Assembly: GCF_003790525.1 (NCBI RefSeq)
Contig: NZ_CP033635.1
Direction: 5' to 3' (one strand)
DNA length: 64,000 nt
Origin: Escherichia coli
GTDB taxonomy: Bacteria > Pseudomonadota > Gammaproteobacteria > Enterobacterales > Enterobacteriaceae
Shown: piece after piece, positions 1 through 64,000 of the stretch
How the letters are laid out: the number at the start of each line of letters is the position of its first letter
How positions within the stretch are numbered: the stretch's first letter is position 1
Position numbers and translations under genes: made by a program
Notes under the pieces: generated by a model
What the model saw: the letters and a program-made list of their open reading frames with translations, nothing else
What the model was told of the DNA's origin: nothing
Database searches by the model: none

Positions 1-504
1 ATCCCTCTGGCCGCTGCGGGCCAGGTACTGACCATCATCGTTCGTACTATCACCGTTGCTTTCCAGCACGCTGCGGATAAGGCTGCTGATAACGGCAACC
101 TGACAGCGATTTCCTGGATCCACGTTTCTTCTCTGTTCCTGCAAGCAATGCGTGTGGCTATTCCGGCCGTCATCGTTGCGCTGTCTGTTGGTACCAGCGA
201 AGTCCAGAACATGCTGAATGCGATTCCGGAAGTGGTGACCAATGGTCTGAATATCGCAGGTGGCATGATCGTAGTGGTTGGTTATGCGATGGTTATCAAC
301 ATGATGCGTGCTGGCTACCTGATGCCGTTCTTCTACCTCGGCTTCGTAACCGCAGCATTCACCAACTTTAACCTGGTTGCTCTGGGTGTGATTGGTACTG
401 TTATGGCAGTGCTCTACATCCAACTTAGCCCGAAATACAACCGCGTAGCCGGTGCGCCTGCTCAGGCAGCTGGTAACAACGATCTCGATAACGAACTGGA
501 CTAA
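1..504 (+). CDS. manY: PTS mannose transporter IIC component, 3' part (gene starts upstream of window)
   Basis: Frame continuous from position 1 to stop at 502-504; hydrophobic membrane protein; immediately upstream of manZ. Confidence 0.85.
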   Translation: MPLAAAGQVLTIIVRTITVAFQHAADKAADNGNLTAISWIHVSSLFLQAMRVAIPAVIVALSVGTSEVQNMLNAIPEVVTNGLNIAGGMIVVVGYAMVINMMRAGYLMPFFYLGFVTAAFTNFNLVALGVIGTVMAVLYIQLSPKYNRVAGAPAQAAGNNDLDNELD

Positions 505-507
505 CAG

Positions 508-1368
508 GTGAGCGAAATGGTTGATACAACTCAAACTACCACCGAGAAAAAACTCACTCAAAGTGATATTCGTGGCGTCTTCCTGCGTTCTAACCTCTTC
601 CAGGGTTCATGGAACTTCGAACGTATGCAGGCACTGGGTTTCTGCTTCTCTATGGTACCGGCAATTCGTCGACTCTACCCTGAGAACAACGAAGCTCGTA
701 AACAAGCTATTCGCCGTCACCTGGAGTTCTTCAACACCCAGCCGTTCGTGGCTGCGCCGATTCTCGGCGTAACCCTGGCGCTGGAAGAACAGCGTGCTAA
801 TGGCGCAGAGATCGATGACGGTGCTATCAACGGTATCAAAGTCGGTTTGATGGGGCCGCTGGCTGGTGTAGGCGACCCGATCTTCTGGGGAACCGTACGT
901 CCGGTATTTGCAGCGCTGGGTGCCGGTATCGCAATGAGCGGCAGCCTGTTAGGTCCGCTGCTGTTCTTCATCTTGTTTAACCTGGTGCGCCTGGCAACCC
1001 GTTACTACGGCGTAGCGTATGGTTACTCCAAAGGTATCGATATCGTTAAAGATATGGGTGGTGGCTTCCTGCAAAAACTGACGGAAGGGGCGTCTATCCT
1101 CGGCCTGTTTGTCATGGGGGCATTAGTTAACAAGTGGACGCATGTCAACATCCCGCTGGTTGTCTCTCGCATTACTGACCAGACGGGCAAAGAACACGTT
1201 ACCACTGTCCAGACTATTCTGGACCAGTTAATGCCAGGCCTGGTACCACTGCTGCTGACCTTTGCTTGTATGTGGCTACTGCGCAAAAAAGTTAACCCGC
1301 TGTGGATCATCGTTGGCTTCTTCGTTATCGGTATCGCTGGTTACGCTTGCGGCCTGCTGGGACTGTAA
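508..1368 (+). CDS. manZ: PTS mannose transporter IID component
   Basis: 286-aa ORF recognised as ManZ; GTG start at 508, alternative ATG at 517. Confidence 0.9.
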   Translation: MSEMVDTTQTTTEKKLTQSDIRGVFLRSNLFQGSWNFERMQALGFCFSMVPAIRRLYPENNEARKQAIRRHLEFFNTQPFVAAPILGVTLALEEQRANGAEIDDGAINGIKVGLMGPLAGVGDPIFWGTVRPVFAALGAGIAMSGSLLGPLLFFILFNLVRLATRYYGVAYGYSKGIDIVKDMGGGFLQKLTEGASILGLFVMGALVNKWTHVNIPLVVSRITDQTGKEHVTTVQTILDQLMPGLVPLLLTFACMWLLRKKVNPLWIIVGFFVIGIAGYACGLLGL

Positions 1369-1422
1369 GACTGTTGTACACTACCGGGGCCTTTTGGCCC
1401 CGTTTTTTTATCTGGAGGATTA

Positions 1423-1881
1423 ATGACAATCACGGACCTGGTACTGATTCTTTTCATCGCCGCACTCCTGGCCTTCGCGATCTACGATCAGTTCATCATG
1501 CCCCGCCGTAACGGCCCCACTCTGCTGGCAATTCCTTTGCTCCGGCGTGGTCGCATCGATAGCGTTATATTCGTCGGATTGATTGTCATTCTTATCTATA
1601 ACAACGTCACGAATCATGGCGCGCTAATAACAACATGGTTATTAAGTGCACTGGCTCTGATGGGTTTTTATATATTCTGGATCCGCGTTCCGAAGATCAT
1701 CTTTAAACAAAAAGGTTTTTTCTTCGCCAATGTCTGGATTGAATATAGCCGAATCAAAGCGATGAACTTGTCGGAAGATGGCGTGTTGGTGATGCAATTA
1801 GAACAACGTCGGCTGTTAATCCGCGTTCGAAATATCGACGATCTGGAAAAAATTTATAAGCTTCTCGTTTCAACTCAATAG
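1423..1881 (+). CDS. yobD: UPF0266 inner membrane protein
   Basis: 152-aa hydrophobic ORF, conserved position after manZ. Confidence 0.85.
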
Positions 1882-1894
1882 GTTATGAATTTAG

Positions 1895-2020
1895 CCAAAG
1901 CTATGTTTAGTGTATTTTTAATAATCAGACATAGCTTAGGCTATATTACCTCTTCCCTTATTTGTTATTTATTTTAACGTTTCATTGATATATAAATCTA
2001 AATGAAAATCGTTATCAATA
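1895..2020. promoter_or_regulatory. Candidate MntR operator (CATAGC/GCTAT palindromic half-sites) and Fur-like box (aatgaaaatcgttatc) upstream of mntP
   Basis: Palindromic motifs seen in sequence; mntP is known to be MntR/Fur regulated. Confidence 0.4.
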
Positions 2021-2084
2021 AAGTGATGAAATAATATATTCCAACAGTTGTTTTATATTCTCAAAATATGTTAAGGTTGCGCCC

Positions 2085-2300
2085 TCATTTGGGGAGTAGC
2101 CGATTTCCAGATTCCGGAAATGTACGTGTCAACATACTCGTTGCAAAACGTGGCACGTACGGACTGAACACTTTCAGTCAGGCGAGACCATATGCACATC
2201 AATCGCTATGCCTGCATGAACGCGAAAACCATCGCGGTTTGTTGTTCATGTATGCATGTTTGCTGGGGGCGATGATGTGTTTTATGGATACCCCGGTCAG
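2085..2300 (+). promoter_or_regulatory. yybP-ykoY family Mn(2+) riboswitch in the mntP 5' leader
   Basis: Conserved TTGGGGAGTAGCC element at about 2088-2100 and a long structured leader directly upstream of mntP. Confidence 0.6.
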
Positions 2301-2309
2301 GACGTTGTC

Positions 2310-2876
2310 ATGAATATCACTGCTACTGTTCTTCTTGCGTTTGGTATGTCGATGGATGCATTTGCTGCATCAATCGGTAAAGGTGCCACCCTCCATAAAC
2401 CGAAATTTTCTGAAGCGTTGCGAACCGGCCTTATTTTTGGTGCCGTCGAAACCCTGACGCCGCTGATCGGCTGGGGAATGGGCATGTTAGCCAGCCGGTT
2501 TGTCCTTGAATGGAACCACTGGATTGCGTTTGTGCTGCTGATATTCCTCGGCGGGCGAATGATTATTGAGGGTTTTCGTGGCGCAGATGATGAAGATGAA
2601 GAACCGCGCCGTCGACACGGTTTCTGGCTACTGGTAACCACCGCGATTGCCACCAGCCTGGATGCCATGGCTGTGGGTGTTGGTCTTGCTTTCCTGCAGG
2701 TTAACATTATCGCGACCGCATTGACCATTGGTTGTGCAACCTTGATTATGTCGACATTAGGGATGATGGTTGGTCGCTTTATCGGCTCAATTATTGGGAA
2801 AAAAGCGGAAATTCTCGGCGGGCTGGTGCTGATCGGTATTGGCGTCCAGATCCTCTGGACGCACTTCCACGGTTAA
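2310..2876 (+). CDS. mntP: Manganese efflux pump MntP
   Basis: 188-aa product starting [18 protein letters not shown]; internal start of the 206-aa track ORF. Confidence 0.9.
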
Positions 2877-3682
2877 TAAGAACGCTGCCAGAGGTGAATA
2901 TTAAAGTCCGTCTGGCAGTCGAACACTTCTTTTGCGGCCAGTGTTTGCCAGACTTCTGACTTCGCACGCCAGGCAAACGGCGTCATCTGCAATAATGCGA
3001 CGGCTTCGTCACCGCGAAGACGCATCGGATAACACAACTCATCACTCTGCTGTAATGTAAAACCTTCCAGTTGTTCTGCATGTGGTGCATGAAGATGTAC
3101 TTCATTGTAAATCAGCCCCTTCAGCTCCATCAAATGTCGCGGTCCCGGCGTGGCAGTAATGACCCAACCGCCAGGCTTCACTACTCGCGCTAATTCTTCT
3201 GCTTTACACGGCGCGTAAATACGTATTATGGCGTCCATACTGGTATCGGAAAACGGCAAACGGTGGCTGGAAGCAACACAAAAAGTGACCTGCGGATAGC
3301 GTTTCGCCGCCGCTTTTATCGCTACCTTCGAGACATCCAGACCAAACGTGGTGATTTCGGGCAGCGCATCGGCAAATGCGTGTGTGTAATACCCTTCACC
3401 ACAGCCAATATCCAGCACCGCCGTGGCCTTTTCATCAAGCCGTTCCCGCAGTTGGGCGACAATTGCATCACGCAGCGGCTGATAATGTCCGGCATCTAAG
3501 AATGCGCGGCGTGCTTGCATCATTTCCGCGCTGTCGCCCGGATCACGAGACCGTTTATGCTGAACGGGCAGCAGATTGACATACCCTTCTTTCGCCATAT
3601 CAAACTGATGTCACTGGGGACAGATATAGCTGTTTTTTTCACGCGAAAGAGGCTGATGGCAAAGTGGACAGGAAAACGACAT
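2873..3682 (-). CDS. rlmA: 23S rRNA (guanine745-N1)-methyltransferase
   Basis: Track ORF extended upstream to ATG at 3682, giving a 269-aa protein with N-terminal MSFSCPLC zinc-finger motif. Confidence 0.9.
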
Positions 3683-3847
3683 GACAACTCCGGCAGGATA
3701 CTAAAGGCCGCAAGTGTAACGCGAATCACGCGGCGGGCAAATATCCGAACGCCAGGAGCGAAGATAAAGCAAAGTAAAAAGCCTCGCATTCGGCGAGGCT
3801 TTATAGCGAGATTGAAGCGTATTCACACTTCAGATCAGTGGATTCGA

Positions 3848-4057
3848 TCAGATAGCTGTTACGTTAACAGCTGCCGGACCTTTCTGGCCGTCCTGAATTT
3901 CGAACTCAACGTTCTGACCTTCAGCCAGAGTTTTGAAGCCATTACCCTGGATAGCGGAGAAGTGTACGAACACGTCTTTGCTGCCATCAGCCGGAGTAAT
4001 GAAGCCAAAACCTTTAGACTCGTTGAACCACTTAACCTGACCTTTAATCTTTGCCAT
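3848..4057 (-). CDS. cspC: Cold-shock protein CspC
   Basis: 69-aa CSD protein, [20 protein letters not shown]. Confidence 0.95.
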
Positions 4058-4069
4058 TTGAAAAATTCC

Positions 4070-4213
4070 TTAGATTGTTTTCTTCGCCCGCAGGCATAAC
4101 ATAGATAAAACTGACACATTACTGCATGAGGCACCAATATAAGGCTCGGCAGAGAAGCGGTATTCAACGTCAACGTGTTTACTCAGGACTTCTTTACTGA
4201 AAATGCCACACAT
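4070..4213 (-). CDS. yobF: Small protein YobF (not in ORF track)
   Basis: Manual reverse-strand translation gives a 47-aa [50 protein letters not shown] directly upstream of cspC. Confidence 0.85.
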
Positions 4214-4882
4214 AAACAGAACTGTACCTCGTTTAACCCGAAATCTGTTATCACATACAACGTTAATTATGGCAAGCCATTTTTAAACATGTCTCGATCA
4301 GACGCACAAATCTCGATACGTCTTCCACTTTTTTTGCACACTTATGCAACGGAATACGCGCCGATATATCATTGTGCTTAACCTTGCCAGTTCAGGCAGA
4401 TACTTAAACTGACGTATTTTCTAACATAGTTCAATAAGTTCAGTTGTTCCATGCCAATGGGAGAAGTTATTACATAGTGCGTGCAATATCACATTTTCTG
4501 CTATGCAATGAATAAAAAGTTATATCACTTTTTCTCATAAAACAGTCAGTTAACGGCCATCAATCACCCCAAAGAGAAGTCAATCGCCAAAGGTATTGTA
4601 AATTTAAAATAAGAAAAATTGATGAATGCGCAAAAAAATCAAGAGAGAAACGTTTCGCTAATAAATAATACCACGCTTAATCACAAATCCGATGTAAACA
4701 TCCTAATAAATTAATGGGCTAAATATCTTTTTCTGATATCCCGTTACGCAAATAAATAATATGATAATTATTTGAAGTCAGACCAGAGTTTTAATTTGAA
4801 GCAGTTGCACCATGACAGTGCGTATAATCAGGATGAATTGAGTAACCCTTCAACGACGGGGTTACTCAAGATTGAGGAAGGA

Positions 4883-5170
4883 TTATCGTTCGGCGACCAG
4901 ACGAATAATATCTTCGTCTTCAACCGATTTTTGACTCTCAACGGTCTTTTTATCTGCTTTCTCAGGTTCGTTTGCTTCGCACAAACGACGTAACAGAGCA
5001 TTTTGACGTTTTTGCTGATCCAGCAACGCCTCAAGCAGTTCAATCTGTTCGTTAGTCCGTGAACTGGCACGATTGATAAAAAACCACAAGATAAGCCCGA
5101 TAAAAAGAACCACCACCGATACAACCAAAGACGCAATGTTCATCACGCCTGAATTTACAACTTCGTTCAT
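4883..5170 (-). CDS. yebO: Small membrane protein YebO
   Basis: 95-aa ORF with one TM segment. Confidence 0.85.
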   Translation of the reverse strand: MNEVVNSGVMNIASLVVSVVVLFIGLILWFFINRASSRTNEQIELLEALLDQQKRQNALLRRLCEANEPEKADKKTVESQKSVEDEDIIRLVAER

Positions 5171-5244
5171 TTCACCACCTCTGAGTAGAGGCGCTATTCT
5201 ACCACTGCTGGAGAGGAAGAAAATCTAGTGCTGAAAAAATGATA

Positions 5245-5388
5245 TCACCACGGGATAAACTGGTTAATGGCACAAATTCCGCTGAAAAATTGTACATCCT
5301 GATCGCACATCATGTTGAATACCTGCGCCCAAAGCAGCAAGCAAGCCAACACCACGACAACCAGAACGACCCATCGAAACTTTTTCAC
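5245..5388 (-). CDS. mgrB: PhoQ-inhibiting small membrane protein MgrB (not in ORF track)
   Basis: Manual translation from a GTG start gives 47 aa (V/M)[46 protein letters not shown]. Confidence 0.85.
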
Positions 5389-5546
5389 TCCAATCTCCGT
5401 TTCACCTACCTTATGTCATTAAACTAGCATGCGTTAGTTAAACAGCGCCTAACTATGTCGATATTCGTGCTTTTTCAGAATGAGTCGCTTGCTTCAGCGC
5501 ATATTGCCGCTACGATTAAGCGAACATAAAAAGAGAAGAGGTTGTA

Positions 5547-5786
5547 ATGCGATTCATCATTCGCACAGTTATGCTGATAGCACTGGTATGGATAGGATTA
5601 TTACTCAGCGGATATGGCGTTTTGATTGGAAGCAAAGAGAATGCCGCGGGATTAGGTTTGCAATGTACCTATCTGACCGCCAGAGGCACCAGCACGGTAC
5701 AATACCTGCACACTAAAAGTGGTTTTCTGGGGATAACAGATTGCCCGTTGTTACGTAAAAGCAATATTGTGGTCGATAATGGTTAA
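5547..5786 (+). CDS. yobH: Small protein YobH
   Basis: 79-aa ORF with signal/TM-like N-terminus. Confidence 0.8.
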   Translation: MRFIIRTVMLIALVWIGLLLSGYGVLIGSKENAAGLGLQCTYLTARGTSTVQYLHTKSGFLGITDCPLLRKSNIVVDNG

Positions 5787-5887
5787 GGGTAATAAATAAC
5801 CAGATTCTCACTCATGAGTAAAATATTCTTATCGCAAGTGCGTTTAATATAACGCCACCTTCAACTTTATTTTTCTCATGCTAAATA

Positions 5888-5925
5888 AAGAACCTGTCTG
5901 TTTGATATTCAGACAGGTTCTTACT
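5888..5925. terminator. Hairpin terminator between convergent yobH and kdgR
   Basis: Inverted repeat agaacctgtctg ... cagacaggttct with T-rich flank on the minus strand. Confidence 0.5.
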
Positions 5926-5929
5926 CTCA

Positions 5930-6721
5930 TCAGAACGGATAGTCGTGATAACCCATTTGGGCAGAAATTTTGCGCGCCGCGGTATGCAACATTGCGACAT
6001 ATTCCTGTAAACGCTCTTCAGAGAAACGTAACGTCGGGAAGGAGATGCTCAAACCGGCAATGACCACGCCAAAGCGATCAAATACCGGAACCGCAATGCA
6101 TCGCAGCCCTTCTTCCTGCTCTTCATTATCTTCGCCATACCCCTGCTCGCGCACCTGGTCCAGAACGGGTAATAACGCTTCTGTACTGGTGATGGTCCGC
6201 TCGGTACTGCGTTTATACTCCACGCCCTCAAGAATTTGCTTCACTTCATCGCGATCGCGCCATGCCAGCAGTACCTTACCAATCGCGGTGCTGTACAGCG
6301 GATTACGACGCCCAATCCGTGAATACATGCGCAAATTGTACATAGAGTCAATTTTGTGGATGTAAACAATACTGTCTTCGTCCAGTGCGCCGAGGTGGAT
6401 AGTTTCTTTCGTCAGGCGGGAAATCTCACGCATCTGGATATCTGCGCTACGAATTAAATCGACGTTTTGCAACGCGCGAGCGCCCAGTTCAAACAATTTC
6501 AGGGTCAGCGAATATTTCTCCGACTCCCCTTCCTGCGCCACATAACCCAGGGTTTTCATGGTCTGTAAAAAGCGATAAACGGTGCTTTTTGACATCATGA
6601 CGCGCTGCGACAGCTCGGTTATCCCTATTTCGCGCTCTTCACCCAGCGCCTGCAAAATGCCAAAAACTTTCAGCACAGAAGATACAGAATCAGGCTGTTT
6701 ATCCAGATCTGCGTTAGCCAT
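5930..6721 (-). CDS. kdgR: IclR-family repressor KdgR
   Basis: 263-aa ORF with IclR HTH and effector domain. Confidence 0.95.
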   Translation of the reverse strand: MANADLDKQPDSVSSVLKVFGILQALGEEREIGITELSQRVMMSKSTVYRFLQTMKTLGYVAQEGESEKYSLTLKLFELGARALQNVDLIRSADIQMREISRLTKETIHLGALDEDSIVYIHKIDSMYNLRMYSRIGRRNPLYSTAIGKVLLAWRDRDEVKQILEGVEYKRSTERTITSTEALLPVLDQVREQGYGEDNEEQEEGLRCIAVPVFDRFGVVIAGLSISFPTLRFSEERLQEYVAMLHTAARKISAQMGYHDYPF

Positions 6722-6897
6722 TTATCACCTCATTGCGAGTGTTTTATAAAAATCAGAACTGTTTTTTATTATAATTTCGCACCTGGGTGGTCGCAATCCA
6801 TCTTTTGCCGGTTAGTTACAATTCTGCGACATCCACCGTGAATATCAGTGCTAGAATCATACCCCTGTTGATTATTCACCAAAGATATAAAATTCCT

Positions 6898-8271
6898 ATG
6901 CCAAAAGTTCAGGCCGACGGCCTGCCATTGCCCCAGCGATACGGTGCGATATTAACCATTGTGATTGGTATTTCGATGGCTGTCCTTGACGGCGCAATCG
7001 CCAACGTCGCCCTGCCAACAATCGCCACGGACCTTCATGCCACGCCAGCCAGTTCCATCTGGGTAGTGAACGCCTATCAAATCGCCATTGTCATCTCCCT
7101 GCTCTCATTTTCGTTTCTGGGCGATATGTTTGGCTATCGACGTATTTATAAATGCGGTCTGGTCGTTTTTCTGTTGTCTTCACTGTTCTGCGCCCTTTCT
7201 GATTCGCTGCAAATGCTCACCCTTGCGCGTGTCATACAAGGTTTCGGCGGTGCAGCGTTGATGAGCGTTAATACCGCACTTATCCGCCTGATCTATCCAC
7301 AACGTTTTCTGGGTAGAGGGATGGGCATAAACTCGTTTATTGTTGCCGTCTCTTCTGCTGCCGGGCCGACAATTGCTGCAGCAATCCTCTCCATCGCATC
7401 CTGGAAATGGTTATTTTTAATCAACGTACCGTTGGGTATTATCGCCCTGCTTCTGGCGATGCGTTTTCTGCCACCCAATGGTTCTCGCGCCAGTAAACCC
7501 CGTTTCGACCTGCCCAGCGCCGTGATGAACGCGTTAACCTTCGGCCTGCTTATTACTGCATTGAGTGGTTTCGCTCAGAGGCAATCGCTGACATTGATTG
7601 GTGCGGAACTGGTGGTAATGGTTGTCGTTGGTATTTTCTTTATTCGCCGCCAGCTTTCTCTTCCCGTACCGCTGCTACCGGTGGATTTACTGCGTATCCC
7701 GCTGTTTTCACTTTCTATTTGCACATCTGTTTGCTCTTTCTGCGCACAAATGCTGGCAATGGTTTCCCTTCCCTTTTACCTGCAAACCGTGCTCGGGCGT
7801 AGTGAAGTCGAAACAGGTTTACTTCTGACACCGTGGCCGTTAGCAACAATGGTGATGGCTCCACTGGCAGGCTATTTGATTGAACGCGTACATGCAGGAT
7901 TGCTGGGTGCTTTAGGGTTATTCATCATGGCTGCGGGGCTTTTTTCCCTGGTTCTGCTGCCAGCGTCACCTGCGGATATCAATATTATCTGGCCGATGAT
8001 CTTATGTGGTGCTGGATTTGGCTTGTTCCAGTCACCCAATAACCACACCATTATTACCTCCGCTCCTCGCGAACGTAGCGGTGAAGCCAGTGGCATGTTA
8101 GGGACGGCTCGTCTTCTGGGTCAGAGTAGCGGCGCGGCTCTGGTAGCGCTGATGCTAAATCAGTTTGGTGATAATGGTACGCACGTCTCGCTGATGGCTG
8201 CGGCTATTCTGGCGGTGATTGCAGCCTGTGTCAGTGGTTTACGTATCACTCAGCCACGATCCATGGCATAA
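6898..8271 (+). CDS. yebQ: MFS transporter YebQ
   Basis: 457-aa multi-TM product starting MPKVQADGLPLPQRYG; internal start of the 494-aa track ORF. Confidence 0.9.
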   Translation: MPKVQADGLPLPQRYGAILTIVIGISMAVLDGAIANVALPTIATDLHATPASSIWVVNAYQIAIVISLLSFSFLGDMFGYRRIYKCGLVVFLLSSLFCALSDSLQMLTLARVIQGFGGAALMSVNTALIRLIYPQRFLGRGMGINSFIVAVSSAAGPTIAAAILSIASWKWLFLINVPLGIIALLLAMRFLPPNGSRASKPRFDLPSAVMNALTFGLLITALSGFAQRQSLTLIGAELVVMVVVGIFFIRRQLSLPVPLLPVDLLRIPLFSLSICTSVCSFCAQMLAMVSLPFYLQTVLGRSEVETGLLLTPWPLATMVMAPLAGYLIERVHAGLLGALGLFIMAAGLFSLVLLPASPADINIIWPMILCGAGFGLFQSPNNHTIITSAPRERSGEASGMLGTARLLGQSSGAALVALMLNQFGDNGTHVSLMAAAILAVIAACVSGLRITQPRSMA

Positions 8272-8316
8272 AAAAAGCGCGTCGATCAGGACGCGCTTTT
8301 TAGTATTTACTTCATA

Positions 8317-9198
8317 TTACTTCAGGTATTCACCCGTACGCAGAGCTTCAATACGTTTATCCAGTGGCGGGTGAGTCATGAACAACTCACTGAGCGATTT
8401 CGACTTCCCGTTAATGCAGAAAGCCATCATGCTGGTTGCTTCTTGCGGTTCATAGCTGGTTTTCAGGCGTTGCAATGCAGCAATCATTTTCTCGCGACCA
8501 ACCAGTTTTGCTGAACCCGCATCGGCGTGGAATTCACGATGACGCGAGAACCACATGGTGATAATGCTCGCCAGAATACCAAACACCAGTTCCAGAACCG
8601 TTGCAACCGCAAAGTAGATCAGCGGGTTGCCGTTGCTCTCTTCACCTTCATCACGATTTCCGCCCATAAAACCCGCGGCAAGTTGCGCCAGAATACGGGA
8701 AATAAAGATAACGAAGGTGTTCACCACGCCCTGAATCAGCGTCATGGTGACCATATCACCATTGGCGATGTGGCTGATTTCGTGAGCAATTACCGCCTCG
8801 GCTTCATCCGGGCTCATGTTCTGCAGCAAACCAGTGCTGACAGCAACCAGAGAAGCATCACGGCGCGCACCGGTTGCAAAAGCATTGATGTCCGGCGCAT
8901 GGTAGATAGCCACTTGCGGCATAGCGATCCCCGCCTGACGAGCCTGGGTTGCTACAGTATTAACCAGCCAACGTTCCCTTTCGTTACGCGGTTGCTCGAT
9001 CACTTCCCCGCCAACAGATCGTAATGCCATCCATTTGGACATCAGAAGCGAAACGAAGGAACCACCAAAACCGAACAGCAAGGCCATGATCATCAGCCCC
9101 TGAACGCTGCTCGACTGTATCCCTGTCAGGCTCAGTACCAGCCCGAAAACGACCATTACGGCCAGGTTCGTTAGCAGGAAGAGCGCGATTCGCATCAT
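8317..9198 (-). CDS. htpX: Membrane zinc metalloprotease HtpX
   Basis: 293 aa with HEISH zinc-binding motif. Confidence 0.95.
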
Positions 9199-9389
9199 AA
9201 TTTTCTTTTTACCTCAGTTTAACAAAACGCAATATGCGATACCCACATCGTATGGGTTACGCGACTATTTTCAAGTCTGGATAGTGCGTAAGTCACCAGA
9301 AAGACACAACTTTACATTTTGTAGCATCTGATTTACGGCATCTTGCCGCTGTTAAAAAATCAGGCACAATTTCTTGTGCCTGATTGATG

Positions 9390-11438
9390 TTACTTGACGG
9401 GAGCGGGTTGTTCCGCGGGTCTGGCTTTTTCAAGCTTCGCCAGATCGAGTGCGATATTCACCGTCTCATCCAGATAAGGATCTGGCTCCTGGTAATCTTT
9501 CGGTAGATCATCCAGTTTCTTCAACTCCGGTTTACCTTCGCGTTTAAAGCGTTCGTTCAAACGCGCCAGACGCGTCGCATCATCTTCATTATTCTCTTTC
9601 TCACGCACAGCGTAATTCAGAGAAACGATATTGCGCTTGTCCTTCATAGCGTTGAAGCGTGCGATATCCTTCATGATGTTCTGGAACTCAGGATCTTTCG
9701 CGATACGCGCATTATGTTCCTTCAGCAGCTCCGGTTCAAAGGCCGTTAAATCTCCTGATTTCACATAAGTCGCGGCATCAATGCTATCCCACGGCAGCGC
9801 GTTATCTTCGAATTTCTCACCCGTTTCCGTTTCTTCATTACCCGTCGGCATGATGATGTCTGGCGTTACGCCTTTACGTTGCGTACTGCCGCCGTTAACG
9901 CGATAGAATTTCTGGATCGTGTACTGCACAGATCCCAGCGCTGGCCATTCAGGACGTAACATCTGATCGTAGATACGGTTCAATGAACGGTATTGCTGAA
10001 CGGTGCCTTTACCAAACGTCGGTTCACCCACAACCAGCGCACGACCGTAATCCTGCATTGCCGCGGCAAAGATTTCTGAAGCCGAAGCACTGAAACGGTC
10101 AACCAGTACCACCAGCGGGCCTTTATAGAAGACCTGTCCGTCGGTATCGCTGTCTTCACGAACTTTACCGTTGTTATCACGGACCTGAACAATCGGGCCG
10201 GATGGAATAAACAGACCGGAGAGCGATACCGCTTCGGTCAGCGCCCCACCACCATTGCTACGCAGGTCGATGATGACGCTGCTGACATTCTGTTTTTCCA
10301 GTTTCTGCAGCTGTACTTTGACATCATCTGTCAAACCCACATAGAAGCCCGGAATATCCAGCACGCCGACTTTCTCTTTACCGACGGTCTTCACCGACAT
10401 TTTAACCGCGCGGTCTTCGAGACGAATACGTTCACGGGTCAACGTTACAGTACGGGTCTTGGTCCCTTTACCAGCAGGTAAAATTTCCAGACGAACTTTA
10501 CTGCCCTTCGGCCCTTTAATTAAGGCAACCACATCATCAAGACGCCAACCAATCACGTCAACCATCGGCTTGCCTGTTTGACCAACACCGACAATTTTGT
10601 CACCAACGCTGATAGCTTTACTCTTCGCTGCCGGGCCACCTGCCACCATCGAATTGATAACGGTGTAGTCATCATCCATTTGCAGCACTGCGCCAATACC
10701 TTCCAGCGACAAACTCATTTCAGTGTTGAACTGTTCGGTATTTCGCGGGGAAAGATAGTTGGTATGCGGGTCGATTTCACGCGCAAACGCCGTCATTGCC
10801 AGCGAGAAAACATCTTCGCTGTTGGTTTGCGCCAGACGACGAATGGCAAATTTGTAGCGGCGAGTCAGGGTTTCACGAATTTCTTTATCCGTTTTTCCTG
10901 CCAGCTTCAGGCTTAACTCGTCGAATTTGACTTTACTGTCCCACAGCGCGTTCAACTCAGCCTCGTTTTTCGGCCAGGGCGCTTTGCTGCGGTCAAGGTT
11001 ATAAGTGTCGTTGCCGGTGAAATCCATCGGCTTTTCCAGTACCGACAAAGCGTACTGGTAACGTTCAAAACGACGCTTTTGCGCCAGATTGTAGAGATCG
11101 TAGAAAACGTCGAGTTTGCCTGAACGCAGTTCATCGCCTAACTCGGTTTTCTTTTTCGCGAACTGTTCAACATCGCTTGCCAACAGCACGTTGTGGCTGT
11201 AATCGAGCAGATTCAGGTAGCGGTCAAAGATTTTGGCCGAAAATGCCTGATCGAGGTCGAACTGGCGATAATGAGAACGGGTGAAGCGCGACGTTACGCG
11301 CTCACTTACCGTCGCATGCTGCGTCTCTTCCTTTAATACCGGAATTTGATCAGCACGCGTGATATCTTCTACAGCGAAGGTCTGGCCTGCTATTGCAAGC
11401 AGGCCAGCTAACGCGGTAAGCCTAAAAAACATGTTCAT
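9390..11438 (-). CDS. prc: Tail-specific periplasmic protease Prc
   Basis: 682-aa product starting MNMFFRLTALAGLL (signal peptide); internal start of the 698-aa track ORF. Confidence 0.95.
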   Translation of the reverse strand: MNMFFRLTALAGLLAIAGQTFAVEDITRADQIPVLKEETQHATVSERVTSRFTRSHYRQFDLDQAFSAKIFDRYLNLLDYSHNVLLASDVEQFAKKKTELGDELRSGKLDVFYDLYNLAQKRRFERYQYALSVLEKPMDFTGNDTYNLDRSKAPWPKNEAELNALWDSKVKFDELSLKLAGKTDKEIRETLTRRYKFAIRRLAQTNSEDVFSLAMTAFAREIDPHTNYLSPRNTEQFNTEMSLSLEGIGAVLQMDDDYTVINSMVAGGPAAKSKAISVGDKIVGVGQTGKPMVDVIGWRLDDVVALIKGPKGSKVRLEILPAGKGTKTRTVTLTRERIRLEDRAVKMSVKTVGKEKVGVLDIPGFYVGLTDDVKVQLQKLEKQNVSSVIIDLRSNGGGALTEAVSLSGLFIPSGPIVQVRDNNGKVREDSDTDGQVFYKGPLVVLVDRFSASASEIFAAAMQDYGRALVVGEPTFGKGTVQQYRSLNRIYDQMLRPEWPALGSVQYTIQKFYRVNGGSTQRKGVTPDIIMPTGNEETETGEKFEDNALPWDSIDAATYVKSGDLTAFEPELLKEHNARIAKDPEFQNIMKDIARFNAMKDKRNIVSLNYAVREKENNEDDATRLARLNERFKREGKPELKKLDDLPKDYQEPDPYLDETVNIALDLAKLEKARPAEQPAPVK

Positions 11439-11457
11439 GCCTGGCCCGGCCTCCGTT

Positions 11458-12156
11458 TCAGAACACCAGGTGTTCTGCGCGCACAATCAAAGACATACCC
11501 GAATTCAGCTGGACGCGGACGCCGTCTTTGGTGATTTCTAATACGGTGGCATCCATCGCGTTTTGACCCGCTTTCACCTTCAGGGCTTGTCCGACAGTCA
11601 GAGCTGAAATGTCAGAAACCGGGGTGTGCTGTTCTTCGCGAGGTGCTTTTACTGTTTTTGGCGCTTTCTCTACCGGCTTTTGCGCACGAGGTTTACGTTC
11701 AGCGCCTTCTTTGCGGCGTGGCGTGGTCGGACGTGGCTTGCGTTCGCGGCGCGGTGCGTCTTCTTTCTCACCAGCAGCTGCGGCAGCTTCGCGTTTTTTC
11801 GCTTGCTGTTCAGCACGCTGTGCCTGAACACGCGCTTTCGCTTCTTCAAGCTGCTTGCGAGCATGCTCGACATGTTGCTCGTCCAGCTCACCGCATGGGT
11901 TGCCGTCAAGATCGACACGCGTTGCGCCGGGTTTAACACCGTAAAGGTAACGCCAGCTCGAAGTGTAGAGACGTAAAGCGGATCGCAATTGCGTTTTGCT
12001 CAGGTTCATTTCCCCGGCAACACGATCGACCAAATCCTGAAAAATACCGATTTTCAGCGGACGCGCTTCACCTTCCGCACTGAAACAGTGGGGAAAACGT
12101 TCGGCCAGAAACGCGATTACTTCTTTACTGCTATTCAACTTAGGTTGATTTTCCAT
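11458..12156 (-). CDS. proQ: RNA chaperone ProQ
   Basis: 232 aa with FinO-like N-domain and basic linker. Confidence 0.95.
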
Positions 12157-12252
12157 GAAATTTCCTGATTACAACGGACGTAGCCAACAAGCGCAGGCAT
12201 GAACAGGCGTCATTATAATGACGCTATCAGTAAATGCTACGTTATCCGTTGA

Positions 12253-12750
12253 TTATCCTGCGACGCTCGCAAAGAATTTTTTGTAATCCGTCGTTGCAAG
12301 CACCTTTTCAAGCTGTGCCACAAGCTGACGTAAGCCTTGCTCGTCCTCGTCTGTAAAGCGACCGAAGACGGTACTGTCGATGTCGAGAACACCAATAATC
12401 TGATTTTTCACCACCAGTGGCAGAACAATTTCAGAATTACTCGCCGCATCACAGGCAATATGCCCGTCAAACGCGTGAACATCCTCGATACGCTGCACTT
12501 GATTGCGGGCAACCGCAGTGCCGCATACGCCGCGCCCAACGGGTATCCGGACACAGGCAATTTTGCCCTGAAATGGTCCGAGCACCAGTGTATCGTCGTC
12601 AAGCAAATAAAAACCTGCCCAGTTTACGTCAGTGAGACGCTCATATAACAACGCACTGGTGTTCGCAAGCGTTGCCAGAAAACTGGTTTCTCCCGCCATC
12701 AGCGCGTTAAAGTCGCGATTAAAATCCGCGTAAAATTCTGCTTTGTTCAT
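12253..12750 (-). CDS. msrC: Free methionine-(R)-sulfoxide reductase (GAF domain)
   Basis: 165-aa product starting MNKAEFYADF; internal start of the track ORF. Confidence 0.85.
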   Translation of the reverse strand: MNKAEFYADFNRDFNALMAGETSFLATLANTSALLYERLTDVNWAGFYLLDDDTLVLGPFQGKIACVRIPVGRGVCGTAVARNQVQRIEDVHAFDGHIACDAASNSEIVLPLVVKNQIIGVLDIDSTVFGRFTDEDEQGLRQLVAQLEKVLATTDYKKFFASVAG

Positions 12751-12879
12751 TATATAATCACTTGGTTGTCTTACCTGGAACTGCCAGCCTATTAAAATAA
12801 GCATTAAATGCGTTAATGCTCAAGATCATTCCCATCATGGGTTAAGATTAATGTTAATTCTTATTACATTTGGCACGTC

Positions 12880-14163
12880 ATGGCTCTTAACACACCACAA
12901 ATTACGCCGACAAAGAAGATAACAGTGAGGGCTATCGGCGAGGAACTGCCGCGTGGTGATTACCAACGTTGCCCGCAATGTGACATGCTGTTTAGCCTGC
13001 CCGAGATAAATTCTCATCAAAGTGCCTATTGTCCGCGCTGTCAGGCAAAAATTCGTGACGGGCGCGACTGGTCGCTAACGCGCCTGGCGGCAATGGCGTT
13101 CGCTATGCTGTTGTTGATGCCGTTTGCCTGGGGCGAACCGCTGTTGCATATCTGGCTGTTAGGCATCCGTATTGACGCCAACGTTATGCAAGGCATCTGG
13201 CAAATGACCAAACAGGGCGATGCGATAACGGGGTCGATGGTCTTTTTTTGCGTTATTGGTGCCCCCCTTATTCTGGTGACCTCCATAGCTTATTTATGGT
13301 TTGGTAACCGACTGGGAATGAATTTACGTCCGGTACTGCTGATGCTTGAGCGACTGAAAGAGTGGGTAATGCTCGATATCTACCTGGTCGGCATTGGCGT
13401 TGCTTCTATAAAGGTACAGGATTATGCCCATATCCAGGCGGGTGTCGGCTTGTTCTCTTTTGTGGCGTTGGTGATTTTAACGACGGTGACGTTGTCACAT
13501 CTTAATGTCGAAGAACTGTGGGAGCGATTTTATCCGCAGTGCCCCGCTACGCGAAGGGACGAGAAACTCCGTGTCTGTCTTGGGTGTCATTTTACCGGCT
13601 ATCCTGATCAGCGTGGTCGCTGCCCGCGTTGCCATATCCCGCTACGCCTGCGTCGCCGTCATAGTCTGCAAAAATGCTGGGCGGCGCTGTTAGCGTCAAT
13701 CGTTTTGTTGTTACCTGCCAACCTGTTGCCTATCTCTATCATTTATCTGAATGGTGGTCGGCAGGAAGATACGATTCTTTCCGGAATTATGTCGCTGGCA
13801 AGTAGCAACATTGCGGTTGCGGGAATCGTGTTTATCGCCAGTATTCTGGTACCGTTTACTAAAGTGATCGTCATGTTCACTTTACTGTTGAGTATTCATT
13901 TTAAATGCCAGCAAGGTTTACGCACACGCATTCTGTTACTGCGGATGGTGACCTGGATTGGTCGCTGGTCGATGCTCGACCTGTTTGTCATATCTTTAAC
14001 CATGTCGCTGATTAATCGCGATCAGATCCTCGCTTTTACTATGGGACCGGCTGCGTTTTATTTCGGCGCAGCGGTAATTTTGACTATTCTTGCTGTGGAA
14101 TGGCTGGACAGCCGCTTACTTTGGGATGCACATGAGTCAGGAAACGCCCGCTTCGACGACTGA
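12880..14163 (+). CDS. yebS: PqiA-family inner membrane protein YebS
   Basis: 427 aa with two CxxC pairs and multiple TM segments. Confidence 0.9.
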
Positions 14164-16765
14164 AGCGCAGATTAAAAATAAACGCCGTATCTCACCTTTC
14201 TGGCTGCTGCCGTTCATCGCGCTAATGATTGCTGGTTGGCTGATTTGGGACAGTTATCAGGACCGGGGTAATACTGTCACCATCGACTTTATGTCGGCGG
14301 ATGGTATTGTTCCAGGCCGTACGCCTGTTCGTTATCAGGGCGTTGAAGTCGGAACTGTGCAGGATATCAGCCTCAGCGACGATCTTCGTAAGATTGAAGT
14401 CAAGGTCAGCATCAAGTCCGATATGAAAGATGCGCTGCGCGAAGAGACACAGTTCTGGTTGGTGACGCCAAAGGCCTCGTTGGCAGGTGTCTCCGGGCTG
14501 GACGCCCTCGTCGGTGGTAATTATATCGGCATGATGCCGGGCAAAGGTAAAGAGCAGGATCACTTTGTCGCACTCGACACCCAACCGAAATATCGGCTGG
14601 ACAATGGCGATCTGATGATCCACCTGCAAGCCCCCGATCTCGGTTCACTGAGCAGTGGTTCATTGGTCTATTTCCGCAAGATCCCGGTGGGTAAAGTCTA
14701 CGACTATGCCATCAATCCCAATAAGCAAGGCGTGGTGATTGATGTCCTGATCGAGCGGCGTTTTACCGATCTGGTGAAAAAAGGTAGCCGTTTCTGGAAC
14801 GTTTCCGGCGTTGATGCCAACGTCAGTATCAGTGGCGCGAAGGTGAAACTGGAAAGTCTGGCGGCACTGGTTAACGGTGCGATTGCCTTCGATTCACCTG
14901 AAGAGTCGAAACCTGCCGAGGCGGAAGATACCTTTGGTCTGTATGAAGATCTCGCCCACAGCCAGCGTGGCGTAATAATAAAACTGGAACTGCCGAGTGG
15001 GGCCGGATTAACCGCCGACTCGACGCCGTTAATGTATCAGGGGCTGGAAGTCGGACAGCTGACTAAACTGGATTTAAATCCTGGTGGTAAAGTCACTGGG
15101 GAAATGACCGTTGATCCCAGCGTCGTCACCCTGCTTCGTGAAAATACCCGCATCGAATTACGCAACCCGAAATTATCCCTTAGCGATGCCAATCTCAGCG
15201 CCCTGCTGACCGGAAAAACCTTTGAGTTGGTGCCCGGCGATGGCGAGCCACGCAAAGAGTTCGTTGTTGTGCCAGGCGAAAAAGCACTGCTGCATGAACC
15301 TGATGTTCTGACACTGACCCTGACAGCACCGGAAAGTTACGGTATTGATGCTGGTCAGCCGCTCATTCTTCACGGCGTGCAGGTAGGCCAGGTTATTGAT
15401 CGTAAACTCACCAGCAAAGGCGTCACCTTTACCGTCGCCATCGAGCCTCAGCATCGAGAACTGGTAAAAGGCGATAGCAAATTTGTCGTCAACAGCCGTG
15501 TCGACGTGAAGGTGGGGCTGGATGGCGTTGAGTTTCTCGGAGCCAGCGCCTCAGAATGGATTAACGGCGGGATACGTATTCTGCCGGGCGATAAAGGCGA
15601 GATGAAAGCCAGCTATCCACTGTATGCCAATCTGGAAAAAGCGCTGGAGAACAGCCTTAGCGATTTACCCACCACAACCCTAAGTTTGAGTGCAGAGACG
15701 CTGCCGGATGTGCAGGCAGGATCGGTAGTGCTGTACCGTAAATTTGAAGTTGGTGAAGTTATTACCGTGCGTCCGCGAGCTAACGCGTTTGATATCGATC
15801 TGCATATTAAGCCGGAGTATCGCAACCTTCTGACCAGCAATAGCGTGTTCTGGGCAGAAGGCGGGGCGAAAGTTCAGCTGAATGGTAGTGGCCTGACCGT
15901 ACAGGCATCCCCGCTCTCCAGAGCATTAAAGGGAGCCATTAGCTTCGATAACCTCAGCGGTGCCAGCGCCAGTCAGCGTAAAGGCGACAAACGTATTCTG
16001 TATGCTTCCGAAACAGCGGCCCGTGCGGTTGGCGGGCAGATTACGCTTCACGCTTTCGATGCCGGAAAACTGGCGGTCGGGATGCCAATTCGCTATCTCG
16101 GTATTGATATCGGGCAAATCCAGACGCTGTATCTGATTACCGCGCGCAATGAAGTGCAGGCAAAAGCGGTGCTCTATCCGGAGTATGTCCAGACCTTCGC
16201 CCGCGGCGGTACGCGCTTCTCGGTGGTCACACCGCAAATTTCAGCCGCGGGCGTTGAGCATCTTGATACCATCCTCCAGCCGTATATCAACGTCGAACCA
16301 GGTCGGGGTAATCCTCGCCGCGACTTTGAGTTGCAAGAAGCCACCATTACTGATTCGCGTTACCTGGATGGCTTAAGCATTATTGTTGAAGCGCCGGAAG
16401 CCGGTTCGTTAGGTATTGGTACGCCTGTGCTGTTCCGTGGTCTGGAAGTCGGTACGGTTACCGGAATGACGCTGGGGACATTGTCTGATCGCGTGATGAT
16501 TGCGATGCGCATCAGTAAACGCTATCAACACCTGGTGCGCAACAATTCCGTCTTCTGGTTGGCATCAGGTTACAGTCTGGACTTTGGTCTGACGGGCGGA
16601 GTAGTGAAAACCGGCACCTTTAACCAATTTATCCGTGGCGGCATCGCCTTCGCCACGCCTCCGGGTACGCCACTGGCACCGAAAGCCCAGGAAGGCAAGC
16701 ACTTCCTGTTGCAGGAAAGTGAACCGAAAGAGTGGCGTGAATGGGGAACTGCGCTTCCCAAATAA
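14132..16765 (+). CDS. yebT: MCE-domain lipid transport protein YebT
   Basis: 877-aa product starting MSQETPAST with repeated MCE domains; overlaps yebS by 32 nt. Confidence 0.9.
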
Positions 16766-16844
16766 TGCCCACTGCTCCGGCGTGTCTGCGCCGGAGCGTT
16801 TATGCTAAACTGCGCGCCTGTTTTTTTGCCAGTGGTATATGCTC

Positions 16845-18284
16845 GTGGCCCAACACACCGTTTATTTCCCGGACGCCTTTCTGACACAAATGCGCGAAGC
16901 TATGCCTTCGACGCTCTCTTTTGATGATTTTCTTGCCGCCTGTCAGCGCCCGTTGCGCCGCAGCATTCGCGTTAATACGCTGAAAATCTCCGTTGCTGAT
17001 TTCCTGCAATTAACCGCTCCTTATGGCTGGACGCTTACGCCAATTCCGTGGTGTGAAGAAGGTTTCTGGATTGAACGCGACGATGAAGATGCATTGCCAT
17101 TGGGTAGTACCGCCGAGCATTTAAGCGGCCTGTTTTATATTCAGGAAGCCAGTTCAATGTTGCCCGTTGCCGCCTTGTTTGCTGACGGTAATGCACCACA
17201 GCGGGTGATGGATGTCGCTGCCGCGCCCGGCTCCAAAACGACGCAAATTGCCGCGCGGATGAATAACGAAGGGGCGATCCTTGCCAATGAGTTTTCCGCC
17301 AGTCGGGTAAAAGTGTTACATGCCAATATCAGCCGCTGTGGCATCAGTAATGTTGCGCTCACACATTTTGATGGCCGCGTGTTTGGTGCGGCAGTGCCAG
17401 AAATGTTCGATGCCATTTTGCTGGACGCTCCCTGCTCCGGCGAAGGCGTGGTGCGTAAAGATCCCGATGCGCTAAAAAACTGGTCACCAGAAAGCAATCA
17501 GGAAATCGCAGCGACCCAACGGGAACTGATCGACAGCGCCTTTCATGCATTACGCCCTGGCGGTACGCTGGTTTACTCGACCTGTACCTTAAACAGGGAA
17601 GAAAACGAAGCCGTTTGCCTGTGGCTGAAAGAGACTTACCCCGACGCAGTAGAGTTTTTACCGCTTGGCGATCTCTTCCCTGGTGCAAATAAGGCGCTGA
17701 CCGAAGAAGGCTTTTTGCATGTTTTCCCACAAATTTACGACTGCGAAGGCTTCTTCGTTGCTCGTCTGCGTAAAACTCAGGCGATCCCCGTCTTACCCGC
17801 CCCAAAATACAAAGTGGGCAATTTCCCGTTTAGCCCGGTGAAAGATCGCGAAGCCGGTCAAATTCGTCAGGCGGCTGCAGGTGTTGGCTTAAACTGGGAT
17901 GGAAACCTGCGACTCTGGCAACGCGACAAAGAACTGTGGTTGTTCCCGGTAGGCATTGAAGCCCTGATCGGTAAAGTCCGATTTTCTCGGTTGGGGATTA
18001 AACTTGCCGAAACGCATAACAAAGGTTATCGCTGGCAGCATGAAGCGGTTATTGCCCTTGCCTCCCCCGACAATGTGAACGCTTTTGAACTGACACCGCA
18101 GGAAGCGGAAGAGTGGTATCGCGGGCGCGATGTTTACCCGCAAGCCGCGCCAGTAGCGGATGATGTATTGGTTACTTTCCAGCATCAGCCGATTGGTTTA
18201 GCCAAACGAATTGGTTCGCGACTGAAAAACAGCTACCCGCGTGAACTGGTGCGAGACGGGAAACTTTTTACCGGTAACGCCTGA
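16845..18284 (+). CDS. rsmF: 16S rRNA m5C1407 methyltransferase RsmF
   Basis: 479 aa, SAM-dependent MTase motifs; GTG start chosen by recall of the annotated N-terminus. Confidence 0.85.
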
Positions 18285-18401
18285 CAGCGCACAAAAAAAG
18301 CGCACTTTTTGACTGGCACATTCGGCTGCCTCAACTAGGCTGAAAAATGGTGCGATCGGACTGGTCGTACCACAATCGGCAGCTAAATGGAGAGCACGAA
18401 G

Positions 18402-18638
18402 ATGAAAACCAGTGTGCGCATAGGCGCTTTTGAAATCGACGACGGCGAATTACACGGCGAATCGCCGGGTGATCGAACGTTAACCATTCCTTGTAAATCA
18501 GACCCCGATTTATGTATGCAACTGGATGCCTGGGATGCTGAAACCAGTATCCCTGCCCTGCTAAATGGCGAACACTCTGTCCTTTACCGTACCCGTTACG
18601 ATCAACAATCTGATGCCTGGATTATGCGTCTTGCCTGA
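18402..18638 (+). CDS. yebV: Small protein YebV
   Basis: 78-aa product starting MKTSVRIGAFEIDDGEL. Confidence 0.8.
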   Translation: MKTSVRIGAFEIDDGELHGESPGDRTLTIPCKSDPDLCMQLDAWDAETSIPALLNGEHSVLYRTRYDQQSDAWIMRLA

Positions 18639-18742
18639 TCCAAAAAGAACCCGTCGGCATGGCGGGTTATTTGTCCTGGTTATTCCCCCGTTGTAAAATC
18701 TCACCTAAACTTAACGGTACGGCACCACACTTCGGGGATGAA

Positions 18743-18934
18743 ATGTTCGCGCTGGTACTTTTTGTTTGCTACCTGGATGGCGGTTGTGAAGATATTGTTG
18801 TGGATGTCTACAACACGGAACAGCAGTGTCTTTATTCTATGAGCGATCAACGGATCCGCCATGGCGGTTGTTTTCCGATTGAGGATTTTATAGATGGTTT
18901 CTGGCGACCTGCACAGGAATACGGTGATTTTTAA
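18743..18934 (+). CDS. yebW: Small protein YebW
   Basis: 63-aa product starting MFALVLFVCYLDGG. Confidence 0.7.
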   Translation: MFALVLFVCYLDGGCEDIVVDVYNTEQQCLYSMSDQRIRHGGCFPIEDFIDGFWRPAQEYGDF

Positions 18935-19591
18935 TTATTGCAATTGCACAAGAGTCAGTTCGCCCCCAAAGACAGCACCTGTATCAATATAATGCAGGTT
19001 GCCAATATCCACGCGATGGCGCAACGGTGTATGACCAAACCAGAAATGATCAGCACCTGTAATTCCCTGCCCTTTTTGGCGTTCACCTAACCGCGAGCGG
19101 CTCCACAAGACCTGATGCAAATCGACGTCCTTTTGCCATTCATAAACATCATCCGGATAATCGGCATGGGCAATAACATGTTTGCCGGTGCGACTGTGTA
19201 CTTCAAGAATAAAGGGCAAATACTGACATTTTTCCAGCGCCGTTTTCGCTTGTTTCTGTTGATAATCTGCCAGCGCAATAAACCAGTTGCCGCCATTCAT
19301 CAACCACAAAGACATCTGCTGGGATGCCAGCGCATCCATCGCCATCTGTTCATGATTGCCTCTTACCGCACGAACCCAATGTTGTTCCAGTAACTGCAGA
19401 CAACGTAAACTTTGCTGCCCACGATCGATAACGTCTCCCACTGAGATAAGTAAATCTCGCCACGGATCAAAACGACAATGCCATAATTTGCGGCGCAACT
19501 GCTCAAGACAACCGTGTATATCGCCTGAAAGCCAGATATGTCGCCATTGATGACCCGCAATTCTCTGATAAACGGGCGCAGGCTGTTTCAT
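18935..19591 (-). CDS. pphA: Ser/Thr protein phosphatase 1
   Basis: 218 aa with calcineurin-like metallophosphatase motifs GDIHG, GNHE. Confidence 0.9.
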   Translation of the reverse strand: MKQPAPVYQRIAGHQWRHIWLSGDIHGCLEQLRRKLWHCRFDPWRDLLISVGDVIDRGQQSLRCLQLLEQHWVRAVRGNHEQMAMDALASQQMSLWLMNGGNWFIALADYQQKQAKTALEKCQYLPFILEVHSRTGKHVIAHADYPDDVYEWQKDVDLHQVLWSRSRLGERQKGQGITGADHFWFGHTPLRHRVDIGNLHYIDTGAVFGGELTLVQLQ

Positions 19592-19699
19592 CAATATTTT
19601 CCTCCCGCGCTAAAGATCACATAATCTTAACAAGAATGTTAAAAAACGCTGGACTCAGACAGTAGAGTGTGTGTTATGGTTGACTATAAAGTCAGCGAA

Positions 19700-19958
19700 G
19701 GGAATGCTTCTGGCTTTTAACAGATAAAAAGAGACCGAACACGATTCCTGTATTCGGTCCAGGGAAATGGCTCTTGGGAGAGAGCCGTGCGCTAAAAGTT
19801 GGCATTAATGCAGGCTTAGTTGCCTTGCTCTTTAAGAATAGATGACGACGCCAGATTTTCCAGTTTGCGTGCAAAATGGTCAATAAAAAGCGCGGTGGTC
19901 ATCAGCTTAAATGTTAAAAACCGCCCGTTCTGGTGAAAGAACTGAGGCGGTTTTTTTA
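19700..19958 (+). ncRNA. ryeA: Antisense small RNA RyeA (SraC), approximate bounds
   Basis: Known to overlap sdsR on the opposite strand; plus-strand intrinsic terminator (ccgcc...ggcgg then T-tract) at about 19920-19958. Confidence 0.45.
19736..19828 (-). ncRNA. sdsR: Small RNA SdsR (RyeB)
   Basis: Reverse-strand sequence GCAAGGCAACTAAGCCTGCATTAATGCCAACTTTTAGCGC...GGTCTCTTTTT recognised as SdsR; lies between pphA and yebY. Confidence 0.75.
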
Positions 19959-19986
19959 TTGGAAATCAAAAGGCTATTTTAGGTAA

Positions 19987-20328
19987 TTAACAGAGTTTTT
20001 CAGCTCGTTCTATAAACGGTGCCAGACTCATTTTTTCGCCGGGATTGTTAGGATCATTAATCTGAATCACCGAAATGGGTTGGGCTTTAGTCTTCCCACT
20101 GGCAACTTCCTTTTGTGCGATATCGTTTAAAGGATACTGCACGAGGGTACTTGGGTTGATGACATACAAAGCATTACCCGGTCGGCAAGTCAGCATCACC
20201 TCTTCGCGATTAAACGCCCATTTGTCTTTACCCACTTCAAAACGGCTGACGGTAATCACCTGCGGTGCAGCCAGCGCCGCTGCAGAACTGGTGAGTAACA
20301 GAAACGCCAGAATACTTTTTTTCATCAT
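19987..20328 (-). CDS. yebY: Lipoprotein YebY
   Basis: 113 aa with signal peptide. Confidence 0.85.
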
Positions 20329-20340
20329 TTTCGTAATCCA

Positions 20341-21213
20341 TCAAAAAGGTTCGAGAGTCGCAAGCAGGCTGATGATCACCAGCACTACCGCACCTATCGC
20401 CCATTCGAGTTTAGTCATCCACACAAACCAGGGTGCCGCACGATCTTCATCCTGCCTCATGCGCGGTACAAGAACATAACGATTAGCCAGCGCAATGACC
20501 ACCATAATCATCACCAGGATGGCTTTGAGCAATAAGAGTTGGCCCCAGTAAGTCGTAAGCGTGGGGGGAAATCCGGTAATCAACAATGCATTAAGCACGC
20601 CGCTTGCCAGTACGCCGATCACCGCAAAATGCCCGCACCAGGAAAAACGCATCAGCGCCTGAATAGCCTGGTGTCGCCAACGGCCTTTGATGAGTTGCAT
20701 ACACCAGAGCACCGGCAGTAATCCCCCAAACCACGCCGCCGCACAAATCAGGTGAATCGCGTGATTAGTCTGATGGATTTTCGCCGTTACCCCTTCATTC
20801 AGCGTCGCATGCCCGACTCCCGCCAGCAGAAAAAATTGCGCGGTAGTGAGCATAAACAGCAAACGTGGCATATTCCGCGGTTGCATAAGGGCGACGATCA
20901 ACGTTACGAGGGCGAGAACAATTTGCCATAACCAGACGCCACCAAACTGCGCTTGCAAAACAGCCTGCCAAATGTTTGGCGAAAATACATCTGACCATCC
21001 CGTTCCCATCAACCCGCCCTGAACGGCGAGCATTGCAGTGGCACTGATCAAACTCCAGACGGCAGCGTGCTGTTGTAAACGCAGAAAACGCTTCGTCAGC
21101 AAGCGACGAATCGTTAAGGGGGCCAGCCAGGCACCGTACATTGCGAAGCCAAAAACCAACATCAGCGAGGTGAAATGGATAAATCGCAGCGCGATCCAGG
21201 TAAACGCCAGCAT
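20341..21213 (-). CDS. yebZ: CopD-family inner membrane protein YebZ
   Basis: 290-aa polytopic membrane protein. Confidence 0.9.
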   Translation of the reverse strand: MLAFTWIALRFIHFTSLMLVFGFAMYGAWLAPLTIRRLLTKRFLRLQQHAAVWSLISATAMLAVQGGLMGTGWSDVFSPNIWQAVLQAQFGGVWLWQIVLALVTLIVALMQPRNMPRLLFMLTTAQFFLLAGVGHATLNEGVTAKIHQTNHAIHLICAAAWFGGLLPVLWCMQLIKGRWRHQAIQALMRFSWCGHFAVIGVLASGVLNALLITGFPPTLTTYWGQLLLLKAILVMIMVVIALANRYVLVPRMRQDEDRAAPWFVWMTKLEWAIGAVVLVIISLLATLEPF

Positions 21214-21216
21214 GAT

Positions 21217-21591
21217 TTATTTCACGCTAAAGGTGTAGTGTCCTTTCGTTTTATGCCCGTCCACCGAAACAACATGCCAGTTAACGGTGTAGGTTCCGGG
21301 TTTCAGCGAATCGGCCAGTGGAACAATCAGTTGCTTTGGGTCCTGCTCATTTCGCTTCGCCGGTAATGTTTTAATATTTTCGTTTTTTGGCCCCGTGATT
21401 TTTGCACCACTGAATCCTGTTTCAACGCCTTCCGAGAAGTTTAAAGTGATTGCCTGCGGGGCAGCTGTCAGTTGCGCATTTGCTGCAGGATACTGATGCA
21501 TTAAATGCGCATGTGCCCAGACGGAAGGTGTCACCAACGAAGTGGTCAGGATTGCCAGCGCGTAGCGAAGGGAGCGTGCAGTTGAAGCCAT
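21217..21591 (-). CDS. yobA: CopC-family periplasmic copper-binding protein YobA
   Basis: 124 aa with signal peptide and His-rich start of the mature protein. Confidence 0.9.
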   Translation of the reverse strand: MASTARSLRYALAILTTSLVTPSVWAHAHLMHQYPAANAQLTAAPQAITLNFSEGVETGFSGAKITGPKNENIKTLPAKRNEQDPKQLIVPLADSLKPGTYTVNWHVVSVDGHKTKGHYTFSVK

Positions 21592-21729
21592 ATTATCTAT
21601 TCCTTTTTGTAATAACTTTTTTACAGAGCATAACCTTGTCTAATGTCTGAGTCGAGGATCATCAATTCCGGCTTGCCATCCAGGCTCACTCTTAGTAACT
21701 TTTGCCCGCGAATGATGAGGAGATTAAGA

Positions 21730-21960
21730 ATGCTGAAGAATCTGGCTAAACTGGATCAAACAGAAATGGATAAAGTGAATGTCGATTTGGCGGCGGCAGG
21801 GGTTGCATTTAAAGAACGCTACAATATGCCGGTGATCGCTGAAGCGGTTGAACGTGAACAGCCTGAACATTTGCGCAGCTGGTTTCGCGAGCGGCTTATC
21901 GCCCACCGTTTGGCTTCGGTCAATCTGTCACGTTTACTTTACGAGCCCAAACTTAAATAA
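21730..21960 (+). CDS. holE: DNA polymerase III theta subunit
   Basis: 76-aa product starting [31 protein letters not shown]. Confidence 0.9.
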
Positions 21961-22061
21961 AACTTATACATAGTTACACTTTCTTACATAACGCCTGCTA
22001 AATTATGAGTATTTTCTAAACCGCACCCATAATTTGCAGTCATTTTGAAAAGGAAGTCATT

Positions 22062-22718
22062 ATGTCGTTCTGGAAAGTTGCAGCAGCGCAATATGAGCCT
22101 CGTAAAACCTCACTCACCGAACAGGTAGCTCATCATCTGGAGTTTGTGAGGGCCGCCGCCAGGCAACAATGTCAGCTGTTAGTTTTTCCATCGCTTTCTT
22201 TACTGGGGTGTGATTATTCGCGACGTGCCCTTCCTGCCCCCCCCGATCTCTCGCTATTAGACCCGCTTTGTTATGCTGCAACGACCTGGCGAATGACTAT
22301 CATTGCCGGCCTTCCCGTTGAATATAACGATCGCTTTATTCGTGGAATTGCGGTGTTCGCACCGTGGCGAAAAACGCCAGGGATCTACCATCAGAGTTAT
22401 GGTGCATGTCTGGGCCGTCGTTCCAGAACCATCACGGTGGTCGATGAACAACCGGAAGGTATGGATATGGACCCGACCTGTTCACTGTTTACGACAGGGC
22501 AATGTCTGGGAGAACCCGACCTGCTGGCGTCGGCCCGTCGCTTACAATTTTTTTCACATCAGTACTCGATTGCTGTGCTGATGGCAAATGCCCGTGGTAA
22601 CAGTGCACTATGGGATGAACATGGTCGTCTCATCGTTCGCGCCGATCGTGGTTCATTATTGTTAGTCGGTCAGCGTTCATCACAGGGTTGGCAAGGCGAT
22701 ATCATTCCATTACGCTAG
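22062..22718 (+). CDS. yobB: Carbon-nitrogen hydrolase family protein YobB
   Basis: 218-aa ORF. Confidence 0.85.
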   Translation: MSFWKVAAAQYEPRKTSLTEQVAHHLEFVRAAARQQCQLLVFPSLSLLGCDYSRRALPAPPDLSLLDPLCYAATTWRMTIIAGLPVEYNDRFIRGIAVFAPWRKTPGIYHQSYGACLGRRSRTITVVDEQPEGMDMDPTCSLFTTGQCLGEPDLLASARRLQFFSHQYSIAVLMANARGNSALWDEHGRLIVRADRGSLLLVGQRSSQGWQGDIIPLR

Positions 22719-22741
22719 GCTTTTTCGGCCTGGAGCATGCC

Positions 22742-25488
<2,747 letters not shown>

Positions 25489-25667
25489 TTATAAGGGTGG
25501 CAAAACTCACCGGGGATGCAAGCGAAACAGGGTAGTCATTGCTTAGATGATGACAGGTAATGGCGCGGATATCGAATGTTATGCAGACAGAGAAAATCAG
25601 CCTGCTCAAATGGCCGTGCGGTTCTGGATAGCCCGAAATCGTCAACTTCAGGCTATCCAGAGCGGAA

Positions 25668-26327
25668 TTATTCCGCCAAAGTGCGTTTTTGTTGTTCGAG
25701 ATCGCGTTCAATGCCTTCACGAACGTCCTGGGGAATTTTCAGCGCGTCACCCAGTGCATTCAGGTAACTGCGTTCCATAAAATGGTCAATATCAATAGCC
25801 GCGCAGCTCAGGAAATAGATTTCCAGCGCCTCTTCTTCATTGCGGACCCCGGTAGCCAGGCGTTGTGGATCCAGCGGTTGTTCGATTGCCTGCTCAATGA
25901 GTACACGCCCCTGCTCTTCCACGCCGGCTTCACGCAATTGCTGGTCGATTGCCGCACGTTCTCTGGCATCAATATGACCATCACTTTTAGCGGCAAAGAC
26001 CAGCGCAAGGATCAAACGTTCCGTACGCTCATCCAGCGGCGTACTTTGCGCGCCAAACTGCGGTTCGTCCTGATGCGCCGCGCGAATTTTATCTTTGTAT
26101 TTATTCCACAGCACCGTACCCGCGACCGCTCCGCCGCCAACCAGTAACGCGTTGGTGCCATATTTCGTAAGAAGTTTCCGTGCTGATTTATTTGCGACCA
26201 GCAGCCCAGCCAGTCCGCCTAATGCGCCTGGCACTAAAAGTTTGCCCAATCCCTGATCCGCAGACGAGGAGGTAGAAGAACGGCTTTGCCCAAGCAGGGA
26301 TTGCAGTTGATTTAACCAGTTAGCCAT
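25668..26327 (-). CDS. yebE: DUF533 inner membrane protein YebE
   Basis: 219-aa ORF. Confidence 0.85.
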
Positions 26328-26643
26328 ATTTGCTCCTCAATAACCATTTTTAGTGCCTGTAGCATAGCGGATGAGGATGTCAGAAAATGTATATCGAGAC
26401 AAAAGATGCGCAAATAAGCGAGTCGGTAGGCCGTTATTCAAAGAAATTCGCGCCAGGTAAGGTGTTCACTGTATATCAGGTGATAAGGGTATTTTAGGTG
26501 AAAGTAGTTTGACGTTTTGAGTAGCACTGTTTGATGCTGATTGCCCGATGCGACGCTGTTGCGTCTTCTCAGGCCTACGATTGTGGGGCGGACAAGGCAT
26601 TCGCGCCGCATCCGCCAACGGTCAATCGAATTATCAGAAGCCA

Positions 26644-27048
<405 letters not shown>

Positions 27049-27066
27049 TCAGGAGCGCAAGTTGCT

Positions 27067-51991: not shown

Positions 51992-53662
51992 TCACCGTAT
52001 TCTCTGAAACAGGCCCCAAATCGTCCCAATGATATTATTCACTGTCATGTTAGTTGTGCATAACATCCATGTACCAAGCATAGGATCGCCAAATAAAAAG
52101 CGGATATCTGTAAGTTTATCCGATGACGACGACACAATAACGGCCTGTCTGATACTATACCCGGGTATTTCACGGGTATTTGTTACCTCATGATTTCGTT
52201 CTATGATCCCCAGAACATAAGACCCCACGGAATAAACACTTCCGACGCTCGCTGGCTGCCCCGGCTGTCCCTGCGGACCTGCCGGGCCGCGTTCACCTGT
52301 ATACCCTCTTGGCCCCTGCGGACCTGCCGGGCCGCGTTCACCTGTATCCCCCTTTAGTCCCTGTGGACCTGCCGGACCGCGTTCACCTGTATCGCCCTTT
52401 GGTCCCTGTGGACCACGCTCCCCCTGGGCTCCCAGCTCTTTCCATTCAGACCAGGGGCCATTACCGGTAAAATTACCAGTAACAGTTCTTACGAACTTTC
52501 GTGGTGGGTTCCAGGTTGTATATTCATGCTGGCAATATCCCCATGCACCAACTCTTACCTGAAGATAACCCGCTCTCTGAATCGGATAATTATTTTCTCG
52601 TGTAGCCCTACTGTCTGATGGCTGATAATAATCACCCTGATCGGTCACTCGTCCCAGTCGGTTCAGATCACCATTCAGCAGTTGTCCACGGGATGACTCT
52701 CCTCTTGGTCCCTGTGGACCTGCCGGACCGCGTTCACCTGTATCGCCCTTTGGTCCCTGTGGACCTGCCGGGCCACGTTCACCTGTATCGCCCTTTGGTC
52801 CCTGTGGACCTGCCGGGCCGCGTTCACCTGTTTCACCTTTTGGTCCCTGTGGACCTCCCGGATCTCCTTTATCCCCCTTAGGGCCTTTTTCTCCTCGCTC
52901 ACCCTTTTCTCCCTTCAGACCCTGAGGGCCTTCCGGACCACGTGCACCTGTTTCGCCCTTTGCTCCCTGTGGACCTGCCGGGCCGCGTTCACCTGTTTCA
53001 CCTTTTGCTCCCTGTGGACCTTCCGGACCACGTGCACCTGTTTCGCCCTTTAGTCCCTGTGGACCTGCCGGGCCGCGTTCACCTGTATCGCCCTTTGGTC
53101 CCTGTGGACCTGCCGGACCGCGTTCACCTGTTTCACCTTTTGGTCCCTGTGGTCCTGCCGGGCCACGTGCTCCTGTTTCACCTTTTGGCCCCTGTGGCCC
53201 GGTAATGCCTCTTTCACCACGAGCGCCGGTATCCCCTTTCTCTCCTCGTGGTCCCCGGGCAGATGCAGCTCGTTTCCGGGCTTCCTCCGCCTCAGATGCC
53301 GCGGACTCTGCTCTGTGCAGTATGGACTGCACCACAGCCTCCAGCTCTGACAACGCCTTCGGATAATAAGGAGCATCTTCCAGCTCCATCAGAAATTTAT
53401 TCAGTGTTCCCGGTGAAGAATCCTCCCTGACCACGATATCTCCCACATACGAAGGACGGTAACCTTCTGTATTGAGTGTCACCCTGTATATTCCTGGCTC
53501 CACATCCATACTGTAACTCCCCGTCTCTTCCGGCATGCCATAAGCCACTGTCGTGGCGATGACTGTCTCGCTGGTTCTCTTCGCTTTCAGCTCAATAATG
53601 CATCCCGGTACCGGTTTTCCGGTTCCGTCCCTCAGCACGCCTGAAATTTTTACAGCCGCCAT
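51992..53662 (-). CDS. stf: Side tail fiber protein (Stf-like) with collagen-like Gly-X-Y repeats
   Basis: 556 aa; N-terminus MAAVKISGVLRDGTGKPV resembles lambda Stf; long GPxGxxGxxG runs. Confidence 0.8.
   Translation of the reverse strand: MAAVKISGVLRDGTGKPVPGCIIELKAKRTSETVIATTVAYGMPEETGSYSMDVEPGIYRVTLNTEGYRPSYVGDIVVREDSSPGTLNKFLMELEDAPYYPKALSELEAVVQSILHRAESAASEAEEARKRAASARGPRGEKGDTGARGERGITGPQGPKGETGARGPAGPQGPKGETGERGPAGPQGPKGDTGERGPAGPQGLKGETGARGPEGPQGAKGETGERGPAGPQGAKGETGARGPEGPQGLKGEKGERGEKGPKGDKGDPGGPQGPKGETGERGPAGPQGPKGDTGERGPAGPQGPKGDTGERGPAGPQGPRGESSRGQLLNGDLNRLGRVTDQGDYYQPSDSRATRENNYPIQRAGYLQVRVGAWGYCQHEYTTWNPPRKFVRTVTGNFTGNGPWSEWKELGAQGERGPQGPKGDTGERGPAGPQGLKGDTGERGPAGPQGPRGYTGERGPAGPQGQPGQPASVGSVYSVGSYVLGIIERNHEVTNTREIPGYSIRQAVIVSSSSDKLTDIRFLFGDPMLGTWMLCTTNMTVNNIIGTIWGLFQRIR
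52250..53290. repeat. Collagen-like Gly-X-Y coding repeats (two blocks) within stf
   Basis: Reiterated cctgtggacctgccgg...cgttcacctgt units; protein shows G-P-X-G triplets. Confidence 0.8.
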
Positions 53663-53720
53663 ACTCGCTCCACAAATAAAAAAGGCGCCATTTCTGGCGC
53701 CCGTATCTGGGTTATAAAAT

Positions 53721-56700
53721 TCAGCTAATCGTGATGCCTGCAGTGGCTTTCTTCATCACAACAACCAGCAAATCGCTGATACTTGCTGAGGGATACCAGC
53801 CATTTACCCACCATGCTGATACCGAAAACTCCAGTGTCATTACGCCACTGCCTGCAGGCATATCAATAACACCCGTGTATATCAGCGTATTATCCAGAGC
53901 CGTTCGGTTATAAATTTCAGCCCCGTTTTTCTTCACTATCAGGCGGCATGACGAATAAGGCTCCTTATCCTTCCGCGGATGTCTGGCCCCCCTGAAAGCC
54001 ACCGCTGGAATAACAATTTGCCGGTCAAACGGCTGATCGTCATAAACCCTGACGGTAATGGTCCCTGATGGCCACGTCTCCGGTGCACGGGAGTCACGGG
54101 GGAAAGCCTTACCCACTGTTTTAACGAGATCGCCTTCAATCTGGTTTGCAGACAGTTTTCCCAGAACCCGACAGTTCTCGTTAATCGTGACGTTGTTGAG
54201 CGAGCCCGAATTCGCATTCACGTTACCACTGATATCGACATTTTTCGCCGTCAGACGCCCGTCCGGTGTCAGGGAAAATGCCGGGGGATTGCCGGATGAG
54301 GTGATACTCACCGCAAACAGTCGCTTCATGAAAACATCATTCATGAACAGCTGATCACCCTGAGCCACAAACAAAGGTGTTGTATTGCCATTTTCCGGGT
54401 TAATCATCGCAATACGATCTGCCTGCATCAGGATCTGACTCTGAATTCCGTCAGACGTATTTTCGATTCCGGCACCAATACCTGCAATATAGAGACGTCC
54501 ATCCCGTGTCTGCTGCAGCTTCACAGCCCACATGCTGTTCAGGTTCCGGCGCGTGTCCTCCTGAACTTTCTGTATCTGCTCAATGCTGGCATTCCAGGAT
54601 CCCAGTTTTTTATCCGTGCTCTGTTTGATCTGACTTCCCTTATCATCAACATACTGTCTGATCTGCGCTATCTGTCGGCTGTTCTCCTCCGTGCTCCTGC
54701 TTACTGTCTGCCGGATTTCGCTTCCCATCCTGTCAACTTTTCTGTCAACTTCCGCAATGGCCATTGACTGTTCACCGCTCTTTTTCGCCACAACAGTACT
54801 TATTTGCGCACTTTTATCATCAACATACTGCCTGACCTGCGCTATCTGTCGGCTGTTCTCCTCCGTGCTCCTGCTCACTGTCTGCCGGATTTCACTGCTC
54901 ACGCTGTCAACTTTCCTGTCGACTTTCGCAATGGCCAGCGACTGTTCACCGCTCTTTTTCGCCACCAGTTCCGTTATGCTGTTTTCAGACGCCGTGATTT
55001 TTTTCGTCACCTCTGCGATATCACGCTCCGCACGCTGCCTCACATCTTTCTCCAGCTGCGTCATTTCGCGGTTAATCTCATTCTCCAGTTGCTCAACTTC
55101 AGTGCGCCGTGCAGAGGCATCAATGCGTTCATTGATCTCCCGTCCCAGATGCGTTTTATTTATCGCCCCCCTGAAAAAATTAAGGTAAGCGGCAGGATCA
55201 TTACTCGGTTGACCGACTGCCTCCACGAATGCCGATTTACCGACAGTGTTAACACTGCGGATATAAAAGTAATAATCATGGCCAGGTTTAATATTCTGGC
55301 CGGAGACAAGCCACTGACTTCCGGTACCAAGATAACGGGCTGTGGTTTCAACCTGCCTGATATCGGTAATCCGCTTTTCCGAAAACCAGAACTCAAACTG
55401 TACCGTCGGATCATAAACCGCAAGATGCGGCGTGGCGGTTATCTGAAAATAGCCCGGCGTCAGCTCAATCCGCGACGGCGCTGCCGGTGCGGCAATCCGG
55501 AACGATACCGACGCCGGGTCTCCCTGCTGCCCCCGGGAATTTACTGCCCGGACTGTCAGCCTGTAGTTCCCCGGCGCCAGCTGCCTGAAGCGGTATGTGG
55601 TTTCCGTCGTCCGGGCCGTGCTGACCAGCCGCTCACTGCCATCATCCGCGGCCACGGTCAGGCGAAGCAGGAAGCTCACGCCCTTCACCACCTTCGGCGT
55701 GTCCCAGCGGGCCAGTACCTGATACTCCCCGCTGTCTGCGGTGACTTCGACAGTCAGGTGCTGCACCGCTGGCGGCGTGACACCATTCACCGTGCCGCTC
55801 TGGTCGCCGTCAAAGTGTGCCCCGTTATCCACGATGGCCTCTTTTTCCGGTACATGCTGCACGGCAGTGATGGCATACGTGCCGTCGTCGTTCTCACGGA
55901 TACTCACGCAGCGGAACAGGCGCTGGCGCAGCGTCGGCAGCTTCAGCCCCCACACGCTGTACTCGGCAACGCCGTCAGGAACCCGGCTCACTTTTACCTT
56001 CACGCCGTCGGTGACGGACTGAACCTCCACGCTGACCGGATTGCCACTTCCGTCAACCAGGCTTATCAGCGTGGTACCGGAGGATGGCAGCTTGATTTCA
56101 CGGTCGAGCGTCAGCGTCCGGGTCTGGCTGTTCACCGTCAGCACACGACCACCGGTGCTGATACCGGCATAGTCATCATCACAGATTTCAATGACATCGC
56201 CCGGTACATGGCGAAGCCCTTCAGCACCCACGCTGAAATCCACGGTCTGCGTCTCCAGCAGTTCTGTTTTAATCAGCCACAGCCCGGCGCGGTGTGCCTG
56301 CCCCCGACTGGTACAACCAAAGGCATCCATCTTCGTGACATTACGACCGTAACGGGCAATGGCCTGCGTATCTTCAACAAGCTCTGTCGCCGTCTCCTGG
56401 CCGTTATCCGGGTCACTCCAGTTCACCTCAACGGCATTATGGCGGTCCTTCAGGGCGCTGAAGCTGTAGCGGAACGGCGCGCCATCATCCGGCATCACCA
56501 CATTACTGCGGTTATAGGTCCACACCTTATCCGACTGTCGGTCCTGCACGAACGTCAGCGTCTGCCCGTTCCATACCGGCATACAGCGCATCGCCGAGCA
56601 GAAATCACTGAGCACATCCCACGCCTTACGCTGCCTGGTCAGCCAGGCATTACAGGTGATGCGCGGCTCCGTGCCACCAGAGCCGTCCGGCACCGACTGG

Positions 56701-57626
56701 TCGCAGTACTGGCCGATGACATACAGCGCCCATTTGTCCACATCCGCTGCGCCAACACGTTTCCCCATGCCGTAGCGCGGGTGGGTCAGCATATCCCACA
56801 GACACCAGGCCGGGTTATCGCTGTATGCCGGTTTAAACGTTCCGTCCCAGATACCGCTGTATTGCCGCGTCTGCGGGTTATAATTCGACGGCACCTGCAG
56901 AATGCGCCCGCGAAAATGATAATTACGGCTCACCTGCTGGCTGCCGAACTGCTCCGAATCCACCTGCACACCGACCAGTGCCGTGTTCGGGTAGCACTGT
57001 TTCACATCGATGATTTCGGTGTATGACGACCAGAGCGTTTTGTTCTGCAGCTGGTCTGTGGTGCTGTCCGGCGTCATCCTGCGCATCCGGATACTGAACG
57101 GGCGCGGCGGCAGGTTACCCACCACCACCGAGGCCAGATACTGCGAGGTGGTTTTGCCCTTAATGGTGATGTCTTTTTCCGTTAACCAGCGGCCGTTACG
57201 CTGTATCTGAACCAGCAGGCGGACTTCCGACGGATTCCGGTCCCCCTTTGAGGTGGTTTCCACCAGTGCCTGCACACCGAAGGTCAGGCGCAGACGGTCG
57301 ATGTTTGCCGACGTGATGGTCCGGGTAATCGGCGTGTCGTACTTCACTTCCGTACCCAGCACCGTCTCGGAGCCGGAGGATTCAAATCCCTCCGGCGGTG
57401 TCTGCTCCTGCTCACCGGCACGGAACACCACCGTGACGCCGGAGATGTTGGTATTCCCCTCACTGTCCAGCACCGGCGTACCGTTCAGCAGCACGCTTTT
57501 TAATCCATCCACCGGTCCTTGTATCGGCCCTTCGCTGATGACATCGATCACACTCAGCAACTGCGTGGATTTCAGATTGTCCTTCGCTTCGCGCGGGGTA
57601 TGCCCCTTACTGCTGCCTTTACCCAT
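53721..57626 (-). CDS. J: Tail tip host-specificity protein J
   Basis: 1301 aa; N-terminal 800 aa closely resemble lambda J ([28 protein letters not shown]). Confidence 0.95.
54650..54975. repeat. Imperfect tandem duplication of about 168 bp (56 aa) inside J
   Basis: Two copies of the [18 protein letters not shown]...[27 protein letters not shown] coding unit. Confidence 0.8.
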
Positions 57627-57686
57627 TCGTCATGCTCCATAAACGACAAAACCGCCCGGAGGCGGTTTCACATAAAACATTTTGCA

Positions 57687-58358
57687 TCAGCGACCAATCA
57701 CCACAACCCGGACGCCATCCCCCTCATCCGCTGTGCTGATCTCCTGCGAAATTACCCGTGACCCCACGCGCATTTCACCGTACAGAACGGGCAGAGCATT
57801 CCCCTGGGCAACCATGTTATCCAGTGAGGAGAAATAGGTGTTTTGTTTGCCGTTATCCGTTGTCTGTGTACGGGGAGTTCTGGCTTTCGGTGCCAGCATC
57901 TGCGCCACACCACCGAGCACCATACTGGCACCGAGAGAAAACAGGATGCCGGTCATACCACCGGCCCCAATGGCTGCCCCCCATGCTGCAAGGGTGGCTC
58001 CGGCGGTAAAGAATGATCCGGCAATGGCGGCAGCTCCCAGGACAATCTGGAATACGCCACCTGACTTGGCTCCGGCGACTCTGGGAACAATATGAATCAC
58101 AGCGCCGTCAGGCAGAGTCTCATGTAACTGCGCCGTTAACCCGCACGTGCTGACGTCCCGCCCGGCAATCCGTACCTGATACCAGCCGTCGCTCAGTTTC
58201 TGACGAAACGCCGGGAGCTGTGTGGCCAGCGCCCGAATGGCTTCAGCCCCCGTTTTCACACGAAGGTCGATGCGGCGGCCAAATCGTTGCAAATCCCCGT
58301 AAAGGCAGATGCGTGCCATGCCCGGTGACGCCAGAGGGAGTGTGTGCGTCGCTGCCAT
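57687..58358 (-). CDS. I: Tail assembly protein I
   Basis: 223-aa lambda gpI homolog. Confidence 0.9.
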   Translation of the reverse strand: MAATHTLPLASPGMARICLYGDLQRFGRRIDLRVKTGAEAIRALATQLPAFRQKLSDGWYQVRIAGRDVSTCGLTAQLHETLPDGAVIHIVPRVAGAKSGGVFQIVLGAAAIAGSFFTAGATLAAWGAAIGAGGMTGILFSLGASMVLGGVAQMLAPKARTPRTQTTDNGKQNTYFSSLDNMVAQGNALPVLYGEMRVGSRVISQEISTADEGDGVRVVVIGR

Positions 58359-58999
58359 TTGTCGGTATACCTCTCTCGTTTGCTCAGTTGTTCAGGAATA
58401 TGGTGCAGCAGCCCGCCGTCGCCGCAGTAAATGGCGGCATGATTCGGCACCGATGAACCAAAACAGCACAGCAGCACGTCGCCGGGCTGCGCCTCTGTCA
58501 GTGCGACACGGTAAAAACCAGTCGCCTCCATATTGTCAAGATAGAGATTCTGACCGTGACGCCACCAGTCATCCCCGCGATGAAAATCCGGCATCTCAAT
58601 CCCCGCCAGATGATAAGCATCCCGGAACAGCGTGTAACAGTCCGTCACCCCGTGCTCAAAACGCCGCCCGGTGAGATGCGGCACACAGCGGAACTTGTGA
58701 ATCGTCCCCCGGCAGACCAGCCACCACGGCAAATCACTCTGCACCTGCAGCCGCCGGTCGGCCTCACTCAGCCAGGGCAGACCACCGGGGTGGCTGTGGA
58801 CCAGCGCCACAATCTCACCCTGCATTTCTGCCCGCAGCCAGTCCTCCGGAGCCATCCGGAAATACGCCTCCGGCTCACCGGAGATATTCACGCAGGGAAA
58901 ATATCTTTCCCCCTCCGGCGTTCTCACCACGAAGCCGCACGACTCCGCTGGCGCACATCGCCGGGCGTGCGCCAGAATCGCTGATTCTGTCTCTGTCAT
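58256..58999 (-). CDS. K: Tail tip assembly protein K (MPN/JAMM plus NlpC/P60)
   Basis: Starts MTETESAIL; JAMM motif HSHPGGLPWLSEAD; a shorter 199-aa form would start at 58855; overlaps I by 103 nt. Confidence 0.85.
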   Translation of the reverse strand: MTETESAILAHARRCAPAESCGFVVRTPEGERYFPCVNISGEPEAYFRMAPEDWLRAEMQGEIVALVHSHPGGLPWLSEADRRLQVQSDLPWWLVCRGTIHKFRCVPHLTGRRFEHGVTDCYTLFRDAYHLAGIEMPDFHRGDDWWRHGQNLYLDNMEATGFYRVALTEAQPGDVLLCCFGSSVPNHAAIYCGDGGLLHHIPEQLSKRERYTDKWQRRTHSLWRHRAWHASAFTGICNDLAAASTFV

Positions 59000-59003
59000 G
59001 GAA

Positions 59004-59702
59004 TTACTGCGAAAGTTTGTGAATGGAAAGGAAGCCGCCAAAGTTGCCGACGTTATTGCGAAACTTACAGCCGCTCAGGCATTTGCTGCATTTATCCTTC
59101 GTGATATCGGACGTCGGCTGATCATATTCATCCGCGACCGCCGGACCGCTATAACCGCACTCATCGCCGCGATAGGTCCAGGTGCAGGTGTTGGCCAGCA
59201 TGATACGTCCCGGAAAAACAGCGCCGTCCGTTTCCGTCGGCGTGGCCAGTACAAAGGTCGCGCTGACCGCTGTCAAATCACTGCACTGCTCGATGCGCCA
59301 GCGGCTGATAACCTCCTGCTCCGGATCGGCGTCACTGTTTCCGTTGACGAAGTTCACCGCATCCAGAAAACGGGCATAAACTTTACGCCGGACCACCGTT
59401 CCGCCGACCAGACTCTGCATATCTTCCACCATACCGGTGACCATACCGTACAGGTTAGAAACCGTCAGCGTGGGGCGCGTACTGGTGCCTTTGCCATTCA
59501 GTTCAAAACCACTCCCCTGAATGGGATACGGCTGATACTGTCGCACCTGCCAGGTGACCGGCTCACCTTTTTCGTTCTGCTCATTACAGAAAAAATAACG
59601 TTCTCCACCGACCTCTGTCAGATCGATTTCCCAGAGCACCACGCTGGCCGACTGCTCCGCACGGGTGCATTCATTCAGTGTTTCCTGCCGGATATCCTGC
59701 AT
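59004..59702 (-). CDS. L: Minor tail protein L
   Basis: 232-aa lambda gpL homolog. Confidence 0.9.
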   Translation of the reverse strand: MQDIRQETLNECTRAEQSASVVLWEIDLTEVGGERYFFCNEQNEKGEPVTWQVRQYQPYPIQGSGFELNGKGTSTRPTLTVSNLYGMVTGMVEDMQSLVGGTVVRRKVYARFLDAVNFVNGNSDADPEQEVISRWRIEQCSDLTAVSATFVLATPTETDGAVFPGRIMLANTCTWTYRGDECGYSGPAVADEYDQPTSDITKDKCSKCLSGCKFRNNVGNFGGFLSIHKLSQ

Positions 59703-60031
59703 CAGTTCACCACCTGTTCAAACTCTGCGCTGAACTCAACACGCAGCATACTGACCCGCGACGACCATTTTGCGCAGGTCACCTTTATCTGCCGCCACTC
59801 ATAAGGCGGCGTCCACAGAAAGGCCTTCCAGCCCCCGTGCTCAGCCAGAAACGACTCCAGCGCCGTGGCCTCCTCACGGGAGACAGACAGCGTCACGCTG
59901 TACGTTTTCAGGTCGGCATTCAGACCGGCAGGCGCTCGCTGGGAATAGCCATCACCAAAGCGCACTTTCCTGACGGAAGGGGCCGAAGCCACATCCATAC
60001 CGGGTTTCACTTTCCAGCGGAAGGTCTTCAT
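59702..60031 (-). CDS. M: Minor tail protein M
   Basis: 109-aa lambda gpM homolog. Confidence 0.9.
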   Translation of the reverse strand: MKTFRWKVKPGMDVASAPSVRKVRFGDGYSQRAPAGLNADLKTYSVTLSVSREEATALESFLAEHGGWKAFLWTPPYEWRQIKVTCAKWSSRVSMLRVEFSAEFEQVVN

Positions 60032-62589
60032 CGTCCACCTCCGGAGAACAGGCCACCATCACGCATCTGTGTCTGAATTTCATCACGGGCACCCTTGCGG
60101 GCCATGTCATACACCGCCTTCAGAGCAGCCGGACCTATCTGCCCGTTCGTGCCGTCGTTGTTAATCACCACATGGTTATTCTGCTCAAACGTCCCGGACG
60201 CCTGCGACCGGCTGTCTGCCATGCTGCCCGGTGTACCGACATAACCGCCGGTGGCATAGCCGCGCATCAGCCGGTAGAGATTCCCCACGCCAATCCGGCT
60301 GGTTGCCTCCTTCGTGAAGACAAACTCACCACGGTGAACAATCCCCGCTGGCTCATATTTGCCGCCGGTTCCTGTGAATCCTCCGGTTGAAAAATGGAAT
60401 TTCGCCGCAGCGGCCTGAATGGCTGTACCGCCTGACACTGATGCGCCACCACCGGCAGCACCGCCAATGGCGCTGCCGATACTCCCGACAATCCCCACCA
60501 TTGCCTGCTTAAGCAGAATTTCTGTCATCATGGACAGCACGGAACGGGTGAAGCTGCGCCAGTTCTGCTCACTGCCGGTCAGCATCGCCGCCATATTCTG
60601 TGCAATTCCATCAAAGGTCTGCGTGGCTGCACTTTTAACCTGCGACATACTGTCCGTGGCGCTCTCTTCCCACTCACTCCAGCCGGACTTCAGGCCAGCC
60701 ATCCAGCTCCCGCGAAGCAGGTCTTCAGCCGCCCAGGTCTTTTTCTGCTCTGACATGACGTTATTCAGCGCCAGCGGATTATCGCCATACTGTTCCTTCA
60801 GACGCTGTTCTGTGGCTTCCCGCGCTGCCTGCCGGTCAGTCAGCCCCCGGTTTTTCGCATCAATGGCGGCCCGTTTTGCCCGTTGCTGCTGTGCGAATTT
60901 CTCCGCCTGCTGCGCCAGCGCGTTCAGGCGCTCCTGATACGTAACCTTGTCGCCAAGTGCAGCCAGCTGGCGTTTGTACTCCAGCGTCTCATCTTTATGC
61001 GCCAGCAGGGATTTCTCCTGTGCAGACAGCTGGCGACGTTGTGCCGCCTCCTCCAGTACCGCGAACTGACTCTCCGCCTTCCACAAATCCCGGCGCTGCT
61101 GGCTGATTTTCTCATTCGCTCCGGCATGCTTCTCCAGCATCCGGAGTTCTGCCTGAAGCGTCAGCAGGGCCGCATGAGCACTGTCTTCCTGACGATCGCC
61201 CGCAGACACCTTCACGCCGGACTGTTTCGGCTTTTTCAGCGTCGCTTCATAATCCTTTTTCGCCGCCGCCATCAGCGTGTTGTAATCTGCCTGCAGGATT
61301 TTCCCGTCTTTCAGTGCCTTGTTCAGTTCTTCCTGACGGGCGGTATATTTCTCCAGCGGCGTCTGCAGCCGTTCGTAAGCCTTCTGCGCCTCTTCGGTAT
61401 ATTTCAGCCGTGACGCTTCGGTATCGCTCTGCTGCTGCGCATTTTTGTCCTGTTGACTCTGCTGCTCAGCCTTCTTTCGGGCGGCCTCAAGCGCAAGACG
61501 GGCCTTTTCACGATCATCCCAGTAACGCGCCCGCGCTTCATCGTTAACAAAATAATCATCCTTGCGCAGATTCCAGATGTCGTCCGCTTTCTTAAACGCA
61601 GCCTCTGCCTTAATCAGCATCTCCTGAGCGGTATCAGGACGACCAATATCCAGCACCGCATCCCACATGGATTTGAATGCCCGCGCTGTCCTGTCTGCCC
61701 AGGTCTCCAGCGTGCCCATGTTCTCTTTCAGGCGGCGGGTCTGGTCATCAAACCCTTTCGTTGCGGCCTCGTTCGCCGCCTGCAATGCCCCTGCCTCATC
61801 GCCGGAACGCTGCAACTGAGCAACATACGCAATCTGCTCCGCCGTCACGTTATGGAACTGACGTGCCATCGCTGTCAGTCCCGACGTCGGGTCTGTGGTC
61901 AGCTTCCCGAAGGCTTCAGCGACCTTGTCCACCTCCACGCCGGATGCAGAGGAGAAACGCGCCACACTCTGGCTGATGGACGCAATCTGAGCCTCACCGC
62001 TTACCCCCGCCTTAACCAGTGCACTGAGTGACTCGCTGGTCTGGTTAAACGTCAGCCCTGCCGCCTGCCCGGCTCTGGACAGGACCAGCATACGATCTGC
62101 CGTCAGTCCCGCCTGATTGCCGGAAAGGACCAGCGTTTTGTTGAAATCGGACAGGGTTGAGTTGCCCTGATACCAGGCATACGCCAGCGCACCGGTTGCC
62201 ACCGCCAGCGAGGTGGCCCCGACCATCGGCAGGGTGATCGCACCGGCAAGCCCCCTGAACATGGGGATCATCCCGCCGAAGGAGTCCTTCACCTGACCAC
62301 CCTGTTGCAGCAGGATCAGCCACGGGTTCTGCCCGCCTGCAAGCTGCGTGGCCACGTCAGTGAACTGTGCAGGCAGCATACGCATGGCGGCTTTATACTG
62401 CCCGACGGAAATCCCCGCTTTCTGTGCAGCCAGCGCCTGTCGGCTCAGCGACTGTTCAACGACTGCCGCTGTTTTTTTCGCATCACTTTCCGTACCGGAA
62501 AAATGACGCCTGACTCTGGCCATCTGCTCGTCAAATCTGGCCGCATCCAGACTTAAATCAACGACCAGATCGCCTACCGGTTCAGCCAT
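60028..62589 (-). CDS. H: Tail tape measure protein H
   Basis: 853 aa, coiled-coil rich, lambda gpH-like. Confidence 0.9.
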   Translation of the reverse strand: MAEPVGDLVVDLSLDAARFDEQMARVRRHFSGTESDAKKTAAVVEQSLSRQALAAQKAGISVGQYKAAMRMLPAQFTDVATQLAGGQNPWLILLQQGGQVKDSFGGMIPMFRGLAGAITLPMVGATSLAVATGALAYAWYQGNSTLSDFNKTLVLSGNQAGLTADRMLVLSRAGQAAGLTFNQTSESLSALVKAGVSGEAQIASISQSVARFSSASGVEVDKVAEAFGKLTTDPTSGLTAMARQFHNVTAEQIAYVAQLQRSGDEAGALQAANEAATKGFDDQTRRLKENMGTLETWADRTARAFKSMWDAVLDIGRPDTAQEMLIKAEAAFKKADDIWNLRKDDYFVNDEARARYWDDREKARLALEAARKKAEQQSQQDKNAQQQSDTEASRLKYTEEAQKAYERLQTPLEKYTARQEELNKALKDGKILQADYNTLMAAAKKDYEATLKKPKQSGVKVSAGDRQEDSAHAALLTLQAELRMLEKHAGANEKISQQRRDLWKAESQFAVLEEAAQRRQLSAQEKSLLAHKDETLEYKRQLAALGDKVTYQERLNALAQQAEKFAQQQRAKRAAIDAKNRGLTDRQAAREATEQRLKEQYGDNPLALNNVMSEQKKTWAAEDLLRGSWMAGLKSGWSEWEESATDSMSQVKSAATQTFDGIAQNMAAMLTGSEQNWRSFTRSVLSMMTEILLKQAMVGIVGSIGSAIGGAAGGGASVSGGTAIQAAAAKFHFSTGGFTGTGGKYEPAGIVHRGEFVFTKEATSRIGVGNLYRLMRGYATGGYVGTPGSMADSRSQASGTFEQNNHVVINNDGTNGQIGPAALKAVYDMARKGARDEIQTQMRDGGLFSGGGR

Positions 62590-63016
62590 ACCGGACTCCT
62601 CCTGCGATCCCTTCTGATACTGTCATCAGCATTACGTCATCCTCCGTCATGTCCGCCACATCCGGGGATGCAGGGATAACTTCATTCCCGTCCGGGCCAA
62701 AGCGGACGCCTCCGGCAAGCCCTGCCGCTTTCTGCATCAGCACATCATCTTCAGGCTCTTCGTCAGCCTCGCGCCGGTTCAGCAGACTGAAATCCAGCGG
62801 ATGCATATCCGGATCGCTGAAAAACAGGCTGAGCACGGTGTACGTCAGCCCGGAAAAGTGCATATCCAGCAGAACATCATGAAAATAATGGGTACTGTAA
62901 AAGCGGTGCCAGTCGGCATACTCCGTGGATGACATCCCGGCAAGCATGGCACGCCAGTCGGGTCGCCCCATCTCACGCGCCAGTTTCAGGGCAAAACTCA
63001 GCTCACCGTCGAACAC
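62582..63016 (-). CDS. T: Tail assembly chaperone T reading frame (expressed as G-T fusion by -1 frameshift)
   Basis: 144-aa frame overlapping the 3' end of G in the -1 frame, as in lambda. Confidence 0.8.
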   Translation of the reverse strand: MFDGELSFALKLAREMGRPDWRAMLAGMSSTEYADWHRFYSTHYFHDVLLDMHFSGLTYTVLSLFFSDPDMHPLDFSLLNRREADEEPEDDVLMQKAAGLAGGVRFGPDGNEVIPASPDVADMTEDDVMLMTVSEGIAGGVRYG

Positions 63017-63420
63017 TTTCCCGCAGAAACAGGCTCTGCAGGCCCGGCGTCCTCTGTCTGTTCAGGGGTATTATTCACAACAAACTCATACATACCGGAC
63101 AGCCGGTACACCACGTTTTCAGCATGAGAAATTGCCTCCGTGGGCCAGGTGGTAAGCACTTCCTGCTCAATCTGTTTAACGGCTTCATTCATGGAAGGCT
63201 GCTTTGTCTTCTGCGGATGGTTATGCCACAGGGACATCGCCACCACAAAAGCGCCGGTTTTGATAAGGTCTGCCAAAGCAACCTGTCGGTTGCTGTCGGA
63301 GTCCGCCTGTTCTGCCTGTTGTTTCATCAGAAAAAGATGCTCAATACGCTGCAGGGCTGACAGTTCAGAAAGCGTGACGGTCACGCCGTTATGTTCAAAT
63401 GATTCGGTTTTCAGGAACAT
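62998..63420 (-). CDS. G: Tail assembly chaperone G
   Basis: 140 aa starting MFLKTESFEHNGVTVTLSELSALQRIEH, lambda gpG-like. Confidence 0.9.
   Translation of the reverse strand: MFLKTESFEHNGVTVTLSELSALQRIEHLFLMKQQAEQADSDSNRQVALADLIKTGAFVVAMSLWHNHPQKTKQPSMNEAVKQIEQEVLTTWPTEAISHAENVVYRLSGMYEFVVNNTPEQTEDAGPAEPVSAGKCSTVS
63016..63022 (-). other. Programmed -1 ribosomal frameshift slippery site GGGAAAG (G to G-T)
   Basis: Minus-strand GGGAAAG heptamer at the end of G where the T frame begins. Confidence 0.6.
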
Positions 63421-63435
63421 CGCTGACTCTCCGGA

Positions 63436-64000
63436 TTAACTGGCGGTGACGTTGATTTCTGCAACCGCAGCAAGTTCACCATTACCGGATACGACCGGAA
63501 TGTTGACCCTGCCTGCAGCAACGCCCTTCACGGTGATGGTCATACCACTGACCGACACGGTGGCTTTTGTTTTATCCGCAGACACCGCACGGAAGCTCTT
63601 GTCAGTTGCGCCTTCCGGCTGGAATGCCACGGTCAGCGTGGTGCTCTGCCCTTTCACCACCGAGGTGCTGGCAGGCGTCACGGTCATGCCGGTTGCCGCT
63701 GTTAGCGTGCTGCGATCTTCTGCCATCGACGGACGTCCCACGTTGGTGACTTTCACCGTGCGGGTGATCACTTCCTTCGCTGTCACCGCCTTACCGATGC
63801 TGCTGACCCAGCCGCGGAACACATCGACCGTGCCGTTCGGGAAGCGGATTTTATAGGCACGGGTATCACCTTCATTAAACCACGCCAGCAGCGCCTGCTG
63901 CCCCTGCTCTCCGGGCATCCACGCCAGCGTGAAGCTGGTATCTCCGGCGGATTTCTGCCCCTGTCCGGTCGCGGCCCAGTCCGAATCTTCATCATCGAGA
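63436..64000 (-). CDS. V: Major tail protein V, C-terminal part (5' end beyond window)
   Basis: Begins mid-protein at [37 protein letters not shown] and ends with the Ig-like C-terminal domain; lambda gpV-like. Confidence 0.9.

Follow-up and report, generated by a model that had tools for sequence, protein, structure and literature searches.

The 428-nt intergenic region between yobD and mntP (positions 1882-2309) is, with a probability that we put at about 95%, the native Escherichia coli mntP control region, which operates at two levels, transcription and the leader RNA. Positions are those of the window, the whole 64-kb stretch of E. coli DNA that was analysed. Our own evidence concerns the sequence elements, the structure and covariation of the aptamer, the conservation of the platform helix and the linkage of aptamer and mntP across bacteria; Mn2+ binding, the action of MntR, Fur and H-NS, and Rho-dependent termination are taken from the literature. 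In the proposed mechanism, a weak promoter with an extended -10 (2048-2077) would be preceded by a Fur-like box (1998-2022) and by two putative MntR palindromes (1889-1906, 1929-1946), and the leader that it probably yields (2085-2309) would open with a Mn2+ aptamer of the yybP-ykoY family (2085-2195). Without Mn2+ the platform helix (2194-2206/2269-2280) would extend, the UAUGG segment (2283-2287) would then capture the 3' half of P1.1, and the freed G-run of L1 could pair with a C-run (2291-2296) that closely precedes the Shine-Dalgarno sequence; initiation of translation would drop, leaving the untranslated RNA open to Rho-dependent termination.

RefSeq places yobD (1423-1881) upstream and mntP downstream, with no regulatory feature annotated between them. 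The yobD-mntP region was matched in 5,422 of 5,426 complete E. coli genomes, with at least 80% query coverage in 5,418, and the 551 bases around the mntP leader are 100% identical to those of E. coli CE10, IAI39 and SMS-3-5. When aligned over 1860-2330, which includes the last bases of yobD and the first of mntP, the window and K-12 differ at eight bases (Table 1), all of which leave the conserved aptamer pairings and loops untouched. The control region is a copy, from a non-K-12 lineage, of one that is already known, and holds nothing biologically new. The first-pass annotation had proposed a candidate Mn riboswitch preceded by MntR and Fur sites, regarding it as known biology that accounts for a long, apparently empty gap. 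This view of the locus stands: the crystal structure 4Y1M, activation by MntR and Fur, and Rho termination have all been published for E. coli mntP, and the 428 nt are filled by known elements. The extent given there, 1895-2309, is right at its end, since the mntP ATG (2310-2312) begins at 2310 and 2309 is the last leader base; its start cuts through MntR box A, the region beginning at 1882.

Table 1. Features of the yobD-mntP region and differences from K-12, in window positions
Feature	Position	Strand	Remarks
K-12 difference	1881		yobD stop codon, which reads TAG here and TAA in K-12
MntR box A, putative, ATTTAGCCAAAGCTATGT	1889-1906		Centre ~-187.5 relative to the start site; one mismatch to ATAGC-N4-GCTAT (core 1891-1904)
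MntR box B, putative, ACATAGCTTAGGCTATAT	1929-1946		Centre ~-147.5; ATAGC-N4-GCTAT with 0 mismatches (core 1931-1944), sole perfect copy in the window
Invariant TTAACG block	1974-1979		Columns T120-G125 of alignment A5; ten enterobacterial mntP promoters
Fur-like box, CTAAATGAAAATCGTTATC, and overlapping 6-nt-shifted matches	1998-2022		Centre ~-75; match to GATAATGATAATCATTATC
K-12 differences	1999, 2024-2025		Promoter
Core promoter, probable	2048-2077	+	-35-like TTGTTT (2048-2053), 18-nt spacer, extended -10 TGtTAAGGT (2069-2077)
Mn2+ riboswitch aptamer, yybP-ykoY four-way junction	2085-2195	+	RF00080 41.9 bits, model R1, covariation, minimum-energy fold
Aptamer P1.1	2085-2091/2189-2195
Aptamer L1	2092-2098 and 2184-2188
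Aptamer P1.2	2099-2101/2181-2183
Aptamer P2	2103-2108/2116-2121
Aptamer P3.1	2122-2131/2151-2160
Aptamer L3	2132-2138
Aptamer P3.2	2139-2142/2147-2150
Aptamer P4	2162-2168/2173-2179
K-12 difference	2169		P4 loop; C in the window, U in K-12; sole aptamer difference
Platform helix	2194-2206 with 2269-2280 (2194-2280)	+	97% paired in ten taxa; four pairs changed on both sides
Insertion hairpin inside platform helix	2207-2258	+	Only in Escherichia and Citrobacter; absent from Enterobacter-type leaders
K-12 differences	2234, 2238		Insertion hairpin
Invariant G-run CUGGGGG inside platform helix	2263-2269	+
UAUGG	2283-2287	+	Predicted invader of the P1.1 3' half and L1 (CCAUA, 2188-2192) without Mn2+; unconstrained minimum-energy fold
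C-run CCCCGG (2291-2296), then Shine-Dalgarno AGGA (2299-2302)	2291-2302	+
K-12 difference	2304		Just 3' of the Shine-Dalgarno sequence
mntP CDS, 188 aa manganese efflux pump	2310-2876	+	Pfam PF02659 Mntp, E = 2.4e-55; RefSeq annotation

The aptamer at the head of the leader

The conserved element GGGGAGTAG, to which the first-pass annotation had drawn attention, occurs once in the window (2091-2099; 0.16 occurrences expected by chance), and the leader has the length of 225 nt stated there if transcription starts at 2085; both 225 and 229 nt are quoted in papers. A start at 2085, which we infer, fits the published nucleotide numbering, in which A11 (in L1) corresponds to 2095 and A48 (the first L3 base) to 2132, and the extended -10 appears to suit 2085 better than 2081. 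The leader is also structured, as had been claimed: the segment 2085-2197 folds into the four-way junction with an energy of -37.5 kcal/mol (z = -3.45), a stability that none of 200 shuffles matched. Both loops of the metal site are present, L1 as GGGGAGUAG ... GAGAC (2091-2099 and 2184-2188) and L3 as CAACAUAC (2130-2137), and they match upper-case, highly conserved positions of the RF00080 consensus. With its end 115 nt from mntP, the aptamer belongs to the leader of a gene for a metal exporter, as expected for a family that precedes exporters of the MntP, TerC or P-type ATPase classes.

In a gathering-mode Rfam scan, the window gave no match to RF00080, the yybP-ykoY family; the only matches were SraC/RyeA, SdsR/RyeB and one of cspA type. 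In E-value mode on 1850-2400, RF00080 was by far the top family (2083-2179; E = 5.5e-10; 41.9 bits, the gathering score being 45), with the GGGGAGUAG segment aligned in unpaired columns. The gathering score is likewise missed by the K-12 reference leader and by those of E. albertii and E. cloacae (Rfam 15); besides window positions 2083-2179, the loci concerned by the RF00080 misses are L002, L069 and L035. Because the K-12 reference fails too, the miss reflects limited sensitivity of the model towards this lineage and is not evidence against membership. The check with the yybP-ykoY model that had been suggested for this locus therefore turns out negative at the gathering score and positive in E-value mode, and the lack of a covariance-model hit, which had been named as grounds for abandoning the riboswitch, would mislead in a default Rfam run. 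For annotation the lesson is that a default scan at gathering threshold misses the validated mntP riboswitch in K-12 as well as in this strain. Together with the absence of a RefSeq feature, this makes the 428-nt "empty" gap explicable by known elements that automated pipelines leave unmarked.

The sub-threshold score could also be taken to mean that the leader is no functional member of the Mn riboswitch class, with the score and the GGGGAGUAG match arising from degenerate or chance resemblance. Such a reading can point to the miss at the gathering threshold in the window and to the Rfam alignment, which stops at 2179 and leaves the 3' GAGACC strand uncovered. However, the E-value speaks against it, as does the K-12 leader, which differs by one loop base and misses the gathering score too, yet has a crystal structure and functional data. 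Moreover, orthologous leaders of related genera pass RF00080 at 45.1-61.4 bits (Citrobacter FP75, 52.4; locus L117, 48.5; Enterobacter BIGb0383, 47.5; Pseudescherichia, 45.1; Providencia, 61.4; and others), and covariation backs all six helices, as set out below. We consider a non-functional leader scarcely credible, the covariation and the Rfam scores of the relatives having already effectively refuted it.

The covariation was obtained from homologues retrieved over species-representative genomes with the pattern GGGGAGTAG, 15-45 nt, TCAACATAC, which returned at least 120 loci. The invariance of L1 and L3 in this set holds by construction because the search required both strings exactly, and the independent evidence from the set is the covariation of the helices only. 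Twenty homologues among the matches listed were aligned with the window sequence and the four-way junction was written onto the alignment; 90.4% of the cells form standard pairs, against 28-45% with slid partners, and in 25 of the 37 pairs both partners have changed. R1, the covariance model derived from these aligned sequences, has a single match in the 64-kb window (2083-2197, 107.6 bits), a score that is not independent evidence because the window sequence was in the seed. Among 96 homologues, again among the matches listed, the junction is 90.7% paired (29-40% in slid controls) and compensatory changes occur in 30 of 34 pairs; 884 cells changed on both sides, compared with 258 in shuffles, and the covariation score was reached by none of 500 shuffles. 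The support extends to every helix of the junction, P1.1/P1.2, P2, P3.1/P3.2 and P4. In addition, a MntP homologue lies 144-270 nt downstream of the aptamer, on the same strand, in at least 32 loci among the matches listed, and these loci span several phyla, from Enterobacteriaceae to Xanthomonas, alphaproteobacteria and Lachnospiraceae. The candidate Mn riboswitch of the first-pass annotation is borne out as a yybP-ykoY-type aptamer by the Rfam E-value match, by R1 and by covariation. All the structural features of the family that could be tested are present, and the one shortfall is the Rfam cut-off, at which the reference fails as well.

Firmicutes transcriptional yybP-ykoY riboswitches use an intrinsic terminator as their platform. 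The members from L. lactis (yoaB) and B. subtilis (yybP/ykoY) share the four-way junction of the mntP element, with P1.1 as the switch helix; the mntP platform, unlike theirs, affects translation and, in second place, Rho termination. The closest known system is the K-12 mntP (yebN) riboswitch (RF00080, 4Y1M), which has the same locus, promoter, platform and gene and an aptamer identical except at C2169 (U in K-12). For the K-12 aptamer a crystal structure (PDB 4Y1M), co-transcriptional probing and functional data are available, and selective Mn2+ binding that alters expression has been reported for that allele, one P4-loop base away from the present one (PMC12153347, PMC11647493). The second E. 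coli member, alx (ygjT), shares the L1/L3 metal sensing, is translational and precedes a putative Mn exporter; it has, however, a three-way junction without P2 and a different L3, its P4 holds an intrinsic terminator and its response is linked to pH (PMC12153347), whereas in the window element P2 is present and L3 is the canonical CAACAUAC. The R1 search found no alx-type copy in the 64-kb window.

The expression platform and its short reading frames

Ten enterobacterial leaders were aligned from the start site to mntP. Downstream of the aptamer the alignment runs through a conserved CACATCAAYYGC, an insertion of ~50 nt confined to Escherichia and Citrobacter, an invariant CTGGGGG, GCRRYGRTGTG, TATGG, CCCGGTCAGGAC and the ATG. 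The platform helix, the UAUGG strand and the C-run beside the ribosome-binding site are conserved in four genera. The pairing of UAUGG with CCAUA is retained in 10 of 10 taxa at four of its five positions and in 7 of 10 at the fifth, both segments being nearly invariant. The C-run can pair with the L1 G-run UUGGGG (2089-2094), a possibility kept in all ten taxa, with G-C replaced by G-U in four; the G-run spans 2089-2094 in this conservation test and 2091-2094 in the unconstrained fold. At the C-run and Shine-Dalgarno sequence, CCGGTCAGGAC is nearly invariant in the ten leaders.

The unconstrained fold of the leader reaches -86.9 kcal/mol, compared with -75.3 kcal/mol when the aptamer is enforced, and it keeps P1.2 to P4, breaking only P1.1 and L1, in whose place UAUGG pairs with CCAUA and the L1 G-run with the C-run. 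Published work on mntP has described the 3' half of P1.1 as pairing either in the aptamer or with the platform, with strand invasion when the transcript is ~205 nt long; the strand exchange between UAUGG and P1.1 predicted here agrees with that K-12 account. Thermodynamic modelling of the accessibility of the Shine-Dalgarno sequence gave no clean difference between the free and the aptamer-locked leader, and published probing saw no clear Mn-dependent change at the mntP ribosome-binding site. Since neither of them reveals a clear change at that site, the final step of the mechanism, namely the exact route by which the ribosome-binding site would be occluded, is one that we infer. Rho-dependent termination in the mntP leader and early coding region, partly relieved by Mn, has been published. 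The insertion also contains a terminator-like hairpin (2221-2246), formed in the window allele by CGCGAAAACCATCGCG followed by GTTTGTTGTT, which the A at 2234 and the C at 2238 of K-12 weaken.

A 12-codon open reading frame (2275-2313) occupies the final 40 nt of the leader; its start codon at 2275, an AUG that three relatives replace by GUG, follows CUGGGGG by 5 nt, and its UGA stop (2311-2313) overlaps the mntP start codon as AUGA. If this frame were translated, part of the switching might run through it: termination-reinitiation could couple its translation to that of mntP, and the ribosomes translating it could protect the leader from Rho. Eight of the 10 enterobacterial leaders preserve the frame, whereas 1-nt indels disrupt it in locus L117 and in E. 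cloacae. No coding constraint was seen among the ten leaders, the peptide varying exactly where the RNA spacer varies, and the papers found make no mention of the frame; it is unlikely to be functional, and we grant only a slim chance to its being translated as part of the switch. Two further frames were rejected. A 27-codon Cys-rich frame (2192-2275) was discarded as coding sequence, both of its K-12 differences being nonsynonymous and E. albertii carrying a 13-nt deletion; an in-frame upstream ATG at 2256, which would extend MntP by 18 aa at its N-terminus, is absent in Enterobacter-type leaders, and RefSeq sets the start at 2310.

Promoter and candidate operators

The geometry of the core promoter fits a start site at 2085, and the sequence TTGTTTTATATTCTCAAAATATGTTAAGGTTGCG within it is almost invariant in the ten taxa, as part of a conserved block at 2048-2080. 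A consensus promoter scan did not detect 2048-2077, because the -10 matches at three of six positions and the scan does not score an extended -10. The two 9/12 matches that the scan did return, ending at 1947 and 2040, were rejected, as they are no more than shuffles give and neither fits the start site. The promoter region has a G+C content of 26%, consistent with the H-NS silencing that has been reported.

In the Fur-like box, 1998-2016 agrees with the 19-bp consensus GATAATGATAATCATTATC at 14 of 19 positions, a score equalled or exceeded in 4.5% of local shuffles (P = 0.045), so that on sequence alone its distinction from chance in AT-rich DNA is marginal. The overlapping matches shifted by 6 nt reach 12/19 on the plus strand and 13/19 on the minus strand. 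Overlapping matches of this kind on both strands are typical of Fur-site architecture. Moreover, AAATGAAAATCGTTATCA in the box is nearly invariant across the ten taxa, with divergent flanks. In the literature, Fur binds and activates the mntP promoter, and Mn-loaded MntR and Fur raise mntP initiation by relieving H-NS silencing. It could still be argued that 1998-2022 is not a Fur site at all and represents H-NS nucleation, binding by some other factor or a fortuitous match in AT-rich DNA, given that five matches as good occur on the plus strand of the window alone, that the region is so poor in G+C and that a neighbouring invariant block, TTAACG, has no factor assigned; the invariance of the box against its flanks, the shifted matches on both strands and the reported binding and activation by Fur make this doubtful, and a Fur site is the reading we prefer. 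Of the MntR and Fur sites expected by the first-pass annotation, two MntR boxes were found, and a Fur-like box is present that is marginal by sequence match and conserved among relatives. The TTAACG block lies downstream of the MntR boxes and upstream of the Fur-like box, and an inverted TAACGAT lies inside the latter (2008-2014, minus strand).

The palindromes announced upstream of the leader are the two 18-bp sites with an ATAGC-N4-GCTAT core listed in Table 1. This motif matches six times in the window, where 1.26 matches are expected, and when the intergenic promoter region was shuffled 2,000 times with dinucleotides preserved, two such sites never arose. In the ten taxa the core bases of the boxes are invariant and the N4 spacer is variable; box A is kept in nine of the ten enterobacterial relatives and is degenerate in Enterobacter sp. 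Bisph1, where box B is intact. The right half of box A, GCTATGTTT, is identical to the half-site of the mntH operator. Besides mntS, MntR also represses mntH, and the operators of mntH (aaacATAGCCTTTGCTATgttt, no mismatch) and mntS (ATAGCTATTGCTAA, one mismatch) have the same ATAGC-N4-GCTAT core as the window boxes. According to PMC11275975, the MntR sites of mntS overlap the promoter and repress; the mntP boxes, unlike these, are 22 bp apart, at ~-147 and ~-187, and are reported there as activating. The same paper, citing Waters 2011, describes two MntR sites at mntP as "over 20 bp" apart and "~170 bp" from the promoter, with which the boxes of the window, ~150-190 bp upstream of the start site, agree in spacing and distance.

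Taken together the two boxes can form a 60-nt hairpin (1888-1947; -22.2 kcal/mol, z = -4.5), which also forms in nine of ten relatives and is expected because each MntR box is itself palindromic. That this inverted repeat is mainly an RNA hairpin at the yobD 3' end, serving as a terminator or stabiliser, and not a pair of MntR operators, might be suggested by its stability and conservation, by its beginning 7 nt past the yobD stop codon and by apparent compensation at some inter-box positions, such as ATAGCA/TGCTAT in two Enterobacter-like taxa. The complementarity between boxes is, however, automatic, each being a palindrome, and invariant cores with variable spacers are the pattern of a protein footprint, with a core that the mntH and mntS operators share. 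In Enterobacter sp. Bisph1 the degenerate box A goes with an intact box B; no U-tract follows the stem and a terminator scan found nothing there; and the MntR sites reported in PMC11275975 have matching spacing and distance. We regard a primarily RNA role as very improbable and retain the MntR operators, whose hairpin may have a second role at the yobD 3' end. Weak matches to microRNA families at 1877-1959 in E-value-mode Rfam were rejected, as they reflect the hairpin-like symmetry of the two boxes.

Elsewhere in the window, the gathering-mode matches mark two other loci. The Rfam "cspA thermoregulator" match (137.6 bits, 3773-4233, minus strand) falls on a cold-shock-protein paralogue downstream of yobF, named cspE in RefSeq for strain CE10; since it covers leader and coding sequence, it may mainly reflect similarity between paralogues. 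We take this locus to be yobF-cspC in K-12. An antisense pair of small RNAs, SraC/RyeA (plus strand, 176 bits) and SdsR/RyeB (minus strand, 114 bits), is present at full length at 19722-19866.

Follow-up and report, generated by a model that had tools for sequence, protein, structure and literature searches.

The sdsR/ryeA locus of Escherichia coli, known since 2001, has been studied thoroughly. In K-12 MG1655 it consists of ryeA (b4432, 272 nt, plus strand) and sdsR (b4433, 104 nt, minus strand), which lie between pphA and yebY. The sigma-S dependence of sdsR has been demonstrated by in vitro transcription (PMC6610125), by ChIP-seq, with a sigma-S peak at ryeB (PMC4447067), and by work in Salmonella (PMC3333887), whereas ryeA was transcribed in vitro only by the sigma-70 holoenzyme (Choi 2019, PMC6610125). 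SdsR and RyeA degrade each other, ryeA interferes in cis with the transcription of sdsR, a dicistronic sdsR-pphA transcript exists, and pphA in K-12 owes most of its expression to transcription reading through the sdsR terminator (Choi 2019, PMC6610125). The ryeA-ryeB pair has also been reported as the top RNase III-dependent cluster of sRNA-associated double-stranded RNA in stationary phase (PMC7373196).

The SdsR/SraC pair of Salmonella (Frohlich et al. 2012, 2016) agrees with that of E. coli in the architecture of SdsR, in the sigma-S logic of its promoter and in its place downstream of yebY, and the two RNAs are inversely expressed (PMC3333887). Other pairs are similar in mechanism. In the type I pairs Sib/Ibs and Rdl/Ldr and in the type VIII system creTA, a perfectly complementary antisense RNA likewise neutralises its partner, and RNase III degrades the duplex. 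In contrast to these, both SdsR and RyeA are non-coding, the “toxin” is an Hfq-associated, trans-acting regulator of the sigma-S regulon, and the locus adds transcriptional interference and read-through control of pphA.

We have analysed this locus in a stretch of 64,000 nucleotides of E. coli DNA (contig NZ_CP033635.1), here called the window. There is very little doubt that the window contains the canonical E. coli sdsR/ryeA locus, that is, two convergent and fully overlapping non-coding RNA genes on opposite strands; it is an already known, intact and ordinary locus. Our own analysis covers sequence identity, boundaries, promoter boxes, terminators, folds, conservation and strand asymmetry. 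What is said about expression, Hfq dependence, targets, RNase III cleavage, interference and read-through into pphA comes from published experiments in K-12 and Salmonella.

Identity and layout of the locus

The annotation of K-12 MG1655 could be carried over to the window by a gap-free alignment, which is colinear over 3.5 kb with 98.4% identity and in which the synteny with pphA and yebY is kept. The features of the locus are as follows.

18935-19591, minus strand: pphA (phosphoprotein phosphatase 1), from the list of open reading frames; K-12 pphA maps here with 644 of 657 positions identical; downstream of sdsR
19672-19680, plus strand: sigma-70 promoter of ryeA, with the -10 box TATGGT at 19675-19680 and TG at 19672-19673; starts at 19686-19688
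19688-19959, plus strand: ryeA (sraC), about 270 nt, transferred from K-12 b4432 (272 nt); covers sdsR fully in antisense
19727-19828, minus strand: sdsR (ryeB), from RF00111, K-12 transfer and identity; K-12 b4433 maps to 19726-19829
19727-19760, minus strand: Rho-independent terminator of SdsR, an 11-bp stem (19760-19732) and a U tail, from the consensus terminator scan and folding
19835-19862, minus strand: sigma-S-type promoter of sdsR, with the -35 box TGGAAA at 19862-19857, a 16-bp spacer and the -10 box TATTCT at 19840-19835
19916-19957, both strands: putative bidirectional intrinsic terminator, with the hairpin at 19916-19955, from folding on both strands
19987-20328, minus strand: yebY, with its stop codon at 19987, from the list of open reading frames and K-12 transfer

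A scan of the whole window with the Rfam covariance models gave three matches at the gathering threshold, two of them at this locus. RF00111 (SdsR_RyeB) matches 19825-19726 on the minus strand over its full length (positions 1-100 of 100 in the model); the score of 114.4 bits (E=1.8e-21) is far above the gathering score of 38, and the alignment contains no non-canonical pair. RF00101 (SraC_RyeA) matches 19722-19866 on the plus strand, also over the full model (1-145 of 145), with 176.1 bits against a gathering score of 37 (E=1.5e-40). About 100 of the 145 positions of RF00101 are plain antisense of SdsR, and the model also exceeds its threshold in Hafnia and, with 47-157 bits, in Yersinia, Serratia, Dickeya, Shewanella and Paraglaciecola; since it mirrors SdsR and scores wherever SdsR exists, the RyeA match is not independent evidence of a RyeA gene. 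The predicted RyeA gene is instead supported by a promoter, a transcription start and a terminator that are identical to those mapped experimentally in K-12.

The sequence-only reading had recognised SdsR on the minus strand, had placed RyeA opposite to it between pphA and yebY, and had proposed the covariance models as a check. Both strands and both flanking genes turned out as it said, and both models score far above their gathering thresholds. It also described the pair as a known locus without an entry among the open reading frames, which agrees with the two K-12 genes at this position and with the RefSeq/PGAP annotation of 100%-identical genomes, where only yebY is listed under the match and the RNA genes are left blank. 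The interval it gave, 19700-19960, is essentially correct, but begins 12 nt inside RyeA (19688) and leaves the ryeA promoter, with its -10 box, outside.

The intergenic region between pphA and yebY is 396 bp long. Of 5426 complete E. coli genomes, 5425 contain a match to it, and many strains, E. coli SMS-3-5 among them, have a haplotype 100% identical to that of the window. Since the yebY stop codon (19987) and the sdsR start (19828) are on the same strand, sdsR lies directly downstream of yebY, which is where it has always been found (Frohlich 2012, PMC3333887). It is wholly contained within ryeA, and the overlap amounts to 102-104 bp.

The Rfam scan also found the cspA thermoregulator (RF01766) at 3773-4233 on the minus strand, with 137.6 bits (gathering score 78), corresponding to a cold-shock-protein gene with its leader. 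Judging from the map distance to ryeA in K-12, this gene is probably cspC.

Transcript ends, promoters and differences from K-12

The published start of sdsR, one nucleotide downstream of the annotated end, corresponds to 19828 in the window, and the published 3' ends at +100 to +102 correspond to 19729-19727 (Choi 2019, PMC6610125), which gives a mature SdsR of about 102 nt. The RNA is significantly stable (-32.5 kcal/mol, z = -4.0), and its minimum-free-energy structure has a 5' hairpin, a central GGCUCU/AGAGCC hairpin and the 11-bp terminator stem, i.e. the three-hairpin fold of the family. The terminator by itself folds with -15.8 kcal/mol (z = -3.1) and is identical to that of K-12.

According to Frohlich 2012 (PMC3333887), the features of a sigma-S promoter include a C at -13, a G or T at -14, a C at -8, an A/T-rich discriminator and a 16-bp spacer. 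Upstream of sdsR we read -13C (19841), -14T, -8C and a TAA discriminator, so that the predicted promoter carries every one of these hallmarks. The -10 box TATTCT is the hexamer that was exchanged for CTCGAG in the oligonucleotide PM_SdsRR, a mutation that abolished SdsR (Choi 2019, PMC6610125). Across 112 sequences the -13C is 99% conserved and the -35 box 83-97%.

For RyeA, the processed 5' end, which is the most downstream of three starts, falls on 19688, and the 3' RACE ends at +261 to +270 fall on 19948-19957 (Choi 2019, PMC6610125). The -10 box TATGGT is likewise the hexamer that was replaced by CTCGAG, in the oligonucleotides RyeA-p3 and PM_RyeAF, with loss of RyeA as the result (Choi 2019, PMC6610125), and we infer that TGtTATGGT is an extended -10 element. 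The motif TGNTATGGT has two matches in the window against 1.4 expected, which is not statistically unusual, and the assignment of the -10 box therefore rests on the published mutagenesis oligonucleotides and not on motif statistics.

The plus-strand terminator that the sequence-only reading had positioned for RyeA does exist, and the published 3' ends of RyeA fall on it. The hairpin at 19916-19955 is followed on the plus strand by seven T (19951-19957) and has a folding energy of -20.0 kcal/mol (z = -4.9). On the minus strand the same hairpin lies 30 nt past the yebY stop codon and has a tail of five U (-19.8 kcal/mol, z = -6.3), and on either strand none of 200 shuffled sequences was as stable. 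We infer that the terminator is bidirectional and, from its position behind yebY, that it also ends the yobA-yebZ-yebY transcript. A consensus terminator scan returned the SdsR terminator only; the RyeA/yebY terminator was missed because its stem has a bulge, and it was recovered by folding.

Compared with K-12, the 396-bp intergenic region has five substitutions, at 19702, 19829, 19855, 19893 and 19908, none of which is in mature SdsR, in a -10 box or in a terminator. Position, strands and lengths of the two genes (Rfam clan CL00105) are also the same as in K-12. Divided by segment, the identities are:

19592-19687: spacer between pphA and ryeA, with the ryeA promoter, 96 of 96
19688-19725: RyeA-only 5' part, 37 of 38
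19726-19828: SdsR/RyeA overlap with mature SdsR, 103 of 103
19829-19870: sdsR promoter, 40 of 42
19871-19915: RyeA 3' part, 43 of 45
19916-19959: terminator, 44 of 44

The substitution at 19702 is position +15 of RyeA, and those at 19893 and 19908 are in the 3' part of RyeA. The remaining two belong to the promoter region of sdsR: 19829, a T in the window, corresponds to -1, and 19855 to -27, which is within the spacer. Neither position is constant among species, the base of the window being present in only 18% and 10% of the sequences, respectively, and the two substitutions could change the strength of the predicted sdsR promoter.

A promoter scan of the minus strand gave two sigma-70-like sites in the region, where 1.0 +/- 0.9 were expected. 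One of them, TTGACC-17-GAAAAT at 19883-19855, precedes the normal start of sdsR by about 20 nt, and the final T of its -10 hexamer is owed only to the substitution at 19855 (A here, G in K-12, where the hexamer is GAAAAC). It is probably a chance occurrence. Neither of the two sites is the experimentally mapped sdsR promoter, and both were rejected as such. One could imagine that the completed sigma-70-like site, together with the substitution at -1, would give this lineage a sigma-S-independent and 5'-extended isoform of SdsR; if this were true, the isoform would be made in growing cells and shift the balance between SdsR and RyeA, but we regard it as a very improbable outcome.

Conservation, strand asymmetry and split loci

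For the comparison across species, 120 loci were collected from contigs of one genome per species by an exact SdsR core pattern, and 111 of them were usable. The 23-base pattern lies within SdsR, so that a conservation of 100% in columns +35 to +63 follows from the selection itself, which puts the central hairpin outside the covariation test. Conservation is high over the sdsR promoter and the body of SdsR, and collapses in the 5' part belonging to RyeA alone, directly after the SdsR 3' end; a poor conservation of the RyeA-only flanks was also reported by Frohlich 2012 (PMC3333887).

The two strands differ in how well they keep the fold. In 67 distinct homologues, the share of canonical pairs among the Rfam SdsR pairs is 98.7% in the SdsR sense and 91.9% in the RyeA sense, where it is lower because G-U pairs turn into A-C mismatches on the other strand. 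In the window the RyeA alignment has two non-canonical pairs and the SdsR alignment none, and the mirror hairpin on the RyeA strand is weaker than the SdsR terminator (-11.1 against -15.8 kcal/mol). The terminator stem contains compensatory changes, in pair 74-92 from GC to CG or TA and in pair 77-89 from TA to AT or CG. The strand asymmetry and the compensatory changes indicate that selection acts on the SdsR fold. This agrees with the view of SdsR as the primary conserved product and RyeA/SraC as its lineage-variable antagonist (Frohlich 2012, PMC3333887).

Outside Enterobacterales, SdsR homologues score 62-87 bits against RF00111, which is above the threshold. The matches are:

L028 9565-9667: SdsR homologue in Shewanella
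L051 9643-9745: SdsR homologue in Shewanella
L064 2041-2143: SdsR homologue in Shewanella
L108 4103-4204: SdsR homologue in Shewanella
L095 11011-11110: SdsR homologue in Paraglaciecola

They share the core UAGCGCACGGCUCU..AGAGCCAUUCCCCU and have a divergent 5' hairpin, a compensated terminator stem and a -10-like box (CTAcACT/CTATACT) upstream. A literature search on SdsR in Shewanella found no paper; being above the Rfam threshold, the Shewanella sequences are members of the known family and not something new.

Closer to E. coli, the SdsR of Salmonella arizonae is 95% identical, while what follows the sdsR 3' end in Salmonella is unrelated to the sequence of the window. In Salmonella and Shigella the SraC promoter is about 35 bp further upstream, which makes SraC longer (PMC3333887). 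The sequence past the sdsR 3' end in E. albertii (L005, about 10628-10668) is also unrelated to that of E. coli (19700-19725 in the window). The RyeA 5' part and the ryeA promoter, as they are found in the window, appear to be specific to E. coli and Shigella, which fits a repeated replacement of DNA at an attachment-site hotspot.

The locus is split in about 237 of 5425 complete E. coli genomes (~4%), and the break points were inspected in two of these. In E. coli CFSAN027343 (L124, NZ_CP037943.1) a lambdoid prophage of about 47 kb, carrying an integrase, an excisionase, recET, ralR and the effector gene nleG7, is inserted between pphA and sdsR, at the sdsR terminator. Its junctions (2873-2904 and 49675-49706) share an att core that corresponds to approximately 19725-19756 in the window, which are the terminal ~30 nt of sdsR. 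With the copy carried by the phage, the 3' end of sdsR is restored intact apart from two substitutions, and the ryeA promoter and pphA are displaced 47 kb from sdsR. The insertion site mirrors the hotspot of Salmonella phage PhiW104, whose integration site, according to the articles that cite the original work, lies in the terminal 23 bp of ryeB (Balbontin 2008, as cited in PMC7380047 and PMC3603311). In the second genome, E. coli FDAARGOS_944 (L123, NZ_CP065613.1, 6225-6280), an IS1A element interrupts sdsR after the position corresponding to 19819, about 9 nt into the gene, and the neighbouring copD (yebZ) is annotated as a partial pseudogene. The window has neither a prophage nor an IS1 insertion at sdsR/ryeA.

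Function of the pair and its interpretation

By analogy with the published experiments, the SdsR of the window (~102 nt, minus strand) would be transcribed from its sigma-S-selective promoter in stationary phase and under stress, fold into three hairpins, the last of which is its Rho-independent terminator, and act in trans as an Hfq-associated base-pairing repressor. Its targets would include the mRNAs of tolC, yhcB and mutS, which are known from E. coli; in Salmonella ompD is a target. The list of targets is not fully settled, since mutS did not behave as a primary SdsR target in Choi 2019 (PMC6610125). RyeA (~270 nt, plus strand), made from a sigma-70 promoter in exponential growth and perfectly complementary to the whole of SdsR, would keep SdsR off in growing cells by two routes. 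The duplex of about 100 bp would be cut by RNase III, which destroys both RNAs, and convergent transcription of ryeA would hinder, in cis, transcription from the sdsR promoter at initiation as well as during elongation. Most of the pphA mRNA would come from transcription running past the SdsR terminator, and pphA would thus be under the same control by sigma-S and interference, but would not be affected by RyeA RNA supplied in trans. Nothing in the sequence of the window contradicts this canonical explanation.

Three other readings have to be weighed against it. That the resemblance to sdsR/ryeA is due to chance or to an artefact, with no real RNA genes in the window, has practically no probability; E-values of 1.5e-40 and 1.8e-21, the identity of mature SdsR to the mapped K-12 gene at 103 of 103 positions, and the synteny with pphA and yebY rule it out. 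RyeA could also be imagined as a small mRNA that acts through a micro-protein and not by antisense pairing, as there is an open reading frame of 38 amino acids with a TTG start at 19820-19936 (plus strand) inside RyeA, and short ATG frames of 13-14 codons show up in a three-frame translation. When the sequence was read directly, none of these frames had a convincing Shine-Dalgarno sequence at a proper spacing. The RyeA-only regions are poorly conserved across species (10-60% identity per column), the annotation of K-12 has no coding sequence here, and mutation of the ryeA promoter altered very few genes beyond the sdsR/pphA circuit (Choi 2019, PMC6610125). The small frames were thus rejected as genes, having neither a credible ribosome-binding site nor conservation, and a role of RyeA as mRNA is highly unlikely.

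The third reading is that the pair is in the first place a type VIII toxin-antitoxin module, with SdsR as an RNA toxin that arrests or kills the cell through repression of yhcB and RyeA as an RNA antitoxin that chiefly neutralises SdsR. It has more to be said for it, but we still find it rather unlikely. Choi 2018 and 2019 call SdsR the toxin and RyeA the antitoxin, with the toxicity exerted via yhcB, SdsR-RyeA is one of the two type VIII loci that TADB 3.0 gives as validated by experiment, and the overlap on opposite strands that this database demands (a distance below 0 bp) is present in the window with 102-104 bp. On the other hand, the toxicity in K-12 came with overexpression of SdsR, which normally reaches some 300 copies in a stationary-phase cell and does not kill it (PMC3333887), and the rise of SdsR without SraC was only about 1.5-fold (Frohlich 2012, PMC3333887). 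An obligate antitoxin would be expected to vary together with its toxin, but SdsR is conserved over Enterobacterales and into Shewanella while the RyeA-specific sequence and promoter are not, and the prophage-bearing E. coli, where the ryeA promoter is 47 kb from ryeA and sdsR is intact, are evidently viable strains. The physiological relevance of SdsR toxicity is doubtful, given the poor conservation of RyeA. The type VIII reading differs from the canonical explanation in emphasis and not in molecular mechanism, and because RyeA is poorly conserved and there are natural strains without the native arrangement of the ryeA promoter, we regard it as a secondary framing.

As a discovery, the canonical sdsR/ryeA locus of the window is of little importance. 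The pair is also a reminder that for mirror-image sRNA pairs, a covariance-model match on the second strand is no independent proof of a second RNA. The value of the finding is in annotation, where two RNA genes, two promoters and a putative bidirectional terminator are gained in a gap of 396 bp that the track of open reading frames had left empty.

Follow-up and report, generated by a model that had tools for sequence, protein, structure and literature searches.

A probable side tail fibre with a kinked collagen-like shaft and a putative pyocin-type knob in an Escherichia coli prophage

Introduction

Side tail fibres determine the adsorption speed and host choice of temperate phages. One class of them, the collagen-like prophage tail-fibre proteins (EPclPs, for EHEC prophage collagen-like proteins), has been known since 2012, together with its domain logic, its conserved kink and a length polymorphism in multiples of three residues (Ghosh et al. 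2012, PLoS One 7:e37872, PMC3368898). Recombinant EPclA is trimeric and forms a true collagen helix with a Tm of 42 C, and its PfC domain was established experimentally as a trimerisation module (PMC3368898). EPclA and EPclB, from prophages of E. coli O157:H7 (e.g. ECs2717 and Z1483), combine a PfN domain, a 109-116-aa Ala/Ser-rich PCoil domain and collagen that has Pro in position X and charged residues in positions X and Y, and they close with a PfC-type end (GLFQRIS). Only one collagen domain is present in EPclA, whereas EPclB, which is used by short-tailed Stx phages, carries a Pf2 repeat between its collagens. An example of the EPclC type, ORF-401 of the P-EibA prophage in E. coli strain ECOR-9 (AF151091), does without the long PCoil and has two collagen domains, the first interrupted by G-X-P-G-G-P-X-G; a Pf2 repeat (PF03406) and a helical segment lie between them, and the protein ends in LFQRI.

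Two other described systems share parts with the fibre reported here. Lambda Stf (Ur-lambda; PDB 9e7m and 9mgh; PMC12617516) is expected to act as a trimeric lateral fibre that speeds adsorption. Its collar is followed by a long coiled coil, Pf2 repeats and a hinge, and its tip, which resembles T4 gp37, binds OmpC. Residues 92-129 comprise a flexible linker and the first part of the proximal coiled coil (PMC12617516). R-type pyocin fibres (PA0620; PDB 6cl6, 6ct8 and 6cl5), which belong to a contractile particle, carry knobs in tandem on a beta-helical or coiled fibre. We describe here a gene in a 64,000-nucleotide stretch of E. coli DNA (contig NZ_CP033635.1; hereafter the window) whose product is an EPclC-like member of the collagen-like class. 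It carries a probable pyocin-type knob in place of the usual Pf2 repeat, a difference that we regard as only a modest novelty.

Results

A lambda Stf-type collar ahead of a collagen shaft

The fibre gene is a single intact ORF of 556 codons on the minus strand that occupies exactly positions 51992-53662 of the window, stop codon (51992-51994) included; the protein domains, the J and DUF4376 genes and the hairpin given coordinates below lie on the same strand. PHROG 366 ('tail fiber protein') matches the protein (E = 3.5e-113), and the annotation of orthologues from complete E. coli genomes reads 'prophage tail fiber N-terminal domain-containing protein'. Of the features of the EPclP proteins, a PF08400 PfN domain, Gly-X-Y domains, a GDPGGPQG kink, a PfC-like cap and a location in a tail module are present.

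The Stf-type collar, or PfN domain (aa 1-92; 53387-53662), is the predicted point of attachment to the tail. In Pfam, aa 3-133 score 134.8 bits (cut-off 26.6; E = 2.4e-39) with PF08400, 'Prophage tail fibre N-terminal', and a CarboxypepD_reg-like match lies at aa 6-83. The solved collar of Ur-lambda Stf (chain Ta of PDB 9e7m) aligns with aa 3-92 at E = 1e-28. The first 136 residues align by BLASTP to lambda residues 2-129 only, with 50% identity over 128 aa to lambda orf-401, the N-terminal part of Stf (E = 2e-41), which bears out the original prediction of a lambda Stf-like N-terminus. Identity to the PfN domain of ORF-401 of P-EibA is higher, at about 78% over aa 4-136. A linker and short Ala/Glu-rich helical segment (aa 93-136; 53255-53386) follows, still within the PF08400 match and aligned with lambda Stf residues 92-129; it is predicted to form a short trimeric coiled coil ahead of the collagen. 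Like ORF-401, and unlike EPclA and EPclB, the fibre has no long PCoil domain.

The likeness to lambda Stf is thus one of collar, linker, start of the helical stalk and position downstream of J. Where Stf goes on into a long Pf2-bearing coiled coil and a gp37-like tip, the present protein has collagen, knob, collagen and a PfC-like domain, and Pfam finds no Pf2 repeat (PF03406) in it, although ORF-401 of P-EibA and P0039 do match that model. The shaft was correctly foreseen as Gly-X-Y sequence in two blocks, and the runs lie at aa 137-323, with one register break, and at aa 411-470. Block 1a (45 triplets, aa 137-271; 52850-53254), recognised by run detection, by Pfam Collagen and as a 45-bp tandem array, would span about 39 nm as a triple helix. 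Block 1b (17 triplets, aa 273-323; 52694-52846; run detection) and block 2 (20 triplets, aa 411-470; 52253-52432; run detection and Tandem Repeats Finder) would span about 15 nm and about 17 nm, respectively. Together these uninterrupted runs make 82 triplets (45+17 and 20; Pfam Collagen, E = 4e-41), and no other run of at least six Gly-X-Y triplets occurs in any frame of the whole 64-kb window. At 187 + 60 aa, the collagen is longer than that of ORF-401 (117 + 75).

Residue preferences across the 82 triplets (X = Pro 46%, Asp/Glu 37%; Y = Arg/Lys 44%, Gln 20%, Thr 17%) are close to the published EPclP values (X = Pro 48%, Asp/Glu 36%; Y = Arg/Lys 31%, Gln 15%, Thr 20%; PMC3368898, Table 4). 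The 45 triplets of block 1a are separated from the 17 of block 1b by GDPGGPQG (aa 266-273; 52844-52867), a one-residue break of the Gly-X-Y register that corresponds to the conserved G-X-P-G-G-P-X-G interruption of the family and is a predicted kink or hinge. The same kink is found in P0066, P0074, P0084 and P0118 and in the cultured phage PhiR5_1. A recent import of this segment from another fibre class was considered and rejected: the PhiR5_1 counterpart is identical at only 68 of 96 nt (71%), with many synonymous differences, which marks the kink as an old feature of the family and not the scar of a recent recombination.

A probable pyocin-type knob between the collagen blocks

Between the two blocks lies a globular domain of 87 aa (aa 324-410; 52433-52693) whose AlphaFold2 model is confident (pLDDT 91.6). 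Its best Foldseek matches in the PDB are the R2 and R1 pyocin fibres 6cl6, 6ct8 and 6cl5 (probability 1.00, TM 0.62-0.68), although sequence identity to these knobs is 22-26% and the Foldseek E-value of 8e-3 is marginal, above the 1e-3 line. What the two systems would share is the fold of the domain and its place as a bead threaded on a presumably trimeric fibre; the present fibre has a single knob with collagen on both sides instead of the tandem knobs of the pyocins, and no sequence-family model connects the two. Neither the knob nor the C-terminal domain is matched by any model in Pfam (E up to 10) or NCBIfam, and in PHROGs the knob gives a weak match to a tail-fibre family and the C-terminal domain none.

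The knob recurs in 280 representative clusters (E <= 1e-3) at one to five copies per protein, and eight proteins sampled from these clusters have tail-fibre-associated Pfam domains or none. It also occurs in 60 cultured phage genomes, mostly, among the matches listed, in genes annotated as tail fibres, although no knob of more than 60% identity was found in phage records. Megablast of the fibre gene against 50,697 phage records gave no match, and in tblastn only the N-terminal domain and the collagen were matched, in EPclC-like fibres of cultured and Stx phages. Both the knob domain and the one-residue kink are features absent from the original prediction.

A PfC-like C-terminal domain

The last 86 residues (aa 471-556; 51995-52252), which include the motifs YSVGSYV, GTW, a Cys and the terminal GLFQRIR, form a PfC-like domain. 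With hhalign it aligns over 83 columns to PfC-like C-termini from five further prophage fibres of the collagen-like class (probability 96.7%, E = 4e-10), and EPclA and EPclB have an end of this type too; identity to the C-terminal domain of ORF-401 is about 25-30% only. PF06820 (Phage_fiber_C) gave no match, even in other family members, which suggests that the model was missing from the Pfam copy used. When this domain by itself was the query of a word-indexed search, all matches were fragments from the same allele family, and a profile search added other PfC classes, mostly as fragments at contig ends. The AlphaFold2 model is all-beta with low confidence (pLDDT 63), and Foldseek found no meaningful match to it (best E = 0.7, TM 0.25). 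Trimerisation probably starts from this domain, which is also predicted to bind a receptor on the cell surface.

Repetitive coding DNA and polymorphism among orthologues

The collagen-coding DNA is highly repetitive, as originally predicted. Tandem Repeats Finder reports a 45-bp period with 11.3 copies at 52705-53197 and 3.3 copies at 52267-52414, and repeat detection finds 13 in-register copies. We counted 26 maximal exact direct repeats of 20 nt or longer, up to a length of 58 nt, whereas 300 synonymous-codon permutations that keep protein and codon usage give 0.7 ± 0.9 such repeats and a longest repeat of at most 35 nt. The DNA is therefore more repetitive than the amino-acid repeat demands. 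The two copies of the 58-nt repeat (52708-52765, upstream, and 52357-52414) lie 351 nt (117 codons) apart, in frame, and bracket the knob domain. Units of the block-1 array are only 76% matched and can be told apart by synonymous and amino-acid differences. Two ORFs on the plus strand within the collagen tract (52618-52881 and 52942-53205) appear to be by-products of the repeats and neither has any support, and a 'median 15 places per genome', considered as a sign of many recombination partners, was discarded since off-register alignments within one repetitive gene had been counted separately.

Orthologues, defined by the same N-terminal, middle and C-terminal domains, range from 457 to 616 aa in complete E. 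coli genomes, in steps of five triplets (45 bp). Block 1 has 19-44 triplets where it is unbroken and 35+17 to 45+37 in kink-bearing alleles, block 1b has 17, 32 or 37 triplets in the complete-genome orthologues, and block 2 has 10-21. The repeat number thus varies in both blocks and is not invariant among homologues. All length variants seen are in-frame multiples of three codons, mostly of 15 codons, which suggests selection for the translated product. The complete genome of strain TUM1886 has a knob-less in-frame allele, found twice, in which the two collagen blocks are fused, and P0034 is knob-less as well, with a different junction. Both alleles are consistent with recombination across repeats such as the 58-nt pair. 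Of what the original prediction expected from these repeats, length variation is borne out by the 45-bp steps and recombination between blocks by the TUM1886 allele, whereas exchange with other fibre classes stays conjectural, the one segment compared, that of PhiR5_1, being only 71% identical in its DNA.

A prophage tail module next to yecD

Upstream of the fibre gene lies the gene for the central tail fibre or tip attachment protein J (1301 aa; 53721-57626; Pfam Ig_J, FNIII-A_GpJ, Phage-tail_3, Phage_Tail_Tip and Ig_GpJ_C), and beyond it are the tape measure, L, K and I genes, which places the fibre in a prophage tail module. The window holds the tail end only of this prophage, which adjoins yecD as in LH50-c and TUM1886. 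Past about 54.3 kb, the window matches the tail gene cluster of the TUM9803 prophage at 98% identity; among the genes annotated in that cluster are J, L, the tape measure, a C40 peptidase and a tail assembly protein. The 58-nt gap between J and the fibre gene contains a predicted terminator-like hairpin with a T-run (53683-53702; eight pairs, six of them GC; a consensus match only), and after it a GGAG stands 6 nt ahead of the fibre ATG.

Beginning 14 nt past the fibre stop is a gene for a 191-aa DUF4376 protein (51402-51977; PF14301, E = 2e-20; PHROG 1141, 'tail fiber protein', E = 1.4e-62) that is 57% identical to ORF-191A, which has the same position in P-EibA. Where lambda holds orf-194, annotated 'tail fiber assembly', no lambda-type assembly gene follows directly downstream here; the neighbour matches only DUF4376 in Pfam and is set apart by annotation. 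From its position, it may serve in fibre assembly as an accessory protein or chaperone, which is a guess because the protein is DUF4376 and not of the lambda Tfa family. The order of J, fibre, DUF4376, a YadA/Eib-like adhesin gene and a small HTH gene is that of P-EibA (GenBank AF151091), except that the lom gene between J and the fibre gene of P-EibA is absent. The same layout is found in the cultured phage PhiR5_1, on which a literature search returned nothing relevant.

Discussion

We consider it probable, at roughly 85%, that a lambda-like siphovirus prophage lies by yecD in the E. coli chromosome and that this gene encodes its side (lateral) tail fibre. From the sequence, three chains would join into one fibre, each running from the PfN domain (aa 1-92) through the short helical segment (aa 102-136) into the collagen shaft. 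The shaft would extend for about 39 nm of collagen to the GDPG-GPQG kink, for a further 15 nm or so to the knob, and for 17 nm more to the PfC-like domain. By analogy with lambda Stf, such a fibre would be expected to speed the first, reversible step of adsorption. The DNA that codes for the shaft consists of 45-bp (15-aa) units and contains long exact repeats, so that units could be gained or lost in frame, and the knob deleted, by slippage or unequal recombination, giving rise to polymorphism in fibre length and modules among prophages.

That the ORF, although intact, is a silent relic, either of a cryptic prophage or as a dispensable fibre that is never assembled, appears unlikely. In laboratory lambda, stf is frameshifted and plaque formation is kept. 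Side fibres of lambda are non-essential (PMC12617516), IS66 elements have broken the fibre or the gene next to it in related prophages, and the window shows only tail genes of the prophage. However, an ORF of 1671 nt, 738 nt of which are slippage-prone repeat, is still in frame here, J, DUF4376 and the tail genes that reach to the window edge are likewise intact, and the in-frame spectrum of length variants points to selection for the product. We give similarly low weight to the idea that the repeat number itself is an artefact, with near-identical 45-bp units collapsed or multiplied during assembly. A large number of homologues in the databases are 'partial' collagen-like proteins cut off at contig edges, from which we conclude that short-read assemblers break in the collagen tract, and the gene has exact repeats of up to 58 nt. 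The exact 556-aa protein was not found in a collection of 15 billion proteins, so that the repeat count of this assembly is unreplicated. Against an artefact, the units are distinguishable, the ORF is uninterrupted, and the 45+17/knob/20 arrangement falls within the complete-genome range, with block 1a = 45 and block 2 = 20 triplets recurring in three other complete genomes.

It is very improbable that the protein is instead a bacterial surface adhesin of the Scl/Lcl collagen-like type, carried as lysogenic-conversion cargo and not as part of the virion. The NCBIfam models SclA, Lcl and SclB match with E-values of 2e-57 to 8e-48, and the next cargo gene encodes a YadA-like adhesin. These scores nevertheless fall far under the curated cut-offs (195.6 against 400, 171 against 500 and 163.3 against 325 bits), and the matches cover essentially the Gly-X-Y region only, with the best stretches within aa 108-326. 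Neither a hydrophobic N-terminal segment nor an LPXTG motif is evident on reading the translation, whereas the N-terminus is an Stf collar and the gene directly follows J in the tail module.

A more speculative proposal, which we think doubtful, builds on the side-fibre reading and treats the collagen repeats as a built-in recombination cassette. The knob is flanked in frame by exact repeats as long as 58 nt, so a population could switch it on and off, toggling between knob-bearing and knob-less fibres while adjusting length in steps of 15 residues (about 4.3 nm). The TUM1886 and P0034 alleles would then be products of the switch and not rare accidents, and reach and receptor use would be tuned to the O-antigen or capsule thickness of the hosts.

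As a side fibre of the EPclC-like type, the protein leaves existing knowledge of its class unchanged. The locus provides a clean natural case in which a repetitive collagen tract yields length variants and module loss with the reading frame kept, and it illustrates why collagen-fibre genes are misrepresented by short-read assemblies. Such phages also carry virulence cargo among E. coli, here the YadA/Eib-like adhesin.

Domain architecture of the collagen-like side tail fiber

The side tail fiber gene corresponds exactly to a single minus-strand open reading frame (ORF) at 51992–53662, with 556 codons and a stop. The original prediction described its N terminus as lambda Stf-like, which is correct. 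The protein start (MAAVKISGVL...) aligns with that of lambda Stf, and Pfam places PF08400, "Prophage tail fibre N-terminal", on aa 3–133 (E 2.4e-39). In laboratory lambda, stf is frameshifted and orf-401 is its N-terminal part; BLASTP aligns aa 1–136 of the window protein with orf-401 at 50% identity across 128 residues (E 2e-41). A PDB sequence search matches aa 3–92 to the Stf collar domain of Ur-lambda, the form of lambda with side fibers (9e7m chain Ta, E 1e-28).

The central part of the protein matches the Pfam Collagen repeat (E 4e-41) and, as predicted, its collagen is arranged in two blocks. Block 1 consists of uninterrupted Gly-X-Y runs of 45 triplets (aa 137–271) and 17 triplets (aa 273–323), and block 2 of 20 uninterrupted triplets (aa 411–470). 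Together these 82 triplets make up 44% of the protein, and whichever frame is read, the 64-kb window has no further run of at least six Gly-X-Y triplets. The lone register break in block 1, a one-residue kink of the form GDPG-GPQG (aa 266–273), is not an error: it is the G-X-P-G-G-P-X-G interruption conserved among the fibers described by Ghosh et al. 2012, and the same break recurs in PhiR5_1, a cultured phage, and among unrelated alleles. The X position is occupied by Pro (46%) and Asp/Glu (37%), and the Y position by Arg/Lys (44%), Gln (20%), and Thr (17%), close to the preferences published for EPclPs, the collagen-like prophage tail-fiber proteins of Ghosh et al. 2012 (PMC3368898). Tyrosine, which that study reports as missing from EPclP collagen domains, occupies one X position in block 2 (GYT, aa 453–455, window 52300–52308) and is kept in orthologs.

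The DNA encoding these blocks is highly repetitive, as had been claimed. Tandem Repeats Finder detects a 45-bp period in 11.3 copies at 52705–53197 (76% matches) and in 3.3 copies at 52267–52414 (90% matches), and a repeat search recovers 13 in-register copies of the 45-bp unit, whose 15-residue translation is of the form GPAGPQGPKGETGER. As a null for DNA repetition, we generated 300 synonymous-codon permutations within the gene, keeping protein and codon usage. At a minimum length of 20 nt, the gene contains 26 maximal exact direct repeats, against 0.7 ± 0.9 in the permuted genes; its longest is 58 nt, and none in the permuted genes exceeds 35 nt. The two copies of the 58-nt repeat, one closing block 1 and the other opening block 2, are in frame at a distance of 351 nt and thus bracket the non-collagen middle domain.

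This middle domain (aa 324–410, hereafter the knob) matches no Pfam or NCBIfam model. With a threshold of E ≤ 1e-3, an exhaustive HMMER search of 1.84 billion representatives returned 280 clusters, whose proteins often have 2–5 copies; in the eight sampled, the Pfam domains present are Phage_fiber_2, Peptidase_S74, Phage_tail_C_2, or GDSL-lipase, or there are none. By tblastn, the knob is present in 60 cultured phage genomes at ≈40–45% identity, and among the matches listed most of the phage genes bearing it are annotated as tail fibers. A 37-sequence alignment gave a confident AlphaFold2 model (pLDDT 91.6), whose best PDB fold matches are the R2/R1 pyocin fibers (6cl6, 6ct8, and 6cl5; probability 1.00, TM 0.62–0.68, E 8e-3), followed by the phage AS12 tailspike and T4 gp34. 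The predicted fold makes a good, if not overwhelming, case for a pyocin-type fiber knob.

The C-terminal domain (aa 471–556) likewise matches no family model in Pfam or NCBIfam. Profile–profile comparison aligns it over 83 columns with the C termini of five collagen-like prophage fibers (probability 96.7%, E 4e-10), and the landmarks YxVGxF/Y..., PGTW..C, and a terminal GLFQRI are common to the window protein and other such fibers. In EPclA, the PfC domain is a trimerization module that renucleates the triple helix (Ghosh et al., PMC3368898). The monomer model of aa 471–556 is all-beta and of low confidence, and a fold search with it gave no usable match.

Allelic variation in repeat number

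The aspS-ruvB-znuA-lpxM flank identifies the window as E. coli: it is 97.7–98.7% identical to the eight genomes listed, and 5417 of 5426 genomes contain 80% or more of it. A close DNA relative of the fiber gene occurs in only 23 complete genomes. We compared the window allele (556 aa; 45 + 17 triplets on either side of the kink in block 1, 20 in block 2) with seven copies from complete chromosomes. The fiber of strain TUM9803 has 529 aa (35 + 17 and 21 triplets), those of LR-31 and LH50-c each have 601 aa (45 + 32 and 20), that of Ch1 has 616 aa (45 + 37 and 20), and that of strain 135 has 586 aa (45 + 32 and 15). TUM1886 encodes a 457-aa protein in which a single fused collagen tract (55 + 23 triplets) replaces both blocks, without a block 2 or middle domain. 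The AR_0085 copy is truncated, with 55 + 43 or more triplets and no block 2 present; its annotation is that of an incomplete pseudogene without a C terminus, and an IS66 element adjoins it. Intact copies range from 457 to 616 aa, and steps of five triplets, or one 45-bp unit, predominate. Orthologs with the same three non-collagen domains in a 5.8-billion-cluster protein set, many of them from short contigs, have block 1 lengths of 19, 24, 29, 34, 39, or 44 triplets and block 2 lengths of 10–21.

The knob-less protein is unlikely to be an assembly artifact, because it is identical in two different prophages of the complete TUM1886 genome (NZ_CP128970.1; WP_264831588.1 at 3382–4755 of locus L008 and 7069–8442 of locus L010). 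Both copies are accompanied by the same DUF4376 protein, which suggests that a prophage was duplicated or that gene conversion took place between the two. A second knob-less sequence, the homolog P0034, has a different junction and comes from a 1-kb contig. The exact 556-aa window sequence has no match in a 15-billion-protein collection, which fits a hypervariable tract and leaves the repeat count of the present assembly unreplicated. Many homologs are "partial" collagen-like proteins at contig ends, indicating that short-read assemblies break in the collagen tract.

The allele series is most likely the footprint of in-frame gain, loss, and fusion of units, which the long exact DNA repeats would make easy. 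The repeats had been proposed to favor both length variation and recombination with other collagen-like fiber genes. Length does vary in frame among alleles. Exchange with other fiber classes may also occur, but the one segment compared with a different collagen-like class is only 71% identical in DNA sequence.

Relation to known fibers and a proposed mechanism

The window fiber has the Stf-type N-terminal domain (PfN), collagen composition, conserved kink, PfC-like end, and tail-module location of an EPclP. Like members of subtype EPclC, it is without a long PCoil domain, but it carries the knob where the described EPclC example has a Pf2 repeat between its collagen domains. We rejected a full lambda Stf, with which only the collar and stalk start are common; in lambda, moreover, a lambda-type assembly gene lies downstream of stf, whereas the downstream gene differs here. 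An Scl/Lcl-type bacterial adhesin was also rejected, with scores far under the curated cut-offs. Ghosh et al. (PMC3368898) had earlier described recombination between prophages and fiber lengths differing by multiples of three residues. The original observation is therefore real and correctly interpreted but unexceptional: the gene is a new allele with a minor variation in architecture.

The side fibers of Ur-lambda start from a collar of twelve StfN domains at the gpV/gpM junction; each linker trimer continues into one of the four fibers, which bind OmpC and speed adsorption 10–30-fold without being essential (PMC12617516). By analogy, aa 1–92 would dock on the tail as StfN does, and aa 102–136 would form a short coiled coil leading into a collagen triple helix. 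At 0.288 nm per residue, the predicted shaft would run ≈39 nm to the kink, 15 nm to the knob, and a further 17 nm to a trimeric PfC-like head, which, with or without the knob, would contact a putative surface receptor. A possible assembly role for the DUF4376 protein is suggested by gene position only.

Prophage context

A 1301-aa J protein is encoded upstream of the fiber across a 58-nt gap (53663–53720) that contains GGAG and, on the coding strand, a terminator-like hairpin (GGGCGCC-AGAAAT-GGCGCC) with a T-run. DNA farther upstream in the window shares 98% identity with the tail genes of the TUM9803 prophage; among those annotated under the match are J, L, the tape measure, a C40 peptidase, and a tail assembly protein. 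Starting 14 nt downstream of the fiber is the gene for the 191-aa DUF4376 protein, followed by those for a 538-aa YadA-like trimeric autotransporter and a 151-aa sigma-like HTH protein. The prophage adjoins yecD, as in LH50-c and TUM1886. Apart from lom, the gene order is that of P-EibA, the prophage of E. coli ECOR-9 (GenBank AF151091; J, lom, orf-401, orf-191A, eibA, orf-156A), whose ORF-191A shares 57% identity with the DUF4376 protein and whose ORF-401 is the collagen-like EPclC prototype of Ghosh et al. (PMC3368898). PhiR5_1 shares this layout (J, lom, collagen fiber, assembly protein, adhesin), and as it is a cultured phage, collagen fibers of this kind occur in viable phages.

The window has no lom between J and the fiber, a gene found there in LR-31, strain 135, P-EibA, and PhiR5_1, and it is without the pair of small ORFs (225 and 663 bp) of TUM9803, Ch1, LH50-c, and TUM1886. 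The J gene (53721–57626, minus strand) encodes 1301 aa compared with 1132 aa in lambda. The sequence of J at about aa 843–1016, which has only a weak Pfam Apolipoprotein match and is partly encoded by a 174-bp tandem repeat (1.9 copies, 54640–54965, 91% matches), suggests an extra helical segment.

Just beyond the end of the DUF4376 gene is a strong hairpin (51363–51388; nine pairs, six of them GC) with a T-run on the plus strand, so that stem-loops bracket the fiber and DUF4376 genes; in the P-EibA record, orf-191A and eibA are separated by an annotated stem-loop. IS66-family (ISCro1-like) insertions recur in or beside the fiber/DUF4376 genes of related prophages (loci L001, 8704–11986; L006, 3466–7504; L007, 1–2096 and 5698–8310), and insertions seem either to target this portion of the tail module often or to meet relaxed selection there.

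The YadA-like cargo gene (49386–51002, minus strand) contains a 99-bp tandem repeat (5.6 copies, 49808–50364, 98% matches) encoding 33-aa coiled-coil units. Its product resembles EibA only in the last 118 aa, the membrane anchor (57% identity), and the passenger domain differs. Because the gene at this position, where intact, spans 1128–1548 bp in related complete genomes, the 99-bp repeat could be variable in copy number as well.

Follow-up and report, generated by a model that had tools for sequence, protein, structure and literature searches.

The tip attachment (central tail fibre) protein gpJ of phage lambda contains an alpha-helical shaft (AHS, residues 809-861), for which structures are available (PDB 8xcj/8xck and 8iyk; Ge & Wang 2024, PMC11101478). 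Upon binding to LamB, the whole AHS flips by about 180 degrees and partly refolds to beta structure, a change that frees the FNIII collar and is known for lambda alone (PMC11101478), and the shaft of lambda is the mechanical link that leads from receptor binding to the opening of the tail tip. An elongated coiled coil is combined with a J-like hub and a beta-helical tip in gp33 of phage T1 (PDB 9l9p chain S) and in the BASEL “TC9” J-like fibres. By AF3 prediction, T1 gp33 is longer than lambda gpJ and protrudes by ~370 Å (PMC11945409), and within the TC9 group of J-like fibres the coiled coil is stated to vary in length (RBPseg, PMC12143355). Variable coiled coils in J-like fibres have already been described, and the novelty of a further example is modest; a specific report of a J insertion or of coiled-coil polymorphism in lambdoid prophages was not found in the literature. 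Phages with a shaft longer than that of lambda include PhiR49_2 and PhiR40_1 (PV340570, PV340560), each with a J protein of 1232 aa, and PhiR40.1 has been used in plaque assays (PMC13190303).

The J protein studied here is encoded in a 64,000-nt stretch of an Escherichia coli genome (contig NZ_CP033635.1), referred to as the window, and has a length of 1301 aa, versus 1132 aa for lambda J. The lengthening of its shaft is genuine, but as a size variation in an established domain of a well-known protein it is rather ordinary.

Domain organization of the window J protein

The identity of the protein follows from its domains and from the order of its neighbours. All of its Pfam matches (FNIII-A_GpJ, Phage-tail_3, Ig_J, Ig_J_second, Phage_Tail_Tip and Ig_GpJ_C) lie above the cut-offs: the hub domains of the J type are present (FNIII-A_GpJ, E 7.4e-40; Phage-tail_3, E 2.8e-40), followed by two consecutive FNIII/Ig domains (Ig_J at aa 610-714, then Ig_J_second), and the fibre precedes the receptor-binding domain (RBD), as in lambda-type J proteins (Table 1). 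The C-terminal region also matches solved fragments of lambda gpJ (8xcj, 8jvm). Directly upstream, on the same strand, are ORFs of 109, 232, 261 and 223 aa, which correspond in size to lambda M, L, K and I and give the order M-L-K-I-J; in homologous loci the annotations run minor tail protein L, C40 peptidase and tail assembly protein. The window J is a lambda-type tip attachment protein. The prophage that carries it may be defective.

Table 1. Features of the J gene in the window, from the 5′ to the 3′ end of the coding strand
Feature	Residues	Position	Strand	Basis	Remarks
J (tip attachment / central tail fibre protein), complete	1301 aa	53721..57626	(-)	ORF list, Pfam, BLASTP	
Second FNIII/Ig domain, upper shaft anchor	716-818	55173..55481	(-)	Pfam Ig_J_second, E 7.9e-40	
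Whole alpha-helical shaft (AHS)	809-1031	54534..55202	(-)	Flank homology, hydrophobic period, AF2	223 aa (lambda 53 aa)
Segment without lambda J counterpart	837-1011	54594..55118	(-)	Gap between BLASTP segments, global alignment, multiple alignment A1	About 170 aa
11-aa (hendecad) unit pair	846-867	55026..55091	(-)	Alignment A1, allele sequences	
58-aa repeat unit 1	888-945	54792..54965	(-)	TRF, register and identity	Two 29-aa sub-units; missing from allele L009
58-aa repeat unit 2	946-1003	54618..54791	(-)	TRF	Differs by one nt from the sole unit in L009
Beta-prism central straight fibre (Phage_Tail_Tip / DUF1983)	1015-1142	54201..54584	(-)	Pfam PF09327, E 2e-28	
C-terminal Ig-like receptor-binding domain (RBD)	1171-1301	53724..54116	(-)	Pfam Ig_GpJ_C (PF12421), E 1.3e-35	

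By BLASTP, aa 1-836 align to lambda J without a gap and at 93% identity, in keeping with the initial annotation, which had the first 800 residues tracking lambda J closely, and aa 1012-1301 align to lambda J 841-1131 at 52% identity, leaving a surplus of 169-170 aa between the two. The same annotation had put the extra sequence at about 170 residues and at 54600-55140, which proved correct in size and, for the position, within about 20 nt. The Pfam borders lead to the same place: Ig_J_second extends to aa 818 in the two proteins alike, whereas Phage_Tail_Tip begins at aa 1015 in the window J and at aa 845 in lambda J, so that the gap from the second FNIII domain to Phage_Tail_Tip is 196 aa in the former versus 26 aa in the latter, and the remaining domain borders are equal. 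What lies on either side of the extra residues is itself shaft, aa 809-836 and 1012-1031 being alignable to lambda 809-836 and 841-861 (BLASTP and global alignment). The window shaft therefore occupies the same slot as the lambda AHS, flanked by the second FNIII domain and the beta-prism fibre, with homologous ends and the same neighbouring domains; contrary to what had been proposed, it directly precedes the fibre and not the receptor-binding region. An assembly artefact was considered and rejected: the two-unit sequence is present in 21 complete E. coli genomes at 96.8-99.7% identity.

The RBD of the window J is 41% identical to that of lambda, 88.5% to that of PhiR49_2 and 100% to that of the prophage allele L009. 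Host range, as far as the receptor is concerned, is set by this divergent domain and not by the segment, contrary to one of two effects suggested at the outset; any effect of the shaft on host range would be indirect, through reach. The other suggested effect, an altered geometry of the tail tip, is the most likely consequence of the segment.

Repeats and predicted helix of the shaft

Tandem Repeats Finder (TRF) reported a repeat at 54640-54965 with a period of 174 nt, 1.9 copies, 91% matches and a score of 561. The imperfect tandem duplication noticed at first sight is thus real, the two units sharing 47/58 residues and 145/174 nt, but it repeats every 58 aa (174 nt) rather than every 56 aa, as given then. 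Lag autocorrelation of the shaft protein gave peaks at 58, 29, 87 and 11 residues, with that at 29 the second-highest, revealing a 29-aa sub-period beneath the 58-aa unit, and Gly or Ser-rich spots recur in the shaft about every 29 aa. Alignment and register analysis identified TEDNASRLEEFSKE of lambda J as a single degenerate copy of the 29-aa unit, which argues for an expansion of lambda's own AHS and not for the novel inserted module that had been supposed. Internal repeats of 11, 29 and 58 aa nevertheless set the window shaft apart from that of lambda, as does its fourfold residue count (Table 1).

The 175-aa segment is charged and coiled-coil-like, as the initial reading had it (35% D/E/K/R, 0 Pro, 5 Gly; helical by AF2). 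The hydrophobicity spectrum of the shaft peaks at 3.63 residues (29/8) with a power of 153, a value reached by 0/300 shuffled sequences (power 52 +/- 12), and has no signal at 3.5; the lambda shaft, in contrast, has a weak peak at 3.40. Ile or Val occupies 31/70 positions on the resulting seam versus 5/157 off it, and the seam keeps a single register over all seven 29-aa rows. AF2 tends to produce long single helices on charged amphipathic sequences. For the shaft alone, predicted as a monomer, it returned one helix at aa 811-824 and another at aa 826-1039 (mean pLDDT 86.3, pTM only 0.35), the latter continuous over ~214 residues. The prediction of aa 716-1142, which included the flanking domains and used an 8-sequence alignment, was also helical with a break at aa 918-922, and at a pLDDT of 43.6 was taken for secondary structure alone. 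The shaft is accordingly modelled as an uninterrupted amphipathic helix along which a hydrophobic seam runs. By the homology of its flanks to the solved lambda AHS, and from its beta-branched core, the bundle would be a parallel trimer; a concatenated pseudo-trimer for AF2 was considered and rejected, as a parallel bundle would need rod-length linkers and antiparallel packing would be favoured.

Length alleles and their distribution

The distance between two conserved anchors (VGKSAFVE to MWAVK) was used to follow shaft length in E. coli prophage alleles and lambda, and took the values 67 (lambda), 95, 168, 179, 204, 237 (window J), 248 and 306 aa. The clean length differences between alleles are 7, 11, 29 and 58 aa, and all indels observed among them preserve the reading frame and have sizes that a coiled coil can accommodate. 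The first 11-aa unit of the hendecad pair is missing in the alleles with a spacing of 168, and L002 and L006 have a third copy. The most direct comparison is that with L009, whose fibre (CSF) and RBD are 100% and whose hub is 98.5% identical to those of the window J; the two are alike over the 270 residues that follow the shaft, and their shafts differ mainly by one 58-aa unit, unit 1. L006 has three units, two of which are 100% identical in DNA. Relative to the PhiR49_2 / PhiR40_1 type and the long-shaft prophage alleles, the architecture is the same, with one copy of the 58-aa unit there and ~57% aa identity to the window across the shaft, the window having in addition a second 58-aa unit and one more 11-aa unit, 69 aa in total.

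Among 5426 complete E. coli genomes, a shaft version with about 100 additional residues is found in 725 (13%) and the two-unit version in 21 (0.4%), several of which are the same strain, making the window allele ~35 times rarer. Of 50,697 phage records, just two (PhiR49_2 and PhiR40_1) have the single-unit shaft, and the two-unit form is absent from the isolated phages in the same records. The segment is lacking in nearly all characterised phages. The reservation entered in the initial annotation, that the segment might turn out to be common in characterised J proteins, is therefore borne out in part: it holds for the +100-aa shaft in prophages, but not for the two-unit form or for the phage records. 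The insert, run in a word-indexed search of proteins, gave 22 matches that are unfit for a survey of length, nearly all of them being J fragments in draft assemblies. Some carriers are degraded, J being truncated or fused in L004 and L010 and fragmented in L005. An informal look at shaft length versus side-tail-fibre length in the fetched loci revealed no evident pattern.

The shaft is kept by purifying selection. The dN/dS ratio is 0.11 for the shaft between alleles L003 and L007 and 0.23-0.29 between units 1 and 2 (dS 0.25-0.46), and the hub has a ratio of 0.15.

Probable expansion of the shaft and its possible consequences

The explanation favoured here, with a probability of roughly 75%, is that the gpJ AHS was expanded by tandem duplication, which yielded the extra 170 residues, and would have grown into a longer helical rod that holds the RBD further out. 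The AHS is a three-helix bundle on the tail axis, linking the FNIII collar to the beta-prism fibre and the RBD, and in the window allele each chain would contribute one continuous amphipathic helix of ~215-220 residues versus ~53 in lambda. If the length of the bundle is proportional to the number of residues, then at ~0.148 nm per residue the shaft would extend from ~8 nm to ~33 nm, moving the RBD away from the tail tube by another ~25 nm and roughly doubling the length of the central fibre, which would then probably reach twice as far. The shaft would have grown in place, by steps that suit a helical bundle: its N-terminal part is hendecad-like and would gain or lose 7 or 11 residues, and its C-terminal part, with a 29-residue repeat (8 turns, 3.625 residues per turn), would gain or lose 29 or 58. 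Steps of 7, 11, 29 and 58 residues would fit the bundle, and the Ile/Val seam should therefore stay in phase. The functional consequence of the longer shaft would be a change in the stand-off of the RBD, the benefit perhaps being reach, for instance where the RBD must pass O-antigen or capsule before it meets an outer-membrane receptor, and the receptor-triggered opening might still operate via the conserved shaft ends, which refold in lambda.

A different use of the same residues would be a fold-back, in which the extra helices turn (helix-turn-helix, down-up-down) and pack beneath the FNIII domains as a compact knob or collar, so that the fibre would be thickened or decorated and not longer. 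The Gly or Ser-rich spots at intervals of about 29 aa could serve such turns, the AF2 model that includes the flanking domains, itself of low confidence, has a helix break at aa 918-922, and Pfam gives a weak Apolipoprotein-type match below the threshold. The arrangement is nonetheless improbable: the register of the seam is unbroken through the seven 29-aa rows, there are no prolines, the AF2 model of higher confidence is an unbroken helix from aa 826 to 1039, and an odd number of passes would be required to connect the second FNIII domain to the fibre. The natural indels suit the in-phase extension of a rod, whereas a hairpin would need paired changes. It was also asked of the repeats whether they might be neutral products of slippage or unequal crossover in decaying prophages, of no functional consequence or mildly deleterious. 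The rarity of the two-unit allele, its absence from isolated phages and the degraded carriers (L004, L010, L005) speak for this, but the reading is less probable still, as the 1301-aa ORF is intact behind M, L, K and I-sized ORFs, the dN/dS values of 0.11-0.29 are low like that of the hub, and every observed indel is in frame and coiled-coil-compatible. Because dS between them is 0.25-0.46, both units must have long been kept in frame, and 13% of the genomes carry the single-unit long shaft, as does a phage that has served in plaque assays.

Least probable of all, and very unlikely, is that the segment is a foreign module recombined from a non-J fibre or adhesin gene. The J gene is indeed mosaic, its DNA identity to lambda falling from ~0.95 to 0.79 and 0.65 from about aa 750 on; the window-type shaft occurs with two or more distinct C-terminal ends; and the coiled coil of a phage short tail fibre bears a weak likeness to it (E 0.26-0.59). 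Against this stands an exhaustive, profile-free HMMER search of 1.84 billion representatives, whose 22 matches were J proteins or fragments and compositional coiled-coil matches, with no truly similar non-J protein and no donor family for the segment among them. Among the 22, P0034, P0037, P0040 and P0042 were set aside as unrelated repetitive or coiled-coil proteins, their similarity being judged compositional, and a sequence search of the PDB with the insert alone gave nothing significant (best E 0.59). The units are moreover homologous to a flanking unit shared with lambda, and the spacings 95, 168, 179 and 204 bridge the lambda and window forms stepwise.

The elongated coil of T1 gp33 also has tandem sequence repeats, and matches the window J weakly when the coil is taken alone (E 0.24) and at E 2.5e-9 with the conserved fibre included; unlike the window J, gp33 and the TC9 fibres belong to other viral genera and have other distal ends, the C-terminus of the T1 protein being experimentally unresolved.

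Expansion of the AHS by tandem duplication could be carried further, to a J shaft that is an evolvable ruler, in which in-phase indels of 7, 11, 29 or 58 aa would set the stand-off of the RBD in steps of ~1 to 9 nm, matched to the thickness of O-antigen or capsule. A rod of 33-43 nm seems implausible for the 180-degree flip of lambda, and the signal would therefore have to reach the tail tip by another route, e.g., by unzipping or collapse of the coil. This extension is speculative and on balance doubtful; if true, it would account for the finding that long shafts are common in wild E. coli prophages (13%) and nearly absent in phages isolated on rough laboratory strains.

Whatever its purpose, the shaft forms a natural graded series, from ~8 to an estimated ~43 nm, on J proteins that are otherwise near-identical. 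Alleles such as the pair of the window J and L009 provide material for following how the ejection trigger travels along the central fibre, and for asking whether fibre length helps temperate siphophages to get past surface glycans to porins; rational cut points and length increments for engineering J-based host-range chimeras are a further use of the series. One of its members came from IMG/VR, where the best 80 matches, a sample that favours long shafts and is unfit for frequencies, had a spacing of 168 in 62/80 cases and supplied the allele with a spacing of 204 as a new one.

The expanded shaft of J

The region falls in the gene for J, the lambda-type tail-tip and central tail fibre protein. 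Its ORF is intact, lies downstream of ORFs matching lambda M, L, K and I in size, and encodes the complete lambda-J domain series. The domain order is identical in lambda J (NC_001416, 1132 aa), where Phage_Tail_Tip starts at aa 845 instead of 1015. In BLASTP alignments, aa 1-836 matched lambda J without gaps (774/836 identities, 93%) and aa 1012-1301 matched lambda 841-1131 at 52% identity, which confirmed the extra segment that the initial annotation had placed, to within about 20 nt, at 54600-55140. DNA identity to lambda drops from ~0.95 to 0.79 and 0.65 past ~aa 750, and one shaft type occurs with differing distal ends in related loci; judged by its sequence, the whole J gene is mosaic relative to lambda.

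Features of the J region and neighbouring fibre genes (nucleotide positions in the window; aa positions in J)
Feature	Position	Strand	Details
J ORF	53721..57626	minus	1301 aa; single long ORF containing the studied region
FNIII-A_GpJ	aa 86-207		Pfam
Phage-tail_3	aa 330-496		Pfam
Ig_J	aa 610-714		Pfam
Ig_J_second	aa 716-818		Pfam
Phage_Tail_Tip	aa 1015-1142		Pfam
Ig_GpJ_C	aa 1171-1301		Pfam
Surplus over lambda J	54594..55118 (aa 837-1011)		169-170 aa; BLASTP
Tandem repeat	54640-54965		174-nt period, 1.9 copies, 91% matches; Tandem Repeats Finder
Repeat units 1 and 2	aa 888-945, aa 946-1003		58 aa; 47/58 identical
Antisense ORFs within J	54804..57026, 54691..55188	plus	740 aa, 165 aa
Gap, J to side tail fibre gene	53663..53720		58 nt
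Side tail fibre	51992..53662	minus	phage_tail_N domain; Pfam Collagen E 4e-41
Side tail fibre repeats	52267-52414, 52705-53197		45-nt period; 11.3 and 3.3 copies
DUF4376 protein	51402..51977		follows side tail fibre gene
YadA-like autotransporter	49386..51002	minus	538 aa; YadA_anchor E 1.2e-16
YadA-like stalk repeats	49808-50364		5.6 tandem copies of a 99-nt / 33-aa unit, 98%

The surplus is flanked by the residues equivalent to lambda 836 and 841 and so lies inside the alpha-helical shaft (AHS), which in lambda is a three-helix bundle beneath the FNIII domains (PMC11101478). It therefore represents growth of an existing domain, which measures 223 aa here and 53 aa in lambda, and not a new module. 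The segment is indeed extra, helical and repeat-bearing, as first proposed, and Tandem Repeats Finder recovered the duplication, with a unit of 58 and not 56 aa; the observation is confirmed, and its interpretation partly supported.

Several observations speak for a continuous amphipathic helix. The surplus is 35% charged and contains no proline. Across aa 809-1031, hydrophobicity shows a single dominant spectral peak at 3.63 residues with a power of 153 (shuffle maxima 52 +/- 12; 0/300 shuffles reached 153), with no signal at the canonical 3.5-residue period. Projected at 29/8 residues per turn, Ile/Val make up 31/70 on the seam versus 5/157 elsewhere, and the seam register is constant across all seven 29-aa rows. 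Lag autocorrelation peaks at 58, 29, 87 and 11 residues, and locally the period varies, from about 3.7-3.86 at aa 823-894, which is hendecad- or pentadecad-like, to 3.60-3.66 across the repeats. With a rise of 0.148 nm for each residue, such a shaft would measure ~33 nm, versus ~8 nm in lambda.

A stepwise allelic series

The shafts of related J loci were compared by the distance between the conserved anchors VGKSAFVE and MWAVK.

Anchor spacing in related J loci
Spacing (aa)	Locus	Relation
67	lambda	reference
95	L004, L078 type	diverged sequence
168	L003, L007 type	diverged sequence
179	L009	+11 vs 168
204	L012	+7 and +29 vs 168
237	window, L008, L011	+58 vs 179
248	L002	+11, second copy of an 11-aa unit
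306	L006	+58 vs L002, third unit

The clean differences in this series are 7, 11, 29 and 58 aa; steps of 7 and 11 aa fall in the hendecad-like N-terminal part and those of 29 and 58 aa in the 29/8 part, so that the seam stays in phase. The J of L009 (E. coli LH50-c), identical to window J in fibre and receptor-binding domain (100%) and 98.5% identical in the N-terminal hub, lacks unit 1 and otherwise shows just scattered point differences; 1 nt separates the one unit it has from unit 2 of the window. Two units of L006 are identical in DNA, so this duplication is very recent. Units 1 and 2 of the window differ at 29/174 nt (dS 0.25-0.46); either this duplication is old or unequal recombination between alleles brought the units together. 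Two-unit and one-unit alleles reside in two separate prophages of LH50-c (NZ_CP100500.1, 1509033-1509933 and 2040020-2041325), which provides substrates for inter-allele recombination in one genome.

The closest relatives are the lambda AHS and the long-shaft J proteins of the PhiR phages, T1 gp33 (PDB 9l9p) being a more distant J-like fibre. The C-terminus of gp33 is unresolved, with a predicted protrusion of ~370 A, visibly longer than lambda gpJ (PMC11945409), and its coil before the fibre (chain S, residues ~913-1005) contains a tandem repeat in which REVIATETEALSREIDQLKAQIGDDIQASLTDI appears two times. Lengthening of the shaft by repeats may therefore be a general trait of J-like proteins. 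Long shafts as such are of a known kind, J-like "needle" fibres bearing a coiled coil of varying length according to RBPseg (PMC12143355). A literature search of incomplete coverage found no published account of an allelic series that advances in quantised steps, driven by repeats, among nearly identical J proteins of the lambda type, of the 29/8 periodicity, or of the contrast with the short lambda shaft, in which residues 809-840 and 841-861 refold upon LamB binding and the shaft flips ~180 degrees (PMC11101478); each may be new.

Distribution and proposed role

Among 5426 complete E. coli genomes, 3749 had any match to the J flanks of the query, 21 the window-type shaft (coverage >=80%; 8 of these records share an identical length of 5,067,659 bp and are apparently one strain), 23 the L003-type and 725 (13%) the L007-type shaft. 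In 50,697 phage records, a long shaft was found in two, both PhiR phages (PhiR49_2 and PhiR40_1; 168 spacing, 1232-aa J), and the two-unit shaft in none. The segment is thus not, as the initial annotation had allowed, present in most characterised J proteins, though it is not exotic among prophages. The host listed for both PhiR phages is ECOR13, whereas for their short-shaft relatives it is K-12 or E. coli C.

The favoured reading, with a probability of about 0.75, is that the segment forms an extended trimeric helical rod that places the fibre and receptor-binding domain at a distance from the tail tip greater by ~25 nm. AF2 predicted helices at aa 811-824 and, unbroken, at aa 826-1039 for aa 805-1040 alone (mean pLDDT 86.3); for aa 716-1142, a shallow alignment gave a low-confidence model (pLDDT 43.6), helical except for a break at aa 918-922. 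Since both models are monomers, parallel packing as a trimer is inferred from the shaft ends, which are homologous to the solved lambda bundle; that the extra helices instead fold back into a knob is unlikely. Neutral slippage in decaying prophages is less probable still: dN/dS is 0.11 for the shaft (L003 vs L007 alleles), 0.23-0.29 between units 1 and 2, and 0.15 for the hub vs lambda, and PhiR40.1 is employed in efficiency-of-plating assays (PMC13190303), so long shafts are compatible with infectivity. A foreign module is the least credible origin, as lambda's own TEDNASRLEEFSKE aligns to a 14-aa stretch in the last unit and an exhaustive HMMER scan turned up no donor other than J proteins, which together argue for growth in place.

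An extended rod might serve to reach through O-antigen or capsule, or might alter the stand-off before the tube meets the membrane. In the BASEL study, lambda formed no plaques on K-12 whose O16 antigen had been restored (PMC11990801); surface glycans therefore do block short-fibre lambdoid phages, which does not imply a benefit of a long shaft.

Neighbouring fibre genes and alternative J ends

J, the side tail fibre gene, with long collagen-like G-X-Y tracts, and the YadA-like gene are three consecutive fibre-type genes (known homologues trimeric) with tandem repeats in their rod parts. The YadA-like trimeric autotransporter, downstream of the tail-fibre genes, is placed like a lysogenic-conversion gene. 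The related prophages L008, L009 and L005 have a YadA-like gene at the corresponding position, so the near-perfect repeats may differ in number among these prophages. The Ail/Lom gene that follows J in lambda, L003, L007 and L010 is absent here. The antisense ORFs wholly within J probably result from codon composition.

Two- or three-unit shafts also occur on J proteins of 1169-1238 aa (L002:1175-5639, L006:1133-5771, L008:6675-11106 and L011), which stop shortly after the beta-prism start with an unrelated tail ...KKLTVDFARVTGDIRSDNFHSG...RVRLGRL and are followed by two small ORFs, one of 74 aa that belongs to no family and one of 220 aa that matches phrog_425 "membrane associated protein"; the distal or receptor-binding part seems to be arranged in an alternative way here. 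In L010 (NZ_AP027520.1, 1788-5468), a head decoration gene is directly followed by the gene of a "phage tail tip protein" of 1226 aa, whose 3' end is of the window type. This suggests a prophage remnant in which a large internal deletion fused the head and J genes or brought them side by side.

What the first reader, a model, noticed from the sequence alone, without database searches (positions are those of the whole stretch)
62990..63030. Conserved G-T programmed frameshift in the tail chaperone genes
The slippery heptamer GGGAAAG lies at the G/T frame overlap exactly as in lambda, indicating that the frameshift-dependent G-T fusion is retained.
Basis: partly seen in the sequence, partly recalled or inferred. 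Interest (0 to 1): 0.3.

Follow-up and report, generated by a model that had tools for sequence, protein, structure and literature searches.

The report
Lambda-type G/GT tail chaperone frameshift site
This is the well-known ribosomal frameshift site of phage lambda's tail-assembly chaperone genes G and T, sitting unchanged in a lambda-like prophage of an E. coli chromosome, so it is real but ordinary.

Summary
GGGAAAG lies on the minus strand at 63022..63016 (the + strand reads CTTTCCC). In the frame of a 140-codon G gene (63420..62998) it reads G GGA AAG, Gly134-Lys135, five codons before the G stop. The T frame (63016..62582, 144 codons) is -1 relative to G. A -1 slip would give a 279-aa fusion, ...PVSAGK|VFDGEL....

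G to T is 95.9% identical to lambda. The block from 17 nt upstream to 307 nt downstream of the heptamer is identical to lambda. The T part is 144/144 aa identical. Pfam assigns G to PF06894 and T to PF06223, and the pair lies between the V and H homologues.

More distant relatives keep a shift-prone heptamer at the same place: GGGAAAG, AAAAAAG or GGAAAAG. The heptamer alone is not enriched in the window (11 copies against 7.7 expected). Its frame, position and homology carry the argument.

The mechanism (about 4% -1 slippage giving gpG and gpGT) is inferred from published lambda work; expression was not measured here. The window ends inside V, so I cannot tell whether the prophage is complete.

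Verdict: already known, low interest.

The parts
63016..63022 (-). Slippery heptamer G GGA AAG (X XXY YYZ in the G frame), codons 134-135 of G
   Evidence: Identical in sequence, phase and position to lambda, HK630 and 434.
62998..63420 (-). Gene G, the tail assembly chaperone (zero-frame product gpG, 140 aa)
   Evidence: ORF; PF06894 Phage_TAC_2, E 1.3e-57; 126/140 aa identical to lambda G. A GGAG-type Shine-Dalgarno sequence lies 7 nt before the ATG.
62582..63016 (-). T reading frame, -1 relative to G, 144 codons. It would be translated only as the C-terminal part of gpGT.
   Evidence: PF06223 Phage_tail_T, E 2.1e-14; 144/144 aa identical to lambda T, with 3 synonymous changes. There is no ATG and no well-spaced Shine-Dalgarno sequence in front.
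62582..63420 (-). Coding span of the predicted gpGT fusion: 279 aa, G codons 1-135 followed by the T frame from GTG at 63016
   Evidence: One search gives the conceptual -1 translation ...PVSAGKVFDGELSFAL.... Phage 434 and LLS records annotate the same join.
62709..63039 (-). Block identical to lambda around the slip site, from 17 nt upstream to 307 nt downstream of the heptamer
60028..62589 (-). Gene H, the tape measure protein (853 aa), the published binding partner of gpG and the G part of gpGT
   Evidence: TMP_2 and Tape_meas_lam_C; 839/853 aa identical to lambda H.
63436..64000 (-). 3' part of gene V, the major tail tube protein and published partner of the T domain. It is cut off by the end of the window.
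   Evidence: Phage_TTP_12 and Big_2; the window up to 64000 aligns to lambda from 9131.

Best explanation
[quoted passage not shown] It sits in a lambda-like prophage inserted next to yecD in an E. coli chromosome. Most ribosomes would read G to its stop and make gpG (140 aa). A small fraction, about 4% in lambda, would slip back one base on G GGA AAG while tRNA-Gly and tRNA-Lys occupy the P and A sites. The tRNAs re-pair with GGG AAA and translation continues in the T frame, giving gpGT (279 aa). In the published lambda model, gpG and the G part of gpGT coat the tape measure protein H, and the T part recruits the tail tube protein V. Neither chaperone ends up in the virion. The sequence, frame relation, homology and gene order are shown here. 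The slippage itself, its rate and the chaperone roles are inferred from lambda.
For: The heptamer lies in X_XXY_YYZ phase, 5 codons before the G stop, and T is in the -1 frame. The region is 96.3% identical to lambda 9531-10731. It is identical to lambda from 17 nt upstream to 307 nt downstream of the heptamer, so any local cis context that acts in lambda is present here. The T part is 144/144 aa identical with only synonymous changes, and G is 126/140 identical. Pfam gives PF06894 for G and PF06223 for T. The gene order is V-G-T-H-M-L-K-I-J, all ORFs have lambda lengths and none contains a stop. T has no ATG; its only start-like codon, GTG, lies inside the slip site with GGGA just 2 nt upstream. 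G and H both have GGAG-type Shine-Dalgarno sequences at 7 nt. Diverged relatives keep a shift-prone heptamer ending in AAG at the homologous place although the flanks differ: PhiR12_4 has GGGAAAG, CP-1639 and 1720a-02 have AAAAAAG, and N15, mEp213, LLS and Kp4865-4 have GGAAAAG. The N15 and LLS records annotate it as the -1 frameshift site. Published lambda work gives slippery sequence GGGAAAG, about 96% zero frame, a 30:1 product ratio needed for tail assembly, and dependence on tRNA-Lys mnm5s2U34 (PMC3296357; PMC5009743; PMC7618472).
Against: No expression data exist for this strain. The window ends inside V, so head, lysis and regulatory genes were not seen and the prophage could be defective or silent. 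Close relatives are identical around the site, so they say nothing about selection on the heptamer; that argument rests on seven more distant relatives (eight if phage 434, also identical around the site, is counted). The predicted RNA structure around the site is not significantly more stable than shuffled sequence (z = -1.77), so no stimulatory element is shown. As far as I recall, none is required in lambda.
Confidence: 0.95

Rival explanations
1. T is translated on its own from the GTG at 63016, and the heptamer is an incidental part of the overlap. G and T would then be two separate proteins.
For: the ORF listing reports a GTG-initiated 144-aa ORF at 62582..63016. Many database records, including J02459 and RefSeq E. 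coli genomes, annotate T as a separate CDS.
Against: The only purine-rich stretch (GGGA) ends 2 nt before the GTG, which is too close for a normal Shine-Dalgarno spacing. G and H have GGAG motifs at 7 nt. Relatives with AAAAAAG or GGAAAAG have no start codon at that place (GCA or GCC follows), yet they keep the open -1 frame and the ...K|(V/A)(F/L)..EL junction. Published lambda work describes T sequence only as part of gpGT (PMC5009743, PMC3296357).
Confidence: 0.02
2. The site is an inherited relic in a defective or permanently silent prophage. The signal is intact in sequence but no longer used.
For: The window stops inside V, so completeness cannot be judged. E. coli genomes carry many lambdoid prophage remnants: 4597 of 5426 complete genomes match this tail region, with a median of 3 places each. 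In the O104:H4 counterpart the tape measure gene is annotated as frameshifted, that is a pseudogene.
Against: All nine tail genes visible here (V in part, then G, T, H, M, L, K, I, J) are open, and all but J have the lambda length (J is longer at its diverged C-terminus). The three changes in T relative to lambda are all synonymous. That pattern fits continued purifying selection or recent acquisition, not decay.
Confidence: 0.12
3. The fusion arises by transcriptional slippage of RNA polymerase, not by ribosomal slippage.
For: Both mechanisms can give a -1 frame fusion at homopolymeric runs. The review PMC5009743 treats transcriptional slippage alongside ribosomal frameshifting.
Against: From general knowledge, transcriptional slippage needs long A or T runs, typically 7 or more. 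This site has only G3 and A3. The dependence of lambda gpGT levels on tRNA-Lys U34 modification points to a ribosomal event (PMC3296357).
Confidence: 0.01

Closest known systems
Bacteriophage lambda G/GT programmed -1 frameshift (Levin, Hendrix and Casjens 1993; lambda J02459 nt 9711-10549)
   Same: The heptamer G GGA AAG, its codon phase, its distance to the G stop (5 codons) and the junction peptide SAGK|VFDGEL are the same. The T sequence is identical (144/144 aa). The 331 nt around the site are identical. The V-G-T-H gene order and the ORF lengths (140 and 144 codons) are the same.
   Different: G differs at 14 of 140 residues. Thirteen of these fall in codons 30-74 (window 63334..63196), a patch that looks like a recombination mosaic. 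The phage is integrated next to yecD in a truncated yecE, not at lambda's attB, and its J C-terminus and side tail fibre genes differ.
Conserved tail assembly chaperone frameshift of long-tailed dsDNA phages (Xu, Hendrix and Duda 2004), for example N15 genes 14/15, phi80-like mEp213, LLS, and the Stx-phage-type CP-1639
   Same: All have two overlapping ORFs between the major tail and tape measure genes. The second ORF is in the -1 frame, and a shift-prone heptamer ending in AAG lies a few codons before the first stop.
   Different: Those relatives use AAAAAAG or GGAAAAG, and their G and T sequences are only about 72-81% identical at the DNA level over part of the region. The window carries the lambda version itself.

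Membership tests
Lambda-type G/GT tail assembly chaperone with programmed -1 ribosomal frameshift | Two ORFs located between the major tail (tube) gene and the tape measure gene | tested here: met
   The order on the minus strand is V (63436..>64000), G (62998..63420), T (62582..63016), H (60028..62589). Pfam identifies V, G, T and H.
Lambda-type G/GT tail assembly chaperone with programmed -1 ribosomal frameshift | The downstream ORF overlaps the 3' end of the upstream ORF and is in the -1 frame relative to it | tested here: met
   The -1 frame is open from 63061. It overlaps G by 64 nt and runs 144 codons past the slip site.
Lambda-type G/GT tail assembly chaperone with programmed -1 ribosomal frameshift | A slippery heptamer X XXY YYZ, in phase with the upstream ORF, inside the overlap | tested here: met
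   G GGA AAG at 63022..63016, codons 134-135, 5 codons before the G stop. About 0.06 in-frame heptamers of any kind are expected by chance in the overlap.
Lambda-type G/GT tail assembly chaperone with programmed -1 ribosomal frameshift | Sequence homology of both parts to lambda gpG and gpT | tested here: met
   PF06894 at E 1.3e-57 and PF06223 at E 2.1e-14, both above the curated cut-offs. G is 126/140 and T 144/144 aa identical to lambda.
Lambda-type G/GT tail assembly chaperone with programmed -1 ribosomal frameshift | The downstream ORF lacks its own translation initiation signals | tested here: met
   There is no ATG. The only candidate is the GTG inside the heptamer, with GGGA 2 nt upstream; G and H have GGAG motifs at 7 nt. 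This is a judgement from sequence, not a measurement of initiation.
Lambda-type G/GT tail assembly chaperone with programmed -1 ribosomal frameshift | Conservation of a shift-prone site at the homologous position in diverged relatives | tested here: met
   PhiR12_4 has GGGAAAG. CP-1639 and 1720a-02 have AAAAAAG. N15, mEp213, LLS and Kp4865-4 have GGAAAAG. All lie at the aligned position with diverged flanks. The sample is small, seven diverged relatives.
Lambda-type G/GT tail assembly chaperone with programmed -1 ribosomal frameshift | Two protein products, gpG and gpGT, at a ratio of roughly 30:1, both required for tail assembly and absent from virions | not testable with these tools
   This is known for lambda from the literature (PMC5009743; PMC3296357). 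No protein data exist for this strain.

The most novel reading that the evidence does not exclude
The 13-residue mosaic patch in gpG (codons 30-74) could mark a variant chaperone matched to a co-varying tape measure protein. Alternatively, it could alter the gpG:gpGT balance that this prophage needs, which would make it a natural variant for mapping the G-H interface. Nothing in the evidence points to a change in the frameshift signal, which is identical to lambda's.
Probability: 0.03. Interest if true: 0.2.

Novelty: already known. Interest (0 to 1): 0.05.

Why it matters
It matters little beyond correct annotation. G and T in this prophage should be annotated as gpG plus a joined, ribosomal-slippage gpGT CDS, not as two independent genes, which is how RefSeq annotates the equivalent genes. 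The biology has been textbook material since 1993, and this tail region occurs in most E. coli genomes: 4597 of 5426 complete genomes match it.

Tried and rejected
1. Heptamer enrichment in the window: 11 copies against 7.7 expected, not significant. Occurrence alone is therefore no argument. I used phase, position and homology instead.

2. A stimulatory RNA structure: folding 161 nt around the site gives -66.4 kcal/mol, z = -1.77, and 9 of 200 shuffles fold as well. This is not convincing and I did not pursue it. The flank is identical to lambda in any case.

3. Solved structures: the 279-aa GT fusion has no PDB sequence relative at E <= 0.01.

4. Primary papers: Xu et al. 2013 (PMC3762263) is not held in the library. 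One literature query failed on term length. Levin 1993 and Xu 2004 are cited only through papers that cite them.

5. Independent initiation of T and transcriptional slippage were both considered and rejected on sequence grounds (only G3 and A3 runs).

6. My first codon print-out was out of phase by one base. The phase was settled from the offset (398 mod 3 = 2) and re-printed correctly. In one search the automatic choice of the last AAG picked the wrong codon for CP-1639 and 1720a-02. Their site is the A AAA AAG found.

Full report
**Observation**

The heptamer GGGAAAG occurs at 63016..63022 on the minus strand, inside the coordinates given. The + strand reads CTTTCCC there. On the minus strand ORF listing finds a 140-aa ORF at 63420..62998 and a 144-codon ORF at 63016..62582.

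The heptamer begins at 0-based offset 398 of the first ORF. Since 398 mod 3 = 2, the zero frame reads GCG GGA AAG TGT TCG ACG GTG AGC TGA. That is Ala-Gly134-Lys135, followed by five codons and the stop. The second ORF starts with the last G of the heptamer and is therefore -1 relative to the first. This frame is open from 63061, which gives a 64-nt overlap with G. A conceptual -1 slip after Lys135 gives a 279-aa protein with the junction ...PVSAGK|VFDGELSFAL....

**Chance**

The heptamer by itself is not remarkable. There are 11 copies in the window against 7.68 +/- 2.56 in shuffles, and 14 of 100 shuffles have at least 11.

The context is what stands out. In 48 long non-nested ORFs of the window, in-frame X_XXY_YYZ heptamers occur at 49 of 17434 codon positions (0.28%). 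That gives about 0.06 expected in a 21-codon overlap. None of the 49 is GGGAAAG. The -1 frame behind them stays open for a median of 9 codons, against 144 here. The only other case of 100 codons or more lies in an ORF antisense to gene L and is not a real gene.

**Identity**

- Pfam assigns the first ORF to PF06894 (lambda tail assembly chaperone G, E 1.3e-57) and the second to PF06223 (minor tail protein T, E 2.1e-14).
- The 853-aa ORF downstream is a tape measure protein, and the partial ORF upstream is a lambda-type tail tube protein.
- The 1.2-kb region is 96.3% identical to lambda J02459 9531-10731, where G (9711-10133) and T (10115-10549) are annotated with the same lengths.
- Over G to T there are 34 base differences from lambda. 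Twenty-five of them cluster in G codons 29-75.
- G is 126/140 aa identical to lambda G. T is 144/144 aa identical, with three synonymous changes.
- The stretch from 17 nt upstream to 307 nt downstream of the heptamer (window 63039..62709) is identical to lambda. Any local cis context that operates in lambda is therefore present here.
- The whole tail module aligns to lambda 9131-17959 at 95.5% (window 64000..55172).
- H, M, L, K and I have exactly the lambda lengths and no internal stops.

**Conservation in diverged relatives**

I fetched G-T regions from phages that are 72-81% identical at the DNA level.

| Relatives | Heptamer at the homologous place |
|---|---|
| PhiR12_4 | G GGA AAG, with different flanks |
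| CP-1639, 1720a-02 | A AAA AAG |
| N15, mEp213, LLS, Kp4865-4 | G GAA AAG |

In every case the site lies at the aligned position, five codons before the G stop (one in Kp4865-4). The -1 frame behind it stays open, and the junction reads K|(V/A)(F/L)..EL. The N15 and LLS records annotate the site as the -1 frameshift sequence, and the phage 434 and LLS records annotate the joined CDS. The heptamer type changes while its slipperiness and position are kept, which is the pattern expected of a functional recoding site. The sample is small.

**Mechanism (inferred from lambda)**

Published work on lambda gives the following.

- The slippery sequence is GGGAAAG, and the zero frame is kept about 96% of the time (PMC3296357, Table 1 and text, citing Levin et al. 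1993).
- The roughly 30:1 ratio of gpG to gpGT is crucial for tail assembly.
- gpG and the G part of gpGT bind the tape measure protein gpH. The T part binds the tube protein gpV. Neither chaperone is in the virion (PMC5009743).
- Hypomodified tRNA-Lys (mnm5s2U34) raises shifting on G_GGA_AAG and lowers phage yield (PMC7618472).

Because the local sequence here is identical to lambda and the host is E. coli, the same behaviour is expected. The host backbone at 20000-44000 is 100% identical to strains SMS-3-5 and KFu014. This step is inference; nothing here measures translation.

**Rivals**

- Independent initiation of T is unlikely. There is no ATG, and the only candidate is the GTG inside the heptamer, with GGGA just 2 nt upstream, whereas G and H have GGAG motifs at 7 nt. 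Relatives also lack a start codon at that position.
- Transcriptional slippage is unlikely with only G3 and A3 runs.
- I cannot exclude that the prophage is defective or silent, because the window ends inside V. The intact ORFs and the purely synonymous changes in T argue against decay.
- An RNA fold of the surroundings is not significantly stable (z = -1.77), so I claim no stimulatory element.

**Context**

The prophage sits next to yecD in an E. coli chromosome, downstream of znuACB-ruvBA-ruvC-aspS. A remnant of yecE lies at 47880..47990, and a DinI-like gene at 48238..48486. Tail regions of this kind match 4597 of 5426 complete E. coli genomes.

**Verdict**

This is the known lambda G/GT frameshift in a lambda-like prophage. 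It is already known and of low interest, and its only practical consequence is that gpGT should be annotated as a ribosomal-slippage join.

Noticed in passing
window 49386..51002 (-); repeats at 49808..50364: A 538-aa ORF has a signal-peptide-like N-terminus and a C-terminal YadA-like membrane anchor (PF03895, E 1.2e-16; PDB 2lme YadA, E 1.9e-17). It contains 5.6 near-perfect 99-bp (33-aa) tandem repeats. It looks like a trimeric autotransporter adhesin carried as cargo at the end of the prophage. The segment 48500..53675 has no counterpart in the similar O104:H4 prophage.
   Followed up: partly
window 48869..49324 (-): A 151-aa ORF with a sigma-70 region 4 / helix-turn-helix domain (PF08281, E 2.2e-07) lies immediately downstream of the YadA-anchor gene. 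It may be its regulator.
   Followed up: no
window 53721..57626 (-): The J (tail tip) homologue is 1301 aa against 1132 aa in lambda. DNA similarity to lambda stops at window 55172 (lambda 17959), so the C-terminal, receptor-binding part is different, although it still ends in a PF12421 GpJ C-terminal domain.
   Followed up: partly
window 51992..53662 (-) and 51402..51977 (-): A side tail fibre gene has the prophage tail fibre N-terminal domain and long collagen-like Gly-X-Y repeats (45-bp period arrays at 52267..52414 and 52705..53197). It is followed by a DUF4376 tail fibre assembly gene. No lom homologue was seen between J and this gene.
   Followed up: no
window 63196..63334 (-), G codons 29-75: Twenty-five of the 34 base differences from lambda in G-T cluster here and cause 13 amino-acid changes. 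The rest of G-T is almost identical to lambda, so this is a small recombination mosaic inside the chaperone gene.
   Followed up: partly
window 47302..48500: This is the prophage-host junction. yecD (isochorismatase family) at 47302..47883 is followed by the first 30 or so codons of yecE (47880..47990). Then comes an A+T-rich stretch and a DinI-like gene (48238..48486, +). The host backbone is 100% identical to E. coli SMS-3-5 and KFu014, but the best match to the tail region in complete genomes is only 98% (TUM9803).
   Followed up: partly
window 19722..19866 (both strands): The convergent sRNA pair SraC/RyeA (+, 176 bits) and SdsR/RyeB (-, 114 bits) is found by Rfam at gathering threshold.
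   Followed up: no
window 3773..4233 (-): Rfam finds a full-length match to the cspA thermoregulator 5' leader (137.6 bits), indicating a cold-shock-protein family gene on the minus strand.
   Followed up: no
window 58998..59804 (+): A 268-aa ORF runs antisense to gene L and part of K. It also carries an in-frame TTTCCCA heptamer with a long open -1 frame. It is almost certainly a shadow ORF of the tail genes, and shows that ORF and heptamer criteria alone give false positives.
   Followed up: no
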